Assembly: GCA_964500505.1 (NCBI GenBank)
Contig: CAZCNN010000001.1
Span: 2,621-66,620 of the forward strand
Length of the DNA stretch: 64,000 nucleotides
Direction of reading: 5' to 3'
DNA from: an uncultured Bdellovibrionales bacterium
Lineage (GTDB): Bacteria > Patescibacteriota > Minisyncoccia > Moranbacterales > UBA1568
Part shown: in pieces, positions 1-64,000 of the stretch
Numbering within the stretch: position 1 is the stretch's first letter
Layout: each line of letters begins with the position of its first letter
Notes under the pieces: model-generated
What the model was told of the DNA's origin: nothing
Databases searched by the model: none
What the model saw: the letters and a program-made list of their open reading frames with translations, nothing else
Translations under genes and position numbers: made by a program

Positions 1-39
1 CCTGCTAATTTGCCTACTCAGGACCTTGAATAACCGCCT

Positions 40-2157
40 ATGGGTGCACAAAACGACGTTACCTTTTTTGCCAAGACCAACTTCCGCAATGCGGAGCGCG
101 TCTTTGGTATCAAGCAAGATGATCGGCGCCGACATATGTACGTCATCGGTAAGACCGGTATGGGGAAGACTAACCTCCTCGAGAATTTGGCTATCCAGGA
201 TATCCAGAAGGGGCATGGCATCGCCTTTATTGATCCGCACGGCGATACAGCTGAGAAGCTCATCAAGGCTATTCCCTCGAATCGAATCAATGATGTCATC
301 TACTTTAATCCAGCTGATCAGGACTTTCCTATCGCGTTCAATGTCATGGAAAAGGTCAGTCCAGAGTACCGGCACTTGGTGGCGTCTGGTCTCGTCGGTG
401 TGTTCAAGAAAATCTGGGCAGATTCTTGGGGGCCACGACTCGAATATATCTTGCGCAATGCCATCTTGGGACTCCTCGAGTATCCCGGGAGTACGCTCCT
501 TGGCGTGACGCGTATCCTCGTCGACAAATCCTATCGCGACCGGGTGGTCGAGAAAATTACTGACCCGGTGGTGCGATCGTTTTGGGTAGATGAATTCTCC
601 AAGTGGGACCCTCGCGTCCTCCAGGAAGTGATCTCGCCAATCCAGAACAAGGTCGGACAGTTTCTCTCGAGTGCTCTCATCCGTAATATCGTCGGTCAGA
701 CGGTATCATCTTTTGACGTGCGCAAGATCATGGATGAGCGCAAGATTCTCATCATGAACCTGTCCAAAGGACGCCTCGGTGAGGACAACAGTGCGCTCCT
801 CGGTGCCATGATGATCACCAAGATCCAGCTCGCAGCTATGGGTCGTGTCGATATTCCGGAGGAGACACGCGCCGACTTTTATCTCTACGTCGATGAGTTC
901 CAGAACTTTGCGACGGAGTCATTTGCTAACATTCTCTCTGAGGCTCGTAAGTATCACCTGAACCTCATCCTGGCCAATCAGTACGTGACCCAGATCCAAG
1001 AGGAAGTGCGTGATGCTATCTTTGGAAACGCCGGGAGCATCATCTCTTTTCGGGTGGGCGCCATGGATGCCGAATTTCTGGAGAAGGAGTACGAACCAGT
1101 CTTTATGATGAATGACATCGTCAATCTCCCCAAGTATCACATCTACTTGAAGCTCATGATTGATGGTATTGCGGGGGATGCCTTTAGCGCGACCGTGCTC
1201 CCACCGATCAAGATCGAGGGTGATCCCGAGACAGAAGCCAAAATTATCAATAGTTCACGTGAACGCTATACCTCCAAAAAAGAAGATGTCGAAGAAAAGA
1301 TTCGTCGGTGGAGTGGCATGCTCACGCCCGAGGAGCGTCAGGCCTTGGTCCAGACGGTGACTTCTGCACAAAGTGGAAGTGCCAAACCAGCTCCTGCACC
1401 AGTTGCTTCTCGACCTGCTCCTGTCTCACGACCGAGACCAGCACCCGCTACTCCTCGGCCAGCTCCCAAATCACCTGTTCAAACTCGACCTGTGCCGAAA
1501 TCTGAGCCCAAGCCCGTCGCCTCTCAGCAGGCGCCACCGATGCCTCCCAAGCCAGTCACGGCGCCCGAACCATCAAAGCATGAAGTCGTGTATACTCCGG
1601 ACGAGGCCACCGCAGTCCTAGAGGCCGTGGTGCCTGAAAAACCTGTCGCGGTAGTGCCGGCATTTACCCCTCCTATGGCTCCCAAGAAAGAACCATTCAT
1701 GAAAGAGGATGTTCCTGTGGCATCACCAGTGGAGGAACCGGAGGTGAGAGAGGATGATACGGTAGACATCGTTGAGGCAGTCGCACCGGTAGAAAAGCCG
1801 ATGTATGATGCCGTCTGTGCCACCTGTGAAACCCCAATTCAAGTACCATTCGTACCAGATGGGAGTCGGCCGACCTTTTGCAAAGACTGTCTCAGAGATT
1901 ATCAGCGAGCGACCGCCAAAGCCAGGAATGAAATCGAACAAAAGCAGGTCCGGGAGACTCCACGTCCGGCACCCGCACCATTACCAGCACCCGCACGACC
2001 AGCCGTCAAACGTCCGGCCTATGTCCCCACGGAACAGCCGATGTCTCTCGCTCAGACTCGACACATCGAGCCCAAGAAATTCAAAGCGCTCAAAAAGCGA
2101 CAACCAGACCTCGGTGGTATCCGAGCTCTCATAGATACGGCCAAAAGAGAGTCATAG
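40..2157 (+). CDS. VirD4/TraG/TraD-like P-loop ATPase with a Pro-rich low-complexity tail and C-terminal CxxC...CxxC zinc ribbon
   Basis: Walker A GKTGMGKT and Walker B YLYVDEFQNF are present. The N-terminal half resembles type IV coupling-protein / DUF87 ATPases. Residues about 445-520 are PAPAP/RPAP repeats. The C-terminal tail reads CATCETPIQVPFVPDGSRPTFCKDC. Confidence 0.55.
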   Translation: MGAQNDVTFFAKTNFRNAERVFGIKQDDRRRHMYVIGKTGMGKTNLLENLAIQDIQKGHGIAFIDPHGDTAEKLIKAIPSNRINDVIYFNPADQDFPIAFNVMEKVSPEYRHLVASGLVGVFKKIWADSWGPRLEYILRNAILGLLEYPGSTLLGVTRILVDKSYRDRVVEKITDPVVRSFWVDEFSKWDPRVLQEVISPIQNKVGQFLSSALIRNIVGQTVSSFDVRKIMDERKILIMNLSKGRLGEDNSALLGAMMITKIQLAAMGRVDIPEETRADFYLYVDEFQNFATESFANILSEARKYHLNLILANQYVTQIQEEVRDAIFGNAGSIISFRVGAMDAEFLEKEYEPVFMMNDIVNLPKYHIYLKLMIDGIAGDAFSATVLPPIKIEGDPETEAKIINSSRERYTSKKEDVEEKIRRWSGMLTPEERQALVQTVTSAQSGSAKPAPAPVASRPAPVSRPRPAPATPRPAPKSPVQTRPVPKSEPKPVASQQAPPMPPKPVTAPEPSKHEVVYTPDEATAVLEAVVPEKPVAVVPAFTPPMAPKKEPFMKEDVPVASPVEEPEVREDDTVDIVEAVAPVEKPMYDAVCATCETPIQVPFVPDGSRPTFCKDCLRDYQRATAKARNEIEQKQVRETPRPAPAPLPAPARPAVKRPAYVPTEQPMSLAQTRHIEPKKFKALKKRQPDLGGIRALIDTAKRES

Positions 2158-2343
2158 CCACTACTCCCTGTTGTCGGCGAGCCTCTTTTTTGTTACCATA
2201 GGGAAGTAAATTGTGACTGCGCCCTATGAGTTTTCGTCGGTATCATAAAAAAATTTATGCAGTCTGGGTCGTGGTTTCAGTTTTTGTCGTGGTTTCGATG
2301 ATTGCCTTTCTTTTTGCGCCCTTTTTCATGTATTAGTTTCTCT

Positions 2344-2727
2344 ATGAAGAGTCGATACTGGCTTCGGGCAGGACTGGTGGGTATTGCGGTCTTAATCGCG
2401 TGGGCCGTCTATATCTCTTCGAAGCAACTGACACGTAATGAGCGCATCGAGAGTGAGGTAGAGATGCTGCGGATGGAGGCTGACAAGATTCGTCGTGAAA
2501 ACGAAACACTCCATGAAAAGATTAGCTATTTCTCCACAGCAGATTTTCAAGAACAAGAGGCCAAGGAGAAGCTCGGGATGAAGAAAGAGCACGAAGAAGT
2601 AGTCGTGATCAAGGAACGACCCGAAGAGATAGCGACTGCACCAGGCGTGGAGCGGAAACCGGCGAGAGTAACTGTCGAAACACCGCCGTATCGTCAATGG
2701 TTTGAACTTTTTTTTAGTGCACCCTAG
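2344..2727 (+). CDS. FtsB/DivIC-like septum formation initiator (single TM plus coiled coil)
   Basis: An N-terminal TM (LVGIAVLIAWAVYI) is followed by a heptad coiled coil. The C-terminal motif EAKEKLGMKKEHEEVVVI matches the FtsB/DivIC E..AR..LGM.K.GE.V pattern. The start is taken at the internal ATG, not the upstream TTG used by the ORF track. Confidence 0.55.
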   Translation: MKSRYWLRAGLVGIAVLIAWAVYISSKQLTRNERIESEVEMLRMEADKIRRENETLHEKISYFSTADFQEQEAKEKLGMKKEHEEVVVIKERPEEIATAPGVERKPARVTVETPPYRQWFELFFSAP

Positions 2728-2729
2728 GT

Positions 2730-3776
2730 ATGAAAACTCCTTTCCCCAAACTGCGTTGGTCGACCGCTCTCTACGGCGTGCTGGCTTTGGTGACTCTCCT
2801 ATTGGTAGTGAGCCTCATCATGGTGTATTTCATGCCACGCACATTTCCTCGTCTTGAGTCGCTCATCAATCGGAGTCCGTATCCAGTGGCTATCGTCGGA
2901 TACCGGGGTGCGATTACCTTTCGGGAGTTGTCATCCAACATGGAGTCCATCCGGCGATTTTATGAGAATCAAGATTTCTCCCAAGTCGGTCTCCGGGTGG
3001 ATTTTTCGACCGATGAAGGCAAGAAGCGTCTCAAGGTACGAGAAAAAGAAGTCTTAAACAAGATGATTGAGGATGAGTCGATCATGATACTCGCTAAGAA
3101 ACGGGGTATCTTTGTCAGTCCCGAGACGGCTCGTCAGGGAGTGGCTCGCAAGCTCGAGGAGTATGGCAATAGCCGGGAAGTCGCCGAGAGTCTCAAACGC
3201 CTCTATGGCTGGACGCTCAGTGATTTTGAACAGAAAGTAGTCCTCCCGAGCCTCTACGAAGAAAAGCTGTACGAGAGCTTTACCAAAGAAGTCGATATAG
3301 CATCAGCCGCCAAGAACAAAATAGAGGAGGCAGCCCTCGCGCTCCGAGAAGGTCGGGATTTTGACGAGACTGTTGAGCAGTACTCAGACGGACAGTCGAA
3401 AACCAAGGGTGGAGACCTCGGTTGGTTTGCCATCGAGGATCTCGCACCAGAGCTCCGGAGTGCTGTGGCGACGCAAAAGATAGGCGTCCCCGGGAGTGTC
3501 ATCGAGAGTAGTCTCGGGTTTCACATCGTTCTGGTAGAGGAACTCCGCGAGGAAAAAGGGGGGCGTCTCTATCGTATCAGTCAGATTTTTGCCCGCAAGA
3601 ATACTTTTGGGGATTGGCTCTCAGAGCAGATGAAGGGTCTTTCGATTATGGCTCTTGACCCACTCTATCGTTTTGACGCTGAGACGGCTCGAGTAGAATT
3701 CCGCGACCCCGCTTGGCAGGAGTTCGAGAAGTCCCTTCTCGAGAAGGCCGCTGGGGATGCATCTTTCTTCTTTTAG
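2730..3776 (+). CDS. Membrane-anchored parvulin-type peptidyl-prolyl isomerase (PrsA/SurA-like foldase)
   Basis: An N-terminal TM anchor is followed by a PpiC/rotamase core (GGDLGWFAIEDLAPEL...GFHIVLVEE). Confidence 0.6.
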   Translation: MKTPFPKLRWSTALYGVLALVTLLLVVSLIMVYFMPRTFPRLESLINRSPYPVAIVGYRGAITFRELSSNMESIRRFYENQDFSQVGLRVDFSTDEGKKRLKVREKEVLNKMIEDESIMILAKKRGIFVSPETARQGVARKLEEYGNSREVAESLKRLYGWTLSDFEQKVVLPSLYEEKLYESFTKEVDIASAAKNKIEEAALALREGRDFDETVEQYSDGQSKTKGGDLGWFAIEDLAPELRSAVATQKIGVPGSVIESSLGFHIVLVEELREEKGGRLYRISQIFARKNTFGDWLSEQMKGLSIMALDPLYRFDAETARVEFRDPAWQEFEKSLLEKAAGDASFFF

Positions 3777-3813
3777 TCATCGTATCTTCCACTGGAGCCA
3801 ATAACATCTAACT

Positions 3814-5094
3814 TTGACACCTATGGAACAACCCACACCTGCTCCTCTCACAGAGATTTCTCCCGAACCCACTTCGCAGCCACCAGTAACCCCGCGCCTC
3901 AGTCGGGGCCAGGTTACGGCACTCTTTGTACTCACCCTGCTTTCGGGCCTCGTCGGGGGACTCGCGGCTCCGTATCTCTCCGCTCAATGGGGGCGCTTTT
4001 TTCCGGGGGGAGATAGGGAGTCAAAACCAGCGCTCAGTGCCGAACAGATACGCGTCGTGGCTGAGGACAATGTCGTAGCGGATTTGGTTGAGCAGACTTC
4101 GCCCGGAGTCGTTAGTATCGTTATCAGCAAAGATGTACCCAAAGTACGGAGTTTTTTTGGCAACCCATTTGGTTTTCCTTTTGCTGATCCGTTTGGGACT
4201 GATGGGAATAGCGCGGGACAGACCCAAAAGCAGCGAGTGGGGAGTGGTTCGGGCTTCTTTGTATCGACCGATGGCCTCATCGTTACCAACAAGCATGTCG
4301 TTTCGGATGAACAGGCAGAGTATACGGTTATTTCTGGTGATGGGACCGAGTATCCGGCCAAGGTACTGGCTCGCGATCCGAGTAACGATATCGCTCTCAT
4401 CAAAATTGAAGGGAACAATTTTCCGGTTCTGCCTCTCGGTGATTCAGATCGGATCCGGGTGGGAGAGACTATCATCGCTATCGGCAATCCACTGGGTGAA
4501 TTTGAGAACTCGGTCAGTCGCGGGATTATCTCGGGCCTCAAGCGCAGTCTCGAGGCCGGTTCTGGGCGAGGGGATTCGGAGCATCTTTCGGGTATCATCC
4601 AGATTGATGCCGCCATCAACCCAGGGAATTCTGGTGGACCACTCCTCAACCTTTCGGGGGAGGTGGTAGGAGTGAACGTTGCTATGGCGCAGGGTGCCGA
4701 AAACATAGGCTTTTCACTCCCGATCAATCAGGTCAAGCGTATTGTCGAGCAGGTTCGTACGACGGGCAAGATGAGCTTCCCGTATCTCGGCGTCCGGACG
4801 ATTACACTGAATGAGGAGCTCAAGAAAAAGACCAGTCTCCCGTTTGATTACGGCGCGCTCGTTCTCCGTGGCGAGACCATGACGGATTTCGCGGTGGTAC
4901 CAGGGTCACCGGCTGACAAAGCGGGTATCGTCGAAAATGATATCCTCCTTGAGATTAACGGGGAAAGGATTGATGAGGAGCACAGTCTCATCGGCTTTAT
5001 GGGTCGCTACGCAGTGGGGGATGAGATTACCGTCAAGCTTTGGCACAAGGGTGAGACAAAAGATATCCAGGTTCGACTTGAGGAACGACAATAA
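3814..5094 (+). CDS. HtrA/DegP family serine protease with C-terminal PDZ domain
   Basis: A trypsin-like core carries the catalytic triad motifs TNKHVV (His), NDIALIKI (Asp) and GNSGGPLLN (Ser). A Pro-rich N-terminus and TM precede it and a PDZ-like tail follows. Confidence 0.8.
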   Translation: MTPMEQPTPAPLTEISPEPTSQPPVTPRLSRGQVTALFVLTLLSGLVGGLAAPYLSAQWGRFFPGGDRESKPALSAEQIRVVAEDNVVADLVEQTSPGVVSIVISKDVPKVRSFFGNPFGFPFADPFGTDGNSAGQTQKQRVGSGSGFFVSTDGLIVTNKHVVSDEQAEYTVISGDGTEYPAKVLARDPSNDIALIKIEGNNFPVLPLGDSDRIRVGETIIAIGNPLGEFENSVSRGIISGLKRSLEAGSGRGDSEHLSGIIQIDAAINPGNSGGPLLNLSGEVVGVNVAMAQGAENIGFSLPINQVKRIVEQVRTTGKMSFPYLGVRTITLNEELKKKTSLPFDYGALVLRGETMTDFAVVPGSPADKAGIVENDILLEINGERIDEEHSLIGFMGRYAVGDEITVKLWHKGETKDIQVRLEERQ

Positions 5095-5096
5095 GT

Positions 5097-5852
5097 ATGG
5101 TATTTCACTTTGCGGTCTTTTTTTGGAGTATTGTCTTCTTTGTCGGCTTGGAATTGGTGGCGCAGAGTCCGACACTCGCGACGTGGAGCTGGTACCTCAT
5201 GACGATTGTCCCACTCATCGTCGTCTCACTCATAGCCAGTCGGCGGCTGACGGAGCGCTTTACGGATGCCTTTATCCCGGTGCTCCTCTCTATCTCGTCA
5301 CCGACCCTTCTGTCGCTCATCGATAGTGAGAGAGAGCGTCACGTCTTTGTGGCGCTCTCTTCGGTCATGTACTATTTTGCGCTCCTCGGCAATTATCGCC
5401 TCCGTCACGCCCCTAAGGACAAAACGGCTGAGGCCTTTCTCAATGCGGCTGCTATGGCCGCTCTGTTCTTTTACTACGCTGGACTCTACGGGTTCTACCT
5501 CAATTTTTCTTTCCCACTCTGGGGCTTGATGGGGCTCTACTTTCTCGGCGCCACCTTTACGAGCTACGAGACCTTTATGACCGTCGATCAGCAGGAGCGT
5601 CGGCGTGTCCTCCTCTACAGTGTTCTCCTCGGGCTCATTATGGGGGAGATGGCCTGGGTGATGAGCCTCTGGCCGTTTGGGTATCTCACGACTGGAGCGC
5701 TCGGGACCCTCTTTTTCTTTCTCGTGTGGGACATCGCTTTTGACGCTTTTCGTGAAACCCTCTCTCTCAAAAAAGCCACCGTTCGCATCCTTTTCTTTCT
5801 GGGTCTTATTCTCCTGCTCTTACTCAGCTCACCTTGGCGGATTTTGGTGTAA
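5097..5852 (+). CDS. Polytopic membrane protein, function unknown
   Basis: About 7 hydrophobic helices are predicted and no recognisable catalytic motif is seen. It starts 3 bp after the htrA stop, so it is likely co-transcribed. Confidence 0.45.
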   Translation: MVFHFAVFFWSIVFFVGLELVAQSPTLATWSWYLMTIVPLIVVSLIASRRLTERFTDAFIPVLLSISSPTLLSLIDSERERHVFVALSSVMYYFALLGNYRLRHAPKDKTAEAFLNAAAMAALFFYYAGLYGFYLNFSFPLWGLMGLYFLGATFTSYETFMTVDQQERRRVLLYSVLLGLIMGEMAWVMSLWPFGYLTTGALGTLFFFLVWDIAFDAFRETLSLKKATVRILFFLGLILLLLLSSPWRILV

Positions 5853-5915
5853 AGGAGGGTTGATTTTGCTGGGTCGTCCAGGAGGATTTTATTTAGGAGA
5901 AACTTCCCAACCAAA

Positions 5916-5932
5916 CAACCTTTCAAAGTACC
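5916..5932 (+). repeat. 17-nt intergenic motif CAACCTTTCAAAGTACC (copy 1)
   Basis: An exact second copy lies at 16391-16407. A 12-nt reverse-complement partial copy (TACTTTGAAAGG) lies at 6023-6034. Confidence 0.6.
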
Positions 5933-6373
5933 ATCTGGCCACCCCAGCGTGGTGACCAGATTGCTTTGAAGTCCTTACTCTTTTTCTTCCAGAAAAAACC
6001 CTGCCCGTTCAGCCTTCAAGGCTACTTTGAAAGGTGCTTGTTTGGAAGTTTCTAGTGATTCTTGGAAACACTTTTCCTTTTCTTTCCGTCGGATGCCAAA
6101 CGGTCACCCTCCGAAGGCGGGCAGGCATCCGTGATGAGCGTATCGGTAACGGTCGAGCGTGATTGACACCTCGGTACAAGACAGCTCCCCGTTCGATGAA
6201 GCGAGTCAGGGATGTTCGGTGGCATCTGTGGAAATGAAAGGGGAAAGGGTTTTTTGGAGAAACGTGTCCGCGATAGAGAGATGGTGGGGATGTTCCTTGA
6301 AGTATCAAAATCTAACAAGAAAGATGGGAATCTTGCCAGAAATGGAAAAATGTGATAGAAGTAAGAAGTCGCT

Positions 6374-7558
6374 ATGGTCAAGAATTTCCTCAAAAAAGCC
6401 ATTTTGTTGACTCTTTTCGCTCTCTGTATCCTCGTCCTCGGGGGTATCGGCGGAGTGTTTTTTGAGCGTTCACTCTTGCCTCGTCTGGCCGCATCCAACG
6501 TTTTCAGTCAGTTTCCCTTTTTTGGCGCGGCCGCTGATCGGGTGACGGTTATCAACAAGACTGAGCAGGTAGTCATCCGTGAGGATGACTCAGTGGAAAA
6601 AATCGTTTCCCAGCCAGCCACCGCTGTCGTCAATATCGTGGCCATCCCACTTCTCAAGGATGCCAAGGGGAGTGTCGCGACGCTTGGTGCTGCCGCTGAG
6701 ACGGTCGTTACTACCACGGGTGTTCTCCTCACGAACGATGGTCTCGCCGTGACGTATAGCGAAGCACCTTTTGATACCATCAAAACCAAGTACTCGATTC
6801 TCCTCTATGATGGCTCGATTCACGAAGCCATCTTTGTCGGGCGCGATGCTCTCACCAATCTATCATACTTCCGAGTGTCCGATGCCTCAAATACTCCCGC
6901 TATCGCATTCGCCAACTCCGACGATGCGCGAGTTGGTCGCAAGCTTATCGCCATCGGCAATACCTTTGCTGAGTACCAGAACCGGCTTTCGGTCGGACTC
7001 TTGGGCAATGTGAACCGGATCTTTAACCTCTCCGGGAAGACCGTCGCATCCTCTGAGAAATGGGAGGGAGTGTTCGAAATGGACCTGGCTCGACCGGAAG
7101 TTTTTGTCGGCGGACCAGTCATCGGATTTAATGGTGAGATGGTCGGTATTGTGGGCGCTCTCACGGTCAACAACGCCCTCCAGTCGTTTATCCTTCCGGC
7201 GAATGTCGTCAGAGATTCATTGAACCGGGTCATCGCTGGGTCACTCGAGAGTCGTCCGGTTCTCGGTGCATACTACCTCTCGATTACCAAGGCGCTCGCC
7301 CTTGGTCAGGGACTCTCTCGTGATCGTGGTGCTCTCATCTATTCTCGCTCTGGGACCACTGGTCTCGCCCTTATCGCTGATTCACCGGCTATGCGCGCTG
7401 GCCTCCAGGCAGGGGACATCATCATCTCAGTCAATGGGACCGAAATTAACCTCGACAACCCTCTTTCCGAGCTCGTTGCCCGTTACAACCGAGACGATAC
7501 GCTCTCTCTCGTCATCCTCCGCGCCGGCGAAGAGCGCACGCTTGAAGTAAAGTTCTAG
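6374..7558 (+). CDS. HtrA-like pseudo-protease with PDZ domain (catalytic His and Ser replaced)
   Basis: It is alignable to the upstream HtrA. The His motif is LLTNDGLAV (no His) and the Ser motif is VFVGGPVIG (no Ser). IAIGN and PDZ-like segments are retained. An N-terminal TM is present. Confidence 0.6.
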   Translation: MVKNFLKKAILLTLFALCILVLGGIGGVFFERSLLPRLAASNVFSQFPFFGAAADRVTVINKTEQVVIREDDSVEKIVSQPATAVVNIVAIPLLKDAKGSVATLGAAAETVVTTTGVLLTNDGLAVTYSEAPFDTIKTKYSILLYDGSIHEAIFVGRDALTNLSYFRVSDASNTPAIAFANSDDARVGRKLIAIGNTFAEYQNRLSVGLLGNVNRIFNLSGKTVASSEKWEGVFEMDLARPEVFVGGPVIGFNGEMVGIVGALTVNNALQSFILPANVVRDSLNRVIAGSLESRPVLGAYYLSITKALALGQGLSRDRGALIYSRSGTTGLALIADSPAMRAGLQAGDIIISVNGTEINLDNPLSELVARYNRDDTLSLVILRAGEERTLEVKF

Positions 7559-7585
7559 ACTCCTACTAGAAATCCTCTCAAAATC

Positions 7586-7609
7586 ATGGCTCTTCAGAGC
7601 CATTTTTTG
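7586..7609 (+). terminator. Rho-independent terminator
   Basis: An ATGGCTC/GAGCCAT hairpin is followed by TTTTTT. Confidence 0.6.
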
Positions 7610-7623
7610 TTGCCTACTTAGTA

Positions 7624-7652
7624 TTGACTTTTATCATAAAAAGGTGTATAAT
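7624..7652 (+). promoter_or_regulatory. Consensus sigma70-type promoter TTGACT-17-TATAAT
   Basis: TTGACT lies at 7624-7629 and TATAAT at 7647-7652 with an exact 17-nt spacer. It sits about 100 nt upstream of the 7754 ATG. Confidence 0.6.
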
Positions 7653-7753
7653 ATAAAGTTGGCTCACAAAGTCGACAGCATCATCCACGAGGGACGGTGT
7701 CATAGCTTTCCTTCACAATTTTCGTCAACGCCAATCACGACCAGGAGGTCATC

Positions 7754-8410
7754 ATGGCATCATATCGTGCTCCGGAAATGGAAGGTCTGACCACCGAGCG
7801 GACCGAAGCGCAGAAACGCGCCGAGGTCTTCCTCAAGGTCACGGCCCCGCGCGTCATCCTGATCAAGGTGTTGGCAATGGGACCCATCGCTGGTGTCCCG
7901 CGTGTCGCTCTGAATAAGGGCGATCCTGACAAGGATGGCAATGAAAAAGACCGGGACGACACCGGCATCGAGATCAAACACATTGCCGAAGCCGAGAGCC
8001 TTGGTCTTGATCCGTTCGCCTATCGTGACCGAGCCGACACCGGCCTGTGCCTCTTCCAGAAAGAGCAGAACGTCCGAGTGGACGAGCTGCTCGGGGAGAT
8101 GTGGCAGATGGGGTACGTCCTCAAGGACTACCACTGGCAAAACCAGAACAAGAAGGGCCCGGTCAATACCTTCGAGTTCATCCTCCCGCTCGATGGCGAG
8201 GAGATCGCTCCCGTCAAGTTGTCTGATGCAGCTCGCCGCACGCTGTACATGTTCTGCTTCAATCACTGCACCATCTGGTGCAACCTGAAGAAGGACAGAC
8301 ACGGCGAGTACCGCCTCGACACCATCAACTTGGCCAAGGGTCGTGAGACCGATGAGCCGAGTCGGCAGGTCCAAGTGGTGGGCAATGTCATGACCTACCG
8401 GCTGTACTGA
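7754..8410 (+). CDS. Hypothetical protein (218 aa) in a GC-rich islet
   Basis: A perfect SD (AGGAGG, 5 nt, ATG) sits upstream. A consensus sigma70 promoter lies 100 nt upstream and a hairpin terminator downstream. Local GC is about 60% against about 50% in flanking genes. I did not recognise a family. Confidence 0.5.
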   Translation: MASYRAPEMEGLTTERTEAQKRAEVFLKVTAPRVILIKVLAMGPIAGVPRVALNKGDPDKDGNEKDRDDTGIEIKHIAEAESLGLDPFAYRDRADTGLCLFQKEQNVRVDELLGEMWQMGYVLKDYHWQNQNKKGPVNTFEFILPLDGEEIAPVKLSDAARRTLYMFCFNHCTIWCNLKKDRHGEYRLDTINLAKGRETDEPSRQVQVVGNVMTYRLY

Positions 8411-8442
8411 AGGCACACGCCCCTCGCAGAGGGGCAAGACGA

Positions 8443-8480
8443 ACGGGCACCACTCCAACAGAGTCGGTGCCCGTTTAAAT
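8443..8480 (+). terminator. Hairpin terminator after the GC-rich orphan gene
   Basis: A 9-bp stem ACGGGCACC/GGTGCCCGT is followed by TTTAAATTT. It is preceded by a second GC hairpin at 8419-8435. Confidence 0.45.
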
Positions 8481-8492
8481 TTGTATACGAAA

Positions 8493-9938
8493 CTATTCCT
8501 TTTCTTCATCAGGTCCCGACTCTGTCTCTAACTTGGAGCGGATGATGGGGGCGAAGTAGGCTAGCGTATCCGCGCTGGAAGATTGCCCGAGGAGACTCTT
8601 GGTATCAATGGGTTCAGTTTTGAGTGATTCTGGCGGTTTACCTGCGAGGAGATTGATCAGGTGTGAGAGAAAGGTTGTGGCATACTGGCCCTTGCCGAGC
8701 TCAAACGACAGGACTAGTCCCTGGTCGCAGACCCGGATGCCATGGAGAGTTGGGCGGTCACTGGTGGGGAGACTCCGTTCTCGAATCTGCAGGAATGGAA
8801 ACGGCTTGAGATTTTCGAATGGTGGCGGGTAGATACCATCACGACGTAGCTGTGCTTCATAGGGAGCCCAGCTTTTTTTGTTGAAACCAAGAAAGAGCGG
8901 GAGGCGATCAGGGAGTGGTTGGCCAGTGTGGGTAAGCAGGGAGAGAGCTTCGTTGTAGTATCGTGAGGCGAGCGCATAGACCCAGAGCACTATCTGGTCG
9001 CTGATTTGAGCGAGGGCACCACTATAGTCATCAGGGTGGGTTTGCAGGTGTCGAATCAGGCGGAGCTCATGACGGAAGATGATTGGAAAGGGTGCAATGA
9101 GTGATTCGATAGCGTCCCAGTGACCCCAGAGCTGGGCACATTCGGCGCGCAAATTTTTGAAGTAGGTGAGCTCCCGCGGGGCCTGGTAGGTGAGGGCGCC
9201 ATGGACAGCCTCTTCATACTCGCCACGGAGGATAGAGAGGCCCCAGGCGTAGTTGTGGAGGCGCGGCGTGCCGAAACGTTGGAGGTAGAAATAGTTCGCA
9301 AAGCCATGATCACGGATAGTGGCGAGATTCTCCGCAAAAGCATCTAGGGTATCCTTGCGAAAGAACATCTCATCAGTCCGGATGAGAAGCGTGAAACGAT
9401 TACCTCGGAGCCCACCGGTCGCGACGACACCATTGCCAGCGGAGACATCTTTGAGGAAAAAGTAGGGTGAAGAAAGGGACTTGAGTTTCTGAGCGGATAT
9501 TTTACGAAAAGAAAGACGCTGAGCAGTGAGGGCGTCGCGGTCTTTGATGCCAGCATAGCCGATGGCGGAGCGTTCGCACCCGAGCTGAGTCACTATATCG
9601 TCGATAGCCTCAATGGTTGAGACGCCACATTTGACCAGGGTAGCGTAGGTAGTGGGGGCGTAGGGGAGTGATGTCTCCTCGGTGAGGAGATTCTCCCGAG
9701 TCACGGTGTAGAGTTCTCCCTCGGGACCGACCTCTTCTACGATGAAGTCTCCTGGCCAGAGCTTGAGGTATCCCGTAGCAAACGACTGCTTGCCAGGGAT
9801 ATCGATGCCAAATTCACGGAGGAGAGAGCTATCCTCGACGTAGGTCCGTCGTTCAAAGAGCTCGGGGTGAGCCAGTGCTTCCTTGGCGAGTATCTCGTGC
9901 TCCTGGTTTTTGTTTTCCTGCCGGTCTGTTGATGGCAT
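8493..9938 (-). CDS. truD: tRNA pseudouridine(13) synthase TruD
   Basis: The GYAGIKDRDALTAQ motif (GxKD catalytic Asp region) and overall TruD/Pus7 architecture are present. The start is taken at MPSTD. Confidence 0.65.
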   Translation of the reverse strand: MPSTDRQENKNQEHEILAKEALAHPELFERRTYVEDSSLLREFGIDIPGKQSFATGYLKLWPGDFIVEEVGPEGELYTVTRENLLTEETSLPYAPTTYATLVKCGVSTIEAIDDIVTQLGCERSAIGYAGIKDRDALTAQRLSFRKISAQKLKSLSSPYFFLKDVSAGNGVVATGGLRGNRFTLLIRTDEMFFRKDTLDAFAENLATIRDHGFANYFYLQRFGTPRLHNYAWGLSILRGEYEEAVHGALTYQAPRELTYFKNLRAECAQLWGHWDAIESLIAPFPIIFRHELRLIRHLQTHPDDYSGALAQISDQIVLWVYALASRYYNEALSLLTHTGQPLPDRLPLFLGFNKKSWAPYEAQLRRDGIYPPPFENLKPFPFLQIRERSLPTSDRPTLHGIRVCDQGLVLSFELGKGQYATTFLSHLINLLAGKPPESLKTEPIDTKSLLGQSSSADTLAYFAPIIRSKLETESGPDEEKE

Positions 9939-10011
9939 GTACGTAGTGATATATTTGAATACTAGCAAAATTCTTCTTTTTTGACACGCATTTTATGATG
10001 CAGGCCATTCT

Positions 10012-10040
10012 TTGACCAAAAGGGGATTTTCGGCTATGCT
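10012..10040 (+). promoter_or_regulatory. Sigma70-like promoter TTGACC-17-TATGCT upstream of proS
   Basis: TTGACC lies at 10012-17 and TATGCT at 10035-40. The spacer contains the 15-nt motif AAAAGGGGATTTTCG. Confidence 0.45.
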
Positions 10041-10062
10041 GAAAGAAATTTAGGCTTATACT

Positions 10063-11301
10063 ATGAAACAATCACACCTGTTTACCAAGACGAAAAAGGA
10101 AGCGCCGAAGGATGAGGTGAGCCGGAATGCGGAGCTTCTTATCCGCGCTGGCTTTATCCACAAAGAAATGGCGGGCGTGTATTCGTTTCTTCCTTTGGGA
10201 CTCCGGACGCTCAATAAAGTGATGCAGGTAATTCGCGAGGAAATGGATGCAATTGGGGGACAAGAAGTTTCTCTGACAGCTTTGCAGGAGAAGTCCTTGT
10301 GGGAAAAGACGGATCGTTGGGATGATGAGAAAGTGGATGTTTGGTTCAAGACTGCTTTGAAGAACGGGACGGAAGTCGGTCTCGGGTGGTCTCATGAAGA
10401 GCCAATCACGCGGCTCATGCAGCAGCAAATTTCTTCATATCGCGATTTTCCGGTACTGGCGTATCAGTTCCAGACCAAGTTTCGCAACGAGACGCGGGCT
10501 AAGAGTGGTATCATGCGGACGCGTGAATTTATCATGAAGGATCTGTATTCGTTCGCCCGGACGCAAGCCGAACATGAGGAGGTGTACTCGTCCGTACGAG
10601 AAGCATACGTACGGGTGTTTGCCCGTGTTGGGTTGGGTCAGGTGACGTATCCAGCGTTTGCATCAGGTGGCGCGTTCAGTAAGTATTCTGAAGAATTTCA
10701 GACCGTGAGCGATGCCGGTGAAGACGTGATCTATGTCGATGAAGCAAGTGGTCAGGCATTGAACAAAGAAGTACTGAATGATGAGGTGATGGCTGATCTG
10801 GGATTACAAAAAGAGAATCTGGTGGCGAAGAAATCTATAGAAGTAGGGAATATTTTTAATCTGGGTACGAGGTTTTCAGATCCACTCGGTTTGACTTACA
10901 AAGATGAGGAAGGAAAGGCTGTGCCAGTAGTGATGGGCTGTTACGGCATTGGTCCGGCGCGCGTCATGGGCACCATCGCCGAGGTGCTTTCTGATGAGGC
11001 AGGACTCGTCTGGCCGGAGAGTGTGGCGCCATTTCGGGTGCACCTCCTCTCGCTCGGGGCCGATGAGAAAGCGAATGAGATCTATGGGGCTCTGACAGGG
11101 GCTGGTATCGAGGTCCTCTACGATGACCGAGATACTCCCGCAGGGGCCAAGTTCGCCGAGAGTGATCTCCTCGGACTCCCGTATCGTATCGTGATTGGCA
11201 AACGTTCACTTGAAAGTGGTAAGGCCGAAGTCAAGAAGCGCACTGACAAAGAAGCAACCGAAGTGGCGTTCGAAGAACTGGTCGCATTTTTCAAACCATA
11301 G
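10063..11301 (+). CDS. proS: Prolyl-tRNA synthetase (short form, class II)
   Basis: Class II aaRS motifs are present (RTREFIMKDLYSF). The N-terminal HLFTKTKKEAPKDEVSRNAELLIRAGFI matches the ProRS N-terminus. A C-terminal anticodon-binding domain is present. Confidence 0.75.
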   Translation: MKQSHLFTKTKKEAPKDEVSRNAELLIRAGFIHKEMAGVYSFLPLGLRTLNKVMQVIREEMDAIGGQEVSLTALQEKSLWEKTDRWDDEKVDVWFKTALKNGTEVGLGWSHEEPITRLMQQQISSYRDFPVLAYQFQTKFRNETRAKSGIMRTREFIMKDLYSFARTQAEHEEVYSSVREAYVRVFARVGLGQVTYPAFASGGAFSKYSEEFQTVSDAGEDVIYVDEASGQALNKEVLNDEVMADLGLQKENLVAKKSIEVGNIFNLGTRFSDPLGLTYKDEEGKAVPVVMGCYGIGPARVMGTIAEVLSDEAGLVWPESVAPFRVHLLSLGADEKANEIYGALTGAGIEVLYDDRDTPAGAKFAESDLLGLPYRIVIGKRSLESGKAEVKKRTDKEATEVAFEELVAFFKP

Positions 11302-11304
11302 ACT

Positions 11305-12015
11305 ATGCCCAAAGCCTACCCCAAGAAAGAACGCATCATTGTCTCACTCGGTGGATCACTCCTTGTCCCAGAGAGTATCGATGCCGAGTTTGTGGCCAAC
11401 TTCAAAAAGTTTATCGTCTCTCACATCAAAAAGGGCTACCACTTTATCTTGGTGACGGGTGGTGGCAAGACCGCTCGCCGGTATATTGAGGCCGCTGGTC
11501 AGATCACCAAAATCACCGACGAGGACCGGGACTGGCTCGGTATCCATGCCACTCGGATGAACGCACATCTCGTGCGTACCATCTTTCGGGAGTATGCTCA
11601 TCCTCGGATCAACACCAACCCGCATGACCTGGAGGACTTTTATTCGGCACCAGAGCCAATCCTCGTCGCCGCCGGCTGGCGACCCGGGTTCTCGACTGAC
11701 TTCGACGCGGTCGTGATTGGCAAGTACCTCGATGTCAAGAAAATCATCAACCTCTCGAACGTCGAGCGGGTATACGACAAGGATCCGCGTGTTCACGCTG
11801 ACGCCACGCCGTATGATGCTATTACCTGGAAAGACTTTCGCAAAATTGTCGGCAAGAAGTGGAATCCTGGGATGAATGTACCGTTTGATCCGATCGCATC
11901 AGCTATGGCCGAGAAAGAGGGGATGGAAGTGGCGATCATGAACGGTGGCGACCTCACCAATGTGACCAACTATATAGCTGGGAAGAAATTTGTCGGCACC
12001 CTCATCAAAGACTGA
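11305..12015 (+). CDS. pyrH: UMP kinase
   Basis: The amino-acid kinase fold is evident (VSLGGSLL...FILVTGGGKTARRY...GIHATRMNAHL). Confidence 0.75.
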   Translation: MPKAYPKKERIIVSLGGSLLVPESIDAEFVANFKKFIVSHIKKGYHFILVTGGGKTARRYIEAAGQITKITDEDRDWLGIHATRMNAHLVRTIFREYAHPRINTNPHDLEDFYSAPEPILVAAGWRPGFSTDFDAVVIGKYLDVKKIINLSNVERVYDKDPRVHADATPYDAITWKDFRKIVGKKWNPGMNVPFDPIASAMAEKEGMEVAIMNGGDLTNVTNYIAGKKFVGTLIKD

Positions 12016-12073
12016 CGAGTATTTCTCGTCATCCCGTACAAGATACGGGATCTAGAATGCCTGTAATGATACT

Positions 12074-13033
12074 ATGCAAACAGTGAAAAAAGTGCTCCTC
12101 GCCAGTCCTCGGGGATTTTGTGCAGGAGTGGCGCGTGCAGTGAAGGCGGTAGAGGACACACTCGAGATCTTTGGGGCTCCGGTCTACGTGAAGCATGAGA
12201 TTGTGCATAATAAATACGTGGTAGAGTCACTCGAAAAAAAGGGTGCTATCACTATCGACTCGCTCAGTGAGGCGCCCGAGGGAGCGGTCGTCGTCTTCTC
12301 GGCTCATGGCTCGCCCAAGAGTCACTATGACGAGGCACGTGCTCGTAAACAAAACCTAATCGATGCCACTTGTCCCTTGGTCACCAAGGTGCATCTCGAA
12401 GTCACGCGGTTTCTCCGCGATGGGTATACTATCGTCTATATCGGACACAAGGGCCATATCGAAGGCGTCGGTGTACTCGGTGAAGCGCCCGAGGTGCATA
12501 TCCCACTCATCGAGACGGTAGCGGATGTAGAACGGCTCGATATCGGACAACCAGAGAAGATGGTCTATCTCACTCAGACGACGCTCTCAATCGATGATAC
12601 TCGTGAAGTGATCTCGGCGCTACAGACCAAGTATCCTCAGATCATCGCGCCACCGCTTGAAGATATCTGTTACGCGACAACTAACCGCCAAGAAGCGGTG
12701 AAGGTGCTCGCCAAAGAGTGTGACCTCGTCCTCATCGTCGGCTCTCGGTCTTCGTCCAATTCGACTCGGCTCATGGAAACTGCCAATGCCTGCGGTACTA
12801 TCGCCTATCTCGTCGATGATGTACATGATCTCGATCCGCGCTGGTTCCAGGGGGTCGAGGTGGTTGGGATGAGTGCGGGTGCCAGTGCCCCGGAGCATCT
12901 CGTCCAGGCTATCGTCTCGCATATCACCGCTCTGGGAGCCATCGTTGAGGACCTGGTCGTCAAACCAGAAACGATGAAATTTGCCGAGCCACTCGAGCTC
13001 ATGAAAATCCGAGCCATGGCGAAGCATGTTTAA
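12074..13033 (+). CDS. ispH: 4-hydroxy-3-methylbut-2-enyl diphosphate reductase IspH/LytB
   Basis: Conserved Cys motifs are present (GFCAGV, ATCPLVTKVH) together with FSAHG. Confidence 0.8.
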   Translation: MQTVKKVLLASPRGFCAGVARAVKAVEDTLEIFGAPVYVKHEIVHNKYVVESLEKKGAITIDSLSEAPEGAVVVFSAHGSPKSHYDEARARKQNLIDATCPLVTKVHLEVTRFLRDGYTIVYIGHKGHIEGVGVLGEAPEVHIPLIETVADVERLDIGQPEKMVYLTQTTLSIDDTREVISALQTKYPQIIAPPLEDICYATTNRQEAVKVLAKECDLVLIVGSRSSSNSTRLMETANACGTIAYLVDDVHDLDPRWFQGVEVVGMSAGASAPEHLVQAIVSHITALGAIVEDLVVKPETMKFAEPLELMKIRAMAKHV

Positions 13034-13042
13034 CATGATTCT

Positions 13043-14176
13043 ATGCGTGTAGCAGTTCAGGCATCAGACTTGGACCATCGTCGCATCGATGGGACGCGAG
13101 TGTACCTCCGGGAGCTCCTGAAGCGTTTCGGTGAGCTCTCACCAGAGACGGACTTTACTCTCTATCACAAGGGTGAATTCAACCCGGTTCTGGCCCCACC
13201 TGAAGCACCTAATTATACCCCACTGTCCCTACCATTTCCCTATGCTTGGATGCAGACTCGGTTTGCGCTTGAGCTCGCCCTCAATCGTCCGGACAAACTC
13301 TTTCTCCCGATTCAAGCCGCTCCGATTCTCATGCCAGGGTCCGTGGAAGTGACGGCCACGATTCATGACCTTGCCTTCAAGCGCTTTCCGGAGACGTTCC
13401 CAAAGCGAGATTTGTGGAAGCTCAACTTTATGCTCGAGACGGCTGTGAAGCGGGCCGACAAGCTGATAGCCGTGTCAGAGTCGACCAAACATGATCTCCT
13501 TGAATTCTTTCCGTCACTTCCCGAGTCACGAGTGCGGGTTATTCATCATGGCTTCGATGCCGAGTTTTTTGGCGCGCGTGTTGGAGATGAGGTGCTGACA
13601 CCCATACTAAAAAGCTATAACCTAAAAGCTAAAAGCTACGTATTGTACGTCGGCGCTCTCCAGCCACGGAAGAACCTGGTCCGGCTCATTGAGGCTTTTG
13701 GCGTGATGAAGAAGTCGGTACCGGAGGCGAAGCTCGTCCTCGCAGGGGAGGAGGCCTGGCTCGCTGAAACCATCGTCTCCGTCTGGGAACAGAGTCCGTA
13801 CCGTGACGACATCGTCCTCCCGGGACGGGTATCGTTTGAGACACTGCGCGCACTCTATCAGAAGGCGCGGATGTTCGCATTTCCGTCGCTTTACGAGGGT
13901 TTTGGGCTCCCGATACTCGAAGCCTTCGCTTCGGGTATTCCGGTCCTTACGGCCGAGAATTCGAGCTTGAGTGAGGTAGCGGGGGACGGCGCGCTTTACT
14001 GCCAGGCTACTGATACGGCCGGTATGGCAACTAAATTGGTACAGCTCTGGCAGGATGAGGTATTGAGGCAGGAGCTGGTCGCTCGTGGGACTGCTCGGCT
14101 GACAGGGTTTTCCTGGGACCGTTGTGCCCGCGAGACGTTGGATAATATCCTTGACAAAAATACAAATCTGTCCTAG
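13043..14176 (+). CDS. GT4-family (GT-B) glycosyltransferase
   Basis: The C-terminal EX7E-type motif FPSLYEGFGLPILEAFASGIPVL is present. Confidence 0.75.
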   Translation: MRVAVQASDLDHRRIDGTRVYLRELLKRFGELSPETDFTLYHKGEFNPVLAPPEAPNYTPLSLPFPYAWMQTRFALELALNRPDKLFLPIQAAPILMPGSVEVTATIHDLAFKRFPETFPKRDLWKLNFMLETAVKRADKLIAVSESTKHDLLEFFPSLPESRVRVIHHGFDAEFFGARVGDEVLTPILKSYNLKAKSYVLYVGALQPRKNLVRLIEAFGVMKKSVPEAKLVLAGEEAWLAETIVSVWEQSPYRDDIVLPGRVSFETLRALYQKARMFAFPSLYEGFGLPILEAFASGIPVLTAENSSLSEVAGDGALYCQATDTAGMATKLVQLWQDEVLRQELVARGTARLTGFSWDRCARETLDNILDKNTNLS

Positions 14177-14235
14177 AGTATCAGGACACATTTGGTACCT
14201 TTTCGCCGATTATTCGGCATCAACTGGAGTGGATT

Positions 14236-14562
14236 ATGAAGGATGTTCCGGGGCTCTTTCAAGAAGCCCAGGGTCTTGTGGCCGCACTGCGAGGTGTGAG
14301 CGAGGCCAAGAAGCTGGTAGATTTGCTGGTCCCCCAGGATCAGTCGGCGACGCTTGACGCACTGAAGAAGTGCTATCGCTACAACCCCCCGCAATTGCAT
14401 CAGAACAACGATGCGCTGGTGCTTCTGACACGCTACTTGCGTGAGCTTCATGTCATGGTGGACCGTTGCCATCTGCGCCAGGATGTCTCGTCCGTTGGTG
14501 AGGCGTTGGCAGCTATGTATCTCGCGGCAACTCTGCCTCGTGATGGTGGACACGCGGTCTGA
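14236..14562 (+). CDS. Hypothetical helical protein (108 aa) in a GC-rich islet
   Basis: A GGAG SD lies 6 nt upstream. A hairpin plus T6 terminator lies downstream at about 14588-14620. GC is about 58%. A longer antisense ORF also exists, so strand choice rests on the SD and terminator. Confidence 0.4.
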   Translation: MKDVPGLFQEAQGLVAALRGVSEAKKLVDLLVPQDQSATLDALKKCYRYNPPQLHQNNDALVLLTRYLRELHVMVDRCHLRQDVSSVGEALAAMYLAATLPRDGGHAV

Positions 14563-14587
14563 CGAGTATCGCAGTGGACACTGACGT

Positions 14588-14620
14588 CTGCGGTGAGGTC
14601 GAACGACCCGCCGCTTTTTT
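14588..14620 (+). terminator. Putative rho-independent terminator
   Basis: A GC-rich imperfect hairpin (GCGG...CCGCCGC) is followed by TTTTTT. Confidence 0.45.
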
Positions 14621-14869
14621 CTTGCCAGCGTTGTTCAAGAACGACGTGGCTTGCACATCTGATTATTCTGTGTCACAATAGTTCTGCTCAATCAGAGCGT
14701 TTTTTATTAAGGAATGGCCTCCCGCACAAATTCCGAAACGAGCTGGAGGAAATGGTAGGTCAGTTGCACGGAAACGCCTACGGCTCCGTGTTGCTACAAG
14801 GAAGATTTAATCTAGGAATTAAAGCGGGATGCTCATAAATGTAGCTCTTCGCTTCACTCAGAGACATTT

Positions 14870-16327
14870 ATGGCAAAGGACAACGTTGTTCTCAGATTTG
14901 ATAAGGTGTCGTTTGAATACGGACACAAGAAACCCATCTTAGATGAGGTCAGTTTTAGTTTGCGCGTGGGTTCCAAGATTACTCTCATGGGTCAGAATGG
15001 GGCCGGCAAGAGCTCACTCTTTAAGCTCATTACCCGTGAGGAACAGCCTCAGGCCGGACGGATCTCGATTGACCGGGACGCCGTCGTGGCTATCGGGCGC
15101 CAGACCATTCCGCGTGACCAGCTTGATTTGACCGTCGAAGAATACTTTCAGCAGTTTTTTCATGAGAAGCAGTGGAACCTCGCGAAGCACATCGCCGATG
15201 TCCTCGAGGTAGTCAACCTCCCCATGCCACCACTCGATAAGAAAATCCGTCAGTTTAGCGGTGGTCAGCAGGCCCGGCTCCTCCTCGCCTCAGCCCTCAT
15301 CCAGGATCCAGATATCCTCCTCCTCGATGAACCGACGAACAACCTCGACTACGCTGGTATCTCACACCTGACCCAGTTCCTCATTGATTACAAAAAGACG
15401 GTCATCGTTATCTCGCACGATGCCGAATTCTTGAACGCCTTTACGGAGGGTGTGTTTTATCTCGATATCTTTACTCACCAGATCGAACAGTATACTGGCA
15501 ACTACTATGACGTGGTAGAGGAGATCGCCAAGCGTATCGCCAAGGCCCAGAGTGAAAACGTTCGCCTCGAACGCACGATTCAGGAGAAAAAAGATCAGGC
15601 CAACGTCTTTGCCAACAAGGGAGGCAAGCTCCGTGCCGTCGCCAAGCGTATGCGTACGCTCGCCGAAGAACTCGAGGAAAACAAAGTTGATGTCCGTCAG
15701 GAAGACAAGACGCTCTCGGCTTTTGAAATCCCTACTCATGGTATCGTGGGACCGATTGTGAACATCAAGACTGTGTCGGTACTCGGTGAGTTCGGGCCGA
15801 ACATCAAGCGCGTGGATATGATCCTCAAGAAAAACACACACCTCGTTGTATCCGGGCCAAATGGTATCGGTAAGTCGACCTTTCTCGAGGAGCTCGCTAC
15901 TGGCAACACCGAACGGGCCGAGATTACGCCCGGGGTCAAGGTTGGTTACTATCGACAGGATTTTTCGACTTTGGACTTCAACAAGACTGTAGCAGAGACC
16001 TTGCTTGATTCACTCCCAGAGAAGAACATCGAGCTCGCCTACAAGGTGGCGACCAAGTTTCTCGTGCCAGCAGAACTGCTCCAGAACAAAGTCGAGAGTC
16101 TCTCGGAGGGCCAAAAGGGACTCCTCATGTTTGCTTGTCTCTATGCCGAGAAGCCTGACCTCCTCATCCTTGATGAACCGACCAATCATATCAACTTCCG
16201 CCATCTCCCAGTGATCGCCGAGGCCCTCGATAAGTATCAGGGTGCCATGATTCTCGTCTCTCACGTCCCGGACTTTGTCGCTCAGATCCGCATCGATGAG
16301 GTGCTTGATCTCGAATCGTTGAGCTAG
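14870..16327 (+). CDS. ABC-F family ATPase (tandem ABC domains, no TMD)
   Basis: Two Walker A motifs (GQNGAGKSS and GPNGIGKST) and two LSGGQ/LSEGQ signatures are present, with an inter-domain linker. Confidence 0.85.
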   Translation: MAKDNVVLRFDKVSFEYGHKKPILDEVSFSLRVGSKITLMGQNGAGKSSLFKLITREEQPQAGRISIDRDAVVAIGRQTIPRDQLDLTVEEYFQQFFHEKQWNLAKHIADVLEVVNLPMPPLDKKIRQFSGGQQARLLLASALIQDPDILLLDEPTNNLDYAGISHLTQFLIDYKKTVIVISHDAEFLNAFTEGVFYLDIFTHQIEQYTGNYYDVVEEIAKRIAKAQSENVRLERTIQEKKDQANVFANKGGKLRAVAKRMRTLAEELEENKVDVRQEDKTLSAFEIPTHGIVGPIVNIKTVSVLGEFGPNIKRVDMILKKNTHLVVSGPNGIGKSTFLEELATGNTERAEITPGVKVGYYRQDFSTLDFNKTVAETLLDSLPEKNIELAYKVATKFLVPAELLQNKVESLSEGQKGLLMFACLYAEKPDLLILDEPTNHINFRHLPVIAEALDKYQGAMILVSHVPDFVAQIRIDEVLDLESLS

Positions 16328-16337
16328 AGGCGTTTCT

Positions 16338-16369
16338 TTCTCTGAGATTTCAGAGAAGATTTATTTTTT
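16338..16369 (+). terminator. Rho-independent terminator after the ABC-F gene
   Basis: An 8-bp stem TTCTCTGA/TCAGAGAA with a GATT loop is followed by GATTTATTTTTT. Confidence 0.6.
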
Positions 16370-16390
16370 CATCTGGGGCGCTCTTGCAAG

Positions 16391-16407
16391 CAACCTTTCA
16401 AAGTACC
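16391..16407 (+). repeat. 17-nt intergenic motif CAACCTTTCAAAGTACC (copy 2) in the loop of an 8-bp hairpin
   Basis: A GCAAGCAA/TTGCTTGC stem at 16387-16394 and 16410-16417 encloses the motif. It is located between convergent genes. Confidence 0.6.
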
Positions 16408-16436
16408 GCTTGCTTGCCCCTGCGAGGCAAGTTTCT

Positions 16437-16883
16437 CTATTTTTCTTCAAAAAAGAGTTGCCAGAAGAGGTAACCGACAATGAGAAACAAGAGAATGATG
16501 ACGGGGATACTGAGCGGAGGGAATTTGATGAGGGAGACGACGAGGATGGAGATACCCCAGAGGAGAGCGAGTACAAAGAGGGGATGACGAGGAGCGATCG
16601 TGAGAGGAAATGAGAGACCCAGGAATCGACCGAGGGCGGTGATGAGAAGGGTGAGGACCACGAGCACGAGGAGGAATAGCGCGAGACTAAAACGGACTGT
16701 GACAAAGGTCGGGAGGAGGGTCTCGACGGTAAAGAGCCCCACGAAATAGAGGTAGCCGATGACGAGGGCCTCGGTCGCGAGCGCATAGAGTACCTGGAGG
16801 AGACCGGACTCTTTAGAGTGACGGAGGGTAGAAACAAATTGCTGGTAGAGAAATTGCATAGACGGATATTTAGGCGCCACCAA
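16437..16883 (-). CDS. Small polytopic membrane protein
   Basis: Four hydrophobic helices are predicted. It is the last gene of a minus-strand operon. An alternative start at 16859 would avoid overlap with the upstream gene. Confidence 0.45.
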   Translation of the reverse strand: MVAPKYPSMQFLYQQFVSTLRHSKESGLLQVLYALATEALVIGYLYFVGLFTVETLLPTFVTVRFSLALFLLVLVVLTLLITALGRFLGLSFPLTIAPRHPLFVLALLWGISILVVSLIKFPPLSIPVIILLFLIVGYLFWQLFFEEK

Positions 16884-18018
16884 AGCGAGCGAGGAGGCGC
16901 TGTTTGATTTGGGAGAGGAGGGTCAGCATGTTCTCTCGGTTCTGGGCTGTTTCGAATGAGGCCGTGAGGGAATTCATATCGATAGCGGTGCCACTCCCGA
17001 TAGAGAGTTCAAAATCATTACCATAGAGAGTAGGGAGGGAAATTGGGAGTTCACAGAGAAGTGCTGTACCCCAGACATTGGGCGTGAGCGTGCAGGAGAG
17101 AGTGGTTTCACTCGCCGTGGTAGAAACGAGGATTGGGTAGGTAGTATGTGTGAGGAGAAAGTCACGGTATGGGCTAGCGGGCAACGGACGCTTGGTACCC
17201 TCTCCGATAATGAAGTAGGTATCATTGTCGATATCTCGGAGAATTGTCCCATCGGGATGCGCGGCACCAAGGAGGATGATGCGACCACGCTCATAGACAC
17301 CGAGCTCTTCTTCACTCACGCTCACGACATCTTCAAAATGGTAGCCGAGTGCGAGGAATATCTCGGCACTTCCCACCGGGCGTACCTCAGTCTCGCTCAC
17401 CACGATAAAGACACCGGTAGCGTTGCCGAGGAGCGAGCCGACGCGGAAACCGAGCCACTGCTCTGAGATGGGATAGAGGGAGAGGAGCGATTGATCAGCC
17501 GGTACCGCCCGTCCTTCTGGGAGGTGTGAAAGGTAGGCGGCTTGGCTTACAAAAGGATGAAGTACACCATCACGGAGGGCGTAGTAGGTATCGTCGAGTC
17601 GGTAGGCGGTCTCGGTAGGGAAGTCAGTGACGGGTGCACCGGTCGGATACAAAAAGCTCTGATACGAGCGCCGAACGGAAAAATCAAGCGTCTCGGGAAA
17701 GGCAGATTTCTTTTCGAGGTTGGCCCGGACGGAGAGGAGGGAGAAATCACCCACTACGGTGGTGTCAGCGATCATGCGACTACCGGCTTCGATCTTGCCA
17801 TTTTCGCGAGGCGTAGCGTCAGGTGCTCGTGGATGGAGGATGGTGTTTTTGCTTGATCCTGGTGAGCGGAAATCAAACTGCTGGGTAATCACTGGAAAGA
17901 GGGCCCGGAGCGCCATATATATCGTGACCATGGCAATCAAGAGGTAGAGGAGGCCGCGGAGCGCGAGATACGTATGGCGCCAGGGCTTGGCAATGGGGAG
18001 CGGGTAGAGGAAAGACAT
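16870..18018 (-). CDS. Membrane-anchored extracytoplasmic protein, unknown function
   Basis: A single N-terminal TM is present. It lies immediately downstream of the GT-C gene on the same strand with a 1-bp gap. Confidence 0.5.
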   Translation of the reverse strand: MSFLYPLPIAKPWRHTYLALRGLLYLLIAMVTIYMALRALFPVITQQFDFRSPGSSKNTILHPRAPDATPRENGKIEAGSRMIADTTVVGDFSLLSVRANLEKKSAFPETLDFSVRRSYQSFLYPTGAPVTDFPTETAYRLDDTYYALRDGVLHPFVSQAAYLSHLPEGRAVPADQSLLSLYPISEQWLGFRVGSLLGNATGVFIVVSETEVRPVGSAEIFLALGYHFEDVVSVSEEELGVYERGRIILLGAAHPDGTILRDIDNDTYFIIGEGTKRPLPASPYRDFLLTHTTYPILVSTTASETTLSCTLTPNVWGTALLCELPISLPTLYGNDFELSIGSGTAIDMNSLTASFETAQNRENMLTLLSQIKQRLLARFGGA

Positions 18019-18019
18019 A

Positions 18020-19798
18020 CTAGTAGAGTTGAAAAAGGGTGTTTTTGGTTTCTATCGTGGTCGCGGTGGGGAGACGGAGTGCATCAGAGAGCGTGAGGTT
18101 TTCGAATTGATTGAGGACAAAGTTGATGGATCTGACATAGACGAGGCGCTCACCAAAGACCGCCGCATAGCGAGATTGACTCTCTTCGGGTACGAGGAGG
18201 TAGACGCGGGTGAAGCGACTGGTGTCGAGGGCAGCAAGGTCGTAAGGATTGAAGAAGTACACGGTATTTTTGCCGGAAAGAAACTGTCCGGGACCGGAGA
18301 GCATAGTGAATCCGTCCCCGGTCGCATGACGATCGACCAAGACGAGGTCCGTATCAGTGAAACCCTCGGTCATAGTTGCCACCTGTTCCCGTAGTCCGCG
18401 GGCTTCGGCATAGAACAGCTGGGAACGCCAGGCCGGGAACTCGAGGATGAGGAGGCCGACGATGATAAGCGAGACAAAGATGAGTCTCTTGCCACCAGGT
18501 TGTTCTATCGGGAGGGAGCGCCTTCTCGCAAAAAGGAGACCGATAGTGAGAGTGGTCGCGACGAGAAGTGTCGGAAAGAGAGTAAAGAGGTAGCGCCGGA
18601 GCATCCAGGGATGATCAAGCGTGATATTAGGAAGAAAGAGGTAGAGAAATGTCGGGAGGGCGAGATAGGCTGGGAGGAGGAGCTCATAGTGCTTGTATCT
18701 GACAAAGAGGAGGAGTCCAAAGAGTCCAAAGAGCGCGAGCGCGAGAAAGCCGTAGAGAAAAAAGACAGAACCAATATGGACGGAGCTCATATCGCCCAAG
18801 ACACGGGAGTTTTCATCGAAGCGACCGAGAAATTTGAGGAGCGCCTTGCCGATCATCTTGTAGTACGGCACATTCAAGAAAAAATCACGGAGGAAGACAA
18901 AGAGAAACAAGAGTCCAGGGAGAACTAGGGTCTGCCAGGGAGCGCTACGCCAGAGGGCTCGACCCTGTCGGTGACAGAGGAGTAGGATGAGGGTCAATCC
19001 TAAAAAGGCAAATCCTTCGATGCGAGTAAAAGCGAAGAGGGAGCTAGAGAGGAGGATACTCACGTAGGCGAGCCGGGTGCCCTGGCGGAGGAAAAGGGTG
19101 AGCGAGTAGGCAAGGAAGACAAAGAGGAAGAGCGCCAGGTTTTCGGAGAGGGTAGACTTGGCGAACCAGTTGGGGAGAAAAGAGAAGAGGGCGAGGAGGA
19201 GTCCGGCCCAGGCATAAAACTGGTCGGCGAAGAGTCGAATCAATTGGTAGAGAAAAAAGAATGAGAGAAAGAGGAGGACAGCGTTCCCGATAGCGTACCC
19301 AGCGATACCAAAGAGCGAGACGAAGCTCCCGAGCCAAGCGGTATAGGCGAGAGGAAACTGGGTGATGAGTGTGCCCTCCTTGGTGTAGGCAAAGCCAGGG
19401 AAGTTGAGAGCTGTCCCTTCACCGTAGATAGCAAAAAATGCCTCGCTTGCTGGAGAGCTAAAGGGGAGGCGGGTTTCGGCGGCCAGGCGATAGGCGGCTT
19501 CGGCGATTGAGCCCTGATCACGTCCCGAGAAGAGGGTGGGCTCACTTGAGAGGGCTACCGTGAGAGTCGCAGAGAGGATGACCCCAAGGAGAATAAGGAG
19601 TGACCAGTGTGAGCGTTTGGCGAGACGGTAGAGGATAAGGAGAGCGAGACCAAGGGAGAGGACGAAACCGACGGCGATGAGCGGAAAGAGAAACAGACTC
19701 CCCAAGGTGAGGGTGAGTGCGAACCAGCCATAGACGACAAAGGTCAATCCAAAAAGGACGAGGAGACCATCGCTTTTCTCAAAATGAGGCAGTTTCAT
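18020..19798 (-). CDS. GT-C superfamily membrane glycosyltransferase (PMT/ArnT-like, GT39/GT83-type)
   Basis: About 11-13 TM helices are followed by a C-terminal soluble domain. The start is taken at MKLPHF, which has a GGAGG SD. A longer ORF runs to 19861. Confidence 0.55.
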   Translation of the reverse strand: MKLPHFEKSDGLLVLFGLTFVVYGWFALTLTLGSLFLFPLIAVGFVLSLGLALLILYRLAKRSHWSLLILLGVILSATLTVALSSEPTLFSGRDQGSIAEAAYRLAAETRLPFSSPASEAFFAIYGEGTALNFPGFAYTKEGTLITQFPLAYTAWLGSFVSLFGIAGYAIGNAVLLFLSFFFLYQLIRLFADQFYAWAGLLLALFSFLPNWFAKSTLSENLALFLFVFLAYSLTLFLRQGTRLAYVSILLSSSLFAFTRIEGFAFLGLTLILLLCHRQGRALWRSAPWQTLVLPGLLFLFVFLRDFFLNVPYYKMIGKALLKFLGRFDENSRVLGDMSSVHIGSVFFLYGFLALALFGLFGLLLFVRYKHYELLLPAYLALPTFLYLFLPNITLDHPWMLRRYLFTLFPTLLVATTLTIGLLFARRRSLPIEQPGGKRLIFVSLIIVGLLILEFPAWRSQLFYAEARGLREQVATMTEGFTDTDLVLVDRHATGDGFTMLSGPGQFLSGKNTVYFFNPYDLAALDTSRFTRVYLLVPEESQSRYAAVFGERLVYVRSINFVLNQFENLTLSDALRLPTATTIETKNTLFQLY

Positions 19799-20082
19799 AG
19801 TACCTCCAGTATACCGTAAAAGCGCTTCTTGTTCCATCGTAGTATCTCTTCCAAATCTCATGTCTTGAGAAAATGTTCAGATTTCGTGATGAAAATCTTG
19901 AAAAGTGAGAAAGGCTATATCCATAACCCGACGAGCTTTGAGAGGTTTTCAGCCGAAATCTGGACGTTTTATAAGACAAGCGCTTGTTTCGGGTTTATTT
20001 CGCGTTGAGATTTGGGAGAGATACTGGTTTGCCAAGGGAAACTCGTCGGGCTACAATAGAGGAAATTGCTTATATTCCCAAG

Positions 20083-21267
20083 ATGAATATTCTTGTTGTG
20101 GCGCCGACGCCGTTTTTTTCTGATCGGGGGACCCATATCCGTATCCTCGAAGAGGCGCTCGCCCTCGAAAAGCGTGGTCATGTGGTGACGATCGCCACCT
20201 ACCACATCGGCCAAAACTTGCCAGAGCATCTCGGATCACATATTGATGTCCGCCGTATCAGGCGACTCCTCTTTTGGTACAAGAAATTGGAAGCGGGCCC
20301 AGACTGGCAAAAGATCATCCTCGATCTCCTCCTTATCAAAAAGGTGTTCTTCCTGGCTCGGACCAAGCGCCCCGACATCATTCATGCGCATCTCCATGAG
20401 GGAGCGCTCATTGCCTGGATCGTGCAAAAGATGCTCTTCTGGCGCGGGATCAAGGTGGTAGCGGATTTCCATGGCAGTCTGACCAAGGAGATGGTGTCGC
20501 ACAAGTACCTCCATGCTTCTGGTCTCGAGCGCTTATTTCGCTTTGTGGAAGAGTGGATTGATACCCTGGGAGATGCCGCTGTCGCGAGTTCGTGGAATAA
20601 CGCGGAGGAGATTGCTCGGATTCGCGGAACCACAGTCGAGGTACTCCTCGATGGGACACGTCTCTCGATGTTTGAGGGTCTACCTGAGCGTTCTCAGATT
20701 CGAGCGGAGTATGGTGTCCCCGAGTCAGCCGTTGTCGTGACCTACACCGGGGCCTTTATCCGGAACAAAGGCATCAATTTCTTTCTCGAAGCCATGCCAC
20801 AAGTAGCCAAGGAATGTCCTACCGCTCATTTTGTCCTCGCTGGTTTCCCACTCGACCTCATCGAGCATGACATCCCCGAGGCGCTTCGGACACGTGTGAC
20901 TATCGTGAGTCCTTCGCCGTACTTTGATCTGCCTCGGATCCTCCGGATGAGTGACATCGGTGTCGACCCCAAAGATGAGGCGACGCGCGAAGCGAGTGGC
21001 AAGACGCTTCAGTATATGGGAGCGGGACTACCAGTCGCGTGCTTTGCGACGGGTAACAATCGTGAGTATCTTGGCGAGGGCGGTACGTATGCCGAGACCG
21101 TGACGGCGAGCGCCTTGGCCGAGGCTATCCTCGTCCTGGCCAATGACGTGTCACTGTGTGCCAAGAAGGGTGCCATCAACCGTATCCGAGCCGAGGATTT
21201 CAGTTGGGAGAAAAGCGCCGAGAAAGTAGAGGGGATGTATCAGTCACTTTTGAGACAATCATCATGA
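20083..21267 (+). CDS. GT4-family glycosyltransferase
   Basis: It has a GT-B architecture. The start is taken at MNILVVAPT. A 4-bp ATGA overlap joins it to the next gene. Confidence 0.7.
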   Translation: MNILVVAPTPFFSDRGTHIRILEEALALEKRGHVVTIATYHIGQNLPEHLGSHIDVRRIRRLLFWYKKLEAGPDWQKIILDLLLIKKVFFLARTKRPDIIHAHLHEGALIAWIVQKMLFWRGIKVVADFHGSLTKEMVSHKYLHASGLERLFRFVEEWIDTLGDAAVASSWNNAEEIARIRGTTVEVLLDGTRLSMFEGLPERSQIRAEYGVPESAVVVTYTGAFIRNKGINFFLEAMPQVAKECPTAHFVLAGFPLDLIEHDIPEALRTRVTIVSPSPYFDLPRILRMSDIGVDPKDEATREASGKTLQYMGAGLPVACFATGNNREYLGEGGTYAETVTASALAEAILVLANDVSLCAKKGAINRIRAEDFSWEKSAEKVEGMYQSLLRQSS

Positions 21268-22460
21268 ATCTTTGGCGGATCAAATTAGGCAAAGCCTGGA
21301 ATGTCCTCAAGCGGGACGGACTCTGGCGGGGTGGTATGCGGGTGCTTACGGCCTTTGGTCAGTTGTTTCGGCGCGTCCGGCCAGGTGATATCCTCTTTAT
21401 CTCGAATGGCGTCGGGGACAGCGCTCGCTATCGGACCGTGCATGTGGCTGAGGAGCTTGAGCAGGCTCACTTTCAGACGGCAGTGACGGTCCAGGACAAT
21501 CCATTTCTTTCGTCCTATGCCGACCAGTTTTCAGTCTTTGTGTTTCATCGCGTCCTCTACACTGATCAGATTGCATCCTTTGTGGCCAGGCTCAAAGCAC
21601 TCGGGAAGACCATTGTCTTTGAGACGGACGACCTCGTGTATGACCCCGAGTTTCTCCGGCACATGGATTACTACACCCAGATGAATCCATGGGAGAAGAA
21701 ACTTTATGAGCATGGTTTGGGAGGGGAGATACTCAGTGATCCGTATGTCGAGGTAGCAACGACGACGACTTCGTTTTTAGCGGACAAACTCCGTGAGCGC
21801 GGGAAGCAGGCATTTGTGGTGCGGAACAAACTCTCAAAGCAAGACCTCCTCTGGGCCGCCGATGCTTTGGCGAAGAAAGCTAACAGCTATAAGCTATCAG
21901 CCAATCATCCTCTCCGCATTGGGTATCTCTCTGGTACTCCGAGTCACAACAAAGATTTTGCCACGATTACCCAGGCGCTGGTATCAATTCTGGAGCGCTA
22001 TCCAGCTGTCCGGCTCGTGCTCGCCGGACCACTCGATACCGAGAGTGCCCTCCAGAGATTTGCTGACCGGATTGAACGGGTTCCTTTTGTGCCTCGGGGT
22101 GAACTCTTTGGGGTGATCGCGTCCCTTGATATCAACCTCGCCCCACTTGAAATGGGCAATCCATTTTGTGAATCCAAGTCGGAGCTCAAGTGGTTTGAAG
22201 CGGGTATTGTTGGCGTACCCACTGTGGCTACTGCCACCCAGACGTTTCGTGAGGCGATCACTGATGGTGTGGACGGGTATGTCGCGTCGACCGAGAGTGA
22301 ATGGCAGGAGAAATTGGCTCGACTCATCACTGATTCTGAGGCGCGACAGGCGATGGGCGCCCAGGCTCGACAAATCGTCCTTGCGCGTTATACTACTATT
22401 GGAGCAGGAAATACTGAGTACTATGATTACCTCAGGTCGAAAGTGGGTACTAAATTATGA
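21264..22460 (+). CDS. GT-B glycosyltransferase-like protein
   Basis: The C-terminal GT1/GT4 signature is present (DINLAPLEMGNPFCESKSELKWFEAGIVGVP). The start is taken at MNLWRIK. Confidence 0.65.
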   Translation: MNLWRIKLGKAWNVLKRDGLWRGGMRVLTAFGQLFRRVRPGDILFISNGVGDSARYRTVHVAEELEQAHFQTAVTVQDNPFLSSYADQFSVFVFHRVLYTDQIASFVARLKALGKTIVFETDDLVYDPEFLRHMDYYTQMNPWEKKLYEHGLGGEILSDPYVEVATTTTSFLADKLRERGKQAFVVRNKLSKQDLLWAADALAKKANSYKLSANHPLRIGYLSGTPSHNKDFATITQALVSILERYPAVRLVLAGPLDTESALQRFADRIERVPFVPRGELFGVIASLDINLAPLEMGNPFCESKSELKWFEAGIVGVPTVATATQTFREAITDGVDGYVASTESEWQEKLARLITDSEARQAMGAQARQIVLARYTTIGAGNTEYYDYLRSKVGTKL

Positions 22461-22903
22461 ATTTTGAATTTCCAATTTTGATTGAAATTTTTATTTCAAA
22501 TGAATGAGTGGAAATGAAAAGGTTTTCGATCTTGAGGATAGGACGGCTTTGTTCGGTGAAAACGTTATTAGGTTTTCCAAAACACTGAGACAGGACACTA
22601 TAACAAAGCCACTTATTTCACAAATTGTTCGTTCTGCGACCAGTGTTGGAGCGAATTACATGGAAGCGAATGGCGCTAGTTCAAAAAAGGATTTCAAAAA
22701 TAAGATTCATATTTGCAAAAAAGAAGTACAGGAAACGAAACACTGGTTGAGGATGATTTCTGTTGCTTCTACTGAGCATGCCGATGAGGCACGAAAGTTA
22801 TGGAAAGAAGCACAGGAACTGACACTGATCTTTGGTAAAATCATCTCTACCTTGAAGATTGAATAATTCAGTATTGATTCGAAATTCAAAATTACTCATT
22901 CAT
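22460..22903. repeat. Inverted repeats bracketing the four-helix-bundle gene (13-bp pair and 10-bp pair)
   Basis: AATTTTGAATTTC at 22460-22472 pairs with GAAATTCAAAATT at 22881-22893 (perfect). ATGAATGAGT at 22500-22509 pairs with ACTCATTCAT at 22894-22903 (perfect). Confidence 0.7.
22504..22866 (+). CDS. Four-helix-bundle protein (TIGR02436-like, '23S rRNA intervening-sequence protein' family)
   Basis: The characteristic ~120-aa sequence is present (RSATSVGANYMEANGASSKKDFKNKIHICKKEVQETKHWL). It is bracketed by inverted repeats. Confidence 0.7.
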   Translation: MSGNEKVFDLEDRTALFGENVIRFSKTLRQDTITKPLISQIVRSATSVGANYMEANGASSKKDFKNKIHICKKEVQETKHWLRMISVASTEHADEARKLWKEAQELTLIFGKIISTLKIE

Positions 22904-22919
22904 AATTAAATTCACAGCT

Positions 22920-23876
22920 ATGAAAGTTCTGATAACAGGGGGTGCAGGATTTATAGGCTCAGCAACCGCGCGAGCACTGATGGAGCGAGGCGATACGCCC
23001 ATACTCATCGATAACTTCAACGATTACTATGATCCTCGGATAAAGGAGGACCGCATCAAGAAGTTTCTCAAAGCGTACAAGGGGAGCTTTAAGTTGTATC
23101 GAGGCGATATCCGCGATGCGAAATTTCTCGAAAAAGTATTCAAGAAAGAGAAGCCAGAAAAGGTAGTCCATCTCGCGGCTATGGCTGGAGTAAGGAACAG
23201 TCTCAAGAATCCAGCTCTCTATGTCGATGTGAACGTCATGGGGACGACACTTCTCCTCGATCTCTCGGTCAAGTACGGAATCAAGAATTTCCTCTACGCT
23301 TCTTCCTCGTCAGTCTACGGCAACAACAAGAAACTGCCGTTTTCGGAAACTGATCCGGTAGATACCCCCATTTCGCCGTATGCCGCTACCAAGAAGGCGA
23401 CCGAGCTCCTGGCTCATGTCTACAGTCATATCCACAGTCTCCCGACCATAGGACTCCGGTTCTTCACCGTCTACGGCCCATGGGGACGACCAGATATGGC
23501 GCTCTTTGATTTTACTCGGGCGATCTTTGCCGATGAAACTATCAAGGTCTACAATCGTGGCAACATGACCCGGAACTTCACCTATATCGATGACATCGTC
23601 TCGGGTATCCTCACCTGTCTCGACGCTGACTTACCATGTGCCCTTATGAATATCGGGGGAGACAAAGAAGAGAAGCTCACCCGGTTTATCGAGGTGATTG
23701 AAAAGAATGTGGGGAAGACCGCCAAGAAAAAACTGATGCCCATGCAACCAGGCGATGTCCCATCGACCGTGGCCGATATCAAGCGCCTACGCAAATTGGG
23801 CTGGAAGCCGACCACTCGTATCGATCAAGGGATCAAGAACTTTGTCGATTGGTACCGGGAGTACTTCGGGGTGTAG
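22920..23876 (+). CDS. NAD-dependent sugar-nucleotide epimerase (UDP-glucuronate 4-epimerase-like SDR)
   Basis: The Rossmann motif GGAGFIGS, a YxxxK region and YGPWGRPDMALFDF typical of UDP-GlcA/GalA 4-epimerases are present. Confidence 0.75.
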   Translation: MKVLITGGAGFIGSATARALMERGDTPILIDNFNDYYDPRIKEDRIKKFLKAYKGSFKLYRGDIRDAKFLEKVFKKEKPEKVVHLAAMAGVRNSLKNPALYVDVNVMGTTLLLDLSVKYGIKNFLYASSSSVYGNNKKLPFSETDPVDTPISPYAATKKATELLAHVYSHIHSLPTIGLRFFTVYGPWGRPDMALFDFTRAIFADETIKVYNRGNMTRNFTYIDDIVSGILTCLDADLPCALMNIGGDKEEKLTRFIEVIEKNVGKTAKKKLMPMQPGDVPSTVADIKRLRKLGWKPTTRIDQGIKNFVDWYREYFGV

Positions 23877-23903
23877 TCACGAGCAGAGTAAAAAAGAAAA
23901 AGA

Positions 23904-23928
23904 GGCGGCCGGTATCCGGTCGCCTTTT
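23904..23928. terminator. Bidirectional terminator between convergent genes
   Basis: A 9-bp stem GGCGGCCGG/CCGGTCGCC (one G-U wobble) is present. It is flanked by an A-run on the left (T-run on the minus strand) and TTTT on the right. Confidence 0.55.
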
Positions 23929-23929
23929 G

Positions 23930-24277
23930 CTATGAGGCTGAACCCTTCTCGGCACGGCGCTCAGCAATTGTCCTGATGATGCGACAGGAGAGTCTCGGGA
24001 TAGCGAAGAATCCGTCGAGTCTCGTATCACGCCAACTACGTCCGACGTCAAACGCGTTCCAGTACGTTTGCATTAGTTTGTGGCTCTGCATGGCTCGAAG
24101 TGCGTCCTGTGTTTTGATTAGAACGCAGTCCGGTCTGTCTCCGAAGATCTGACCGTCCATGAATTTGAGATGTAGCCAGGCAGTCAGTTGCCCATGAGGG
24201 TGGTGAAATACACCGTTTACGTGTGCGGGAACCCTGACTACCCGCACCCGAACGTGTTGCGCAGGGGTGTGGGTCAT
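23930..24277 (-). CDS. Hypothetical protein (115 aa) in a GC-rich islet
   Basis: A strong SD (AAGGAG, 5 nt, ATG) is present on the minus strand. It is convergent with the epimerase gene and shares a bidirectional hairpin terminator at 23904-23928. GC is about 60%. Confidence 0.5.
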   Translation of the reverse strand: MTHTPAQHVRVRVVRVPAHVNGVFHHPHGQLTAWLHLKFMDGQIFGDRPDCVLIKTQDALRAMQSHKLMQTYWNAFDVGRSWRDTRLDGFFAIPRLSCRIIRTIAERRAEKGSAS

Positions 24278-24435
24278 CTAGTCTCCTTGAGTGTGATGCC
24301 CTCGGAAGATTCCGGGGGTAGCACCTCAAGGCGACTGATTAGTATCTCACAGATTGGTATTTTTGTAAAGATTGGGCCTGTCAGAAAAGGGGATTTTCGA
24401 GTAGAATACAAGTATCTGGTGATAGGTGCACACCA

Positions 24436-24464
24436 TTGACAAAGTGTCAATTTTATGCTAGAAT
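24436..24464 (+). promoter_or_regulatory. Sigma70-type promoter TTGACA-17-(TGc)TAGAAT for the RNase P RNA gene
   Basis: TTGACA lies at 24436-41 and TAGAAT at 24459-64, with a TGn extended -10. The predicted TSS is about 20 nt before the P1 helix. Confidence 0.6.
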
Positions 24465-24482
24465 AGACCGTTAACCGTTCCT

Positions 24483-24874
24483 TTCCAGAACAGATTGGAT
24501 TATCGCGCGGCCAAGCCCTGAAAGGGGTCTGGAGCGAGGAAAGTCCGGACACTGAGCCACAGCGTATGCCAGTGGCAAGGGTAATGGGTAACCCCCATAC
24601 GCCGTGAGGCGCGAGGTGCGAGCAGAGACGCCATGCGACGAAAGAAGCATGGGCGCTTTTGAGCAATCGAAGGCGTAGCCACGAGGAGCGAAAGCTCTTT
24701 TCGTGGGTGAAACGGCTAAATCCTTACCTCGGTGCAAGGTCGTGCCTAGATCCTCTTGGAGCTCAAGAGGGGACGGGAGAACTGCAAAGATTCGGCTGGT
24801 AACAGCCGGACAAGATAAATGGTAATCTCTGCTTTCGGGCAGAACAGAATCCGGCTTATAGATCTGTTTTGGAA
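24483..24874 (+). ncRNA. rnpB: RNase P RNA (bacterial type A)
   Basis: The universally conserved P4 strands are present (GAGGAAAGUCCGG and ACAGAAUCCGGCUUA). Also present are GGUAACCCCCA, GGCUGGUAACAGCCGG and GAUAAAUGG segments. A P1 helix is formed by 24483-24495 with 24862-24874. Ends are approximate to about 10 nt. Confidence 0.8.
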
Positions 24875-24918
24875 AAGAGCGTCTAACAGTGAGAGTCCAA
24901 CTCCTTAAGACTTTTGGA

Positions 24919-26343
24919 ATGAAACGTTCAGAAATATACTTCAGTACGATACAGGTACCCGTCGACTTTCTTATGATTGTCCTGGCGGGGATTTCAGCGT
25001 ACTACCTGCGTGGACTCCCGATGTTTGAAGGGTATGTCTCGCGGGTGTTCAATATTTCTTTTGAAGACTATCTCTGGTTCTCTCTCTCCGTGGCACCACT
25101 CTTTCTCGTGGTGATTGCTTTTGAGGGTCTCTATACCATGCGGGCGACGCGTAGCTTTGGGAAAGAAGCCTATGGTATCGCACGGGCCATCACCCTCGGC
25201 CTCATTATCTTGGTGCTCGCTGTCTTTTTGAACCGTGAGTGGTTCTCGTCACGGTTCGTCATCGTCGTGGGTTGGGCGATTGCCATCGTCTATGTCGTCC
25301 TCGCTCGCTATATTATTCAGCGCATCCAGAAATGGTTTCTCGTCAATCGGAACGTCGGCATTCATCGTATCCTCCTCATTGGGTCCAACCAAAAGGTGTA
25401 CGCCTTGCGGAAGCTCCTCACCAAGAACAAACAGCTCGGCTATCGAGTCGTCGATCAGATCGATACGGCAAGTGTCGTCCAGGTCAAAGAAATCCGGGCC
25501 ATGAAGGGTGTGGACGAGATTATCGTGGGTGACCCGACGCTTACTGATGATGAGCAGGAGAAACTTTTTGACTACTGTCAGATCAACAACATTACCTACA
25601 AGTATTTTCCGACCACGCTCCAGACCCCGCGTTTCTCCATGAAGATTTTTAACGGGGAACCGCTCATCGAATTTCAGCATACCCCGCTCGATGGTTGGGG
25701 TCGGGTACTCAAGCGGACCTATGATATCGTGGCGGGATTTTTCCTCACAGTGCTCTTTTCACCGATCATGCTCGTGGTGGCCATCCTCATCAAACTCGAG
25801 GATCCAGATGGGCCGATTATCTACAAAAACGAGCGCATTGGCGAGAATGGAGTGAAGTTCTTTGTTTACAAGTTCCGCTATATGCAGTGGAAGTACTGTG
25901 TGACCAAGGACAATCCGCACATGGATGAGGCCATCGCCTACGAAAAGAAGTTGATCGAAGAGAAAAACGTAAGGAAGGGTGGTATCCTCTACAAGATCAA
26001 AGATGATCCACGCAAGATGCGGGTTGGGGCCTGGATTGAACGGTTTTCGTTCGATGAATTGCCCCAGTTTTTCAATGTCCTCGAGGGGACGATGTCACTC
26101 GTCGGACCACGGCCCCATCAGGAGCGAGAGGTCGACCGTTATGCGGAGTATCACCGGCGCCTCCTCACTATCCGTCCTGGTGTGACTGGGATGGCCCAGG
26201 TGTCGGGACGCTCTGACCTCGCTTTTGAGGATGAGTACCGGCTCGATGTATTCTACATTGAGAACTGGTCGCTGTGGCTCGATATCATCATCTGTCTCAA
26301 GACCGCTGGCGCCCTCCTCAGACGGCGCAAGAACGTGAAATAA
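24919..26343 (+). CDS. Polyprenyl-phosphate sugar phosphotransferase (WbaP/EpsL-type initiating transferase)
   Basis: N-terminal TMs are followed by a bacterial sugar transferase C-domain (LPQFFNVLEGTMSLVGPRP...RPGVTGMAQVSGR). The ATG at 24919 is preferred over the upstream GTG. Confidence 0.8.
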   Translation: MKRSEIYFSTIQVPVDFLMIVLAGISAYYLRGLPMFEGYVSRVFNISFEDYLWFSLSVAPLFLVVIAFEGLYTMRATRSFGKEAYGIARAITLGLIILVLAVFLNREWFSSRFVIVVGWAIAIVYVVLARYIIQRIQKWFLVNRNVGIHRILLIGSNQKVYALRKLLTKNKQLGYRVVDQIDTASVVQVKEIRAMKGVDEIIVGDPTLTDDEQEKLFDYCQINNITYKYFPTTLQTPRFSMKIFNGEPLIEFQHTPLDGWGRVLKRTYDIVAGFFLTVLFSPIMLVVAILIKLEDPDGPIIYKNERIGENGVKFFVYKFRYMQWKYCVTKDNPHMDEAIAYEKKLIEEKNVRKGGILYKIKDDPRKMRVGAWIERFSFDELPQFFNVLEGTMSLVGPRPHQEREVDRYAEYHRRLLTIRPGVTGMAQVSGRSDLAFEDEYRLDVFYIENWSLWLDIIICLKTAGALLRRRKNVK

Positions 26344-26358
26344 CGATCGTACACCCAA

Positions 26359-26379
26359 CCGCCCTTCGGGGCGGTTTTT
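26359..26379 (+). terminator. Rho-independent terminator after the sugar-phosphotransferase gene
   Basis: CCGCCC-TTCG-GGGCGG is followed by TTTTT. Confidence 0.7.
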
Positions 26380-26437
26380 GCTGGTGAAATTCTTGCCGAG
26401 TGCTATACTGTGGGTGTAAGTCCGTAAACCAAATTCT

Positions 26438-26785
26438 ATGATACTTCTCCGCTTGATGGTGAGTGCGCTCGCCTTTTTGTCGCTCTCGTATGTTATTCCC
26501 GGTATTTCAGTCAAAGGGTTTGGGACGGCCCTCATTCTGGCCCTGCTTTGGGGTATTGTTGGGATTACGATCAAGCCCATTCTCCTCCTTCTCACGCTTC
26601 CGTTCAATCTCCTGACACTCGGACTCTTTACTTTTATTATCAATGGTTTTCTCCTCTGGATGCTTGGTGGTCTCATCAAGGGCTTTGAGGTCCATGGTTT
26701 TTGGGTCGCTGTCTTGGGCGCCCTCTTCCTCTCGGTGGTCGGCTCGCTCACGCAATGGGCGCTCAATCATAGTGATAAAGACTAA
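26438..26785 (+). CDS. DUF360-like (phage-holin superfamily IV-like) small membrane protein
   Basis: It has four TM helices and a GISVKGF...LTLP pattern reminiscent of YvlD/DUF360. Confidence 0.45.
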   Translation: MILLRLMVSALAFLSLSYVIPGISVKGFGTALILALLWGIVGITIKPILLLLTLPFNLLTLGLFTFIINGFLLWMLGGLIKGFEVHGFWVAVLGALFLSVVGSLTQWALNHSDKD

Positions 26786-26803
26786 CTCGAGATAGTAGGT
26801 ACT

Positions 26804-27979
26804 GTGAATTTGATAAAAAGAATTATCCGCGAGCTTCGTAAAAATAGTCTTCCTGATTTTGTACGGAAGACTCTTTTTTATACTCTTGGCAAAGGACGAC
26901 ATCTGTGGGCTTTGGATAAAAATTCTTGGCAGAAGAAAAAAGCAGAGAATTTTTTTGGACACTACACGCTTCCGCAGCGATCTGGAAAGGAGCAGGTCAT
27001 CGTTTTTATTTTGCCCGGGCTGTGGATTGCTGGGGGCATTGCTGTGATTTTGCAGCATGCCAATCTTCTCAGGAAACGCGGGTATCAAGTGAAGATTGTG
27101 ACACAAGATCTCAAGACTACAGTAGCGTGGTTTGAGAATCAGCGAGTGGAGATAGTACCCATCAGTGCCATCGAGCCCTTGCTAAAACAGGGTATAGATA
27201 TACTGATTGCTACTGGGTGGAATTCTGTCCCAACGGTAGATCTATTGCCTGCACGACGCAAGATGTATTTTGTTCAGTTGGATGAAAGACGTTTTTATCA
27301 AGATCAAACACTAAAGAGCTTCGTCGGAGAAACCTATCGAGTAGGGTTTGAATTTTTGACCATGGCGCATTTTCTCCAAGCATGGCTTCGGGAGGAATTT
27401 GATCAATCGTCTACTTATGTACCCAACGGTTTGGACGTGGCAGTGTTTCATCCTGTAGTGGTACGACAGACAACAACGGATAAAGTACGGGTACTGATTG
27501 AGGGTCCAATCAATATACCGTTTAAGGGCGTAGCAGAAGCATACGAGGCAGTTGCTGGTCTTGATTGTGAACTATGGCTGGTCAGCAGTAATGGTGTGCC
27601 ACCAGCTCATTGGAAATACGATCAATTTTTTGAGAGAACCCCGATTCATGAAATGCCCCAAATCTACTCTTCATGTGATATTTTGCTCAAGATGAGCACG
27701 GTTGAGAGCTTTTGTTATCCGCCACTGGAAATGATGGCCTGTGGTGGAGTGCCCGTGATTCTTGAGGTGTCAGGTATCGAAGAGTACGCCAGGCACGAAG
27801 AAAACTGTCTCATCGTGCAGAGTCAACAAGAAGCACGACAGGCTGTAGCTCGATTGATTGCTGATCCAGCGCTTCGTGCTCGGTTACGGCGAGGTGGATT
27901 GGAGACAGCCAAAAAGTGGAGCTGGGAGCGTTCTGTCGATGCTCTAGAAGAAGTGATACTCAGGGCTGATTCTCAGTAG
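26804..27979 (+). CDS. GT-B (GT4-like) glycosyltransferase
   Basis: The C-terminal motif FCYPPLEMMACGGVPVI is present. Confidence 0.65.
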   Translation: MNLIKRIIRELRKNSLPDFVRKTLFYTLGKGRHLWALDKNSWQKKKAENFFGHYTLPQRSGKEQVIVFILPGLWIAGGIAVILQHANLLRKRGYQVKIVTQDLKTTVAWFENQRVEIVPISAIEPLLKQGIDILIATGWNSVPTVDLLPARRKMYFVQLDERRFYQDQTLKSFVGETYRVGFEFLTMAHFLQAWLREEFDQSSTYVPNGLDVAVFHPVVVRQTTTDKVRVLIEGPINIPFKGVAEAYEAVAGLDCELWLVSSNGVPPAHWKYDQFFERTPIHEMPQIYSSCDILLKMSTVESFCYPPLEMMACGGVPVILEVSGIEEYARHEENCLIVQSQQEARQAVARLIADPALRARLRRGGLETAKKWSWERSVDALEEVILRADSQ

Positions 27980-28694
27980 GTTTATTTGTGAACACGAGGT
28001 AGTAGGCGAGAGTGGTACTGCCAATGATAAGGATTGTAAAGAGCGTAATGATAGACCAACCTCTGAGAATGACTGGTTTGTATTGTGAAAGACGATCAAC
28101 GAGGCGAGAGAGGTCGCCCGAGAGTGATCCACTGGTATAGGCAGGGCGCAGGAATAAAGTTTGACCCGGATAGACTTTGTTCTTGCTAGTGTCTATCAGA
28201 GTACGATCGGCAAAAACGGGGTCAGGCACATCAGTAGCGGAGAGGTAGGGTTTTTCACCCTTGCGATTTTCGTCGGAAAAATAAGTAGCAGAAAAGCAGT
28301 ATTTTTTATTTGTAGATTCGACTATAGCCGGAAAGGAAAATACCGTGTATGCCCCTTGCATAGGTGGCTTATGGTCATAAATATCGGACGCAAGTGTATT
28401 TTGACAAACTTCATCCAGGAGACGGAATTCAATATGTTCCCCGAACTTGATGTCAGAACGTCCCAGCACGACCCGGATCTGATGGAGGTTTGACTCTTTG
28501 GCGGCAAATGTCTGCATGACGGGAGATCCTGGGGAAAGGGTTATTTTTTTTGTTTTCCCTAAGAAATTGTAGCCGGATTCGCCGAGACCGAAACTTGTGA
28601 GAAAGGTCAAAAAAATACCAATCATGCCGAGCAAAAAAATACAGAAAAGAATTCCTTTATGGTATTTTTTAATGAGTTCAATATTTTTATTCAT
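27960..28694 (-). CDS. Hypothetical bitopic membrane protein
   Basis: TMs are predicted at both termini. It is the last gene of a minus-strand pair with the DUF2142-like gene. Confidence 0.45.
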   Translation of the reverse strand: MNKNIELIKKYHKGILFCIFLLGMIGIFLTFLTSFGLGESGYNFLGKTKKITLSPGSPVMQTFAAKESNLHQIRVVLGRSDIKFGEHIEFRLLDEVCQNTLASDIYDHKPPMQGAYTVFSFPAIVESTNKKYCFSATYFSDENRKGEKPYLSATDVPDPVFADRTLIDTSKNKVYPGQTLFLRPAYTSGSLSGDLSRLVDRLSQYKPVILRGWSIITLFTILIIGSTTLAYYLVFTNKPTENQP

Positions 28695-28700
28695 ACGGCC

Positions 28701-30152
28701 CTAGAGATAGTATCGAGGGATAATGACGTTTATGATAGCGTGAATCTGGAGGAGTATCATGGCGAGGGTGAGGGCTTTCAGCGCAAAAAGAAAATATCTT
28801 TCCTGTCGTAGGAGGAATCCAATACCGGTAGTAATAATGATGAGATGAGCAATGACATTTGGAAGGAAGTAACGACCAGGCTGGCCGATAAGAATTTGGC
28901 CAGTGTAGTCAAACACGCGCCAGTCATAGAAACGAATGGCTATTTGGAGAGCAATTATCATACCGAGAAAGAGTACGAGAAACCTCTTTTCGGGAAGATA
29001 CGTAAATTTTCTCTGAGAACAGAGATACCAAACGGTCCCAATGAAACCAACAATTGTGATGAGGATAATTACTGAAAGTGTCCAGTCTGGTATTGCATTA
29101 TCGAGCCAGCCGAAGTGCCCCCAATAAGACCGTGCGGTATCTCGCAGTTCGCCCGAACTGAGTGTCTTATCTAAGTATTTCCCTATGGATTCAATGGTAG
29201 AGCTGAATTTTGATTGCGCTGTGAAGTTAGTAATATTCACAAAATAGCTTTTTGGAATAATCAGAAATGTAGTGCTAGCAAGGAAGATGCTTGCGCCTGC
29301 GAGAAGTGTAAGAAATTTTTTGAGAGGTAGATTGAGTGCTCTATAAGAAGTCCATGCCAAGAGAGGATAGAGCATTGCGACGAGTACGATGCCTGGACCC
29401 TTGGAAAAGAGACCAAGTATAGCGGCTGAGATGAGCAGAAGGGCGTGGCTCCACGTTAGTCCATCTCGCAGTAAGGAAACGCCAGCGAATAGAAAAAGCG
29501 AAAATGCAAAAACGAGCGCAATGTCGATATTGACCTGGGCTGCAGTAATCGAAAACATCGGTTGAAAAGTAAGGACCATCGTAAGAAGTAGGGAGGCATT
29601 TTCCGATAGCCCAATTTTTTTAGCAGTTAGGTAGGCAAAGATAGTGACGCCGATACCGAAAAGAACTGCAAGAAAACGCATGGAGAAGATTCGTACAAAT
29701 ATATTTTCATCTGAAAGTAGGCGCTCTAACCAAGAAGAAAAAAGGTAGTAGATAGATTTGGTCCCAGAAGCATTGTCGGGGTAGGTATCTATGTATCGTT
29801 GCCAGTTGTTTGTGAGGATTTCGTTTTCTATATTCAGAGTAGAAAAGTTTTGGATATTCTGCTTCTCTGACTTTATTTCATCAAATTGTACAGCCTGAGC
29901 CGACCGAATAACCTCTTCGGAAAATCCATAGGTGGCTATATCAGCGCTGGAAAGCCTTCTACTCTCTAGTTTTCTTATTGGCCAGGTTTTGAGAGTCGGC
30001 TCAGCAAGAAACTGAGCGGTGCCGTAGTGTATCTGCTCATCTGGATTCTGAAATGCTGGTACGAGAAAGCTGAGAATAGCCCCTTTTACCAAAAAAAAGC
30101 AAAGGAGAGCAAAAAGAATGATTTTTTGGGTCGAAATTTTGCTGGAACGCAT
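28701..30152 (-). CDS. DUF2142-like polytopic membrane protein (putative glycan-processing)
   Basis: A conserved PDEQIHYGTAQF motif follows the first TM, as in DUF2142. Ten or more TMs are predicted. Confidence 0.5.
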   Translation of the reverse strand: MRSSKISTQKIILFALLCFFLVKGAILSFLVPAFQNPDEQIHYGTAQFLAEPTLKTWPIRKLESRRLSSADIATYGFSEEVIRSAQAVQFDEIKSEKQNIQNFSTLNIENEILTNNWQRYIDTYPDNASGTKSIYYLFSSWLERLLSDENIFVRIFSMRFLAVLFGIGVTIFAYLTAKKIGLSENASLLLTMVLTFQPMFSITAAQVNIDIALVFAFSLFLFAGVSLLRDGLTWSHALLLISAAILGLFSKGPGIVLVAMLYPLLAWTSYRALNLPLKKFLTLLAGASIFLASTTFLIIPKSYFVNITNFTAQSKFSSTIESIGKYLDKTLSSGELRDTARSYWGHFGWLDNAIPDWTLSVIILITIVGFIGTVWYLCSQRKFTYLPEKRFLVLFLGMIIALQIAIRFYDWRVFDYTGQILIGQPGRYFLPNVIAHLIIITTGIGFLLRQERYFLFALKALTLAMILLQIHAIINVIIPRYYL

Positions 30153-30202
30153 ATTTAGAGTATACTATAAAGGCTATAAAAAGCCATTTCTAAGGGAATA
30201 TC

Positions 30203-31069
30203 ATGAACGTTCTTGTTGGCGGTACCGGTTTTATCGGGACAGCCTTGGCGGAAAAACTAGTACAACAAGGAGAGGCAGTGATAAGTATCGCTCGAAGTAT
30301 TCCGGAGCAGAAGGTAGAAGGAGTGCTTTATCGTGCCATTGATATTTTTGCGTACCCAGAGCAACTCATCCCGATATTCGGCCATGGATCAGCTATTTTC
30401 TTGTTGACAGGACAGAATAGCGCTACATTTGATGCTGTGCCAGAATTAGAGGGATTCGGGAAAGTTTTGGATGTTGTAGCTGCATCTTCGCCGGAGAAAG
30501 TTCTGTTTACTTCAACGTCTTTGGTGTACGGTGAATGCGCTGAGGCAGCAAAAGAAGATCATGATCTTTTGCCGAAAGATGCCTACGCGCAGTTTAAAGT
30601 TTCATGTGAACAGATGATTCAAGAAAAACTGGCCGGTATTCCTGTTGCGATAGTGCGATTAGGAAATGTGTATGGATCAGAGAAGAATAAGGGGTTTATC
30701 GGTTTGGTATTAAAGAAAATTTCAGAGGGGATAGAAATAAAAGTGAATGGTGATGGACAGCAAGAGCGCGATTATGTTTTTCTTGATGAAGTGGTGTCCG
30801 CAATGCTTGCTGTGAAAGATAAGTTGAAGGAGTCAGATATAATAAATATTACTACTGGGAAAAGCGATACATTGCTTGGAGTGATAGCGCTTCTGTCAGA
30901 TGTTGTTGGCCGGTCTATCCCATTTTCCGTTACGGGGGTACCAGTCATGGAAACTCAAATAATTCGAGTTGATAATACCAAGTTACGAGAGAAGTACGGA
31001 TTTGTTCCGCAGATTTATCTTAAAGAGGGGCTTCAAAAAACATGGGAGCGGTATAAGAAAGAATATTAA
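30203..31069 (+). CDS. NAD(P)-dependent sugar epimerase/reductase (short SDR)
   Basis: The Rossmann motif VGGTGFIGTALAEKL and the extended-SDR fold are present. Confidence 0.6.
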   Translation: MNVLVGGTGFIGTALAEKLVQQGEAVISIARSIPEQKVEGVLYRAIDIFAYPEQLIPIFGHGSAIFLLTGQNSATFDAVPELEGFGKVLDVVAASSPEKVLFTSTSLVYGECAEAAKEDHDLLPKDAYAQFKVSCEQMIQEKLAGIPVAIVRLGNVYGSEKNKGFIGLVLKKISEGIEIKVNGDGQQERDYVFLDEVVSAMLAVKDKLKESDIINITTGKSDTLLGVIALLSDVVGRSIPFSVTGVPVMETQIIRVDNTKLREKYGFVPQIYLKEGLQKTWERYKKEY

Positions 31070-31075
31070 AATGAT

Positions 31076-32485
31076 ATGGCAGAGAATAATATCTTAATTA
31101 TCGGTGCTGGTAGGGCAGGGCGACTGCTGGCCAAGGATATTGATCAGAATGTTTCCGATGCCCATGTTATTGGTTTTATGGACGATCAGATTTCAAGTAG
31201 TACCTCGCTTAAGTACCTAGGAAATATCGATGAACTTTCTAAGATATCGAAGATTTACAAGGTGGATGAGATAATTATTGCTATTCCCTCTGCTGATGGA
31301 GCATTGGTACGACGTATTTTGATGAAAAATATCAAGAGTCGTATCCCGATTCGAATCGTGCCTCGCAACCTGCGTGTTATTAGCAAGAGTGATGTGAGGT
31401 ATTCCGAAGTTAAGCCACTTGATACGGAGGACTTCCTTGGTCGACCGTTTATTGATAAGAATATTGAACGATTGAAGAAGTTTTATCGAGGAAAAGTCGT
31501 TTTTATTACTGGTGGAGCTGGTTCAATTGGATCAGAAATTGTCCGCCAGCTTATCGATCTTGAGGTAAAAAAAGTGATTGTCTATGATAACTCTGAATAC
31601 TTGACCTTTCTTTTAGAGCAGCAGCTGAAGGAGCAAGGAACGCGTAATCGCTGCGAGCTGATTGTTGGCAATATTTTGCACAATAACAAACTGGATGCGC
31701 TTTTCTCTAGAATCAAGCCGGATATCGTTTTTCATGCCGCAGCCTATAAGCATGTGCATCTCATGCAGGATAATATCGATGAAGCAATTTACAACAATGT
31801 TATCGGGACAAAACGAGTCATTGATGCTGCCATAGATAATAACGTGAAGCTTTTTACCTTTATCTCAACTGATAAGGTGGTGAATCCAACGAGTATCATG
31901 GGTGCCACCAAAAAGCTCTGTGAGTATTATATTCAGTCACTCAAGCCAGCGAAAACGAAATTTAACATCGTTCGTTTTGGGAATGTTATCAATTCCAATG
32001 GATCAGCTCTTCCTCTCTTTGAGAGGCAGATAATGCTCCATAAGTATGTGACGGTGACTCATAAAAAGATGCAGCGTTTCTTCATGTCAATTCGTGAAGC
32101 ATCGTCACTGGTGATCGAGAGTACAGCTGAGGGGAAAGCAAATAGTATCCATATTCTCAACATGGGTGAGCTTATCAATATTTACGAGGTAGCATTGTGT
32201 CTTATCCGGTCAAAGAATCTCGTCCCTGATGAGGACGTGGAAGTAAGAATTATGGGGCTTCGAAAGGGAGAAAAAATGATTGAAGAGCTCTATACTGTAT
32301 CTGAGGGACAGGAGATGATAACGACAAAGTCAGGAAAAATATTCGCTCTCAAAAATCTTGCCGTTTGCCCAGTAGATATTATGAAGATCCTTGTAGAGTT
32401 GGAGGAACTAGTGAAGAATGGCAAGGGGAAAGCTATGTTACAAAAGAACATGCGAAATATATTTCCATCCATTAAATGGAAATAG
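31076..32485 (+). CDS. CapD/PglF/WbpM-type NDP-sugar 4,6-dehydratase (Polysacc_synt_2) lacking the TM region
   Basis: An N-terminal CoA-binding-like domain precedes an SDR core (VFITGGAGSIGSEIVRQL, YKHVHLM). Confidence 0.7.
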   Translation: MAENNILIIGAGRAGRLLAKDIDQNVSDAHVIGFMDDQISSSTSLKYLGNIDELSKISKIYKVDEIIIAIPSADGALVRRILMKNIKSRIPIRIVPRNLRVISKSDVRYSEVKPLDTEDFLGRPFIDKNIERLKKFYRGKVVFITGGAGSIGSEIVRQLIDLEVKKVIVYDNSEYLTFLLEQQLKEQGTRNRCELIVGNILHNNKLDALFSRIKPDIVFHAAAYKHVHLMQDNIDEAIYNNVIGTKRVIDAAIDNNVKLFTFISTDKVVNPTSIMGATKKLCEYYIQSLKPAKTKFNIVRFGNVINSNGSALPLFERQIMLHKYVTVTHKKMQRFFMSIREASSLVIESTAEGKANSIHILNMGELINIYEVALCLIRSKNLVPDEDVEVRIMGLRKGEKMIEELYTVSEGQEMITTKSGKIFALKNLAVCPVDIMKILVELEELVKNGKGKAMLQKNMRNIFPSIKWK

Positions 32486-32566
32486 TTTTGAATTTATATA
32501 AAGTAAGCTAATTCCAACTAGTTTTCTCGCGTGCTATATTATAGTTATACTAATTAAAAAAATGAT

Positions 32567-33121
32567 ATGGTAAAGAAGAGTATCAAGGTAATATTGAGTG
32601 AAATAGAGGCTGTTTTTGAACCTCTTGATGAGAGTCAGGTACTGGCATTGCGAGATGAAATTTTGAAAGCAAATAAGATTGTGGTGTGTGGTGCGGGGCG
32701 TGTTGGCATGGCGGTACGAGGATTTGGAATGAGGCTAGGACACCTTGGACTGAATGCGTTTACTCTTGGTGACTCGGTTGTGCCAGGAATTAGCAAAGGA
32801 GATTTATTCCTTGTTGCCTCAGGATCTGGCGAAACGCAGACTATTTATGACCTTGTTGAAATTGGAAAGAAAAATGGTGCGATGGTTGGGTTAGTAACTG
32901 GTAATCCAGAATCGAGAATGGGGAAGCTGGCAGATGTCTTGGTTCGAATTAGTGCGCCTTCAAAAACTAAGGCAGTGGAGGGTCTGGTTTCTATTCAACC
33001 CATGACAACTTTGAATGAGCAGAGTCTCGGTATATTTTTCGATGCTCTCGTGTTGGAGCTCATGGAAAAAATGGGAGAGACTCACGATACCATGTGGGCC
33101 CGGCATTCTAATTTGGAATAG
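32567..33121 (+). CDS. SIS-domain sugar-phosphate isomerase, 6-phospho-3-hexuloisomerase (HxlB/PHI)-like
   Basis: It aligns along its full length with the PHI pattern: VCGAGRVGMAVRGFGMRLGHLG...GDLFLVASGSGET...LGKLADVLVRI...IQPMTTLNEQSLGIFFDALVLELMEK. Confidence 0.7.
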   Translation: MVKKSIKVILSEIEAVFEPLDESQVLALRDEILKANKIVVCGAGRVGMAVRGFGMRLGHLGLNAFTLGDSVVPGISKGDLFLVASGSGETQTIYDLVEIGKKNGAMVGLVTGNPESRMGKLADVLVRISAPSKTKAVEGLVSIQPMTTLNEQSLGIFFDALVLELMEKMGETHDTMWARHSNLE

Positions 33122-33129
33122 ATACTGTT

Positions 33130-33804
33130 ATGCACGATCATACACAATGTCAGTTGGCAGCATCGATAATTTGCGGAAGCCCGTTGAATCTTGAGGTAGA
33201 TTTGGCCGCCTTGGAAAAAGGAGGGATTGATTATATTCATTTCGATGTGATGGACGGAGTATTCGTTCCGCGTTTTGGGCTGTTCCCGGAATATTTGAAA
33301 GCCATTCGTTCCAAGACGAATCTCCCCATAGAGGTTCATATGATGGTACAGGATCCGGAGCCGTATATTCAAGATTTTGTGAATGCCGGAGCAACGATGT
33401 TGACTCCTCATATAGAGCCACTCATGCATGCTCATCGTACGATAATGAAGATTAAAAGTGCGGGGGTACAGGCTGGATTGGCACTCAATCCAGGGACTTC
33501 TCTTTCGTCTCTTGATTCTGTCTTGGAAGATTTGGACCTAGTGATGCTGATGGCTATCAATCCTGGTATCGTCGGGCACAAGCTTATCCCGAGGACGCTG
33601 GAAAAGATCGCTGAATTGCGAAAAAAAATTGATGAAATTGATAAAAATGTACTGATAGAGATCGATGGCGGCGTGACTCTAGAGAGTGGAATCAGAATGA
33701 AACAAGCCGGAGCGAATATGCTTGTCTGTGGTACTGGAACAATTTTTCAACCGCCAGCGAAATTGGATGACAAAATCCGCGAATTCCGATTGACGCTTGA
33801 ATAA
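33130..33804 (+). CDS. Ribulose-phosphate 3-epimerase family enzyme (RPE/AlsE-like)
   Basis: HFDVMDGVFVP, EVHMMV, NPGT and EIDGGV all align with RPE catalytic and metal residues. The usual FVPN is FVPR here. Confidence 0.65.
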   Translation: MHDHTQCQLAASIICGSPLNLEVDLAALEKGGIDYIHFDVMDGVFVPRFGLFPEYLKAIRSKTNLPIEVHMMVQDPEPYIQDFVNAGATMLTPHIEPLMHAHRTIMKIKSAGVQAGLALNPGTSLSSLDSVLEDLDLVMLMAINPGIVGHKLIPRTLEKIAELRKKIDEIDKNVLIEIDGGVTLESGIRMKQAGANMLVCGTGTIFQPPAKLDDKIREFRLTLE

Positions 33805-33821
33805 TCTCTAGAAATACCGAA

Positions 33822-35405
33822 ATGAAAAAATCTACTGCATACAAAGTTCTGATTACGACGTCTGGTACCGGATCAAGACTTGGGGAGATTACTCAGTATA
33901 CAAATAAATCTTTGGTGAAAGTTGGTAAAAAACCGGCTATTTCTTATATCATTGAATCGTACCCGAAGAACACAGAATTCGTTGTGACAGTTGGATATTT
34001 TGGTGACCAAGTCTGTGATTTTTTGAAGCTTGTTTATCCTGACAGAGTCTTCAAATTTGTTAAGGTGGATAAGTATCAGGGTACTGGGAGTAGCTTGGGT
34101 TATTCTATGCTTCAAGCAGCGTCTCATTTGCAGTGTCCATTTATTTATCATGCATGTGATACTATTGTTTCCGGAATAAAAATTCTAACACCCAAGACAA
34201 ATTGGATAGGAGGATTTCGTGGAGAAGGATCGTCACACTATGCATCTTTCGATGTAGTGAATGGAAGAGTGGAAAAAATGCATGACAAGGGTATGATGGA
34301 TCCCGATTTTTTGCATATTGGACTAGTGGGAATACGAGAGTATGAATCTTTTTGGCGAACCCTCAAAGATCTCTACAAAAAAAACCAGAATAATAGCTCG
34401 TTGAATGATGTCGAAACTATCAGCGCGATGATTGAACAGGGGAAAAACTTTGGAGTAGTAGAATTTGGAACCTGGCATGACATAGGTAACGTGGAGAGTT
34501 TGAATAAGGCTCGTACAGAGATCGCGGACTCCTTTCGGATTCTTGATAAGTCAGACGAGTCGATATTCATATTTGATAAGTTTGTGGTGAAGTTTTTTTA
34601 TGATGAAAAAACTGTCGCACAGCGTGTTGCGAGAGGGAAACTTCTTAAGGGACTTGCACCTGAAATTGAAGGGTCAGCAAAGAATTTTTATCGCTATAAG
34701 TACGCAAACGGCAAATTGTATTCGAAAGTTGCTACCCCCATAGATTTTGAAAAGTTTTTGAAGTGGTCAAAAAAGAATCTTTGGAAATCAAATCATGAAG
34801 TGTCCGATCAGGAATTCAAGAAAATTTGTTATGATTTTTATTATATCAAAACATCGGAGCGAATCCAGAAATTTTTGACAACACGCAAAGTAAAAGATGT
34901 TGAAATGATTATTAATGGTGAGCAAGTTCCTACGATTAAGAAGATGCTCAAGATGATTGATTTTGATTGGTTGTGTAGCGCAGAACAAAGCGGATTTCAT
35001 GGTGATTTCATTCTGGATAATCTTTTGAAAGCAAAGTCAGGGTATGTACTTTTGGATTGGCGTCAGAACTTTGGAGGACTTCTGAAGTCAGGGGACATGT
35101 ACTATGATCTTTCAAAGTTAAATCACAATTTAACGGTGAACCACGAAATTGTGAACAATGATTTGTTTACTATTGAGGCAGGAGAAAATGAGGTTACCTG
35201 TGATATTTTCCGGAAGGAAAACCTCGTCCAGTGTCAGAAAGCCCTGTTTGAGTTCTTGGATAAGAACGGTTACAATAGTAAGAAGGTAAAGATTTTGACG
35301 GCCTTGATTTGGCTCAATATGTCGCCACTTCATCATCACCCATTTGATCGCTTTTTGTTTTATTTTGGGAAATTAAATCTCTGGCGCGCGCTTAACGAGA
35401 AATAG
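33822..35405 (+). CDS. Bifunctional sugar-1-phosphate nucleotidyltransferase (N-terminal) / APH-ChoK-type kinase (C-terminal)
   Basis: The N-terminus has LITTSGTGSRLGEIT (a GxGxRLxPxT-like NTP-transferase motif). The C-terminus has the Brenner motif HGDFILDNLL followed by VLLDW, as in aminoglycoside/choline-kinase-fold kinases. Confidence 0.65.
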   Translation: MKKSTAYKVLITTSGTGSRLGEITQYTNKSLVKVGKKPAISYIIESYPKNTEFVVTVGYFGDQVCDFLKLVYPDRVFKFVKVDKYQGTGSSLGYSMLQAASHLQCPFIYHACDTIVSGIKILTPKTNWIGGFRGEGSSHYASFDVVNGRVEKMHDKGMMDPDFLHIGLVGIREYESFWRTLKDLYKKNQNNSSLNDVETISAMIEQGKNFGVVEFGTWHDIGNVESLNKARTEIADSFRILDKSDESIFIFDKFVVKFFYDEKTVAQRVARGKLLKGLAPEIEGSAKNFYRYKYANGKLYSKVATPIDFEKFLKWSKKNLWKSNHEVSDQEFKKICYDFYYIKTSERIQKFLTTRKVKDVEMIINGEQVPTIKKMLKMIDFDWLCSAEQSGFHGDFILDNLLKAKSGYVLLDWRQNFGGLLKSGDMYYDLSKLNHNLTVNHEIVNNDLFTIEAGENEVTCDIFRKENLVQCQKALFEFLDKNGYNSKKVKILTALIWLNMSPLHHHPFDRFLFYFGKLNLWRALNEK

Positions 35406-35411
35406 GAATTT

Positions 35412-35939
35412 ATGGAAAAAAAAACGATTAAAAACTTCATATTGGATGTTGACGGTGTTTTTACCGACGGGAAATTTTACTATACTGTTGACGGTAAAGT
35501 GATGAAAAAATTTGGTCCAGAAGACAATGACGCTCTTACGCTCCTGAAAGATAGACTCCATCTCCATGCTATCTCGGGGGATAAGAATGGGTATGCGATT
35601 ACCAAAAGGAGGATTGCTGATGATATGCATCTTCCGTTGGATCAGGTAAGTACTTTTGAACGGATAGAATGGATTCGTGAAAGATTTGATCCAGAAGAGA
35701 CGGTTTATATGGGCGATGGAATATTTGATCCTCTTGTCTTCAAACATGTTGCGTATAGTATTGCTCCAGCGAATGCGTTTTATACAACAAAAGAACAGGC
35801 TGATTTTGTAACAAATGCTCGAGGAGGGGAAGGAGCAGTAGCAGAGGCGTGCCTCCATATACTGGAAAAATTCTTTAATGAGCCATTCGATGTGCATGTA
35901 CTAAATATTAAAAATGGCTCAGGAGCATGGAAAAAGTGA
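35412..35939 (+). CDS. HAD-IIIA phosphatase, KdsC/YrbI family
   Basis: ILDVDGVFTDGKFYY...DGKVMKKF.. and GDGIFD match the Kdo-8-P/Neu5Ac-9-P phosphatase family pattern. Confidence 0.7.
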   Translation: MEKKTIKNFILDVDGVFTDGKFYYTVDGKVMKKFGPEDNDALTLLKDRLHLHAISGDKNGYAITKRRIADDMHLPLDQVSTFERIEWIRERFDPEETVYMGDGIFDPLVFKHVAYSIAPANAFYTTKEQADFVTNARGGEGAVAEACLHILEKFFNEPFDVHVLNIKNGSGAWKK

Positions 35940-36003
35940 GCAGGAATGAGGAAAGAGTTAAAGAGGTGATGATTGAAGTAATAAGCTATATATGTAAAGA
36001 GGT

Positions 36004-36780
36004 ATGGAAACAATAAAAAGATTATTTGAAAAGGCTATCGAAAACCCGTACATGTATAAGCTTTATACTTTCAGGCTGAAAGGACCTCAGAAGGTGAAGC
36101 TTTTTTATAAGACGGAGGATCTCAACAAGGAGTACTATGAAAAGATAAAAGATCTCGGCTACAGAGAGCTTGAACATCAGATTGGAAGATTGGTGAATTT
36201 CAAGAATATCGTTCGAGACTGCGCTTCTTTGGAGGGAGATTTTGTGGAATTCGGCTGCTGGCGTGGCTTCTCGCTACTTTGGATGGCATATTTCATGGAA
36301 AGGAATGCCATCTTCGGAAAAAAGCTGATTGGGCTTGATGGCTTCATTGGGCTTCCCTACTCGGACGGCGGTTTTCGGAAGGGGAAATTTTCGAATACGT
36401 CGCGCAAAGAATGTAGGGATAATCTTCTAAAGAGTGATGAGTTATACGACGAGATAAAGAAAAAGGTGTTCGTTGGCAAGTTCTTGTATGAAGAAAAAGA
36501 GGCGATTTTGAATTACTTTAAACGATTGAGAGTCGACAAACTATGCTTCATTCACATCGACTGTGATATTTCACAGTCGGCCAAGCAGATATTCGAGATT
36601 CTTGTCGAGGGAGACTTGATAGCTGATAAGGCATTCATGCTCTTCGATGACTATGGAATAGAAGAAACTTTACGTGAAGAAATCGAGAAGTATTTTGCCA
36701 CGCAACGAGACAGGTGGAACATTTCCGTTCATTCAGAGTCAAAATTGACAAAAAATTTCATCTTTGAAAAGAAAAAGTAA
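36004..36780 (+). CDS. TylF/MycF-family SAM-dependent (sugar) O-methyltransferase
   Basis: The DFVEFGCWRGFS and IHIDCD motifs are present. Confidence 0.6.
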   Translation: METIKRLFEKAIENPYMYKLYTFRLKGPQKVKLFYKTEDLNKEYYEKIKDLGYRELEHQIGRLVNFKNIVRDCASLEGDFVEFGCWRGFSLLWMAYFMERNAIFGKKLIGLDGFIGLPYSDGGFRKGKFSNTSRKECRDNLLKSDELYDEIKKKVFVGKFLYEEKEAILNYFKRLRVDKLCFIHIDCDISQSAKQIFEILVEGDLIADKAFMLFDDYGIEETLREEIEKYFATQRDRWNISVHSESKLTKNFIFEKKK

Positions 36781-36842
36781 TTTCATCCGTATAGTAGCCT
36801 CACAAAATTTCAAAGATAACTTTAACGAGACTGTATCAACTT

Positions 36843-37979
36843 ATGGATTACATTGTTCGTGATAACAGTGTTTTGACAGGTAAAAAAAACCTTGAACCGC
36901 TTTACGTGTTTAGGGACTTTCCTGTCTTTATGGGGTGCACGGACCAAATGGATCAGACTACTGATATCAAAGCGGATATGAGTTTTGCTATCTGCCGAGA
37001 TACAGGAATTATTCATCTTGATAAACTCTTGCCGCTCGATCTCGTCTATCAAAGCCAGCATAATGACGGCATAGGCAAGATATGGCAAGATCACTACCTT
37101 GCATTTTCGAAGTTTTTGGAAACATTTTCTCCTAGGAAAATACTGGAGATCGGTGGTGCAAATGATTTTATTGCAAATGATTTTTTATCAAGAAATAGCG
37201 ATGCCAGATGGATTGTCGTGGAGCCACACCCTCTTTTCGATGGTAATGAAAAAATTCAGATAATAAAAAAGTGGTTCGATGCCTCATTTTCTTTGGATGA
37301 GAAGGTAGATACAGTCGTTCATTCGCATGTGCTGGAGCATACGTATGCACCGGTAGAGTTCATCGAGCATGTCGCTAGGTTTCTAAATAATGGGGAACGC
37401 CATATTTTTACCTTTCCGAATATGACCGAGATGCTTTCAAAAAAATACACAAACTGCCTGAATTTCGAACACACGGCTTTCTTAGCAGAGCCCTTTGTTG
37501 ATACGTTACTTGAGCGCAGCGGATTTCGGATTCTTAAAAAGGAGTATTTTCAGGATCATAGTATTTTTTATGCTACGGAACGTGTTGCCGATTCAGATAG
37601 ATCAAAAAAAGAATTACCGAATAAGTACGAGGAATATAAGAAACTATTTACAGACTTTATTCAGTATCATGAGGATTTGGTTGCTAGTCTCAATCAGAAA
37701 ATTCACGATTTCGATGGAGAGGTCTATATATTTGGTGCCCATATTTTTTCGCAGTACCTACTTGAGTTCGGGTTGGATCAGAGTCGAATCAAATGCATAC
37801 TGGACAATTCACAGCTGAAAAATAAAAAACGTCTCTACGGAACAGGGCTTATTGTGGAAAACCCGGAAGTCATACGAGGTGTCGAAAAAGCCTGTGTTAT
37901 ACTGAAAATCGGTTCTTATAGAGAGGAAGTGATGAAGCAATTGAAAGAGCTGAATGCGAATGTCACAATACTAGAATAG
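36843..37979 (+). CDS. Class I SAM-dependent methyltransferase with C-terminal C-methyltransferase-type domain
   Basis: A central EIGGANDF methyltransferase motif is present. The C-terminus has a Methyltransf_14-like nucleotide-binding fold (VYIFGAHIFSQYLLEFGLD...ILDNSQLKNKKRLYGTGLIV). Confidence 0.55.
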   Translation: MDYIVRDNSVLTGKKNLEPLYVFRDFPVFMGCTDQMDQTTDIKADMSFAICRDTGIIHLDKLLPLDLVYQSQHNDGIGKIWQDHYLAFSKFLETFSPRKILEIGGANDFIANDFLSRNSDARWIVVEPHPLFDGNEKIQIIKKWFDASFSLDEKVDTVVHSHVLEHTYAPVEFIEHVARFLNNGERHIFTFPNMTEMLSKKYTNCLNFEHTAFLAEPFVDTLLERSGFRILKKEYFQDHSIFYATERVADSDRSKKELPNKYEEYKKLFTDFIQYHEDLVASLNQKIHDFDGEVYIFGAHIFSQYLLEFGLDQSRIKCILDNSQLKNKKRLYGTGLIVENPEVIRGVEKACVILKIGSYREEVMKQLKELNANVTILE

Positions 37980-38004
37980 CGAAGTTATTTCCAAATCTTT
38001 CATC

Positions 38005-39282
38005 ATGCGACTCGTTTTAGTGAATCCACATACTCAAAATTTCGGGAAAAGCGTATCCGGAGTCCTGCTTAGGAGAAAAGATTTTATGAAGTATGATTAT
38101 TTCATCGAGTTCTTTATACGGGACAAAAAAAAGGATGTTGCTTTTTTGATAGATGGTACGAGAACTTCATTCAGCGGTGTTGGTCTCGCGGCTATTTTTT
38201 CATGGAAGCTTTTTTCATGGTTGGAGCTAGTAATTTGGATGTTAATAAATAAAATAAACCCGTTTGATATTGAGGTATATTTTGATGTTACAGGACTTGA
38301 TCCAAAGAATGACGTCCTATTCGAGTTTTCCCGATCGATTGTGGACATTGATAGTCAAGAAAAGCTCCAACTCAATAGATTTGAAGGGTTAAAAATTGTT
38401 CATTTCACGCACTATTTTAAAGACGTCAAAAAACTTGCTCAATACCTTAAAAAGGCTCAGAATTATATTGTTGTTGCCGAAAATAACCTCACCAAAAATG
38501 TTTTTTTTAAGAAATACTTTAGTTTTATAAATAATGTCTATTTATTGCCTTTTGCATATGGAAAACGGTTTGTTGTGGAGAAAGACTTTAATTTGCGGAT
38601 GAACAAATGTCTCGCTCTCGGATCCATCACACGCGTAAAGAATAAAGAATTCTTGGATCATTTTGGCGATCAAGAAGGTTTACACCCAATGAGAAAATTG
38701 ATATATTCTGATCCTAAAAAGTATGTAAATGAAATTGATTGTTTGATTCGCGGGTTTAATGACACGATGACTGTTAGGGATCTCCAGTCAGTCGATTCTT
38801 TTCTTGCGAGGATGATGAAGAGATTTCTTCCATTTTTTCTATTAGAGAAATTCTTTCCAACACCGCAGATATCGTATTTTAAATTTGATATTGTTGCGAA
38901 ATTTAATGACTATCGGATGTTTTTATGTTCCGAAGAATCGGTAGGTTTGCCCTCCATAAATGTATTTGAAGGGATGGCAACAGGGTGTGTTTATGTTGGC
39001 ATTGATGATCCAATGTACATGGCGTTAGGCATGCAGCCAGGAGTACATTATATTGGGTATCAAGAAAATAATATTGACGATCTCCTGCAAAAAATTCAAT
39101 TTTATCAAAATAACCCTGTTTTACTTCAAGACATAGCTCGAGCAGGCTGTGCTTTTGTTCAAGAAACTTTTTCTAGAAAAACCGTTGCTGATGTTTTTTG
39201 GTGCGATCTCATAAAAATCTCACAGAACTTTTCCAAAATCAAGTCGACTGATTTTGTATGTTCATTTGAGAGGAAGTACTGA
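38005..39282 (+). CDS. Glycosyltransferase-like protein (GT-B C-terminal motif)
   Basis: The C-terminal EESVGLPSINVFEGMATGCVYV motif resembles GT1/GT4. The N-terminal half is unassigned. Confidence 0.45.
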   Translation: MRLVLVNPHTQNFGKSVSGVLLRRKDFMKYDYFIEFFIRDKKKDVAFLIDGTRTSFSGVGLAAIFSWKLFSWLELVIWMLINKINPFDIEVYFDVTGLDPKNDVLFEFSRSIVDIDSQEKLQLNRFEGLKIVHFTHYFKDVKKLAQYLKKAQNYIVVAENNLTKNVFFKKYFSFINNVYLLPFAYGKRFVVEKDFNLRMNKCLALGSITRVKNKEFLDHFGDQEGLHPMRKLIYSDPKKYVNEIDCLIRGFNDTMTVRDLQSVDSFLARMMKRFLPFFLLEKFFPTPQISYFKFDIVAKFNDYRMFLCSEESVGLPSINVFEGMATGCVYVGIDDPMYMALGMQPGVHYIGYQENNIDDLLQKIQFYQNNPVLLQDIARAGCAFVQETFSRKTVADVFWCDLIKISQNFSKIKSTDFVCSFERKY

Positions 39283-39286
39283 TTGT

Positions 39287-40558
39287 ATGATTGCTGGAAA
39301 AAACAGAACTGAACACTTTTTCGACTGGATGAATAAAAAAACCGGTCTAGATTTCCGATATTTTCTTTTAAATGGGAACTGGGTCTCGCTAAGATTTTTA
39401 GTCGTGAGTTTAACTGGATTTACGCTATCATTTTTCTTTACAAATTTTGGTTCAAAAGAATTATTGGGGCAATATCAACTTGCACTTTCAATATTGGCAA
39501 TCGTCTCCTTGGTTTCTTTCCTTGGACTTAATTCATCCGCTATGGAAGGGGTTGTGCAGGGGAGGGACGCCAGTGTGTTTAGGGCAGCGAGACTTATTTT
39601 TTGCTTTAGTTTGATAGGTAGTCCTATCTTGATAGCACTTGGACTGTATTATACTTTTATTCTTGAGCAGTCTGTATTCGGTAGTATGTTGATGTTTTCA
39701 GCATTTCTTTTTCCTTTTTTTTACGCAACTAGTTCTTGGAATATTTTTTATGAAGGAAAGCAACTATTTAAAGAGTCGGCCTTGAGAATTATTACCTTGA
39801 ATCTCATACTGACAGGCGCTCTGGTCGTCGCAATATTATTGGATTTAAATGCATTCTGGCTTTTAGGGATTTACCTCGGCGTCAGTATTATTTTACAGGC
39901 AAAATTTCTTCTTACCATTTTTCGAGATCTGCGTGATCGTACACATGATTATATTGATACGAAGTTTGGTATAGCTGTCTCATTTCAAAAATTCGTTTCG
40001 GGACTTTCAAGTAACTTGCCGCCGTTAGTAATTTCCTTTTTCTTTGGAATAGAAATTCTTGCGATTTATTACATTGCTTATTTTGTAGTAAGTGCTTTCT
40101 CGTCATTTCTTAACAATATATTTTCACTATATTTACCTATTCTTTTTAAAAAGGTTGCATTGAACCATCGAAGTATTCTGTTGAATAGCGTCATCACTGG
40201 CGTCTTAGGCTGGCTTGCTTTTATTATCTTTTTGAAATTCTTTTTTATTCGAATATATGGAGATGGATATCAGGACAGTTTAAGATTAGCTTACGCAATC
40301 TCATTTTTGTTGTTACTTATACCCTTACATACATACCTTGTCGGATTTTTTTCAACAAGAAGAAAAAACAGATTTCTTATTTCTATTTTTATACTAGCAA
40401 ATTGTATCGGAGTTCTGGAAATCTATTTTATGAACCATCTCGGTTTTTTTTGGAGTATAATAACATACCTTTATACTCTGGAAATTATCACAACGCTCCC
40501 TCTCTTGGGATACTATGTATACCAAATAACGAGCACCTCTAAGAGAGTTAGCCCTTAG
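39287..40558 (+). CDS. Wzx-type oligosaccharide flippase (MOP superfamily)
   Basis: About 12 TMs and a polysaccharide-biosynthesis-protein-like topology are predicted. The ATG lies 4 bp after the upstream stop. The upstream TTG in the ORF track is rejected. Confidence 0.6.
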   Translation: MIAGKNRTEHFFDWMNKKTGLDFRYFLLNGNWVSLRFLVVSLTGFTLSFFFTNFGSKELLGQYQLALSILAIVSLVSFLGLNSSAMEGVVQGRDASVFRAARLIFCFSLIGSPILIALGLYYTFILEQSVFGSMLMFSAFLFPFFYATSSWNIFYEGKQLFKESALRIITLNLILTGALVVAILLDLNAFWLLGIYLGVSIILQAKFLLTIFRDLRDRTHDYIDTKFGIAVSFQKFVSGLSSNLPPLVISFFFGIEILAIYYIAYFVVSAFSSFLNNIFSLYLPILFKKVALNHRSILLNSVITGVLGWLAFIIFLKFFFIRIYGDGYQDSLRLAYAISFLLLLIPLHTYLVGFFSTRRKNRFLISIFILANCIGVLEIYFMNHLGFFWSIITYLYTLEIITTLPLLGYYVYQITSTSKRVSP

Positions 40559-41762
40559 TCTGCAATGATTCCAAGAAGATAGCTTCTATCTTTTCTGATA
40601 CAACATCAGGATGAAATTTTTTATTGTAGAGATCGAGAGAATTTTGTGAATATCGGCTTAATAGTTCAGGATTACAAAGAATTTTTTCTATTGATACTAT
40701 GATAAAATTCTCTATAACAGCGAGATTGCCGGACTCCTGCAGTGTGAAAAGTTTTTTGTAGAAATCTGTGGGGTTATGATATTGTCCGAACATTTGATAT
40801 GTTTTAGAGTCGTAGTCCTTTAGTGGATTAGGATAGAGAAAGCCATTGAACTCTTCAATCGCCATTTCTCCTGTGGCATATTGATCGGTAACGATGAGGG
40901 GCATTCCATATGAGAGGGCCTCAACTAGTACAAGACCAAAGCCTTCTCGATAGGTCGGGAGAAGAAGTATATCATGCGTACTGTACATTTCCGTCATTTG
41001 ATTCTCGTTGAGTCTTGCATCCTGGAGTACAATACCTTCTATGGATTGAATATGCTGCAGATCTTTCTCACGTAGCATATGGAGAGCAGTGATTATTGTC
41101 AGAGTGATATTTGGATGTGACTGTTTGAGTTTTTCATATGCTTTAACCACTTCCATTCCTCCCTTCATATAAAATGTACCCGGAAAAAGTAGCTTTAACG
41201 TGCCGTTAAAAGTTTTTGGAGATATATTTTTTGGATTCTCGAGCGGAAGAGGATAAACTACTACGCTTTTGTTCATTAGTATATCCTGTGTTTTTTTTCC
41301 ATAGTTTACCGAGGAAAAAAAGCTTTTTCTTGAGGCTTCACTTACAAATATAAGTTTTTTGCAATTTGAGCGGGTAGCAAGTATTGTCACGATGCATCGC
41401 GCTATGGGATTCTTGGCTATCTTAAGATCATAGTTATAGAGGGCAATTCCAGTCTCTATGTATGTGCAGTAAGGCTTGTTTGTAAGTACAAGACAGCCAT
41501 ATGTAAACAAGATATCCCCCCGTTTTCTTAAGTACGGACGAACATTTGGAATTCCAAAGATGCGACGGAAACGACTTTTCCAGTTTGTTTTTGTCCGCAG
41601 GACTTCCTTTTCAAAATTAGGAAGCTTGTGATAACTACCTCCTATCATTGGAGGATTGGCGATATTACAAAACGTGAAACGCTTCAGATGCTTCCCGAAA
41701 TTTAAAACAAATTTTCGAAGAAAAGGCTGGAAAAGTATCACTTCGAATTTTTGTTGTTCCAT
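40548..41762 (-). CDS. GT4-family glycosyltransferase
   Basis: The REGFGLVLVEALSYGMPLIVTD motif is present. Confidence 0.75.
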   Translation of the reverse strand: MEQQKFEVILFQPFLRKFVLNFGKHLKRFTFCNIANPPMIGGSYHKLPNFEKEVLRTKTNWKSRFRRIFGIPNVRPYLRKRGDILFTYGCLVLTNKPYCTYIETGIALYNYDLKIAKNPIARCIVTILATRSNCKKLIFVSEASRKSFFSSVNYGKKTQDILMNKSVVVYPLPLENPKNISPKTFNGTLKLLFPGTFYMKGGMEVVKAYEKLKQSHPNITLTIITALHMLREKDLQHIQSIEGIVLQDARLNENQMTEMYSTHDILLLPTYREGFGLVLVEALSYGMPLIVTDQYATGEMAIEEFNGFLYPNPLKDYDSKTYQMFGQYHNPTDFYKKLFTLQESGNLAVIENFIIVSIEKILCNPELLSRYSQNSLDLYNKKFHPDVVSEKIEAIFLESLQTKG

Positions 41763-41777
41763 AGTAGTATTGTGAGA

Positions 41778-42761
41778 TTAAATAAAGAACTCTTTATATT
41801 TACTAATCATCATTTTTGTATCGAAATCGAATTTCGCTATCTGGTATGCTTGGGAGCTTAATTGATTCAATCTTCCTGTTGCCTGAGATATTTTATGTGA
41901 AAAATCTGCGTAGCATCTCAGATCAAAGGGATAAAGATTATTGAAAGGATCATGATCAATCATTTTCACATAATACCCAGTTTCACCGTTTTGTAGTAAT
42001 TCTGAGATGCTTCCACGATTGAAGGCTACGACGGGCAACCCAGCGGCCATCGCCTCTATAACACTGTTGGGACAGGCAGACTGATCGGAAAAAAGGAAGA
42101 TATCGTATTGATGGAGTATCTGCAAGAGCGCCTCATTCGACTTTTTTCCTCGGAATAGCATATGATCCGGGAGATTTTCAAAGAGATCCTTGAGATTTTC
42201 AGTATACGACCCATAGATATCGAGGGTAAACTTCTTAGAATCAAGGAGTTTGACCGATTCAATAATAGGCTCAATCTGATCGCGTCTGCGGAATTTGGCG
42301 AAGGTGAGTAGTTTGGTTGGCACACCATCTGAGTGAGAGGTTGCTTTTTTTGGTATTTTTTCTGTATCAACACCGTTATATATGATAGTCGTTTTTGCTG
42401 CTCTTGTTTTTCCGAGGAATTTTTCGCAAGAAAGCTTGCTGAACTTGCTCTGATATATCACAACATCGGCGAGATAATTATGTATGATTTGCATTTTAAG
42501 ATTGTAGAGGGGGTACCATTTTCCGGCTGGGGTAGCGGGGTGGTAGACACCATCAAGGCGCTGGACTATTTTTTTTCTTAAAATTTTTGTGATGATAGGA
42601 TACCAGAGTGAGCAATCGGCGATAATGAAGAGTGTATCAAAATCAGAGGAGAGAGAGTTTGAGATGCTGATCCCGTTTTCTTGAGCTGCATCGGAAAATT
42701 TCTTGGCAAAAGTTGCCGTTCCGCCGATGTCTCTCATTTCAAATGGAAGAAATATTTTCAT
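41778..42761 (-). CDS. GT4-family glycosyltransferase
   Basis: A GT-B fold is evident and the AMAAGLPVVAFNRGSISELL motif is present. Confidence 0.65.
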   Translation of the reverse strand: MKIFLPFEMRDIGGTATFAKKFSDAAQENGISISNSLSSDFDTLFIIADCSLWYPIITKILRKKIVQRLDGVYHPATPAGKWYPLYNLKMQIIHNYLADVVIYQSKFSKLSCEKFLGKTRAAKTTIIYNGVDTEKIPKKATSHSDGVPTKLLTFAKFRRRDQIEPIIESVKLLDSKKFTLDIYGSYTENLKDLFENLPDHMLFRGKKSNEALLQILHQYDIFLFSDQSACPNSVIEAMAAGLPVVAFNRGSISELLQNGETGYYVKMIDHDPFNNLYPFDLRCYADFSHKISQATGRLNQLSSQAYQIAKFDFDTKMMISKYKEFFI

Positions 42762-42764
42762 AGG

Positions 42765-43556
42765 TTAAAGAATTCTTCTTTTCAGAGTACGTAACCATTC
42801 TGGGGCAACAGCGACGAGGAAAGGCTCAATGATGAATCTATACTTGGAAAATGGTTGTTTATAGAGTCCGAGATATCTCAGCTGCGTTTTGACACACTGT
42901 AACATCTGTGTACGTTGATTTTTACCGCTCGATGTCAATGTCCCCTCGGTATTGCGGGAGCAAAGGAACTCTGGAAGGTTAGCAAAGGATGTTCTCGGAA
43001 GTAGTCGTAGCCAGAGATCATAATCCTGGCCGTAACGTGTAGATTCATCATAACATCCGACATCTTTGATGAGTTGTGTGCGAAAAACGACACAGCTGTG
43101 AGCAAAAGGATTGCGTTTGAATATGGTCGTCCGAATGTCGCGGTCGGTCACTGGTGGCATATTTTTCTGCTCGCCTTTTGAGGAGATATTCTTATACCAA
43201 GTCCCAACAATGCCGTATTTATGGTATTTTTCGAGGTAGGAAATTTGCTTTGCAAGTTTAGTGATATCCCAAGTATCATCAGCATCTATTCTGGCAGTGT
43301 ATGACTCCGTAATGAGAGCAAGCCCCTTGTTGAGTGATTTTGTCAGGCCAATATTTTCCTTGTTTTCAAGAATAAGAAACCGCTCATCCCCAAAGAGCGT
43401 CTGCCATTTCTTCAGAAGCGTTCGTGTTGCATCTTGGGAGTAATCATTAATGGCAATAATCCGGAAATCTTGAAATGTCTGAGTTCGAAGACTCTCAAAT
43501 GTTTTATCGAGAGTCTTTTCGGCATTATACAATGATATAAGGACGGCGCATTTCAT
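42765..43556 (-). CDS. GT2-family glycosyltransferase
   Basis: VLISLYNAEKTL and RIDADD (DxD) motifs are present. Confidence 0.75.
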   Translation of the reverse strand: MKCAVLISLYNAEKTLDKTFESLRTQTFQDFRIIAINDYSQDATRTLLKKWQTLFGDERFLILENKENIGLTKSLNKGLALITESYTARIDADDTWDITKLAKQISYLEKYHKYGIVGTWYKNISSKGEQKNMPPVTDRDIRTTIFKRNPFAHSCVVFRTQLIKDVGCYDESTRYGQDYDLWLRLLPRTSFANLPEFLCSRNTEGTLTSSGKNQRTQMLQCVKTQLRYLGLYKQPFSKYRFIIEPFLVAVAPEWLRTLKRRIL

Positions 43557-44656
43557 AACGTGTCGAGTATTCTCTGGAATGAATTGGTTGCTCTATCAAG
43601 CGAAAAAGTATCACGGATAGTCTGCTTCGCCATTGTGGATAGTGCCCTCCTTGTTTCTTGATTATGGCGGAGTTCTTGAATTTTTTGTGACAAGACAGCC
43701 GATGCTTGTGTTGGTACGAGGATACCACTTACGTTGTGTTCTATCAAATCTCTATTTTCTGGAATGTCTGTAGTAATAACGGGAATTCCTGAGGCCATGG
43801 CTTCGAGAAGGGCATTGGACTGACCCTCGAAGAGGGTTGGAAGAACGAAGAGGTCTGAGATTTTGAGAAGTTCCGGTATATCAGTTCGATGGCCAAGAAA
43901 AGTGATATTGTCTTGTGAGTCGTAGTTCCGCAGTTGAGATTTCAGGTTGTCACGCTCCACACCGTCACCAACAATGAGTAGATGGACGTTGGGAAGTTTC
44001 TTGTGGGTATCTTCAAAAGCTTCGAGGAGATACCGATGGCCTTTATTGATATGGAGATTGGCGACACAGATAATAGTAAAATCATCTGGGGCAATACCAA
44101 CGGATTTTCTCAATTCCGGATCTGGGGTAATGGAGTCAAAGTATGTGATGTCGATACCATTGGGAATGACAGTAATTTTCTTTGTATCTACACCGAGGTG
44201 AGTGACGTAGAAATTTTTGACGGCTTCAGAATTGGCGAGATACCGCTTGACGAGAGGTTTGGTGAGCCATTCCAGGATGCGAGCAATCAGATATTTGGGA
44301 TGATTGTACGTAGTTCTGAGGAAGGGAATAATGGGAGCGGCTGTTGCATTGTGAAGTGCCAGTCGGCCAATCATGTCGGCATGAAAGAGATAAGTGAGAA
44401 TAATACCTGGTTGCTCTGTTTGAATAAAGCGTCTGAGTCGAGAGAGGCCCGAGATATCAAGGAAACTAGAGATGTGGAGCGTCTCAATTATGATGCCAGC
44501 AGACACAAACTTTGGTGCGAGTTCACCCGGTTCTTTCAGTGTGACGATTTTGTGTTCAAAATCACCCAAAAGTGGCAGTGTCCGAAGAAGCATATTTTCA
44601 CATCCGCCACTATCGAGTGATTGGATAATGTGAAGTATTTTTTTCTTTTTGGACAT
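43553..44656 (-). CDS. GT4-family glycosyltransferase
   Basis: A GT-B fold is evident and FEGQSNALLEAMASGIPVITTD is present. The start is taken at MSKKKK. Confidence 0.7.
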   Translation of the reverse strand: MSKKKKILHIIQSLDSGGCENMLLRTLPLLGDFEHKIVTLKEPGELAPKFVSAGIIIETLHISSFLDISGLSRLRRFIQTEQPGIILTYLFHADMIGRLALHNATAAPIIPFLRTTYNHPKYLIARILEWLTKPLVKRYLANSEAVKNFYVTHLGVDTKKITVIPNGIDITYFDSITPDPELRKSVGIAPDDFTIICVANLHINKGHRYLLEAFEDTHKKLPNVHLLIVGDGVERDNLKSQLRNYDSQDNITFLGHRTDIPELLKISDLFVLPTLFEGQSNALLEAMASGIPVITTDIPENRDLIEHNVSGILVPTQASAVLSQKIQELRHNQETRRALSTMAKQTIRDTFSLDRATNSFQRILDTL

Positions 44657-44664
44657 AACGAAGC

Positions 44665-45753
44665 TTAGTATGTACCGATACAAGTAATTCCAGCCTCACG
44701 ATGTTCGTAAGCACGGATACTTTGCAATTTCGCGACGGCAAACCATTGTTCGATTTCCTCTTTGTAGTAGTAGTTGCTCTTGGGGGTGGCCAGGACGTCG
44801 AAGGCGTCATTGAGCTTCATATTGAATGGGAAGTTGGCGTAATAGGCGAAAGGAAGCTTTTTGGCATAATATTTGAGCCCAACCATTTCGAGAAACTTTC
44901 CAAAGAGGTTGATGAGATGAACAATGCCACCAGGAATATAGCACAGCTTGAAGAGCAGGGGTTTGGAGAGGTGACGGAAGACGGAGCGGATCGGCTCATA
45001 GAAGTAGAGTGCTCGGGCGTTGTTACGACGGTTGTAGACCCAGATAAGCATCTGGCCTCCTCGCTTCAAGACTTTGGGTAGCGCAGTAAAACCGTTTTGT
45101 GGCTCAGGGAGATGATGGAGAACACCGATGGAATAGGCGATATCAAAAATATTTTGAAATGGCATGGCATAGATATCTGCCTGAACGATACATACATTGG
45201 GAAGGGTATAGGTCATTTGATACGCGACCTCGACACTTTCTCCGAGATCGGAACCGAAAGATACTTTGGTTCCAGAGAGAGCGGCCCATTTGGTGAATCG
45301 ACCAGACCCGCAGCCGATATCAAGTGTTGTTTGACCGGCGAGACTTTCTTCTTTGAGAAATGGCGCAAGAAAATGAAAAAAGTTATTTTTTTCGTAGGTG
45401 TTCTCCTTGTAGATGTACTTCCATTCGTAAGCGAAGCTTTCGGCAGTTTTCTTCTGATGTTTGAGGAAGGCATCGAGATCAGAAATGGCGTCGATAGCTT
45501 GCTGCCATTCACTTCGAACATGTTCGGGCATCTCTCCTTTGTACTTTTCGAAAAATGCGTAGCGAGATTGCAGTGTCTGTACCTTGAGTTCTCCTAAAAG
45601 AATGCGAGGAATGCTGTTCACGATGGGGTACCAGTTTGTACCGCTTATGAGCAAGCCCGATATGACATGTCCGTCGGCTTCTTTGAATTTGAGAATTTGA
45701 AATGGGGCGGCGGTCGTTGGGTCTGAGAGGTACGGGAGATGTGCTTCACGCAT
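44665..45753 (-). CDS. Class I SAM-dependent methyltransferase with N-terminal extra domain
   Basis: The LDIGCGSGRF motif I is present. Confidence 0.65.
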   Translation of the reverse strand: MREAHLPYLSDPTTAAPFQILKFKEADGHVISGLLISGTNWYPIVNSIPRILLGELKVQTLQSRYAFFEKYKGEMPEHVRSEWQQAIDAISDLDAFLKHQKKTAESFAYEWKYIYKENTYEKNNFFHFLAPFLKEESLAGQTTLDIGCGSGRFTKWAALSGTKVSFGSDLGESVEVAYQMTYTLPNVCIVQADIYAMPFQNIFDIAYSIGVLHHLPEPQNGFTALPKVLKRGGQMLIWVYNRRNNARALYFYEPIRSVFRHLSKPLLFKLCYIPGGIVHLINLFGKFLEMVGLKYYAKKLPFAYYANFPFNMKLNDAFDVLATPKSNYYYKEEIEQWFAVAKLQSIRAYEHREAGITCIGTY

Positions 45754-45807
45754 AGCTTTGTCTTACGGCTTATCGGAGATTAACAGTTGCTTATCTCAGC
45801 CATTTTA

Positions 45808-47700
45808 TCATTCTTTGAAGAATTCTTCAAACCAGAGTTCGAGGGTGAGGAGTGCCCAGATATGAGGAGAAAAGTTGATGTCCGTGGAGGTGTGAGAGTG
45901 GAGAATATCCTCTATAGCATCACGTTTGAAAAGGTTCCGCTTCACGAGTTGGCCATCCAAGAGTTTCCCCGCGGCATAGTCTTTGAGTTCGCCCCGAAAC
46001 CAAGCGTCAATAGGGACGCCAAACCCCATCTTGGGTCGGAACATGACTTCATCAGGGAGGATGCCACGGAGAGCCTCCTTGAGGATGTACTTTTTGTTAT
46101 TCAGACCTTTGAGCTTGAGAGAGAAAGGGATTTGAGCCGAAAGTTCGAGGAGTTCATGGTCGAGAAATGGAGAGCGTCCTTCGAGAGCTACTGACATAGT
46201 AGCAATATCGACTTTTGTCAGTAGATCTTCGGGGAGATAGGTAGCAAAATCAGCGTATACCGCTTGTTCTGTTCGATTGTTTGATCCTGATTCCAGGAAG
46301 CGAGAGGCGATGATGTCGTAGGTATCATGACCCGCTATTTTTTTCTTGAACGTATCGGTATAAAGATTGTCTTTCTGCTCATTGGTGAAATAGGCTGTGT
46401 AGGAGAGATAGCGACGTCGATAGTCGTCCGAGAGACTCTGTGAAAACCGGTAGAGACGATCAAAAAAAGTATTTTTGATATATCGAGCCAAGAGTCGGGT
46501 GGCTGGTATGCCTACGAGGTGGTTGAGCCAGTCGAAGTGATCGAGTACTGTAGAAACCTGAAAGGCTGAATAGCGGGTGTAGCCAGCGAAGTTTTCGTCA
46601 CCACCATCACCATTGAGAGCCACAGTCACATGATCTCTTGTGAGCTTGGAGACATAATACGTGGGGAGGGCACTTGAGTCAGCAAAGGGCTCTTCATACT
46701 GACGAACAAGCATGGGGAGGAGCTCGACAGCATCGGGTTTGACGATGAATTCAGTGTGATTGGTTTTGAATTTTTCTGCGATGATTTTGGCGTACTTGAG
46801 CTCATTGTATTTTTCTTCCTCGAAGCCAATAGAGAAGGTTTTAATAGGGGATTTCGAATGTTTGGCCATCAAAGCCACGATGGCGCTCGAATCAATACCT
46901 CCAGAAAGAAACGCACCGATTGGAACATCGGAAATCATGCGGAGTCTGACAGATTCGTCGAGTTTATCGAGAATACACTTCTTCCACTCTGATTCAGAAA
47001 GGCGGACCTTTTTTGAATAATCGAGTTTCCAATAGCGTTCTTTTTTGACGGACTTGGTCTTGAGGTCGATAGTGAGAGAGTGGGCAGGCTCGAGTTTCTT
47101 GATACCTACGAACCCGGTGAGGGGTGCTGGAACGTACTGGAGAGTCAAATAATGATGAATAGCGAGATAATCGGGCTCTTTGTGGTATTCCGGCTGAGTC
47201 AGGATAGCCTTGAGCTCTGAGGCGAATAGAAAGACGTTGTCGTCGTGGTAGTACTTGAAAGGCTTTTTCCCGACACGATCACGGGCACAGAAAAGTATTT
47301 GCTCTTGTTCGTCATAGATAGCAAAGGCAAACATGCCACGGAGATGATCGAGGCAATGTTCTCGGTATTTGTCGTAGAGTGCTAGGATGACCTCGGTATC
47401 GGAGTGCGAATTAAATGTATAGCCCTCCTGCTCGAGCATGGTTCGTTTCTCCTCAAAATTGTAGATTTCACCGTTGAATACAATCTCGTACCGGTCCAAA
47501 TAACGCATAGGCTGATGACCGAGAGGGGAGAGGTCGATGATAGAGAGGCGCCGGTGACCCAGGCCAACTTTGCTATCAGGCGAGATATAGACTCCGTCGT
47601 CATCGGGACCACGGTGTTTGATAGCAACATTCATCGTCTCAATTTCTTGAGGCGAGATACTTTTTTCCGAGAAAGAAATCTTTCCTGCGATACCACACAT
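45808..47700 (-). CDS. Asparagine synthase (glutamine-hydrolysing) family amidotransferase, AsnB/WbpS-like
   Basis: The N-terminal MCGIAG nucleophile is present, together with the SGGIDSS PP-loop. The start is taken at MCGIAG. Confidence 0.8.
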   Translation of the reverse strand: MCGIAGKISFSEKSISPQEIETMNVAIKHRGPDDDGVYISPDSKVGLGHRRLSIIDLSPLGHQPMRYLDRYEIVFNGEIYNFEEKRTMLEQEGYTFNSHSDTEVILALYDKYREHCLDHLRGMFAFAIYDEQEQILFCARDRVGKKPFKYYHDDNVFLFASELKAILTQPEYHKEPDYLAIHHYLTLQYVPAPLTGFVGIKKLEPAHSLTIDLKTKSVKKERYWKLDYSKKVRLSESEWKKCILDKLDESVRLRMISDVPIGAFLSGGIDSSAIVALMAKHSKSPIKTFSIGFEEEKYNELKYAKIIAEKFKTNHTEFIVKPDAVELLPMLVRQYEEPFADSSALPTYYVSKLTRDHVTVALNGDGGDENFAGYTRYSAFQVSTVLDHFDWLNHLVGIPATRLLARYIKNTFFDRLYRFSQSLSDDYRRRYLSYTAYFTNEQKDNLYTDTFKKKIAGHDTYDIIASRFLESGSNNRTEQAVYADFATYLPEDLLTKVDIATMSVALEGRSPFLDHELLELSAQIPFSLKLKGLNNKKYILKEALRGILPDEVMFRPKMGFGVPIDAWFRGELKDYAAGKLLDGQLVKRNLFKRDAIEDILHSHTSTDINFSPHIWALLTLELWFEEFFKE

Positions 47701-47744
47701 AGGACAGCTACAAATAGCAATTAACAATCAGAGGAAACAGAGAG

Positions 47745-48908
47745 TCATCGGTTTTTATTATTCAGGAGCTGAGCAAAAACAGCAAGGTACTGACGAGCAG
47801 AGTGGTCCCAGTCGAATTTGCTTTTTACACTTTCGAATGCGTTTTGAGCAAAGGTAGCACGGAGTTCGCGATCTTCAATGAGAAGTTCGAGCTTTTCAGC
47901 GATGAGTTTTGGTTGTCTTGGAGGAATGAGAAATCCATCGTTGTTGCCAGAAATAACTTCGGGTGTACCACCGACATCGGTAGCGATGATAGCCTTGTGA
48001 CAAAGAGCGGATTCGGTCACGGAAGTAGGAAGTCCTTCGGTATAACTCGGATTAACAACGATGTGAGCAGTTTTCAAGATACTGATGGCTTCTTCAAATG
48101 GCAGATTACCAAAAAAGACAACCTGATCCGTGAGGTGGTATTCCGCAGTCATTTTTTTGAGTCGTGCTTCCTCAGGACCGCCTCCAATAATGAGCGTCAC
48201 AACATCTGTTCGTTGCGAGAGAGATAGAGCTGTGATGAGGTCATGTGTGCCTTTGCCATCGATGAGACGTCCGATAAAGGCAATGATTGTCTTGTCGCGA
48301 TAATGTTCCGCTATTTTCTGGTTAGGTGCACATCTTTCGATAGTTTCGATATTGGCACCACGATAGATAACCGAGACATCGACCCGGTCAGAAAGTTTTT
48401 TAACAAATCGTGCTGATGCTTGGGAGTTGGCGACGATACTATCAGCGTGGTGAAGAATGAAACGTCCCACGGTCCAGTCGTAGAGTTTTCCGAGCGTAGT
48501 TTTGAATTGTCCATTAAATTGGGCAAAGTCGGAACCATGCTCGATGTGCAGGAAGGGGAGTTCATGCCGGTAGGCATACCAGCAGGCCATAAGTGATGGG
48601 AAAAAGAATCTGGTGCGAGAAATCACGATATCCGGTTGTAGAGCAAAGAGAGCATGCCATTGTTGCCAAAAAGCTTTCTTCCAAAACATGGGCATAGGAT
48701 AGTTGTGGAGTGGCTCAAAAGCCAGATAGCGTACGACGTGTACTCCGTTATGACGGACTTCGTGCCCCAGAGCCTCTATTGGCAGTAGTGGAGTGAAGAC
48801 AGTAATCACGACACCTTTTGTGGAGAGGTGTCTGTTGAATTCATCGCTATGAGTCTCCAGCCCACCAATATGAGGAGGGTAGAAAGGTGAAAAAATGAGA
48901 ACTTTCAT
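47745..48908 (-). CDS. GT4-family glycosyltransferase
   Basis: LIFSPFYPPHIGGLETH is present at the N-terminus. The C-terminal motif reads NPSYTEGLPTSVTESALCHKAIIATD. Confidence 0.75.
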   Translation of the reverse strand: MKVLIFSPFYPPHIGGLETHSDEFNRHLSTKGVVITVFTPLLPIEALGHEVRHNGVHVVRYLAFEPLHNYPMPMFWKKAFWQQWHALFALQPDIVISRTRFFFPSLMACWYAYRHELPFLHIEHGSDFAQFNGQFKTTLGKLYDWTVGRFILHHADSIVANSQASARFVKKLSDRVDVSVIYRGANIETIERCAPNQKIAEHYRDKTIIAFIGRLIDGKGTHDLITALSLSQRTDVVTLIIGGGPEEARLKKMTAEYHLTDQVVFFGNLPFEEAISILKTAHIVVNPSYTEGLPTSVTESALCHKAIIATDVGGTPEVISGNNDGFLIPPRQPKLIAEKLELLIEDRELRATFAQNAFESVKSKFDWDHSARQYLAVFAQLLNNKNR

Positions 48909-51037
48909 AGTACTTCCCACAGATAAATATCATTCTCTATATCTGAGTATATCATGCGAAAACGTTCTGGGTATTGATCAAATATGAACGCTTTTTCTTC
49001 CGGACGATGGGTTTTCATATAGGGCCTATCGGTATATGGATTTTTGTTGCTTGGTGCAGAAAAGTAGATGTACTGTTTCGGAGGGATGTCTTTGTCTCGA
49101 TTGAGAATGGCTGTTTCTTCTTCAAGGGACGTGATGACTCGATTGAGTTGATTGGATTCATTTTTGGCAGAGAGAATAAAGCCCTTATCAAACAGCGCTT
49201 GCTTGTTAGCTAGATCAGCGAGTGAGTCAGAGATATTCTTTAGCTTTGTTCGGATAGCATTTGAATCGGCAGTGCTTTTGGGCATGTACTTGTCAAGATG
49301 CTGTTCCAGCGTATTTTTATCATAATAAAGTTGTGAATCAGAGTTTTCTGCTATTGTAGCTTTCGCAAAAAAAGTCAGGAGACGCTGATTGTCACTGGAG
49401 AAGATGACGTGCTTCTTGGGAAGATTTACTCTAATCCATTCGGCAGATGCAAGTTGCGCGGGGGTAATGAGGTATTTCTTGAGGTTGTTAATGTAGAGTG
49501 CTCCACCGAGGTTGATGAAGAGAGCGATAAGAAGGCAATGAGGAATGTAACGATACCAGGATGGCGTGGTGGTGCCATAAATGGTCATAAAAAGAAGCGG
49601 AATAAAGGCGAGGAGAAAAAGACTGACAAATCCGAGGGCGCGCTCCGGGAGAAGCGCAACGTTGAAGAGTCGCGGAAGAATGTCGCTCATGATAAAGAAG
49701 ACACAGAGCGAAAGGATAAGAAAGATAACCTCTTGTTTCTTGAGGAGTGCTCGAATAAGAGAGTTTCGGAGTATAAAGGGAAAAAGGAGGAGTATGAGGA
49801 GCGCAAGGGGTCCAAAATAGAATGCGTAGTACTGGAGAACACCCATTAGACCTTGCCAGCCGACACTATTACCATCGATGTTTGTGTATTGTGCAGGGAA
49901 AAGGAAATTGACTTCGGAATGAGTGATTAAGGTGACAACTTTTATGCTCCAAGATGTTGCGAAAGAAAAAAGAGGGATAAACAGAGAGAGGTTTGAAACA
50001 ATGAGTGCTCCGATGAGTCCCGTCGTGAATTTACTTTTTTGTGTGAAATTAAGAAGGGCATCTCTTTCTTCTACCAGAAGCGCTATGAGCCAAGCGATGA
50101 ATGGTATAGCTGACATCTCATGATAAAAGAATCCAATGAGAAGAATGAGTCCAGCGATGTAAAAGTATACTTTTTTATGAGAGAGTAGCGAATGGAGAGC
50201 AAAGAATAATGAGATGATGAGGAGGGAGTTGAAGATGGACTGGGGAATGGGGAGGGTAGTGTAGAGAAAAAATGACGCATTGACGAGCGGGATAAGAAAG
50301 ATAACAAGCTGAGGAATAAATCCTGAGAATCGTCTGGCAATGAGTATGGCGGGGATCAACGGAGCGATGGCAAAAAAGGGAATAAGGTACTTGAAAAATG
50401 CATAGAGATCAATGCCGGCCGATTGGTTGAAGAGGTATGTGAGAGAGGAGAAAAGTGGGCGATACGATGCGAGAGCGGAAATCACGCCCTTGGCAAATTG
50501 ATCTTGAAAAACAGTCACCCAGTAATAGGGATCGAGATCGGGAAGAGGATAGTAGGCAGTGATAATGCCAACGACAGTGGTTGAAATAATAGCAAAGGAC
50601 AGGAAGAGTGCTTTCCAAAAAGAAAAAATCGGGTCTACTGCAAAGAGTGAGCGAAGGGGCTGGGCAGGTTCCTTATTTTGGTAAAAAAACGCGAAGAGAG
50701 CAAAAGAAATGAGTGAATTGATGATGGGGAGTTCTCGAGAAAGTATGTGGAATGTATCGGATTCTATAGTGAGAAGGAGCGGAACTAAAAGAAGTGAAAA
50801 AATAAGAGTGAGGCTAAAAAACTCTACGATATCTAAAGACTGTTTGAAGAATTTCGAAAAAAGCGCAACGCTATTGAGTGCGGGAAGGGCAAACATGATG
50901 ATAAGGAGAAGTGTCGATATGCTCAGTCGAAAAAATCGAGATTCATCCGCAAATGAAAAATCGAAAAGAATGGGTACTAAAAGAGCGAAGAAAAGAATGT
51001 TCGCTCGAAAAATCCATGTAGAGAAAGAGGGGTTCAT
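48905..51037 (-). CDS. Large polytopic membrane protein with C-terminal soluble domain (possible glycan polymerase / GT-C-like)
   Basis: About 16 TMs are predicted and no catalytic motif is recognised. It is 4-bp overlapped with the downstream GT4 gene. Confidence 0.45.
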   Translation of the reverse strand: MNPSFSTWIFRANILFFALLVPILFDFSFADESRFFRLSISTLLLIIMFALPALNSVALFSKFFKQSLDIVEFFSLTLIFSLLLVPLLLTIESDTFHILSRELPIINSLISFALFAFFYQNKEPAQPLRSLFAVDPIFSFWKALFLSFAIISTTVVGIITAYYPLPDLDPYYWVTVFQDQFAKGVISALASYRPLFSSLTYLFNQSAGIDLYAFFKYLIPFFAIAPLIPAILIARRFSGFIPQLVIFLIPLVNASFFLYTTLPIPQSIFNSLLIISLFFALHSLLSHKKVYFYIAGLILLIGFFYHEMSAIPFIAWLIALLVEERDALLNFTQKSKFTTGLIGALIVSNLSLFIPLFSFATSWSIKVVTLITHSEVNFLFPAQYTNIDGNSVGWQGLMGVLQYYAFYFGPLALLILLLFPFILRNSLIRALLKKQEVIFLILSLCVFFIMSDILPRLFNVALLPERALGFVSLFLLAFIPLLFMTIYGTTTPSWYRYIPHCLLIALFINLGGALYINNLKKYLITPAQLASAEWIRVNLPKKHVIFSSDNQRLLTFFAKATIAENSDSQLYYDKNTLEQHLDKYMPKSTADSNAIRTKLKNISDSLADLANKQALFDKGFILSAKNESNQLNRVITSLEEETAILNRDKDIPPKQYIYFSAPSNKNPYTDRPYMKTHRPEEKAFIFDQYPERFRMIYSDIENDIYLWEVL

Positions 51038-51405
51038 TCGGTAATTTTTCTATCTTGCTGTTTGATATCTGCGAGGGCATCTTTTCGGGTAAGGATAGAT
51101 ATCTGTTGTTCGAGGCGCTCGATGGCGGAGAGAAGTTTGAAGATCATAAGGAAGACCAAAATGAAGCCCGTCAAAATAACAGCGTTCACATTGCCTTGTA
51201 TACCGATGATGCTGGCGAGAGTGTTGCTGAAATTCGGGAAGAGTACGATGGTGGCCATGCCACCCCAGACGATGATGCGAGTTATGAGTTTGAGGAGAGT
51301 TTGGTTGTCTTTGCCTTTGAGGAAGTTACTCGCTCCCTGATAGAGCATGAACCCAGCGAGGATTAGTATAATGACTTGGTAGAGCTGTAAGTGACTCAGA
51401 TTCAT
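51034..51405 (-). CDS. Small membrane protein, DUF2304-like (GT2-associated)
   Basis: Three TMs are followed by a C-terminal amphipathic helix. It lies next to a DPM-synthase-like GT2, as is typical for DUF2304. Confidence 0.45.
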   Translation of the reverse strand: MNLSHLQLYQVIILILAGFMLYQGASNFLKGKDNQTLLKLITRIIVWGGMATIVLFPNFSNTLASIIGIQGNVNAVILTGFILVFLMIFKLLSAIERLEQQISILTRKDALADIKQQDRKITE

Positions 51406-51415
51406 ATGCGTGCGA

Positions 51416-52087
51416 TTAAGAAATGAGGTTGAATATTATTTTGTAGATTGTTTTCAGGCCATTCACAAATCCTTGTTTCTGTACCTTTCCCATGGAGTAC
51501 TCAGTGTAGCGCACTTCGATAGGAACTTCTTTATATTTTAATTTATAAATGTATATTTCTCGAATGACTTCGCTATCGTATTCATACCGGTCGGTTTTGG
51601 TATTGATGAGTTCAGAGGCATGTCGAGAGTAGGCGCGAAATCCGGACTGACTATCAGAAACGTAGAGTCCGTAGAAGTACCATGTGAGTGCGTTGCCGAT
51701 ATGATTGGCGATTATCTTGTACCAGGGCATACCCTTGGGATTCTTCAGGCGCGTTCCAAGGACTACATCACAGTGATTCCTCGTAATTGGCTCAATGAGG
51801 CGGGCGATATCGTTTGGGTTGTGCTGACCGTCGCTATCCATGGTGACGATGATACCTGCTCCAAGCAGTTTGGCGGCTTCAATGCCAGTTTTAGTAGCGG
51901 CGCCTTTGCCCCGGTTGATGGGATGACGGAGCGATATAACTCCATCCATCGTCTGTACTTTTTCGTAGGTATCATCACTGCTGCCGTCATCAACAACAAT
52001 GATTTTTCGATATCCAACAGCTTGAATTTCCCGGAGGACATCCTGGATAACTTTGGCTTCATTGTAGGCGGGCAGAACGATCCACAT
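51416..52087 (-). CDS. GT2-family glycosyltransferase (DPM1/GtrB-like catalytic domain)
   Basis: The LPAYNEAKVI, VVDDGSSD and TMDSDGQHNP motifs are present. Confidence 0.75.
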   Translation of the reverse strand: MWIVLPAYNEAKVIQDVLREIQAVGYRKIIVVDDGSSDDTYEKVQTMDGVISLRHPINRGKGAATKTGIEAAKLLGAGIIVTMDSDGQHNPNDIARLIEPITRNHCDVVLGTRLKNPKGMPWYKIIANHIGNALTWYFYGLYVSDSQSGFRAYSRHASELINTKTDRYEYDSEVIREIYIYKLKYKEVPIEVRYTEYSMGKVQKQGFVNGLKTIYKIIFNLIS

Positions 52088-52090
52088 AGG

Positions 52091-52840
52091 CTAGTCTTTG
52101 GGAAATTGATACGCACCAGTCCAGTCATACCATTTGATTTTGAGAAGAGAGCCGAGCATATCTATTGAATCACCCAGCATACGAACATTGCTGTTTCGGA
52201 CATCCTTTCGAATTCTGACCGGTAGGACCGTTACCGTCGATTCAATTTTTTTGGCGAGAAAAAGCAATTCTGCGTCAAAGGCAAAGCGTTTGATGCGTGA
52301 CTGAGCAAAAAGCTTACAACCGACATCACGACGGAAGAGTTTGAATCCACATTGTGTGTCGGAGTATTCAAAGTTACCTAAGAGGAGCATTTGGAGCACG
52401 TAAAATCCACGAGCGAGAAGAGTACGGTACCACGGCGATGCCTCTTCGAAACGAGCACCTGGCACCAAGCGTGACGCTATAGCGATGTCACTGATTTTGA
52501 TGGCAGACATGAAGTAATCCAGTTCTTCGATTGGAATCGTCAGGTCAGCATCTATGTAAAGTATTGGATCGTAGCGAGAGGCGAGAACGCCTTCTTTGAC
52601 AGCGGCTCCCTTGCCTTGATTATGTTTGAAAGAGATCAATTTGAGAGGCATCGTCGGATTACTCTTACCAAATGCATGCACCTTGGTAGGTGTGTCATCT
52701 GGACTCCCATCTGTTATGATAATGATCTCAAATCGTTCGAAATGATCCGTGAGGTAGGAAGCGACCGAATGGATGCTATCTTCGATGACCGCAGATTCTC
52801 TGTAGCAGGGGATAATGACGGATATTTCGGGGTATTTCAT
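52091..52840 (-). CDS. GT2-family glycosyltransferase
   Basis: The VIIPCYRES, ITDGSPDDT and IDADLT motifs are present. Confidence 0.75.
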   Translation of the reverse strand: MKYPEISVIIPCYRESAVIEDSIHSVASYLTDHFERFEIIIITDGSPDDTPTKVHAFGKSNPTMPLKLISFKHNQGKGAAVKEGVLASRYDPILYIDADLTIPIEELDYFMSAIKISDIAIASRLVPGARFEEASPWYRTLLARGFYVLQMLLLGNFEYSDTQCGFKLFRRDVGCKLFAQSRIKRFAFDAELLFLAKKIESTVTVLPVRIRKDVRNSNVRMLGDSIDMLGSLLKIKWYDWTGAYQFPKD

Positions 52841-52951
52841 AATGAGAAAATCGGTGTTTCAGACGTGTTACAATAAGTATAACAGCAATTTTTAACCTCA
52901 CAAAGTCCAAGTTTATCGCTATTTGGCAGATAATGGACTTTTTGATACTAT

Positions 52952-53932
52952 ATGCGTATGAATGAAAATACTCCTTATCTTTCGGTTGTTGTTCCTCTGT
53001 ACAACGAGGAAGGGAACGTAACGGAACTGCATCGTAAGATTCGTGAGGCGGTCCAAAAAATTGGTCGGCCCTTTGAAATTATCTTTGTGGATGATGGTTC
53101 CAAGGACGGGACGCTCGCAGAGGCCAAGAGACTCTCCCCACTCAAGCTCATTGCGTTCCGCAAAAACTTTGGTCAGACGGCCGCCTTTGATGCGGGCTTC
53201 AAGGAGGCCAAAGGTGATATAATCATCACGCTTGATGGCGATCTCCAGAATGACCCAGCGGACATCCCACTCCTTCTCGAAAAAATGGCTGAAGGGTACG
53301 ACGTTGTTTCCGGATGGCGTCATCAGCGTCAGGATCCATGGAGCAAAAAGATTCCTTCTCGCATCGCGAATGCGCTCCGCAAGGTGCTTATCCAAGACAA
53401 TATCCATGATTCTGGATGTAGTCTCAAGGCTTACAAGCGAGAGTGTTTCAAAGACGTCGATCTCTTCGGTGAGATGCATCGCTTTATCCCTGCCATTCTC
53501 GAGCTTGAGGGGTACAAGGTCGGTGAGGTCAAGGTATCCCATCACCCGCGTATCCACGGTGTGACCAAGTACAACTGGAAGCGTGGTTTCAAGGGCTTTG
53601 TTGACATGGTGTCTATCTGGTTTTGGCGCAAGTACTCGCATCGACCGCTCCACCTCTTTGGAGCAACAGGTGTTATCCTCACAGCTCTTGGCGTAGCTAT
53701 CCTCATCTGGATGCTCGTCGAAAAGCTCTACTTTGGGGCGTCGCTCTCGGAGCGTATTTGGCCACTCATCGGTATCTTCTTTACCTTGGTCGGAGTACAG
53801 TTGTTTATTTCCGGGCTCCTTGCTGACATCTCAGTCCGCAACTACTACCAGGTGCGACATCGGATGAACTACAACATAAGACAGATAACAGTTAACAATG
53901 AGCAGTCAACGAAGAGCGGAAACGTGGAGTAG
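52952..53932 (+). CDS. Polyprenol-phosphate glycosyltransferase (GT2, GtrB/ArnC-like) with C-terminal TM helices
   Basis: VVVPLYNEEGN, FVDDGSKDGT and DGDLQNDP are followed by two TMs. The last ~15 codons run into the left inverted repeat of the downstream insertion. Confidence 0.75.
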   Translation: MRMNENTPYLSVVVPLYNEEGNVTELHRKIREAVQKIGRPFEIIFVDDGSKDGTLAEAKRLSPLKLIAFRKNFGQTAAFDAGFKEAKGDIIITLDGDLQNDPADIPLLLEKMAEGYDVVSGWRHQRQDPWSKKIPSRIANALRKVLIQDNIHDSGCSLKAYKRECFKDVDLFGEMHRFIPAILELEGYKVGEVKVSHHPRIHGVTKYNWKRGFKGFVDMVSIWFWRKYSHRPLHLFGATGVILTALGVAILIWMLVEKLYFGASLSERIWPLIGIFFTLVGVQLFISGLLADISVRNYYQVRHRMNYNIRQITVNNEQSTKSGNVE

Positions 53933-54341
53933 ATAACAAAGAATAGTAAAGTTCGATGGAGAAGGACATCCTAAAAACGAAGATGGACAAGCTTGCAAAA
54001 GGCGTATATATTGTTACGAAGACTTTTCCCAGAGAAGAAATATACGGACTGACTTCACAAATTCAGAGGGCTTCGTTGTCGATAATCTTGAACTATATAG
54101 AGGGATTTGCAAGACTTGGCGATAAAGAACTGAAAAACTTTTTGCAAATTTCGTATGGTTCCCTCAAAGAAACACAGTATCTCCTTTTCTTTTGTGCTCG
54201 CGAAAAATATATACCAAAGTCGGATTATGAAAAACTCATGAAGCTATCTGATGAAATAGGGGCAATGCTTTGGAAGAGGATTGGAACTGTAAAAGAAAAA
54301 ATTTCACGAGGCTGATGAGGAGGTGCTGATTGTTAACTGTT
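53888..54341. repeat. 12-bp inverted repeat bracketing the second four-helix-bundle gene
   Basis: AACAGTTAACAA at 53888-53899 pairs with TTGTTAACTGTT at 54330-54341. The GTTAAC core is self-palindromic. Confidence 0.55.
53956..54315 (+). CDS. Four-helix-bundle protein (TIGR02436-like), second copy
   Basis: It has the same family pattern as 22504-22866 (ASLSIILNYIEGFARLGDKELKNFLQISYGSLKETQYLL). Confidence 0.7.
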   Translation: MEKDILKTKMDKLAKGVYIVTKTFPREEIYGLTSQIQRASLSIILNYIEGFARLGDKELKNFLQISYGSLKETQYLLFFCAREKYIPKSDYEKLMKLSDEIGAMLWKRIGTVKEKISRG

Positions 54342-54357
54342 AATTGTTGATTGTCTT

Positions 54358-55668
54358 ATGAAAGTCACTTTCTTGGGGACGGGATATGTAGGATTGGTTT
54401 CGGGGGCTTGTTTGGCCGAGATTGGTCATGAGGTTATCTGTGCTGATATCGACAAGAAGAAGATTGCCATGCTCAAGAAGGGAATTATTCCTATTTACGA
54501 AATTGGCCTCGAAGAAATTGTGGATCGAAATGTCAAAGAGGGTAGACTTACCTTTACTACTGATCTCAAGAAAGCGATCCAAGAGTCCGAAGTAGTCTTT
54601 ATGGCGGTAGGGACCCCAGAAGACAAGGTGACTGGTCAAGCCGACCTCCAGTATGTGTTTGCCGTGGCGGAGACTTTTGGTAAGCATTTGAATGGCTATA
54701 AGCTCTTTGTCGACAAATCAACGGTGCCAGTAGGAACCGCTGAAAGAGTAGAAGAAATCATCAAAAAAGCCTCAAAGGGCAAGTATCCATTTGAGGTCGT
54801 TTCTAACCCAGAATTTCTCCGTGAAGGAGCTGCGGTTAAGGATTTTCAGAACCCGGATCGAGTAGTGCTCGGAGTGAAGTCCGACAAGGCACGGAAGATG
54901 ATGGAACAGATCTACCGCCCGATTGCGAGAAATGGTCGCCCAATTCTCTTCACGGATGTGCGGAGTGCCGAGATTATCAAGTACGCTGCCAACGCTTTTT
55001 TGGCCATGAAAATTACGTTTATCAATGAGGTAGCCAACTTCTGTGATGTGGCTGGGGGCAATGTCAAAGAAGTAGCCAAGGGTCTCGGTTATGACAATCG
55101 TATCGGAGAGCGCTTCCTCTACGCTGGTATCGGCTATGGTGGATCCTGCTTCCCGAAGGACGTGAAGGCGTTTATTGAGACGGGGCGTGAATACAACTCT
55201 CACTTTCATATCATCGAAACCGTGAGTGAAGTGAACCAGTCGCAGCGCATTAAGCCTTTCATAAAATTGAAGGAAGTATTTGGTGACAAACTCAAGGGGA
55301 AGACCATCGCGGTCTGGGGATTGGCCTTTAAGCCACGTACTGATGATACTCGAGAGGCACCTGGCATTGAAAATATCAAGCTCTTTCTCGAGGAGGGCTG
55401 CAAAGTGAGGGCTTTTGATCCGGTGGCGATGCCGAATACCAAGAAGCAACTACAGCACAAGAACCTGACCTATACCAAAAAAGCTCTCGATGCTCTAAAG
55501 GGTGCTGATGTCCTTGTTATTGCGACAGAGTGGGATGAATTCCGCGTCGTGAGCTATGCTGATTTGAAGAAACAGATGAAGGGAACAATTATCTATGACG
55601 GTCGCAATGTCCTTGAGCGCTCTGAGGCTGAAGCCCACGGTTTTACCTATTACGGTATCGGGGTGTAA
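54358..55668 (+). CDS. ugd: UDP-glucose 6-dehydrogenase family (NDP-sugar dehydrogenase)
   Basis: The FLGTGYVGLVSGACLAE Rossmann motif is present. The catalytic Cys region GGSCFPKD and a C-terminal UDP-binding domain are also present. Confidence 0.85.
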   Translation: MKVTFLGTGYVGLVSGACLAEIGHEVICADIDKKKIAMLKKGIIPIYEIGLEEIVDRNVKEGRLTFTTDLKKAIQESEVVFMAVGTPEDKVTGQADLQYVFAVAETFGKHLNGYKLFVDKSTVPVGTAERVEEIIKKASKGKYPFEVVSNPEFLREGAAVKDFQNPDRVVLGVKSDKARKMMEQIYRPIARNGRPILFTDVRSAEIIKYAANAFLAMKITFINEVANFCDVAGGNVKEVAKGLGYDNRIGERFLYAGIGYGGSCFPKDVKAFIETGREYNSHFHIIETVSEVNQSQRIKPFIKLKEVFGDKLKGKTIAVWGLAFKPRTDDTREAPGIENIKLFLEEGCKVRAFDPVAMPNTKKQLQHKNLTYTKKALDALKGADVLVIATEWDEFRVVSYADLKKQMKGTIIYDGRNVLERSEAEAHGFTYYGIGV

Positions 55669-55671
55669 AGT

Positions 55672-56832
55672 ATGAAAATTCTGTTTCTCAACTACGAGTA
55701 TCCGCCACTTGGCGGTGGGGCGGCCAATGCTACTGCCTGTATCCTCGAGGAGTGGATCACCGACGAGACACTCGAGGTGCATCTCGTGACATCAAGTACG
55801 GGGGGCACGCTCGAGACGACTACGCCTGGTGGTAGGGTGCATATTCACCGCCTGCCTATCGGCAAGAATGCCCATAATCTGCATCATCAGTCCATCAAGG
55901 ACCTCCTCATGTATAGTCTGCGTGGCTATTGGTATGCCCGTCGCCTCATCCGTGACCAGGAGGTACCATTTGATGCAACGCTTGCCTTTTTTGGGGTACC
56001 CTGTGGCTTCATGACGCTTCTTCTCCGACTCGAATTTGGTCTGTCATATATCGTGGCGCTCCGAGGATCAGATGTCCCCGGGTATAGTCTCAAGTATAAT
56101 TGGCTCTATCCACTCATCCGTCCCATCATTCGGGTGATTTGGTCTCGAGCCACGGCGGTTGTCCCAAATAGCGTGGGACTCGCCGAGCTCGCCACGCAAA
56201 CGGCTCCCAAACAGACATTTACCATTATCGAAAACGGAGTCGATATTAGACGCTTTGTGCCCGACCAGAGTAAGCGTAGCCCCGATAAATTTATCATCAC
56301 TTCTGGAGCATCGCGCGTGACCGAACGAAAGGGACTCAATTTCCTCATTGAAGCGGTGGCACTCCTCGCACCGAAGTACCCAACACTTCGCCTCAAAGTG
56401 ATGGGGGATGGGAGTGCGCGACCGGCTCTCGAAGCTCTGGTGAAGGAGCGTGGTCTCGAAGGCAAGGTTGTCTTCTTGGGACGCATCCCTCGCGAAGAGA
56501 CCTCCGCGTACTATCAAGAAGCCTCACTCTTTGTGCTCCCATCACTGAACGAGGGGATGTCGAACGCTATGCTCGAAGCACTCGCCACAGGCCTCCCAAT
56601 TATCGCTACGCCGACTGGTGGTACGGCCGAGCTCGTGACTGAGGGCAAGAATGGTACTGTGGTGCCCGAGCAGTCTGTGACGGCGCTCGTCCAGGCTATT
56701 GAACCGTTTCTCAGGCATCCTGAGCTCGTGACCGCGTATGGGACAGAAAGTCGCAAGCGGGCCGAAGCCCAAGGCTGGGATATCGTGGCACACCGTTTTA
56801 AGCAAGTATTGGAATCGACGACCCGCTCGTAA
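55672..56832 (+). CDS. GT4-family glycosyltransferase
   Basis: LNYEYPPLGGGAANA is at the N-terminus. PSLNEGMSNAMLEALATGLPIIATPTGG is at the C-terminus. Confidence 0.75.
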   Translation: MKILFLNYEYPPLGGGAANATACILEEWITDETLEVHLVTSSTGGTLETTTPGGRVHIHRLPIGKNAHNLHHQSIKDLLMYSLRGYWYARRLIRDQEVPFDATLAFFGVPCGFMTLLLRLEFGLSYIVALRGSDVPGYSLKYNWLYPLIRPIIRVIWSRATAVVPNSVGLAELATQTAPKQTFTIIENGVDIRRFVPDQSKRSPDKFIITSGASRVTERKGLNFLIEAVALLAPKYPTLRLKVMGDGSARPALEALVKERGLEGKVVFLGRIPREETSAYYQEASLFVLPSLNEGMSNAMLEALATGLPIIATPTGGTAELVTEGKNGTVVPEQSVTALVQAIEPFLRHPELVTAYGTESRKRAEAQGWDIVAHRFKQVLESTTRS

Positions 56833-56838
56833 TACGTT

Positions 56839-57774
56839 ATGAATAAAAACCTCCTAACGCTCGGGAAAGTGGTGGTGACGCTCGGACTGGTCTACTGGCT
56901 CATTGTGCGGGTGGACTGGGTAGGGGTGCGCCATGAGCTCTCGGAAGTGTCCTACGCGCTACTTTTTCTCTATGTGGTGTTCCAGCTCACGGGGAACATC
57001 ATCTCGGCCAGGAAGTGGCAAATTATCGCTTCCTATAAGGAGCTCCATTTTAGTCTCAAGGAGGGATTCTTTACCTACCTCACTGGGGCTTTCATCAACA
57101 ATTTTCTCCCATCGACCATCGGGGGCGATGCCTATCGGGGTCTGTGGCTCGCCAAGCGCTCCGGGGCGCGAGCGGCCGCGCTGTCGACCGTCGTGTTTGA
57201 TCGGTTTATCGGACTCTGGACCACAGCCCTCTTGGCGCTCGTCTTCAGTTTTGTCCTCTGGTCACATATCGCGACTAGTCTCCCACTCCTTGTCACTCTG
57301 GTCGCCCTCGTAGGCTTTTTGGTTGTTGATCTCGTGGTGACCTACCTCTACTGTCAGAGTTGGTTCCAGGGGTATGTGGCGCGGATTCCTTTCTTCAAAC
57401 TGCGACGCTTTCTTGAGGAGATAATTTTTTATACCCAAAAGCACCTCTGGCTCCGGACCAGTCTGTGGTCGAGTCTCTTTGTGTTCGTGGGGCTGGGGCT
57501 ATCGAACTATACGCTTTTTCATGCGCTCGGAAGCGAGATCGCGTTTCTGCCATTTTTCTCGGCTATCCTCCTCGTGGCAATCGTGTCCAATATCCCAATT
57601 TCGATCAATAACATCGGCATCAAGGAATGGGCCTATGTCACTTTTTTTGGTCTCATCGGAGTCTCTATCGAAACGGCCGTGACGGCAGCCCTCCTCTCCC
57701 GATTTATACAGATGTTTCTCTCGTTCATCGCTTTACCACAGTACTTGAGTACCAGGAGGAACGAAGAAGAGTAA
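56839..57774 (+). CDS. UPF0104/LPG-synthase-TM-type 'flippase-like' membrane protein
   Basis: Eight TMs are predicted. The N-terminal VVVTLGLVYWLIVRVDW and FINNFLPSTIGGDAYRGLWL motifs are typical of this family. Confidence 0.55.
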   Translation: MNKNLLTLGKVVVTLGLVYWLIVRVDWVGVRHELSEVSYALLFLYVVFQLTGNIISARKWQIIASYKELHFSLKEGFFTYLTGAFINNFLPSTIGGDAYRGLWLAKRSGARAAALSTVVFDRFIGLWTTALLALVFSFVLWSHIATSLPLLVTLVALVGFLVVDLVVTYLYCQSWFQGYVARIPFFKLRRFLEEIIFYTQKHLWLRTSLWSSLFVFVGLGLSNYTLFHALGSEIAFLPFFSAILLVAIVSNIPISINNIGIKEWAYVTFFGLIGVSIETAVTAALLSRFIQMFLSFIALPQYLSTRRNEEE

Positions 57775-57819
57775 TATGTGGTACAAAAAAGCAGACCGCC
57801 TTGTCTGCTTTCTTTTGCT

Positions 57820-60099
57820 TTAGTATGTTTCTTTGGGGTCAAAGGGGAAGACTTTCACGTAGTGCGAGGGTCGCTTGTTGATATCTATTTCGTAGACCGG
57901 GTTCTCACGGTCATAGTAGCGATCGAAGCGGATGATGCCTGGCTTGTTATTGGCGATGTCGCCTGCCATCATCTTGCCGGTGCGACTCTGGCGCCCGGCG
58001 GAAACGACGATATAGTCGAGTCCACGCTCACGGAGGGTGAGGTAACTCTGACTACTGGAGCAGCGTCCAACAAAGAATTTGCAGACCCCGTCCTTATCTG
58101 TCCAGATGAGCATGTCCTTGGCACCGGGGAGAGAATTGAGGTAGGTGGCTGCCTCATAGCTTCCGGCACCCATATCTTTGACATCGGTGTGGTAGCGTGC
58201 GGCGAGAAATGAAGAGGCGTAGGAGAGTGGGAAAGGCGTGGTGATGAGGGTGAGTGTACCGAGTACCAAGAGGATGAGTGCTGTGCTCACAGGAGTCGGG
58301 GCGTTCTTTAGCTTGAAAGAGTGGTGGCCATGGGCGAGGAGGTACTCGATCGTGATGCCGGCGATGATCGCGGCAAGGGGGAAGAGAATAATCTGGTAGC
58401 GGACGATAGCAGCGACGTTATTCACCGTGGTGCCGAGGTAGTAGAGGAGGATAAAGATAATGAGGTAAAACGAGGTGCGGAGAGCATCGGATTCGTTCCA
58501 GTGTTTGCGGAAGAAGAGGAATGGTATGAGGAAGAGCGCCACGAAGACCATCGGGGTGACACCAAAGATAAAAGGATAGAAGTTGGTGAGAAAGATGCCA
58601 ATAAAGTCGCTCTGACCGGCAATGGTTTTGGGGGAAGAGAGGAGCTCAGAAAATGAGTAGAGGGGCATCCCTGACCAGGTGTTGCCGACGGTGACGAGGA
58701 GAGCGAGGAGAAAGACGCCACCAATGAACCAGGCGAGGTACTGCTTGCCTCGGGCGAGAACCGAGAGGATGCCCGTGGTGAGGCGAGAGCGGCTCCACCA
58801 TTGATCGAGGAGAATGACGAGGAGGATGATACCAAAGAGTGGAGCGACTTTCTCAAAGGCCTGGCTCAAGAGTGTGGAGGTTACGACCTTGTAGGGCTTG
58901 ATCCATACCGCGGGAAAGAGGAGATAAAACGTGGTGAGCGCTGCAAAGGCAAGGAGAGCGAGATGCTTGAGAGAGCGCTTGAGGTAGAGGGCAAAGGGGA
59001 CGACAGCATACTTCGCGTGATAGAGATACTCGAGAAAAATGAGACCAAGGAAAAAAACAAAGAGGATGTTTGAGACATATTTGGTGAGGAGCGCGAGACC
59101 GAGGAAGATGCCAGCAAAGATAAGGTAGCGGTACGAACCACGCTTTTGAAACACCAAGTAGGAGAGGAGAGAGAGCGGGGTAAAGAGCCAGAGGAGGGCG
59201 TCGGGATTGATGATTTTTGACATGCCGATCAAGATCGGGGAGGTGGCGATGAGGACATAGGAGAGGAGGGCGCTTCGCCTCCCGAGGAGTCGCTCGAGAA
59301 AAAAGTAGTAGAGTGGGAGAAGGAGCGTGATTACGATGAGAAGTGGGAGACGATAGGCGAGATAAAAGCTCTCAACGTCGTTCTTGAGACTAATGACTTC
59401 GCCACCGACGTGAGCGGTTTTGTAGTCCTTGGTACCCTTAAACCAGAGCGCCGGTCCGGTAGCGAGGGCGACGGTAATACCGGGCTTGTCGCTAATATTG
59501 GTACCTTTCCAATCACGCTCACCGATATTTTTCCAGTACCGGGCGATGCGACCATCAAACCAGAGTGGTTCATCGACGGCAGCATACTCAGTCAAGCGAT
59601 ACATGCCGGTCGAAAAGAAAAGACCGGTGGCAAAGAGAATAACGAGAAGAGTGGGAAGCCCCTGGGCGCGCCACCAAGCTCGAGGCGTGAGCGCGTCACG
59701 GTCTCGCTCTTGCTCGGCGCGTTCCCGACTGATAAAGATGGCTGAAATGAGCGCACCAGCGAGGATAACATAGAGGCCGAGACCGATGAGGAAGATATAG
59801 TGAAAATTTTTGGATTCGGACAGACCATAGGCCAAAATAGTGGCGCTGGGGAGCCACATGAGGAGGAGAGTGGTACCAGATTTTTCCGAAAAGAGTACCT
59901 CGCTAAAATATGCCACCGCGCCCAGGGAAAGTATGCCAAACATAAGAAAGCCGATATAAAACGGCGTGTTGGTCATGCCAAAATCAAGAAGAGTCAGAAG
60001 TTTGGTCTGAGGAGCAATAAAGAAGAGGGTGACGAGTGATCCAAAAACTGTCAGTGCGGTGTAGTAGCGCTCCGCCTGATCCTCAAAAAATGTGCGCAT
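57820..60099 (-). CDS. GT-C superfamily membrane glycosyltransferase (PMT/ArnT-like)
   Basis: It is 759 aa with about 13 TMs and a C-terminal periplasmic domain. The periplasmic loop after TM1 contains DEPLWFDGRIARYW, reminiscent of the ArnT/PMT DE motif. Confidence 0.6.
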   Translation of the reverse strand: MRTFFEDQAERYYTALTVFGSLVTLFFIAPQTKLLTLLDFGMTNTPFYIGFLMFGILSLGAVAYFSEVLFSEKSGTTLLLMWLPSATILAYGLSESKNFHYIFLIGLGLYVILAGALISAIFISRERAEQERDRDALTPRAWWRAQGLPTLLVILFATGLFFSTGMYRLTEYAAVDEPLWFDGRIARYWKNIGERDWKGTNISDKPGITVALATGPALWFKGTKDYKTAHVGGEVISLKNDVESFYLAYRLPLLIVITLLLPLYYFFLERLLGRRSALLSYVLIATSPILIGMSKIINPDALLWLFTPLSLLSYLVFQKRGSYRYLIFAGIFLGLALLTKYVSNILFVFFLGLIFLEYLYHAKYAVVPFALYLKRSLKHLALLAFAALTTFYLLFPAVWIKPYKVVTSTLLSQAFEKVAPLFGIILLVILLDQWWSRSRLTTGILSVLARGKQYLAWFIGGVFLLALLVTVGNTWSGMPLYSFSELLSSPKTIAGQSDFIGIFLTNFYPFIFGVTPMVFVALFLIPFLFFRKHWNESDALRTSFYLIIFILLYYLGTTVNNVAAIVRYQIILFPLAAIIAGITIEYLLAHGHHSFKLKNAPTPVSTALILLVLGTLTLITTPFPLSYASSFLAARYHTDVKDMGAGSYEAATYLNSLPGAKDMLIWTDKDGVCKFFVGRCSSSQSYLTLRERGLDYIVVSAGRQSRTGKMMAGDIANNKPGIIRFDRYYDRENPVYEIDINKRPSHYVKVFPFDPKETY

Positions 60100-60182
60100 A
60101 GCAATGTTGCGAGACAGTTAAAAATATCGTAAAATAAAGGAAAGTTTACCCTCATCCTAGCGTAAAAAGTGAAAAAAAGGAA

Positions 60183-61979
60183 GTGTCTTCCCATCTCTCT
60201 CGCAAACTTGTCATTTTGCTTCTCCTCGTCATTATTGGCTTGGGATTTTTTCTCCGTGCGTATCATTTTTCCCCATGGCTCCATTTTGAGCTCGATCAGG
60301 CGCGGGATGCTCGCATCGTGGATGATGGTCTCCGAGGTGACTTCTTGGATTTACCACTTCTCGGGCCCAAGGCAGGAGGGACATCACTACGACTTCCTCC
60401 AGCGTTTTATTATTTGGAGTATGTGAGCGCCCGAGTCTTTGGTGGTACGCCGGCGGGGATAGCGACCCTTGGTATGCTCCTCTCGGTCGCGAGTATCGGG
60501 GTCTTTTTTCTCCTGTTACGCCGGTACTTTCCGACAGGCATGAGTCTCGGACTGACGCTCCTTTTTGCGGTCTCGGAGTATTTTGTCATGTATGGCCGTT
60601 TCGCCTGGAATCCCAACCTCATACCATTCTTTGTGCTCCTCGGTACGTACGCGCTTCTCCGAGCGGTTGATCATGAGACGTCACATCGGGGGAGATGGTT
60701 CATCCTCTCGAGTGCGAGTATTGCGCTTGCCATGCAGTTTCACTTTTTGGCTTTTGTATCACTGCCAGTGATAGCCGGCCTCTTTCTTCTCGTACGACGA
60801 CCGCATTTTTCACTCCGGGCTTGGGTAGGAGCACTCCTCGTGGCTCTTTTCTTCTTCTTTCCGATGTTTTTGAATGAATGGGAGACCAGTTTCGCCAATA
60901 GTCGAGCCTTTGTCTCAGCCGTGACCGAAAAGTCAACCAAAAAAGATTATTCTTTGGCGGAGAAGGGTATCAAGGTATTTTCGGAGCATGCACTCTACGG
61001 CCTCGTTGTGACGACCGGCTTTGAACGCGCAACCTTTCCCAAGATTGTGCTCGGGACCGATGAAGGGGAAGTGATCGGATGGGCCTGTGATGCCCGTTGT
61101 GACGCTGGTAAGTGGTATGGAGTTCTCTCGGTCGTCGTCCTCGGGCTTATGGTCCTGTCACTTCTAGTCCTCTGGTATCGCGAGACGATACAGAAGCACC
61201 GTGATTTCCTCCTCCTTGGAGCTCTCTGGTTTGGGGTGACGCTCCTTGTGTTTACGCCACTTGCCTATGATATGGTACCGCGATTTTTCCTTCTCTCGGG
61301 ACCACTCTTCTTGGTGTTTCTGGGACTCCTCTTTGTCCTCTTGGGGCAGTGGTGTCATCGCAAACGAATCGTAATGAGTCTCTTTCTTGTGGTGATGGCA
61401 TCCCTTGCCGTGAGTAATCTGGTGTCGCTCGCGGAGCGCTTCGAGGAGTTGTCGCTCGCGAGTACGGTAGCCGTGGATAGTCCGCCTGATCGCATCTTGA
61501 AGGAGCGGATTCGTGTGACCCTCGAACAACAGTATCAAATCATCGGATTCCTCCAAAGTCGTTCGGAAGAAATGGGGTATCCGGTCTATATGTGGAGCGA
61601 ACCACAGTACCGGCGGGCGCTCAAGTACCTCCTGGAGCGGCAAGGGGTACAAAATGCCGTACTCGGATTTGATGGTATCTACAAAGAGGGGGTGTACTAT
61701 ATGATTCTCCGCACTCAGTCTGATATCGACGATGCACTCAAGAAATACCGAGCGAGTTATGACATTGGCACGACAACATCCTTTGGGACACTGGTCGCCG
61801 TTGAGCTTTTCCCCAAGCCTGAAGCTATAGAGAAAGTGCGCCAGGATTTTTCGATTGTGAAGCCCAATGATTCGCAGGGTCTGCCGCGCTATACTTGGCG
61901 GGAATTCTTTGGGCGACAAGGGGCCTCATCAGCCGAACCAGATGCATTCGATGAAGAAAACATTGACGAAGATAAATAA
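60183..61979 (+). CDS. GT-C superfamily membrane glycosyltransferase (PMT/ArnT-like)
   Basis: A GTG start is used. About 11 TMs and a C-terminal soluble domain are predicted. It is a paralog of the neighbouring GT-C genes. Confidence 0.55.
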   Translation: MSSHLSRKLVILLLLVIIGLGFFLRAYHFSPWLHFELDQARDARIVDDGLRGDFLDLPLLGPKAGGTSLRLPPAFYYLEYVSARVFGGTPAGIATLGMLLSVASIGVFFLLLRRYFPTGMSLGLTLLFAVSEYFVMYGRFAWNPNLIPFFVLLGTYALLRAVDHETSHRGRWFILSSASIALAMQFHFLAFVSLPVIAGLFLLVRRPHFSLRAWVGALLVALFFFFPMFLNEWETSFANSRAFVSAVTEKSTKKDYSLAEKGIKVFSEHALYGLVVTTGFERATFPKIVLGTDEGEVIGWACDARCDAGKWYGVLSVVVLGLMVLSLLVLWYRETIQKHRDFLLLGALWFGVTLLVFTPLAYDMVPRFFLLSGPLFLVFLGLLFVLLGQWCHRKRIVMSLFLVVMASLAVSNLVSLAERFEELSLASTVAVDSPPDRILKERIRVTLEQQYQIIGFLQSRSEEMGYPVYMWSEPQYRRALKYLLERQGVQNAVLGFDGIYKEGVYYMILRTQSDIDDALKKYRASYDIGTTTSFGTLVAVELFPKPEAIEKVRQDFSIVKPNDSQGLPRYTWREFFGRQGASSAEPDAFDEENIDEDK

Positions 61980-61993
61980 TTGTTTATAGAGTT

Positions 61994-63520
61994 ATGCGTA
62001 TCACCTGGAAGCAAACATGGCAGTGGCTCCTCGTAATCGTGGTCCTCGGGCTGGGCCTCCGGCTCTACGGTATCGGTACCAATTCATTTGTCGCGGATGA
62101 GTTCCTCGATATCAACTCAAGCTACGGCTATTTCCAGACGGGCACCTGGAAGGCCTGGGATTTCAACTTTGGCGTGCCAGCCGTGATGAATGAAAATGAT
62201 GCTCGCGATGAGCGCGCTTTTGTCTACAAGTGGCAGGTCGCCACACTCTTTCATTTTGTGTCACCGACGGAGGGCCATGCTCGACTGGTGAGTGTCGCCT
62301 GGGGTGTCATCTCGATTTTCGCCATGTTTTGGGCAGGTTATTTCTACACCCGTAAGAAATCGATTGGTCTCATCGCTGCTATACTCTTTGCGGTCAGTAT
62401 CTCAGCGATTATCTTCGATCGGCGCCTCCGCATGTATGCGATGTTTTTTCCGGTATACCTCGCTTTGGCCACAGTACTCTTTGCGCTCTTTGAGCGTGAG
62501 TATGAGGGCAGGATAGCCTGGTTACGGCGGGTGTGGGAACGCTATGGCCTCAACATCACGCATGCGCTGCCACTCCTTGCTCTCGTGATTCTCGGCGCGC
62601 TCGTACATGGACTCTCTCTCAGTGTGATACCGGTCTTTGGGGTGTATGCGCTCGTGATGATGGTCCGTACGTGGCGAGAGGAAGGGCGTCTCATGACCAA
62701 GTATGGAGTAGTCGTACTTTTGGGCATCCTTGGTGCCATTGGTGCTATCTTGTTTGCACCACAGTTGGTGCGTCTGGCTCTCGGCAGTGTCGTCTTCTTT
62801 GACGACCACTACTCATACTTTGGTTATGTGCTCCGCGATTTTGCTCATCCGCTCTTGGGTGCCCTCCTTATCCTCTACGGTATCCGAGTGACCTGGAAGC
62901 GTCTCGGCTTGACGCGTGAGGCACTATGGCTCGCTCTCTCCCTTTTGGTGCCTCTCGCTATGGCCGTATGGCTCTGGCGACGCAATGCTGGTCCGCAGTA
63001 CATATTTTTTGTGCAGTCGTTTGCTCTCCTCCTCACTTCTATCGGAGTGTATGGCTTGGCCAAGCTTGTGAAAGAACGCTTTTCAGATTGGGGGCAACGG
63101 GGTCTCTTGGGAGTATTCCTCCTTTCGATGCTCCTCCTCCCGAACTGGGGCTATTTTCTTGAGGAAAACAATACCTACCATGAGACTTCATCTGGGGGCA
63201 ATCCGAATTATCGAAAGGTGTTTGACTATGTCAAGAAAAATAAATCAAATGAGGATGTGATTATCACTCGGAATTTCCGGAACTACTATCTCTCTGGCGC
63301 CAAGATGCCGGTCTACGACTTTGGCGGAGAACTGTCGGAGAGCAAATTTTCGCTAGTGGAACTGGAGACTATTGTAGGCAAGCACCCGCACGGCTGGGTA
63401 GTCCTCTCGACCAATGACTATGACTATATCTCGCGCGACGCTGAACTATATATCAAAAAGCGTATGGAGCTCGTGAGTAATGCCCAGGTCCGTGGTGCTA
63501 TCGAGGTCTACCGCTGGTAA
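61994..63520 (+). CDS. GT-C superfamily membrane glycosyltransferase (PMT/ArnT-like)
   Basis: The loop after TM1 reads VADEFLDINSSYGY (a DE-type motif). About 11 TMs and a C-terminal domain are predicted. Confidence 0.6.
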   Translation: MRITWKQTWQWLLVIVVLGLGLRLYGIGTNSFVADEFLDINSSYGYFQTGTWKAWDFNFGVPAVMNENDARDERAFVYKWQVATLFHFVSPTEGHARLVSVAWGVISIFAMFWAGYFYTRKKSIGLIAAILFAVSISAIIFDRRLRMYAMFFPVYLALATVLFALFEREYEGRIAWLRRVWERYGLNITHALPLLALVILGALVHGLSLSVIPVFGVYALVMMVRTWREEGRLMTKYGVVVLLGILGAIGAILFAPQLVRLALGSVVFFDDHYSYFGYVLRDFAHPLLGALLILYGIRVTWKRLGLTREALWLALSLLVPLAMAVWLWRRNAGPQYIFFVQSFALLLTSIGVYGLAKLVKERFSDWGQRGLLGVFLLSMLLLPNWGYFLEENNTYHETSSGGNPNYRKVFDYVKKNKSNEDVIITRNFRNYYLSGAKMPVYDFGGELSESKFSLVELETIVGKHPHGWVVLSTNDYDYISRDAELYIKKRMELVSNAQVRGAIEVYRW

Positions 63521-63527
63521 CGCGCAT

Positions 63528-64000
63528 ATGACTACATACACAAAAGACGGATTAGGACTCCGTGATGTCAAGTGGAGAAAAGTCGTTGGTATCGCGGTGT
63601 GCAGTGTGCTTGCTATATGGATCCTGATTGAGGCGACACTCTTTATCCAGTCGATACGGGCACGGGCAGAGGAACAGGGGACACTACTCAAGATTGGTTT
63701 CAGTCCGGATTGGGAGTATGGCGGTCGCAAAAAGCTTGCTCACAAGTTGACCAATCGAGCTCCGGGTGAACTCGAAAAGGTAGTAGCATATATGAATGAC
63801 GTGTATCAGCCCGATATCGTGGTGGGGGGCGGCGACTATGTGGAAAGCTCTGGAGTAAAGCCTGAAAAAGCCAAAGAGCAACTCCTACTCATCAATAGTA
63901 TTTTCTCAAAACTGCACGCGCCAAGATTGTATGCGATAGGCAATCATGATATGCGTTCGCTCACGAAAGCCGAAGTACTCGAAATCCTCGGTTTGTCCGA
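63528..64000 (+). CDS. Membrane-anchored metallophosphoesterase (calcineurin-like), 3'-truncated by window end
   Basis: An N-terminal TM is followed by VVGGGDYVE and GNHD phosphoesterase motifs. Confidence 0.5.
   Translation, partial: MTTYTKDGLGLRDVKWRKVVGIAVCSVLAIWILIEATLFIQSIRARAEEQGTLLKIGFSPDWEYGGRKKLAHKLTNRAPGELEKVVAYMNDVYQPDIVVGGGDYVESSGVKPEKAKEQLLLINSIFSKLHAPRLYAIGNHDMRSLTKAEVLEILGLS

Follow-up and report, generated by a model that had tools for sequence, protein, structure and literature searches.

The 64 kb window analysed here (the whole stretch of 64,000 nucleotides) carries two copies of a cassette type which is widespread in Patescibacteria and which is composed of a gene for a four-helix-bundle (4HB) protein of the PF05635 family, flanked by arrays of tandem heptamers that are inverted with respect to each other. 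The module is AT-rich, measures about 0.45 to 0.5 kb and is located between protein-coding genes. We interpret it, with evenly balanced confidence, as a loop-out cassette of the intervening sequence (IVS) type residing in mRNA operons and probably serving as a substrate of RNase III. As judged from sequence divergence, the insert is old, has diverged together with its neighbours and is not recently mobile. The features of both copies are listed in Table 1.

Table 1. Genes, repeat arms and local hairpin of the two 4HB cassettes, in window coordinates.
Feature	Position	Strand	Basis or composition
GT4-family glycosyltransferase gene, 398 aa	21264..22460	+	ORF list, Glycos_transf_1 in identical contigs, NCBIfam GT4 matches
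5' arm, copy 1	22453..22491	+	heptamers AATTATG AATTTTG AATTTCC AATTTTG ATTGAAA
Local hairpin TTGAAAT-TTTT-ATTTCAA	22482..22499	+	read from sequence, compared with orthologues
4HB gene, 120 aa, PF05635/TIGR02436 (S23p, '23S rRNA IVS protein' family)	22504..22866	+	profile matches
3' arm, copy 1	22862..22907	+	ATTGATTC GAAATTC AAAATTA CTCATTC ATAATTA
NAD-dependent sugar epimerase/dehydratase gene, 318 aa	22920..23876	+	ORF list, profiles, identical contigs
GT2 glycosyltransferase gene upstream of copy 2	52952..53932	+	final ~55 nt pass through 5' arm
5' arm, copy 2	53875..53917	+	AAGACAG ATAACAG TTAACAA TGAGCAG TCAACGA; TRF period 14
Second 4HB gene, 119 aa	53956..54315	+	phmmer match within window; canonical PF05635 type
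3' arm, copy 2	54324..54360	+	CTGATTG TTAACTG TTAATTG TTGATTG TCTTATG; period 7, 3.7 copies
UDP-glucose 6-dehydrogenase gene downstream of copy 2	54358..55668	+	

The preliminary description had placed a TIGR02436-like gene in the gap between a glycosyltransferase (GT) and an epimerase gene, all three on one strand, and this was confirmed: the gap is 459 nt, and the protein of copy 1 matches TIGR02436 (E 1.2e-22, 80.2 bits against a cut-off of 24) and PF05635 (E 1.6e-16, 60.8 bits against a cut-off of 33.8). The GT4 gene ends with a TGA stop (22458-22460) in the base of the cassette stem, and the ATG of the epimerase gene follows 13 nt beyond that base. The GC content of the insert is 35-40%, as compared to 52-57% in the neighbouring genes, and falls to about 20% in the flanks. 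An Rfam search found no rRNA in the 64 kb window, where both 4HB copies sit between protein-coding genes. An RNase III gene was not found in the window either; a weak motif match (ERFEFLGL) lies inside a 705 aa ORF on the opposite strand and was discarded.

Segments 22460-22472 (AATTTTGAATTTC) and 22881-22893 are exact reverse complements of each other and make up the 13 bp perfect inverted repeat (IR) initially proposed to flank the gene. Complementarity goes beyond this match, as both arms of copy 1 are inverted arrays of AATTTTG-type heptamers, detected by TRF in the 5' arm at 22453-22481 with period 7 and 4.1 copies; these tandem arrays had gone unremarked in the preliminary description. 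In addition to the 13 bp core each arm includes an outer 8 bp segment, and these two segments (22453-22460 and 22900-22907) form an outer 8 bp helix offset by one heptamer. The whole stem, 22453-22491 with 22862-22900, covers 39 nt and is imperfect, with 72% complementarity. DNA homology of copy 1 to the cassette of locus L011 starts 52 nt before the 4HB ATG, at approximately position 22452. Directly 5' of the 4HB start codon is the local hairpin; L185 and L186, two orthologous cassettes, keep its stem and vary in its loop.

In shuffled versions of the AT-rich flanks of copy 1 a 13 bp perfect IR arose in 0.1% of cases, and the duplex energy of the flanks (-27.6 kcal/mol) was bettered in none of 1000 shuffles. 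Among all pairs of the same spacing over the 64 kb (n = 2540), an IR of at least 11 bp was found only at 22426/22451 and at 53876, the latter belonging to the second 4HB gene. Minimum free energy folds of both window cassettes close via the flanking arms (z-scores -3.7 and -3.2), with none of 100 shuffles equal. A second IR of 10 bp, also reported previously, is exact (22500-22509, ATGAATGAGT, with 22894-22903), but its significance did not hold: it is marginal (P about 0.02), it is absent from L185, L186 and L011, which carry orthologous cassettes, and, given that the two IRs follow the order A, B ... A', B' and are not nested, they do not build a single stacked stem. This second IR is probably fortuitous. 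A further period-7 array of the window, at 13610-13638, is within a coding region and unrelated to the cassettes.

The second 4HB gene diverges from that of copy 1, and its cassette has the same layout built from different heptamers. The protein matches PF05635 with an E value of 3e-29 (101.8 bits), and a perfect IR of 14 bp joins the arms, matched in none of 1000 shuffles. The gene order GT2, 4HB, UDP-glucose dehydrogenase is syntenic in relatives as far as 67% identity; these orthologues carry other units (AACAGTT, CAGCAAT, CATGAAR), and the arms are still complementary within each of them. The 3' arm of copy 2 runs into the ATG of the UDP-glucose dehydrogenase gene and ends there, and in the orthologues of this copy it likewise terminates in the downstream ATG.

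The analysis was extended to 80 homologous genome loci from diverse Patescibacteria. In 94% of them the flanking IR exceeded the 99th percentile of the scores of offset windows; duplex z-scores were mainly between -3 and -11, and heptamer units are shared across the loci. Perfect flanking duplexes of at least 20 bp are present in seven loci, and L049 and L077 are examples of relatives with long arms (26-30 bp). Autocorrelation of the flanks at lag 7 was 0.48 and 0.49, against 0.26 in controls, and over approximately 1 Mb of DNA 42 out of 74 period-7 arrays had a 4HB gene no more than 120 nt away, while some ORF-less arrays were far from any. Arms typically hold about four to six units, and the 3' arms of most homologous loci follow the design ATTGATTC + (RAAATTC)n. 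The type of the 5' arm agreed with that of the 3' arm in 59 loci and disagreed in 4 (Fisher p = 2e-11). As in the window, the 4HB genes are about 10 GC points under their surroundings. Outside this group, six of the eight cyanobacterial plasmid copies have the cassette layout. By the loci compared here, the layout is a rule for the PF05635 gene family in several bacterial phyla.

The setting of the loci is that of operons. Neighbouring genes are co-oriented with the 4HB gene in about 90% of cases (upstream 70/76 loci, downstream 69/78), with gaps of about 40-70 nt, and are diverse in function, including pilus/T2SS, glycan, ATP synthase and peptidase M50 genes. The cassette has no terminator of its own and no promoter above chance. 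Rfam analysis of the twenty most suspicious loci gave no rRNA and three tRNAs only, and a scan for conserved 16S/23S motifs gave scattered single matches in 6/90 loci and placed no 4HB copy in rRNA.

The encoded 120 aa protein was modelled by AF2 as a monomeric four-helix bundle with a pLDDT of 92.4. The top Foldseek matches are 2RLD (TM 0.73-0.85) and 2GSC (TM 0.76-0.84), followed by Avd, and 2RLD is also matched in the profile search (E 1.3e-15). In a 31-sequence alignment R43, S47, N51 and E54 are invariant or near-invariant, so that the RxxxSxxxNxxE part of the family motif GxxRxxxSxxxNxxE (PMC3936711) is present. Non-synonymous divergence (pN 0.03-0.10) is far below synonymous divergence, which is saturated (pS about 0.7-0.8) and equals that of the adjacent epimerase gene. 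This substitution pattern indicates that the 4HB protein is functional and strongly constrained by purifying selection.

Comparison of orthologous GT-epimerase junctions, including those without the insert, showed three states: empty with an ATGA overlap, occupied by an ORF-less heptamer hairpin, or filled with a full cassette. The cassette lies between GT and epimerase genes in the window, L185, L186 and L011, and after the epimerase gene in L033 and L093, where the GT/epimerase spacer of L033 holds an ORF-less hairpin of the same units. The two genes overlap in L091, L095 and L100, and other pairs devoid of the cassette have short spacers. These empty sites come from orthologous loci that share 47-64% identity in the GT and 70-75% in the epimerase, and not from sister strains; a metagenome scan with the epimerase, aimed at a near-identical empty site, yielded no relative above 75% identity. 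The sequence ATGA/TATGAA, found at both junctions of the window cassette and once in empty sites, is suggestive of a target-site duplication, although it is needed there in any case to provide stop and start codons, and the Nostoc pairs lend it no support. Two related Nostoc plasmids carry different cassettes in one operon, each at a different junction and fitted precisely from stop codon to ATG. The number of heptamer units differs between window copy 1 and L185/L186, and the cassettes of the strain variants L001-L010 are identical. As synonymous sites are saturated to the same degree as in the neighbours, the insertions must be ancient; of the mobile IVS-like cassette suggested earlier, insertion is supported by the empty, hairpin and filled junctions, and recent mobility is not.

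The closest known structure is the IVS in helix 45 of Coxiella burnetii 23S rRNA, which contains an S23p ORF, tandem GACAGAT heptamers whose copy number is variable among strains, and terminal IRs forming a 28 bp stem that RNase III cuts (PMC4990558). The ORF-containing 23S IVSs of Coxiella, and also of Leptospira and Brucella, share with the cassette an S23p/PF05635 ORF in the loop of a terminal-IR stem, a size of about 430-450 nt, co-orientation with the host transcript and the existence of ORF-less versions. The Coxiella element has in addition tandem heptamers of variable number in its 5' arm (PMC4990558), and its unit GACAGAT recurs in the 5' arm of window copy 2, at 53880-53886. The proposal that the anatomy of an rRNA IVS is found here within an mRNA operon is therefore supported, and it also withstood the two refuting conditions named with it, namely orthologous genes devoid of flanking IRs and arms that are chance matches absent from other copies. 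The differences are that the host is a protein-coding operon, none of the 80 relatives being in rRNA, that the Coxiella ORF is decaying and apparently unexpressed whereas the genes described here are under strong purifying selection, and that cleavage by RNase III was demonstrated in Coxiella but is predicted here.

By analogy, transcription of the glycan operon would run through the cassette, and pairing of the arms would form a long AU-rich stem looping out the 4HB cistron and bringing the GT stop and the epimerase start to the stem base. Such a stem may be a substrate of RNase III, as in the rRNA IVSs of Coxiella, Leptospira and Salmonella, and cleavage would free the 4HB mRNA and split the upstream from the downstream message; an operon would accommodate the insertion on the same grounds on which 23S rRNA tolerates an IVS. 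The cassette would have inserted at the GT/epimerase junction long ago and been inherited vertically since, its heptamer copy number drifting through slippage. RNase III cleaves any double-stranded RNA of about 20 bp or more, so that cleavage is plausible at least for the perfect duplexes of the seven loci mentioned above. Several findings count against a loop-out. The stem of copy 1 is modest, being composed of 13 perfect and 8 further base pairs separated by a 7 nt bulge, all AU-rich, and its exact 13 bp match is not kept in L185 and L186. Certain cyanobacterial copies run antisense to the operon around them, the universal 7 nt period is not accounted for by an RNase III stem, and the 64 kb window is without an RNase III gene.

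The arms also behave like strand-symmetric DNA repeats, a further point against the loop-out. Mismatches of the G·U type on the sense strand (105) were as frequent as those of the A·C type (96, p = 0.57), giving no signature of strand-specific RNA pairing, and duplex energy did not differ between the strands (sense -30.6, antisense -30.0 kcal/mol, p = 0.32). Within subfamily 1, where arm sequence is common to all members, non-cognate arms pair nearly as well as cognate ones (35.0 versus 40.6); this would also be expected if the arms were conserved terminal repeats of a mobile element, and it counts against the loop-out. We therefore assign a small but real probability to a DNA-level element, whose arms would be terminal repeats or hairpin (cruciform) sites with the RNA stem as a by-product, and which would act in insertion, excision or recombination through an enzyme supplied in trans or through homology with existing intergenic heptamer hairpins. 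Polymorphism of presence and position at orthologous operons fits such an element, as do the solo hairpins of the same units, which could be landing pads or footprints, and the lower GC content of the cassette, about 10 points under that of the host. However, no transposase or recombinase was found in or beside the cassettes or among neighbouring genes, no clear target-site duplication was found in the clean Nostoc filled/empty pairs, IMG/VR had no relatives of subfamily 1 in viral contigs, and the insertions are ancient. Near-identical copies in different contexts were not found: the closest intragenomic pair of cassettes is 95% identical, and the best DNA identity between loci outside synteny is about 65-80%. 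The unit sequence moreover varies freely by lineage, unlike transposon ends recognised by a protein.

MITEs and other small non-autonomous transposons are likewise short, intergenic, bounded by terminal inverted repeats and polymorphic for presence, but the cassette differs in its conserved non-transposase ORF, its heptamer arms of variable sequence, the lack of a clear target-site duplication and of multiple near-identical copies, and the age of its insertions. Integron cassettes are likewise single-ORF units that lack a promoter, share one orientation and contain an imperfect palindrome; their attC site is at the 3' end only and they are arrayed beside an integrase, while here repeats are on both sides of a unit that is solitary within an ordinary operon, with no integrase.

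A third explanation, which we regard as quite unlikely, is a protein-operator module in which the arrays are putative binding sites, on RNA or DNA, for a toroidal and probably pentameric 4HB protein, with one unit per subunit; in this way the protein would regulate its own cassette, influence how stable the flanking cistrons are or how they are translated, or do both. A universal period of 7 nt combined with a freely varying unit sequence would fit a structural ruler. Arms typically have about four to six units, the homologues 2RLD and 2GSC both crystallise with five chains, and Xcc0516 is a homopentameric toroid (PMC4990558). Further points in favour are the very strong purifying selection on the protein, the membership of its homologue Avd in the reverse-transcriptase ribonucleoprotein of diversity-generating retroelements (DGRs; 8UB7), and the abundance of intergenic heptamer arrays in phyla rich in PF05635 (PMC4679880, PMC4692102). 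On the other hand arm type tracks protein identity weakly, ORF-less arrays occur far from any 4HB gene, no heptamer arrays that could be trans targets were found elsewhere in the 64 kb window, and the S23p of Coxiella appears unexpressed (PMC4990558).

An insulator without cleavage we consider improbable. In this case the stem would juxtapose stop and start codons and so restore a coupling lost by insertion, or would act on the upstream message as a 3' stabiliser in the manner of REP sequences; REP/BIME elements are also intercistronic stem-loops within operons, but their hairpins are short and without ORF. Coupling is implied by the ATGA stop/start overlap at empty sites, and its restoration would suit the position of the GT stop in the stem base with the epimerase ATG shortly beyond, the 3' arms ending in the downstream ATG in copy 2 and its orthologues, and the Nostoc arms, which abut stop and ATG exactly. 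Against it are the AU-rich stems around a translated loop of 370 nt, which make poor stable structures, the absence of G·U bias, and the variable position of the arm relative to the stop codon among orthologues.

That the gene is the accessory Avd gene of a DGR is effectively refuted for both loci: PF05635 is the Avd family (PMC10053308), the fold is homologous and copy 2 almost reaches the bAvd-like model PF22296 (39.4 bits, below the cut-off of 40), but there is no template or variable repeat nearby, the gene stands alone in a syntenic position between sugar-metabolism genes, identical and related contigs showed no reverse transcriptase family in the genes up to 2.5-6 kb away, and no DGR-RT motif was found in the 64 kb window. 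Chance complementarity in an AT-rich, low-complexity spacer, to which the GC-poor flanks and the marginal 10 bp IR would point, is refuted by the shuffling and window-wide tests, by the 94% of loci above the null and by the concordance of the arms.

Intergenic heptamers have been described independently of the 4HB gene, namely the cyanobacterial STRR and GGGGAYT, TAACTGA of Beggiatoaceae, and GGGAATC of Xanthomonas with 70-75 convergent pairs per genome (PMC4692102, PMC4679880). They are similar to the cassette arms in being lineage-specific 7 nt units of intergenic location; the arrays often end at start codons, close relatives differ in copy number, and inverted pairs able to form hairpins are frequent. 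These papers draw no link to PF05635, whereas in the loci analysed here a 4HB ORF is enclosed by the arrays, both in CPR and in six of the eight cyanobacterial plasmid copies; in the open-access literature we found no paper connecting PF05635 genes outside rRNA with flanking heptamer inverted repeats. A wider and speculative possibility, doubtful in our view, is that PF05635 proteins and the intergenic heptamer hairpins (STRR, GGGAATC pairs, TAACTGA and CPR arrays) constitute one phylum-spanning system. A toroidal pentamer would clasp a stem of 7 nt periodicity, by analogy to Avd in the DGR reverse-transcriptase ribonucleoprotein, and would govern processing, stability or translation of neighbouring cistrons or, alternatively, propagation of the cassette via an RNA intermediate borrowing host retroelement enzymes; the rRNA IVS would then be the special case of an element landed in rRNA.

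The role of the S23p ORF in rRNA IVSs, the orphan 4HB genes and the intergenic heptamers have been separate puzzles for about thirty years. Thousands of orphan genes annotated as 'four helix bundle protein' are present in unrelated operons, including those for cas, glycan, pilus and ATP-synthase functions. A single architecture, the 4HB ORF inside a stem of inverted heptamer arrays, joins the three puzzles, and it provides a rule for annotation, since an inverted repeat combined with lag-7 periodicity delimits the cassette and recognises its ORF-less remnants. If the arms of the loop-out cassette are RNase III sites, these cassettes would be intervening sequences of mRNA, cutting polycistronic transcripts at defined points, and would do so, if this is true, in organisms with very small genomes.

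The four-helix-bundle gene of copy 1 (TIGR02436 match E 1.2e-22, 80 bits, cut-off 24) is located between a glycosyltransferase and an epimerase gene as in the preliminary description, with which coordinates, strands and family matches agree; GC content of the insert is 35-40% vs 52-57% around it. The perfect 13-bp inverted repeat (IR) said to flank the gene (AATTTTGAATTTC on the 5' side) is real and exceeds chance expectation: it was seen in only 0.1% of shuffled flanks (about 20% GC), no shuffle equalled the flank duplex energy, and among 2540 equally spaced window pairs over the whole 64 kb only this site and 53876 showed IRs of at least 11 bp. The second repeat, of 10 bp, is a perfect complement, but it is marginal (P ~0.02) and missing in orthologues; the two repeats are not nested, and a single stem made of both is impossible. 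The closing structure of copy 1 is instead an imperfect stem longer than the 13-bp repeat, with an outer helix shifted exactly 7 nt relative to it.

Coordinates of the two cassettes, their repeats and neighbouring features in the window
Feature	Position	Strand	Remark
GT4 glycosyltransferase gene, 5' neighbour of copy 1	end 22460	+	family matches
Tandem repeat in 5' arm of copy 1 (TRF)	22453-22481		period 7, unit AATTTTG, 4.1 copies
Imperfect closing stem	22453-22491 / 22862-22900
Outer helix	22453-22460 / 22900-22907		8 bp
13-bp IR	22460-22472 / 22881-22893		perfect
10-bp IR	22500-22509 / 22894-22903		perfect
Four-helix-bundle ORF, copy 1	22504-22866	+	120 aa; TIGR02436 and PF05635 matches
NAD-dependent sugar epimerase gene, 3' neighbour of copy 1	start 22920	+	family matches
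RNase P RNA, bacterial class A	24487-24874	+	Rfam 106.7 bits, just over gathering score 100
Second cassette	53875-54360		holds the gene found by phmmer scan of all window ORFs
GACAGAT heptamer in 5' arm of copy 2	53880-53886
Four-helix-bundle gene, copy 2	53956-54315

Both arms of copy 1 are tandem heptamers, AATTATG AATTTTG AATTTCC AATTTTG ATTGAAA on the 5' side and ATTGATTC GAAATTC AAAATTA CTCATTC ATAATTA on the 3' side. Copy 2 (PF05635 at E 3e-29, slightly below the bAvd-like cut-off), flanked by genes for a GT2 glycosyltransferase and for UDP-glucose dehydrogenase, represents a divergent subfamily with AACAGTT-type heptamers. Its arms of 34 nt show 76% complementarity, including a perfect core of 14 bp, and have period 7 with units unlike those of copy 1 (AAGACAG ATAACAG TTAACAA ... 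/ ... TTAACTG TTAATTG TTGATTG TCTTATG); the 5' arm is contained in the last part of the GT2 ORF, while the 3' arm finishes in the downstream ATG. The minimum free energy folds of both cassettes are closed by the flanking arms (z -3.7 and -3.2). This site is even more stable than that of copy 1: synteny around copy 2 is kept in relatives down to 67% identity. The orthologues nevertheless switch arm units (AACAGTT, CAGCAAT, CATGAAR), the arms being complementary within each locus. Copy 2 is at the right-hand edge of a long stretch of 35-46% GC in a 50-55% background (about 27000-55000) with many glycosyltransferase-type genes, which has the look of a glycan island of foreign composition.

The protein group of copy 1 is very large and Patescibacterial (CPR), with 65-90% identity over many candidate phyla. 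In 94% of a comparative set of 80 genome loci the flanking IR exceeded the 99th percentile of controls taken from offset windows; duplex z-scores were mostly -3 to -11, seven loci had perfect IRs of at least 20 bp, and the gene was about 10 GC points lower than its surroundings; flanking repeats are thus shared by most other copies. The shared design is (AATTTTG / AATTTCG / AATTTCC, or C-variant AATTTTC)n + AATCAAT for the 5' arm and ATTGATTC + (RAAATTC)n for the 3' arm. Lag-7 autocorrelation in the flanks was 0.48/0.49 (controls 0.26) and was echoed at lags 14 and 21. Of the 74 strict period-7 arrays that about 1 Mb of retrieved DNA contained, 42 were within 120 nt of a four-helix-bundle gene. 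The G or C variant of the two arms was concordant in 59 loci and discordant in 4 (Fisher p 2e-11), yet it hardly follows protein identity; the arms covary at the level of the arrays. Within the copy-1 subfamily the arms of separate loci are almost interchangeable (non-cognate 35.0 vs cognate 40.6). Among the few exceptions to the layout are two copies in one Campbellbacteria genome (L016, L017), 95% identical and with 166 nt of upstream sequence in common, in which no flanking IR was seen. At L013 (2518-3005) a typical 5' arm, (AATTTCG)3 AATTTTG AATCAATTTTGAATG, precedes about 430 nt that have GC-rich local hairpins and no ORF in place of a four-helix-bundle gene, which could be a decayed cassette or other, non-coding cargo; a hairpin-like heptamer array within a 419-aa ORF (L014 250-345) may represent an insertion in frame, or else an ORF call that joined two genes.

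Neighbours are co-oriented upstream in 70/76 loci and downstream in 69/78, and the arms occupy the gaps, which measure about 40-70 nt. Neither a terminator nor an above-chance promoter was found in either window cassette. Cassette anatomy, generality and this operon position without detectable promoter or terminator are established. The neighbouring genes are of many kinds (T2SS-F/pilins, glycan enzymes, Wzt transporters, ATP-synthase subunits, peptidase M50), and the cassette has no specific association with glycan genes. In the glycan cluster of the window the RNase P RNA match is oriented like the epimerase and Bac_transf (sugar-phosphate transferase) genes that enclose it; the interval between these two genes varies in length among strain-level contigs (L002, L005 vs L001, L003). 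After Bac_transf, L001 carries a DUF6922 and AbiEii (type IV toxin-antitoxin-like) pair (9878-10737), in place of which a Phage_holin_4_2-family ORF occurs in the window (26400-26800) and in other contigs; AbiEii genes are also found near the copy-2 orthologues L171 and L175.

Empty sites had been proposed as a comparison, and the many orthologous glycosyltransferase-epimerase pairs gathered by a metagenome scan with the epimerase and by tblastn provided them. The junction has three states: empty, with an ATGA overlap of the two genes (L091, L095, L100) or a short spacer; full cassette; and ORF-less hairpin. At this junction the cassette is restricted to the window and to L185, L186 and L011, whose identities to the window four-helix-bundle protein, glycosyltransferase and epimerase are 94/78/93%, 87/67/97% (the epimerase value covering just 34 aa) and 87/58/72% respectively; in L033/L093 it is placed after the epimerase. 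The L033 spacer (1880-1990) holds an ORF-less hairpin of cassette-arm units, (AATTTCG)n ... (AAAAATT)n, ending at the epimerase ATG, and at the same junction L105, L109, L116 and L107 carry heptamer hairpins that lack an ORF and are made of other units. Hairpins of cassette-arm units also occur in other intercistronic spacers (L051 2245-2360, L014 2074-2192); these and the L033 hairpin may be cassette remnants or landing pads. Arms of orthologous cassettes differ by whole heptamers, the window having one AATTTTG more than L185 and L186, and the perfect 13-bp repeat itself is not conserved; strain variants have an identical cassette. As synonymous sites are saturated (pS 0.71-0.82), the same as in the adjacent epimerase, and pN is low (0.03-0.10, below that of the epimerase), the insert is ancient and vertically co-inherited and its protein strongly constrained. 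The empty, solo-hairpin and filled states, arm covariation, heptamer slippage and purifying selection on the ORF are equally established.

Outside CPR, a tblastn search of plasmids with copy 2 detected cyanobacterial homologues, 6/8 of those examined being bracketed by inverted heptamer arrays with units different again (GGGAGTA/TCCCTAC, TAGGGTG/CTACACC, CAGGAGT, AAGGGAA, GGGAAAA, TGTCACC). The related Nostoc plasmids pNPUN02 (L189 1430-1850) and pNsp_c (L192 1400-1905) share one conserved operon with two different cassettes (units CAGGAGT, GGGAAAA), each exactly stop-to-ATG at a different junction; the reciprocal junctions are empty 3-nt spacers, and comparison of filled and empty junctions showed no visible target duplication. 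Co-orientation is not universal here, since the gene is antisense to its neighbours in a Calothrix plasmid (L187), in which arms were not detected, and lies on the opposite strand between two ribonucleotide-reductase subunit genes in Nostoc edaphicum pNe_5 (L188 1350-1860), with very strong arms, (GGGAGTA)8 / (TCCCTAC)5.

In published work, the Coxiella burnetii 23S intervening sequence (IVS) supplies the decisive link: it carries an S23p ORF, a 28-bp terminal-IR stem cleaved by RNase III in vitro, and two or three tandem GACAGAT heptamers, their number strain-dependent, with the 5' cut at the first repeat (PMC4990558); GACAGAT recurs in the 5' arm of copy 2 and in L171. PF05635 ORFs are known in a few CPR rRNA insertions (PMC11270868) and inside cas operons (PMC3936711). 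None of the examined cassette loci sits in rRNA and the window itself has none. The view of the insert as an IVS-like cassette within an mRNA operon is supported and has been extended considerably.

How the cassette works is less certain, and we give about even chances to an IVS-like loop-out. Read-through transcription would allow the arms to pair, which would loop out the four-helix-bundle cistron and place the stop codon of the upstream gene and the start codon of the downstream gene at the base of the stem; RNase III would then cleave the stem as in rRNA IVSs, free the message of this cistron and divide the transcript of the operon. Points against a purely RNA-level view are the strand symmetry of mismatches (105 G·U-type vs 96 A·C-type), the equal stability of sense and antisense duplexes, the family-wide sharing of arms, and the 7-nt period, which such a view leaves without explanation. 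The strand symmetry, equal stability and family-wide arms favour a DNA-level element, acting by recombination or by template-switch homogenisation of quasi-palindromes, which we consider a possible but minority reading. Somewhat less probable is an operator module, with the arms as putative binding sites of the probably pentameric protein. The AF2 model is a confident four-helix bundle (pLDDT 92.4), and the closest solved folds, BT_0352 (2RLD) and Xcc0516 (2GSC), have five chains each. A non-cleaved coupling or stability hairpin is unlikely. Chance complementarity is effectively excluded, as is a diversity-generating retroelement: the next closest fold is Avd in such a ribonucleoprotein (8UB7, 4DWL) and PF05635 is the Avd family (PMC10053308), but no reverse transcriptase is near copy 1, copy 2 or their relatives.

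Intergenic heptamer arrays are known, and in Xanthomonas they include 70-75 convergent pairs per genome, with no link drawn to the PF05635 family (PMC4692102; PMC4679880), and in the open-access literature we found no description of flanking heptamer IRs at non-rRNA PF05635 copies. The data support the window cassette as an element of the rRNA-IVS type that resides in operons of protein-coding genes, and the location of PF05635 genes inside inverted heptamer arrays, in at least CPR, cyanobacteria and the gammaproteobacterial IVS, is a previously unremarked feature of the family.

Follow-up and report, generated by a model that had tools for sequence, protein, structure and literature searches.

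In the GDP/ADP-glycero-manno-heptose pathway (GmhA; HddA or HldE; GmhB; HddC), a SIS isomerase takes a ketose phosphate as its substrate and is followed by a C1 kinase, a HAD-IIIA phosphatase and a nucleotidyltransferase (NTase), and in HldE the kinase and NTase are fused. One polypeptide also unites two such activities in FKP of Bacteroides, a bifunctional L-fucokinase/GDP-fucose pyrophosphorylase with an N-terminal sugar-1-phosphate NTase and a C-terminal anomeric kinase; the latter is a GHMP-family enzyme that salvages external sugar. LicA and LicC, and the fused LicCA, pair an APH/ChoK-fold kinase with a LicC-type NTase. MurNAc recycling of Pseudomonas proceeds from the HAD phosphatase MupP through the APH-fold anomeric kinase AmgK to the NTase MurU (PMC5371407). 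The 6-phospho-3-hexuloisomerase (PHI, HxlB) of the RuMP pathway and the 4-epimerases GatZ and KbaZ both act on fructose-6-phosphate (F6P), the latter converting it to tagatose-6-phosphate by C4 epimerisation (PMC11907403), and serve in formaldehyde fixation and galactitol catabolism, respectively.

We describe a four-gene cassette that is a unit of a cell-surface glycan locus in a candidate phyla radiation (CPR) bacterium. The analysed stretch of 64,000 nucleotides, here called the window, holds a glycan locus that encodes a priming transferase along with numerous glycosyltransferases and a flippase, and its G+C content is 35–46% at about 27 to 55 kb versus 50–55% in the flanks. All four cassette ORFs (4/4) are present on the + strand at 32567–35939 and are tightly packed in an operon-like manner, with spacings of 8, 17 and 6 nt. 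SDR genes upstream (30203–32485) lie outside the conserved module, and the same-strand gene run continues downstream to a flippase gene:

32567..33121, + strand: HxlB/PHI-type SIS sugar-phosphate isomerase (6-phospho-3-hexuloisomerase type), 184 aa
33130..33804, + strand: RPE-family epimerase, ribulose-phosphate-binding barrel, distinct subfamily, 224 aa
33822..34532, + strand: NTK, N-terminal nucleotidyltransferase domain, RmlA/LicC/GlmU fold, residues ~1–237
34533..35405, + strand: NTK, C-terminal APH/ChoK-fold kinase domain, residues ~238–527
35412..35939, + strand: KdsC/YrbI-like HAD-IIIA phosphatase, 175 aa
36004..36780, + strand: TylF-type O-methyltransferase, accessory tailoring enzyme (PF05711, E 3.3e-12)
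36843..37979, + strand: protein of TylC3/mycarose-3-C-methyltransferase architecture (Methyltransf_23 + Methyltransf_14; Pfam 29.0 and 28.5 bits, both above cut-offs)
38005..39282, + strand: putative glycosyltransferase (weak GT90 / GT1-like C-terminal half; PF05686 29.8 bits, PF13524 30.2 bits)
39254..40558, + strand: Wzx-like polysaccharide flippase (weak PF01943 match), end of the same-strand gene run

NTK denotes the fused NTP-transferase and APH/ChoK-fold kinase protein. The SIS protein belongs to the PHI equivalog family TIGR03127 (6-phospho-3-hexuloisomerase; 187.2 bits, cut-off 160) and matches B. subtilis YckF/HxlB (1m3s, E 2.6e-36), with the C-terminal H-x-N-L-E motif and other conserved motifs kept. 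KdsD/GutQ models scored 22–31 bits on it (cut-offs 481–505), and the bifunctional HxlAB model matched over the PHI half only. The scanned window ORFs and the recurrent neighbour families included no HPS or OMPdecase-type ORF. The epimerase matches PF00834 (E 3.5e-60), and H37, D39, H70 and D179 are present and conserved, as is the Met cushion (Met41/72/141). It passes the TIGR01163 rpe cut-off marginally (217.5 against 212.6), which would also be compatible with an ordinary Ru5P 3-epimerase, and scores 157.8 (E 2.9e-46) against a cut-off of 271 for the AlsE model; the nearest solved structures are all Ru5P epimerases. The canonical RPE substrate-site motifs FVPN and NPGFGGQ, seen in the 1rpx and 7b1w alignments, are absent from the window epimerase, which has R48 (FVPR) instead of the canonical N and GIVGH at 147–151 instead of GFGGQ. 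These replacements are family-wide, with FVPR(Y/F)G and NPGIVGHK among the 44 module-linked epimerase sequences, and because of them we assign the enzyme to a distinct subfamily that is neither canonical RPE nor AlsE. The initial annotation had placed the cassette inside a low-GC glycan island, given the four ORFs these families and called the catalytic His/Asp of the epimerase intact, and all of this was borne out by the G+C profile, by family- and structure-based assignment and by the four conserved residues. It had also named a plain GmhA orthologue as an outcome that would undo its reading; GmhA orthology of the SIS protein is rejected by both models used (TIGR00441 gmhA, 17.3 bits, cut-off 209; NF001628, 20.3, cut-off 265), whereas the PHI threshold is passed.

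The kinase domain of NTK lies outside the GHMP (HddA) and ribokinase (HldE) families. MurU orthology of its NTase domain is likewise rejected (NF045761, 29.5 bits, cut-off 250; NF045697, 15.8, cut-off 370), and the HddC model had no match to the window NTK and scored 23.7 against 300 on the Campylobacter concisus homologue. The NTK family has not conserved the signature Arg of NTases, and a separate, extra NTase is present in some loci, so the fused NTase may be inactive in some lineages. The HAD phosphatase matched KdsC/YrbI models only, below their cut-offs (TIGR01670, 76.4 bits, cut-off 106.95; NF007019, 67.8, cut-off 208), and has the DxD motif. Its KdsC-type PDB matches range from E 3.9e-14 to 2e-11, and its best PDB match overall is an unnamed hypothetical protein (2p9j, E 3e-18). 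Neither a GmhB-type phosphatase nor an HddC- or HldE-type NTase was found in the cassette. Assignment of the HAD protein as a true KdsC (KDO-8-P phosphatase) was rejected, since it misses the family cut-off and the window ORFs scanned include no KdsA- or KdsB-like neighbour.

Conservation was assessed in 82 non-redundant NTK loci from other genomes, many of whose MAG taxon labels are unreliable. The most frequent gene order, SIS-RPE-NTK-HAD(-CMT), recurs across phyla and CPR classes; the linkage is therefore not due to chance, and the four genes are one functional unit. A HAD gene lies ≤6 kb from NTK in 69 of the 82 loci (43–88% identity) and occurs with both of two front-end types. The SIS gene stands directly upstream of RPE-NTK in 43 loci and an RPE-like gene is present in 47, never alongside the GatZ-like (28 loci) or cupin genes (25 loci), so that the front ends are mutually exclusive (0/82 loci mix elements of both); one or the other was found in 52 of the 53 loci with enough flanking DNA. 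Type A (SIS + RPE-like) occurs mostly in CPR, plus Bacteroidota and Chlamydiae, and type B (GatZ/KbaZ-like protein + small PMI-type cupin) in Campylobacter concisus, Arcobacter, Geobacter, some CPR and archaea. Campylobacter concisus is a culturable carrier of the type-B cassette. The GatZ-like family (384 aa) is highly divergent: a single-sequence search gave no PDB match, and the family profile was required to match E. coli GatZ (2fiq, E 1.6e-7). The 115-aa cupin matches the PMI C-terminal domain PF01050 (33 bits, cut-off 23.6). Exceptions are loci L052, L054 and L066, without cupin and HAD, and L050, without cupin. Other bacteria thus keep the back half of the cassette (NTK + HAD) and swap in a non-orthologous front-end pair. 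Natural fusions join NTase-kinase to the GatZ-like domain (P0225) or cupin to NTase-kinase (P0258).

In a neighbour-joining tree of NTK (a tree without support values), proteins from loci of either front-end type intermingle, and CPR NTKs of type B share 52–56% identity with the window NTK, as do those of type A, which suggests that both front ends supply the same intermediate. This argument would fail if the cupin were a true aldose-ketose isomerase, since the front-end products would then differ. They would in that case be talose-6-P versus a 3-ketose or the allulose series.

Linked genes downstream of the cassette recur as well. The C-methyltransferase-like gene accompanies NTK in 46–51 of the 82 loci, with either front-end type; the window protein aligns weakly with 4rv9 and keeps the E-H pair. 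A TylF-type gene is present in 10–11 related loci, and one natural protein (P0087) is a TylF-NTK fusion. The glycosyltransferase may be what uses the activated sugar, and homologues of it are encoded downstream of the module in 16–18 loci; Polysacc_synt flippases flank the module in L001 and L004.

By analogy, the closest precedents appear to be MupP-AmgK-MurU, which has the same three folds (AmgK and MupP were compared through their pathway description; PMC5371407), and the heptose pathway. Unlike in the former, the NTase of the cassette is not a MurU orthologue, the HAD protein is KdsC-like, kinase and NTase are fused and the genes lie in a glycan locus with methyltransferases; and whereas MupP-AmgK-MurU recycles cell wall, a dedicated pair of isomerase and epimerase would make the substrate of the cassette de novo. 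In comparison with the heptose pathway every enzyme is of another family or subfamily (PHI-type, not GmhA; APH fold, not ribokinase/GHMP; KdsC-like, not GmhB), an epimerase is added, and a hexose rather than a heptose is the probable substrate. NTK shares the NTase-kinase order in one polypeptide with FKP, but has an APH-fold kinase and would receive its sugar from linked biosynthetic enzymes. The window SIS protein scores above the PHI cut-off and a GatZ/KbaZ homologue forms part of the alternative front end; the hexulose-phosphate synthase partner of the RuMP PHI, however, was not found with the cassette, and we propose that these enzymes were recruited to nucleotide-sugar synthesis. The initial annotation had read these genes as a module that resembles the heptose pathway through non-orthologous enzymes (an isomerase, a fused NTase-kinase and a HAD phosphatase), is linked to the methyltransferases and is not known as a described pathway. 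The family assignments agree with that resemblance, the neighbourhoods (HAD in 69/82 loci, a front end in 52/53) with the module, and the C-methyltransferase-like gene and TylF-NTK fusion with the methyltransferase linkage, while no description of this enzyme set was found in the curated family libraries, database names and literature searched. Mere co-location of isomerase and epimerase, which it had listed as a refutation, is contradicted by their synteny with NTK and HAD across phyla.

On the sequence comparisons above, we consider it reasonably probable that the cassette makes an NDP-activated rare sugar de novo for the surrounding glycan, starting from a central ketose phosphate that is most probably F6P. 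If the PHI-type SIS enzyme has the regiochemistry of its family, it would move the F6P carbonyl from C2 to C3, giving 3-hexulose-6-P, an analogue of ribulose-5-P, and the RPE-like enzyme, on the same assumption, would invert C4, adjacent to the carbonyl. The products would be of the C4-epimer series, with an equilibrium between 4-epi-3-hexulose-6-P and tagatose-6-P. The KdsC-like HAD would then take off the distal 6-phosphate and the APH-fold kinase domain would phosphorylate the activation hydroxyl, probably the anomeric one, either in the order phosphatase, kinase (as in MupP-AmgK-MurU) or in the order kinase, phosphatase with a bisphosphate in between (the heptose-pathway order); since the system with the same three folds has the phosphatase before the kinase, the heptose-derived order is not to be assumed. 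The fusion and conserved catalytic residues suggest that the NTase domain would join the sugar phosphate to NMP, yielding the NDP-sugar. The leading guess for the sugar is the C4-epimer series of F6P (tagatose, 4-epi-3-hexulose, talose), because the GatZ-like C4-epimerase homologue and cupin of the type-B front end point to this rather than to the C3-epimer (allulose) series.

The initial annotation had proposed conversion of a ketose phosphate (for example F6P to allulose-6-P, or Ru5P to Xu5P) into an aldose 1-phosphate and then an NDP-sugar. A C3-epimer version of this would comprise an AlsE-like conversion of F6P to allulose-6-P, formation of allose- or altrose-6-P by the SIS enzyme, a 1,6-bisphosphate, the HAD protein acting as GmhB, and NDP-allose or NDP-altrose as the end product. 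The RPE family does include AlsE, to whose model the epimerase shows the match given above; SIS domains are commonly aldose-ketose isomerases (as in the GmhA and KdsD matches), a succession of kinase, HAD-IIIA and NTase has its precedent in the heptose pathway, and the module has linked genes for TylF-type methyltransferases. We nevertheless consider such a route unlikely: the AlsE score is far under its cut-off, the epimerase subfamily departs from RPE and AlsE alike in two conserved substrate-site motifs, the score of the SIS protein exceeds the threshold for PHI, which is a 2,3-ketol and not an aldose-ketose isomerase, and the exchangeable type-B front end has at its core a homologue of a C4- and not a C3-epimerase, which would put the C3-epimer series beyond the reach of both front ends. 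Somewhat less likely still is a pentose product, for which a genuine Xu5P/Ru5P 3-epimerase would work with SIS conversion of Ru5P to an aldopentose-5-P, e.g. arabinose-5-P, that HAD and NTK turn into an NDP-pentose. NDP-D-arabinose would be an example, for which the GDP-D-arabinose salvage route of trypanosomatids is an analogue. The passed rpe cut-off, the Ru5P epimerases as nearest structures and the weak matches of the SIS protein to the arabinose-5-P isomerases KdsD/GutQ count for a pentose, as does the dependence of CPR genomes on the non-oxidative pentose phosphate pathway; yet those KdsD/GutQ scores are far under their cut-offs whereas that of PHI is passed, the alternative pair of GatZ-like protein and PMI-type cupin represents hexose-6-P chemistry, and the conserved motif changes separate the epimerase from housekeeping RPE.

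LicC and LicA are the best single structural matches of the two NTK domains, the top matches of the kinase domain include choline kinases, and some family members bear the JGI name 'choline kinase'; NTK may therefore activate a non-anomeric phospho-alcohol. A LicCA-like conversion of a small alcohol (choline, ethanolamine or similar) to a CDP-alcohol for glycan decoration, with the isomerase and epimerase as unrelated neighbours, is nonetheless improbable, as identity is just 14–21%, no better than to RmlA, APH(4) and fructosamine-3-kinase, and a sugar-phosphate epimerase/isomerase-type front end lies beside NTK in nearly all well-flanked loci or is fused to it (P0225, P0258). No LicB or LicD Pfam family match was found among the window ORFs scanned. 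Most improbable of all is that the SIS and RPE genes work in central carbon metabolism, in the pentose phosphate pathway or a RuMP shunt run in reverse, and merely sit in the glycan island. Both proteins are above curated housekeeping-family thresholds, but hexulose-phosphate synthase was not found among the scanned window ORFs or recurrent neighbours, the genes are within the low-GC locus in strict synteny with NTK and HAD across phyla, and the pair is replaced elsewhere by GatZ-like protein and cupin. Together, linkage, front-end pairs and fusions argue for a sugar-phosphate pathway and not for a LicA/LicC choline or GmhA/HddA/HddC heptose system.

An NDP-sugar made de novo from F6P would be tailored by the linked methyltransferases and placed in the surface glycan by the linked glycosyltransferase and flippase. 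The cassette that would supply it is widely conserved yet uncharacterised.

Four plus-strand ORFs, separated by 8, 17, and 6 nt, lie exactly where the initial annotation had placed them and are part of a same-strand gene run (30203–40558):

32567–33121, plus strand, SIS isomerase (SIS)
33130–33804, plus strand, RPE-like epimerase
33822–35405, plus strand, NTP-transferase (NTase) fused to an APH/ChoK-fold kinase (NTK)
35412–35939, plus strand, KdsC/YrbI-like HAD phosphatase (HAD)

Pfam, curated models, and PDB matches bore out the families proposed for all four. The SIS protein scored above the equivalog cut-off for 6-phospho-3-hexuloisomerase (PHI; TIGR03127, 187.2 vs 160 bits), matched Bacillus subtilis HxlB (1m3s, E 2.6e-36), and was far below the cut-offs for GmhA (17 vs 209 bits) and KdsD (31 vs 505 bits). 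The epimerase clearly belongs to the RPE-family barrels (PF00834, E 3.5e-60) and scored marginally above the rpe equivalog (217.5 vs 212.6 bits) and below the AlsE model (157.8 vs 271 bits). Both the catalytic residues (H37, D39, H70, and D179) and the methionine cushion are conserved in it. Across 44 module-linked homologues, FVPR(Y/F)G and NPGIVGHK stand in place of the canonical motifs FVPN and NPGFGGQ, so that the RPE-like protein represents, on its motifs, a distinct subfamily of the RPE family. The HAD protein is KdsC/YrbI-like, yet stays under the cut-off of that family (76 vs 107 bits). Antisense ORFs of 92–174 aa overlap the module genes on the minus strand (33082–33435, 33873–34151, and 35373–35897); their recurrence in related loci merely shadows the conservation of the sense genes, and they were rejected as genes.

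No NCBIfam model is specific to NTK, and its homologues carry the database names 'phosphotransferase', 'nucleotidyltransferase family protein', or 'choline kinase'. More than 2000 matches were found, the best 120 at 58–97% identity, and those with names derive from the candidate phyla radiation (CPR), i.e., Moranbacteria, Microgenomates, Gribaldobacteria, Azambacteria, Levybacteria, and Pacebacteria. Judging by these best matches, the window probably derives from a Moranbacteria-like CPR genome. Relatives of the kinase domain numbered 391 at E ≤ 1e-30 and 815 at E ≤ 1e-10 (50%-identity cluster representatives); the best 150 are mostly fused proteins of ~525 aa, and those at E ≤ 1e-30 span many CPR/Patescibacteria classes, Bacteroidota, Chlamydiae, Campylobacterota, Desulfobacterota, Firmicutes, and DPANN archaea. 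One NTK homologue (P0226, 724 aa) has an N-terminal GIY-YIG/NUMOD3 homing-endonuclease module, which suggests a mobile endonuclease inserted beside or into the NTK gene.

We retrieved 80 loci from GTDB species representatives, searched them for homologues of all window genes, and took a census of 82 non-redundant NTK loci; ORFs were called as stop-to-stop translations (table 11). Many taxon labels of MAGs are probably wrong; for example, loci 60–79% identical to CPR sequences are labelled 'uncultured Bdellovibrionales' or 'Gammaproteobacteria'. Gene-neighbourhood conservation, proposed initially as a check on the module, was evident: HAD is located within 6 kb of NTK in 69 of the 82 loci, SIS is present in 43, and the RPE-like gene in 47. 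The commonest orders are SIS-RPE-NTK-HAD followed by a TylC3-type C-methyltransferase-like gene (CMT; 14 loci) and SIS-RPE-NTK-HAD (7 loci), and the four-gene order is repeated on contigs of four CPR lineages, in one of which HAD is shifted to the front.

NTKs with ~37–40% identity to the window NTK occur in loci that lack SIS and RPE, keep HAD (43–60% identical to the window HAD), and usually keep the methyltransferase. They derive from Campylobacter concisus (a cultured isolate), Arcobacter, Wolinella, Geobacter, Paraglaciecola, Legionellales, Oscillospiraceae, melainabacteria, and DPANN archaea. The gene order in C. concisus (locus L085) is PglK-like ABC transporter, methyltransferase, HAD, 384-aa protein, 115-aa cupin, NTK, CMT, and 939-aa protein, with the two outer genes at:

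5485–7200 of L085, PglK-like ABC transporter at the upstream end
12716–15535 of L085, 939-aa ORF directly downstream of the module methyltransferase, with no Pfam or NCBIfam match

An ABC exporter likewise adjoins the module in the CPR locus L006. The cupin matches the C-terminal family of mannose-6-phosphate isomerase (PMI; PF01050, 33 vs 23.6 bits). As a single sequence, the 384-aa protein had a weak GatZ/KbaZ match and nothing significant in a PDB search; the profile of its family (23 members) matched Escherichia coli GatZ (2fiq, E 1.6e-7) and 3txv (E 5.5e-7). Conversion of fructose-6-P (F6P) to tagatose-6-P by C4 epimerisation was demonstrated for GatZ and KbaZ (PMC11907403).

This GatZ-like and cupin pair (type B front end) is also encoded in several CPR loci (L031, L043, and L048; L050 has only the GatZ-like gene and L057 only the cupin). 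Among the 82 loci, 28 have the GatZ-like gene and 25 the cupin, and none combines either with SIS or RPE (type A front end). The 53 well-flanked loci comprise 31 with SIS and RPE, 18 with the GatZ-like gene and cupin, three with the GatZ-like gene alone, and one, from Gracilibacteria, with neither, in which a different genetic code probably broke the ORF calls. Natural fusions join NTase, kinase, and GatZ-like protein (P0225, 897 aa), cupin, NTase, and kinase (P0258, 773 aa), and TylF and NTK (P0087, 778 aa); none among the fetched loci joined SIS or RPE to NTK. In a neighbour-joining tree of NTK, type A and type B are interleaved, with type B L043 grouping with type A L047, L037, and L062, type B L050 with type A L027, and a Lachnospiraceae locus with a divergent SIS and RPE pair nesting inside the type B clade. 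The tree has no support values and the interleaving is thus only suggestive.

Judged by gene content, an isomerase and an epimerase are swapped as a unit for another putative isomerase and epimerase while phosphatase, kinase, and NTase are retained, as expected for a pathway in which a sugar phosphate is remodelled before its phosphate moves to the position used in nucleotide activation. Two alternatives had been raised at the outset. One held that isomerase and epimerase are merely co-located with a LicA/LicC-type choline or ethanolamine kinase system; replacement of the pair as a unit with the back end kept rules out mere co-location and makes a choline-type substrate unlikely. The other, a plain GmhA with a known HddA/HddC pair, fails on model scores and fold.

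A few loci lack HAD or cupin or have an added NTase or inositol-monophosphatase-family phosphatase, and the pathway therefore has variants. Stand-alone NTases are encoded directly upstream of NTK in L054 (Saccharibacteria, 9992–10720) and L050 (unclassified bacterial MAG, 2823–3539); the former explains the length of a 2.3-kb tblastn match in L054, and a larger NTK fusion was rejected as its cause. The arginine of the NTase GxGxR loop (NTK residues 14–21, window 33822–33900) is M, P, S, N, A, or G in many homologues, and some lineages may have a degenerate fused NTase domain. The inositol-monophosphatase-family protein of the type B CPR locus L050 (3594–4511), encoded beside the KdsC-like HAD, may perform a second dephosphorylation step or replace HAD.

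CMT, which has a TylC3/mycarose-3-C-methyltransferase architecture with both Pfam domains above cut-offs and an E-H pair aligned with 4rv9, accompanies the module in 46–51 of the 82 loci and with both front ends. Rarer partners are TylF-type O-methyltransferases and a protein with weak GT90 similarity. A ~380-aa family is encoded after the methyltransferase in 19 loci, which include both front-end types (e.g., L001, 12184–13326; L008, 14318–15454); its sole family match is a weak C-terminal Cupin_2, and its members may act as additional tailoring enzymes or as transferases.

According to Pfam scans, the window from ~20 to 57 kb (19984–57000) is one large glycan locus with ~12 GT1/GT2/GT4 genes and a Wzx-like flippase, flanked by housekeeping genes. 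G+C content is 35–46% over ~27–55 kb and 50–55% in the flanks. Further features in or adjoining the locus are:

18020–19861, minus strand, 613-aa ORF without Pfam match at E ≤ 1e-5
24889–26343, strand not given, Bac_transf priming transferase
27960–28694, minus strand, 244-aa ORF without Pfam match at E ≤ 1e-4
28701–30152, minus strand, PMT/DUF2142-like GT-C membrane glycosyltransferase
45808–47727, minus strand, AsnB-like amidotransferase
48905–51037, minus strand, 710-aa ORF without Pfam match at E ≤ 1e-4
52919–53653, minus strand, 244-aa ORF without Pfam match at E ≤ 1e-4
54358–55668, strand not given, UDP-glucose/GDP-mannose-type dehydrogenase
57820–60099, minus strand, PMT/DUF2142-like GT-C membrane glycosyltransferase

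The amidotransferase and the dehydrogenase suggest an amidated uronic acid, and the two GT-C proteins bracketing the locus hint that a lipid-linked sugar serves as donor at the external face of the membrane. SDR genes upstream of the module (30203–32485) are found with it in the closest relatives alone (L009, L011) and were rejected as members; the pair looks like a UDP-GlcNAc 4,6-dehydratase/reductase for another sugar of the locus. The left window edge (40–2157) encodes a TrwB/type IV coupling-protein-like ATPase with a treble-clef zinc finger.

PHI interconverts F6P and D-arabino-3-hexulose-6-P, which is ribulose-5-P plus one carbon at C1 and whose C4 is the carbon that RPE inverts, at equal distance from the phosphate. 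We sought a product that both front ends would reach from a central metabolite with the regiochemistry of each family kept. Their intersection would be the C4-epimer series, 4-epi-3-hexulose-6-P in equilibrium with tagatose-6-P, joined by talose-6-P should the cupin prove to be a genuine PMI-like aldose-ketose isomerase. By this analogy we favour the C4-epimer series over the allulose/allose series of the initial annotation, which is within reach of the type A pair only, and over a pentose route, which agrees with the RPE score but with nothing else. Within the C4-epimer series, we tentatively offer a rather improbable specific reading, that both front ends lead to D-lyxo-hex-3-ulose 6-phosphate, which differs from the RuMP intermediate by epimerisation at C4 and from which the cassette would make an NDP-3-ketohexose or a branched derivative C-methylated by the linked TylC3-type methyltransferase. 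In type A, PHI would shift the carbonyl and the RPE-family enzyme would act as a 3-hexulose-6-P 4-epimerase; in type B, the GatZ-like protein would epimerise C4 and the cupin would move the carbonyl from C2 to C3. If true, this sugar class would be one not known in any glycan, the reaction would be new for the RPE family, and RuMP chemistry would be put to biosynthetic use.

The heptose pathway proceeds by isomerase, C1 kinase, HAD-IIIA phosphatase, and NTase. The same three folds as in the module back end are found in the anabolic MurNAc route of Pseudomonas, in which the HAD MupP converts MurNAc-6-P to MurNAc, AmgK forms MurNAc-1-P, and MurU forms UDP-MurNAc (PMC5371407). These precedents differ in that the kinase precedes the phosphatase in the former and follows it in the latter, so that the order in the module could follow either. 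Orthology to AmgK-MurU was rejected on (MurU) model scores, and the NTase matches include UTP-, dTTP-, CTP-, and GTP-dependent enzymes, none of them clearly ahead.

Each module protein is from a known superfamily and the kinase-phosphatase-NTase logic is already known. The enzyme combination, the use of RuMP- and GatZ-type enzymes in nucleotide-sugar synthesis, the two interchangeable front ends, and the product appear undescribed. Full-text literature searches, in a collection with limited coverage of subscription journals, yielded no description of this combination and no NDP-tagatose, NDP-talose, NDP-allose, or NDP-3-hexulose pathway, which is weak evidence of absence. Module enzymes could serve rare-sugar nucleotide production. 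One back end of phosphatase, kinase, and NTase served by two unrelated epimerase/isomerase pairs represents modular evolution, and the occurrence of the type B version in a cultured human-associated species, C. concisus, makes the product accessible to identification with standard genetics and glycan analysis. Besides C. concisus, CPR bacteria widely have the cassette. They rely on cell-surface contact with hosts and, to our knowledge, their surface sugars are almost entirely uncharacterised; a conserved, dedicated predicted nucleotide-sugar pathway is a concrete handle on this surface chemistry.
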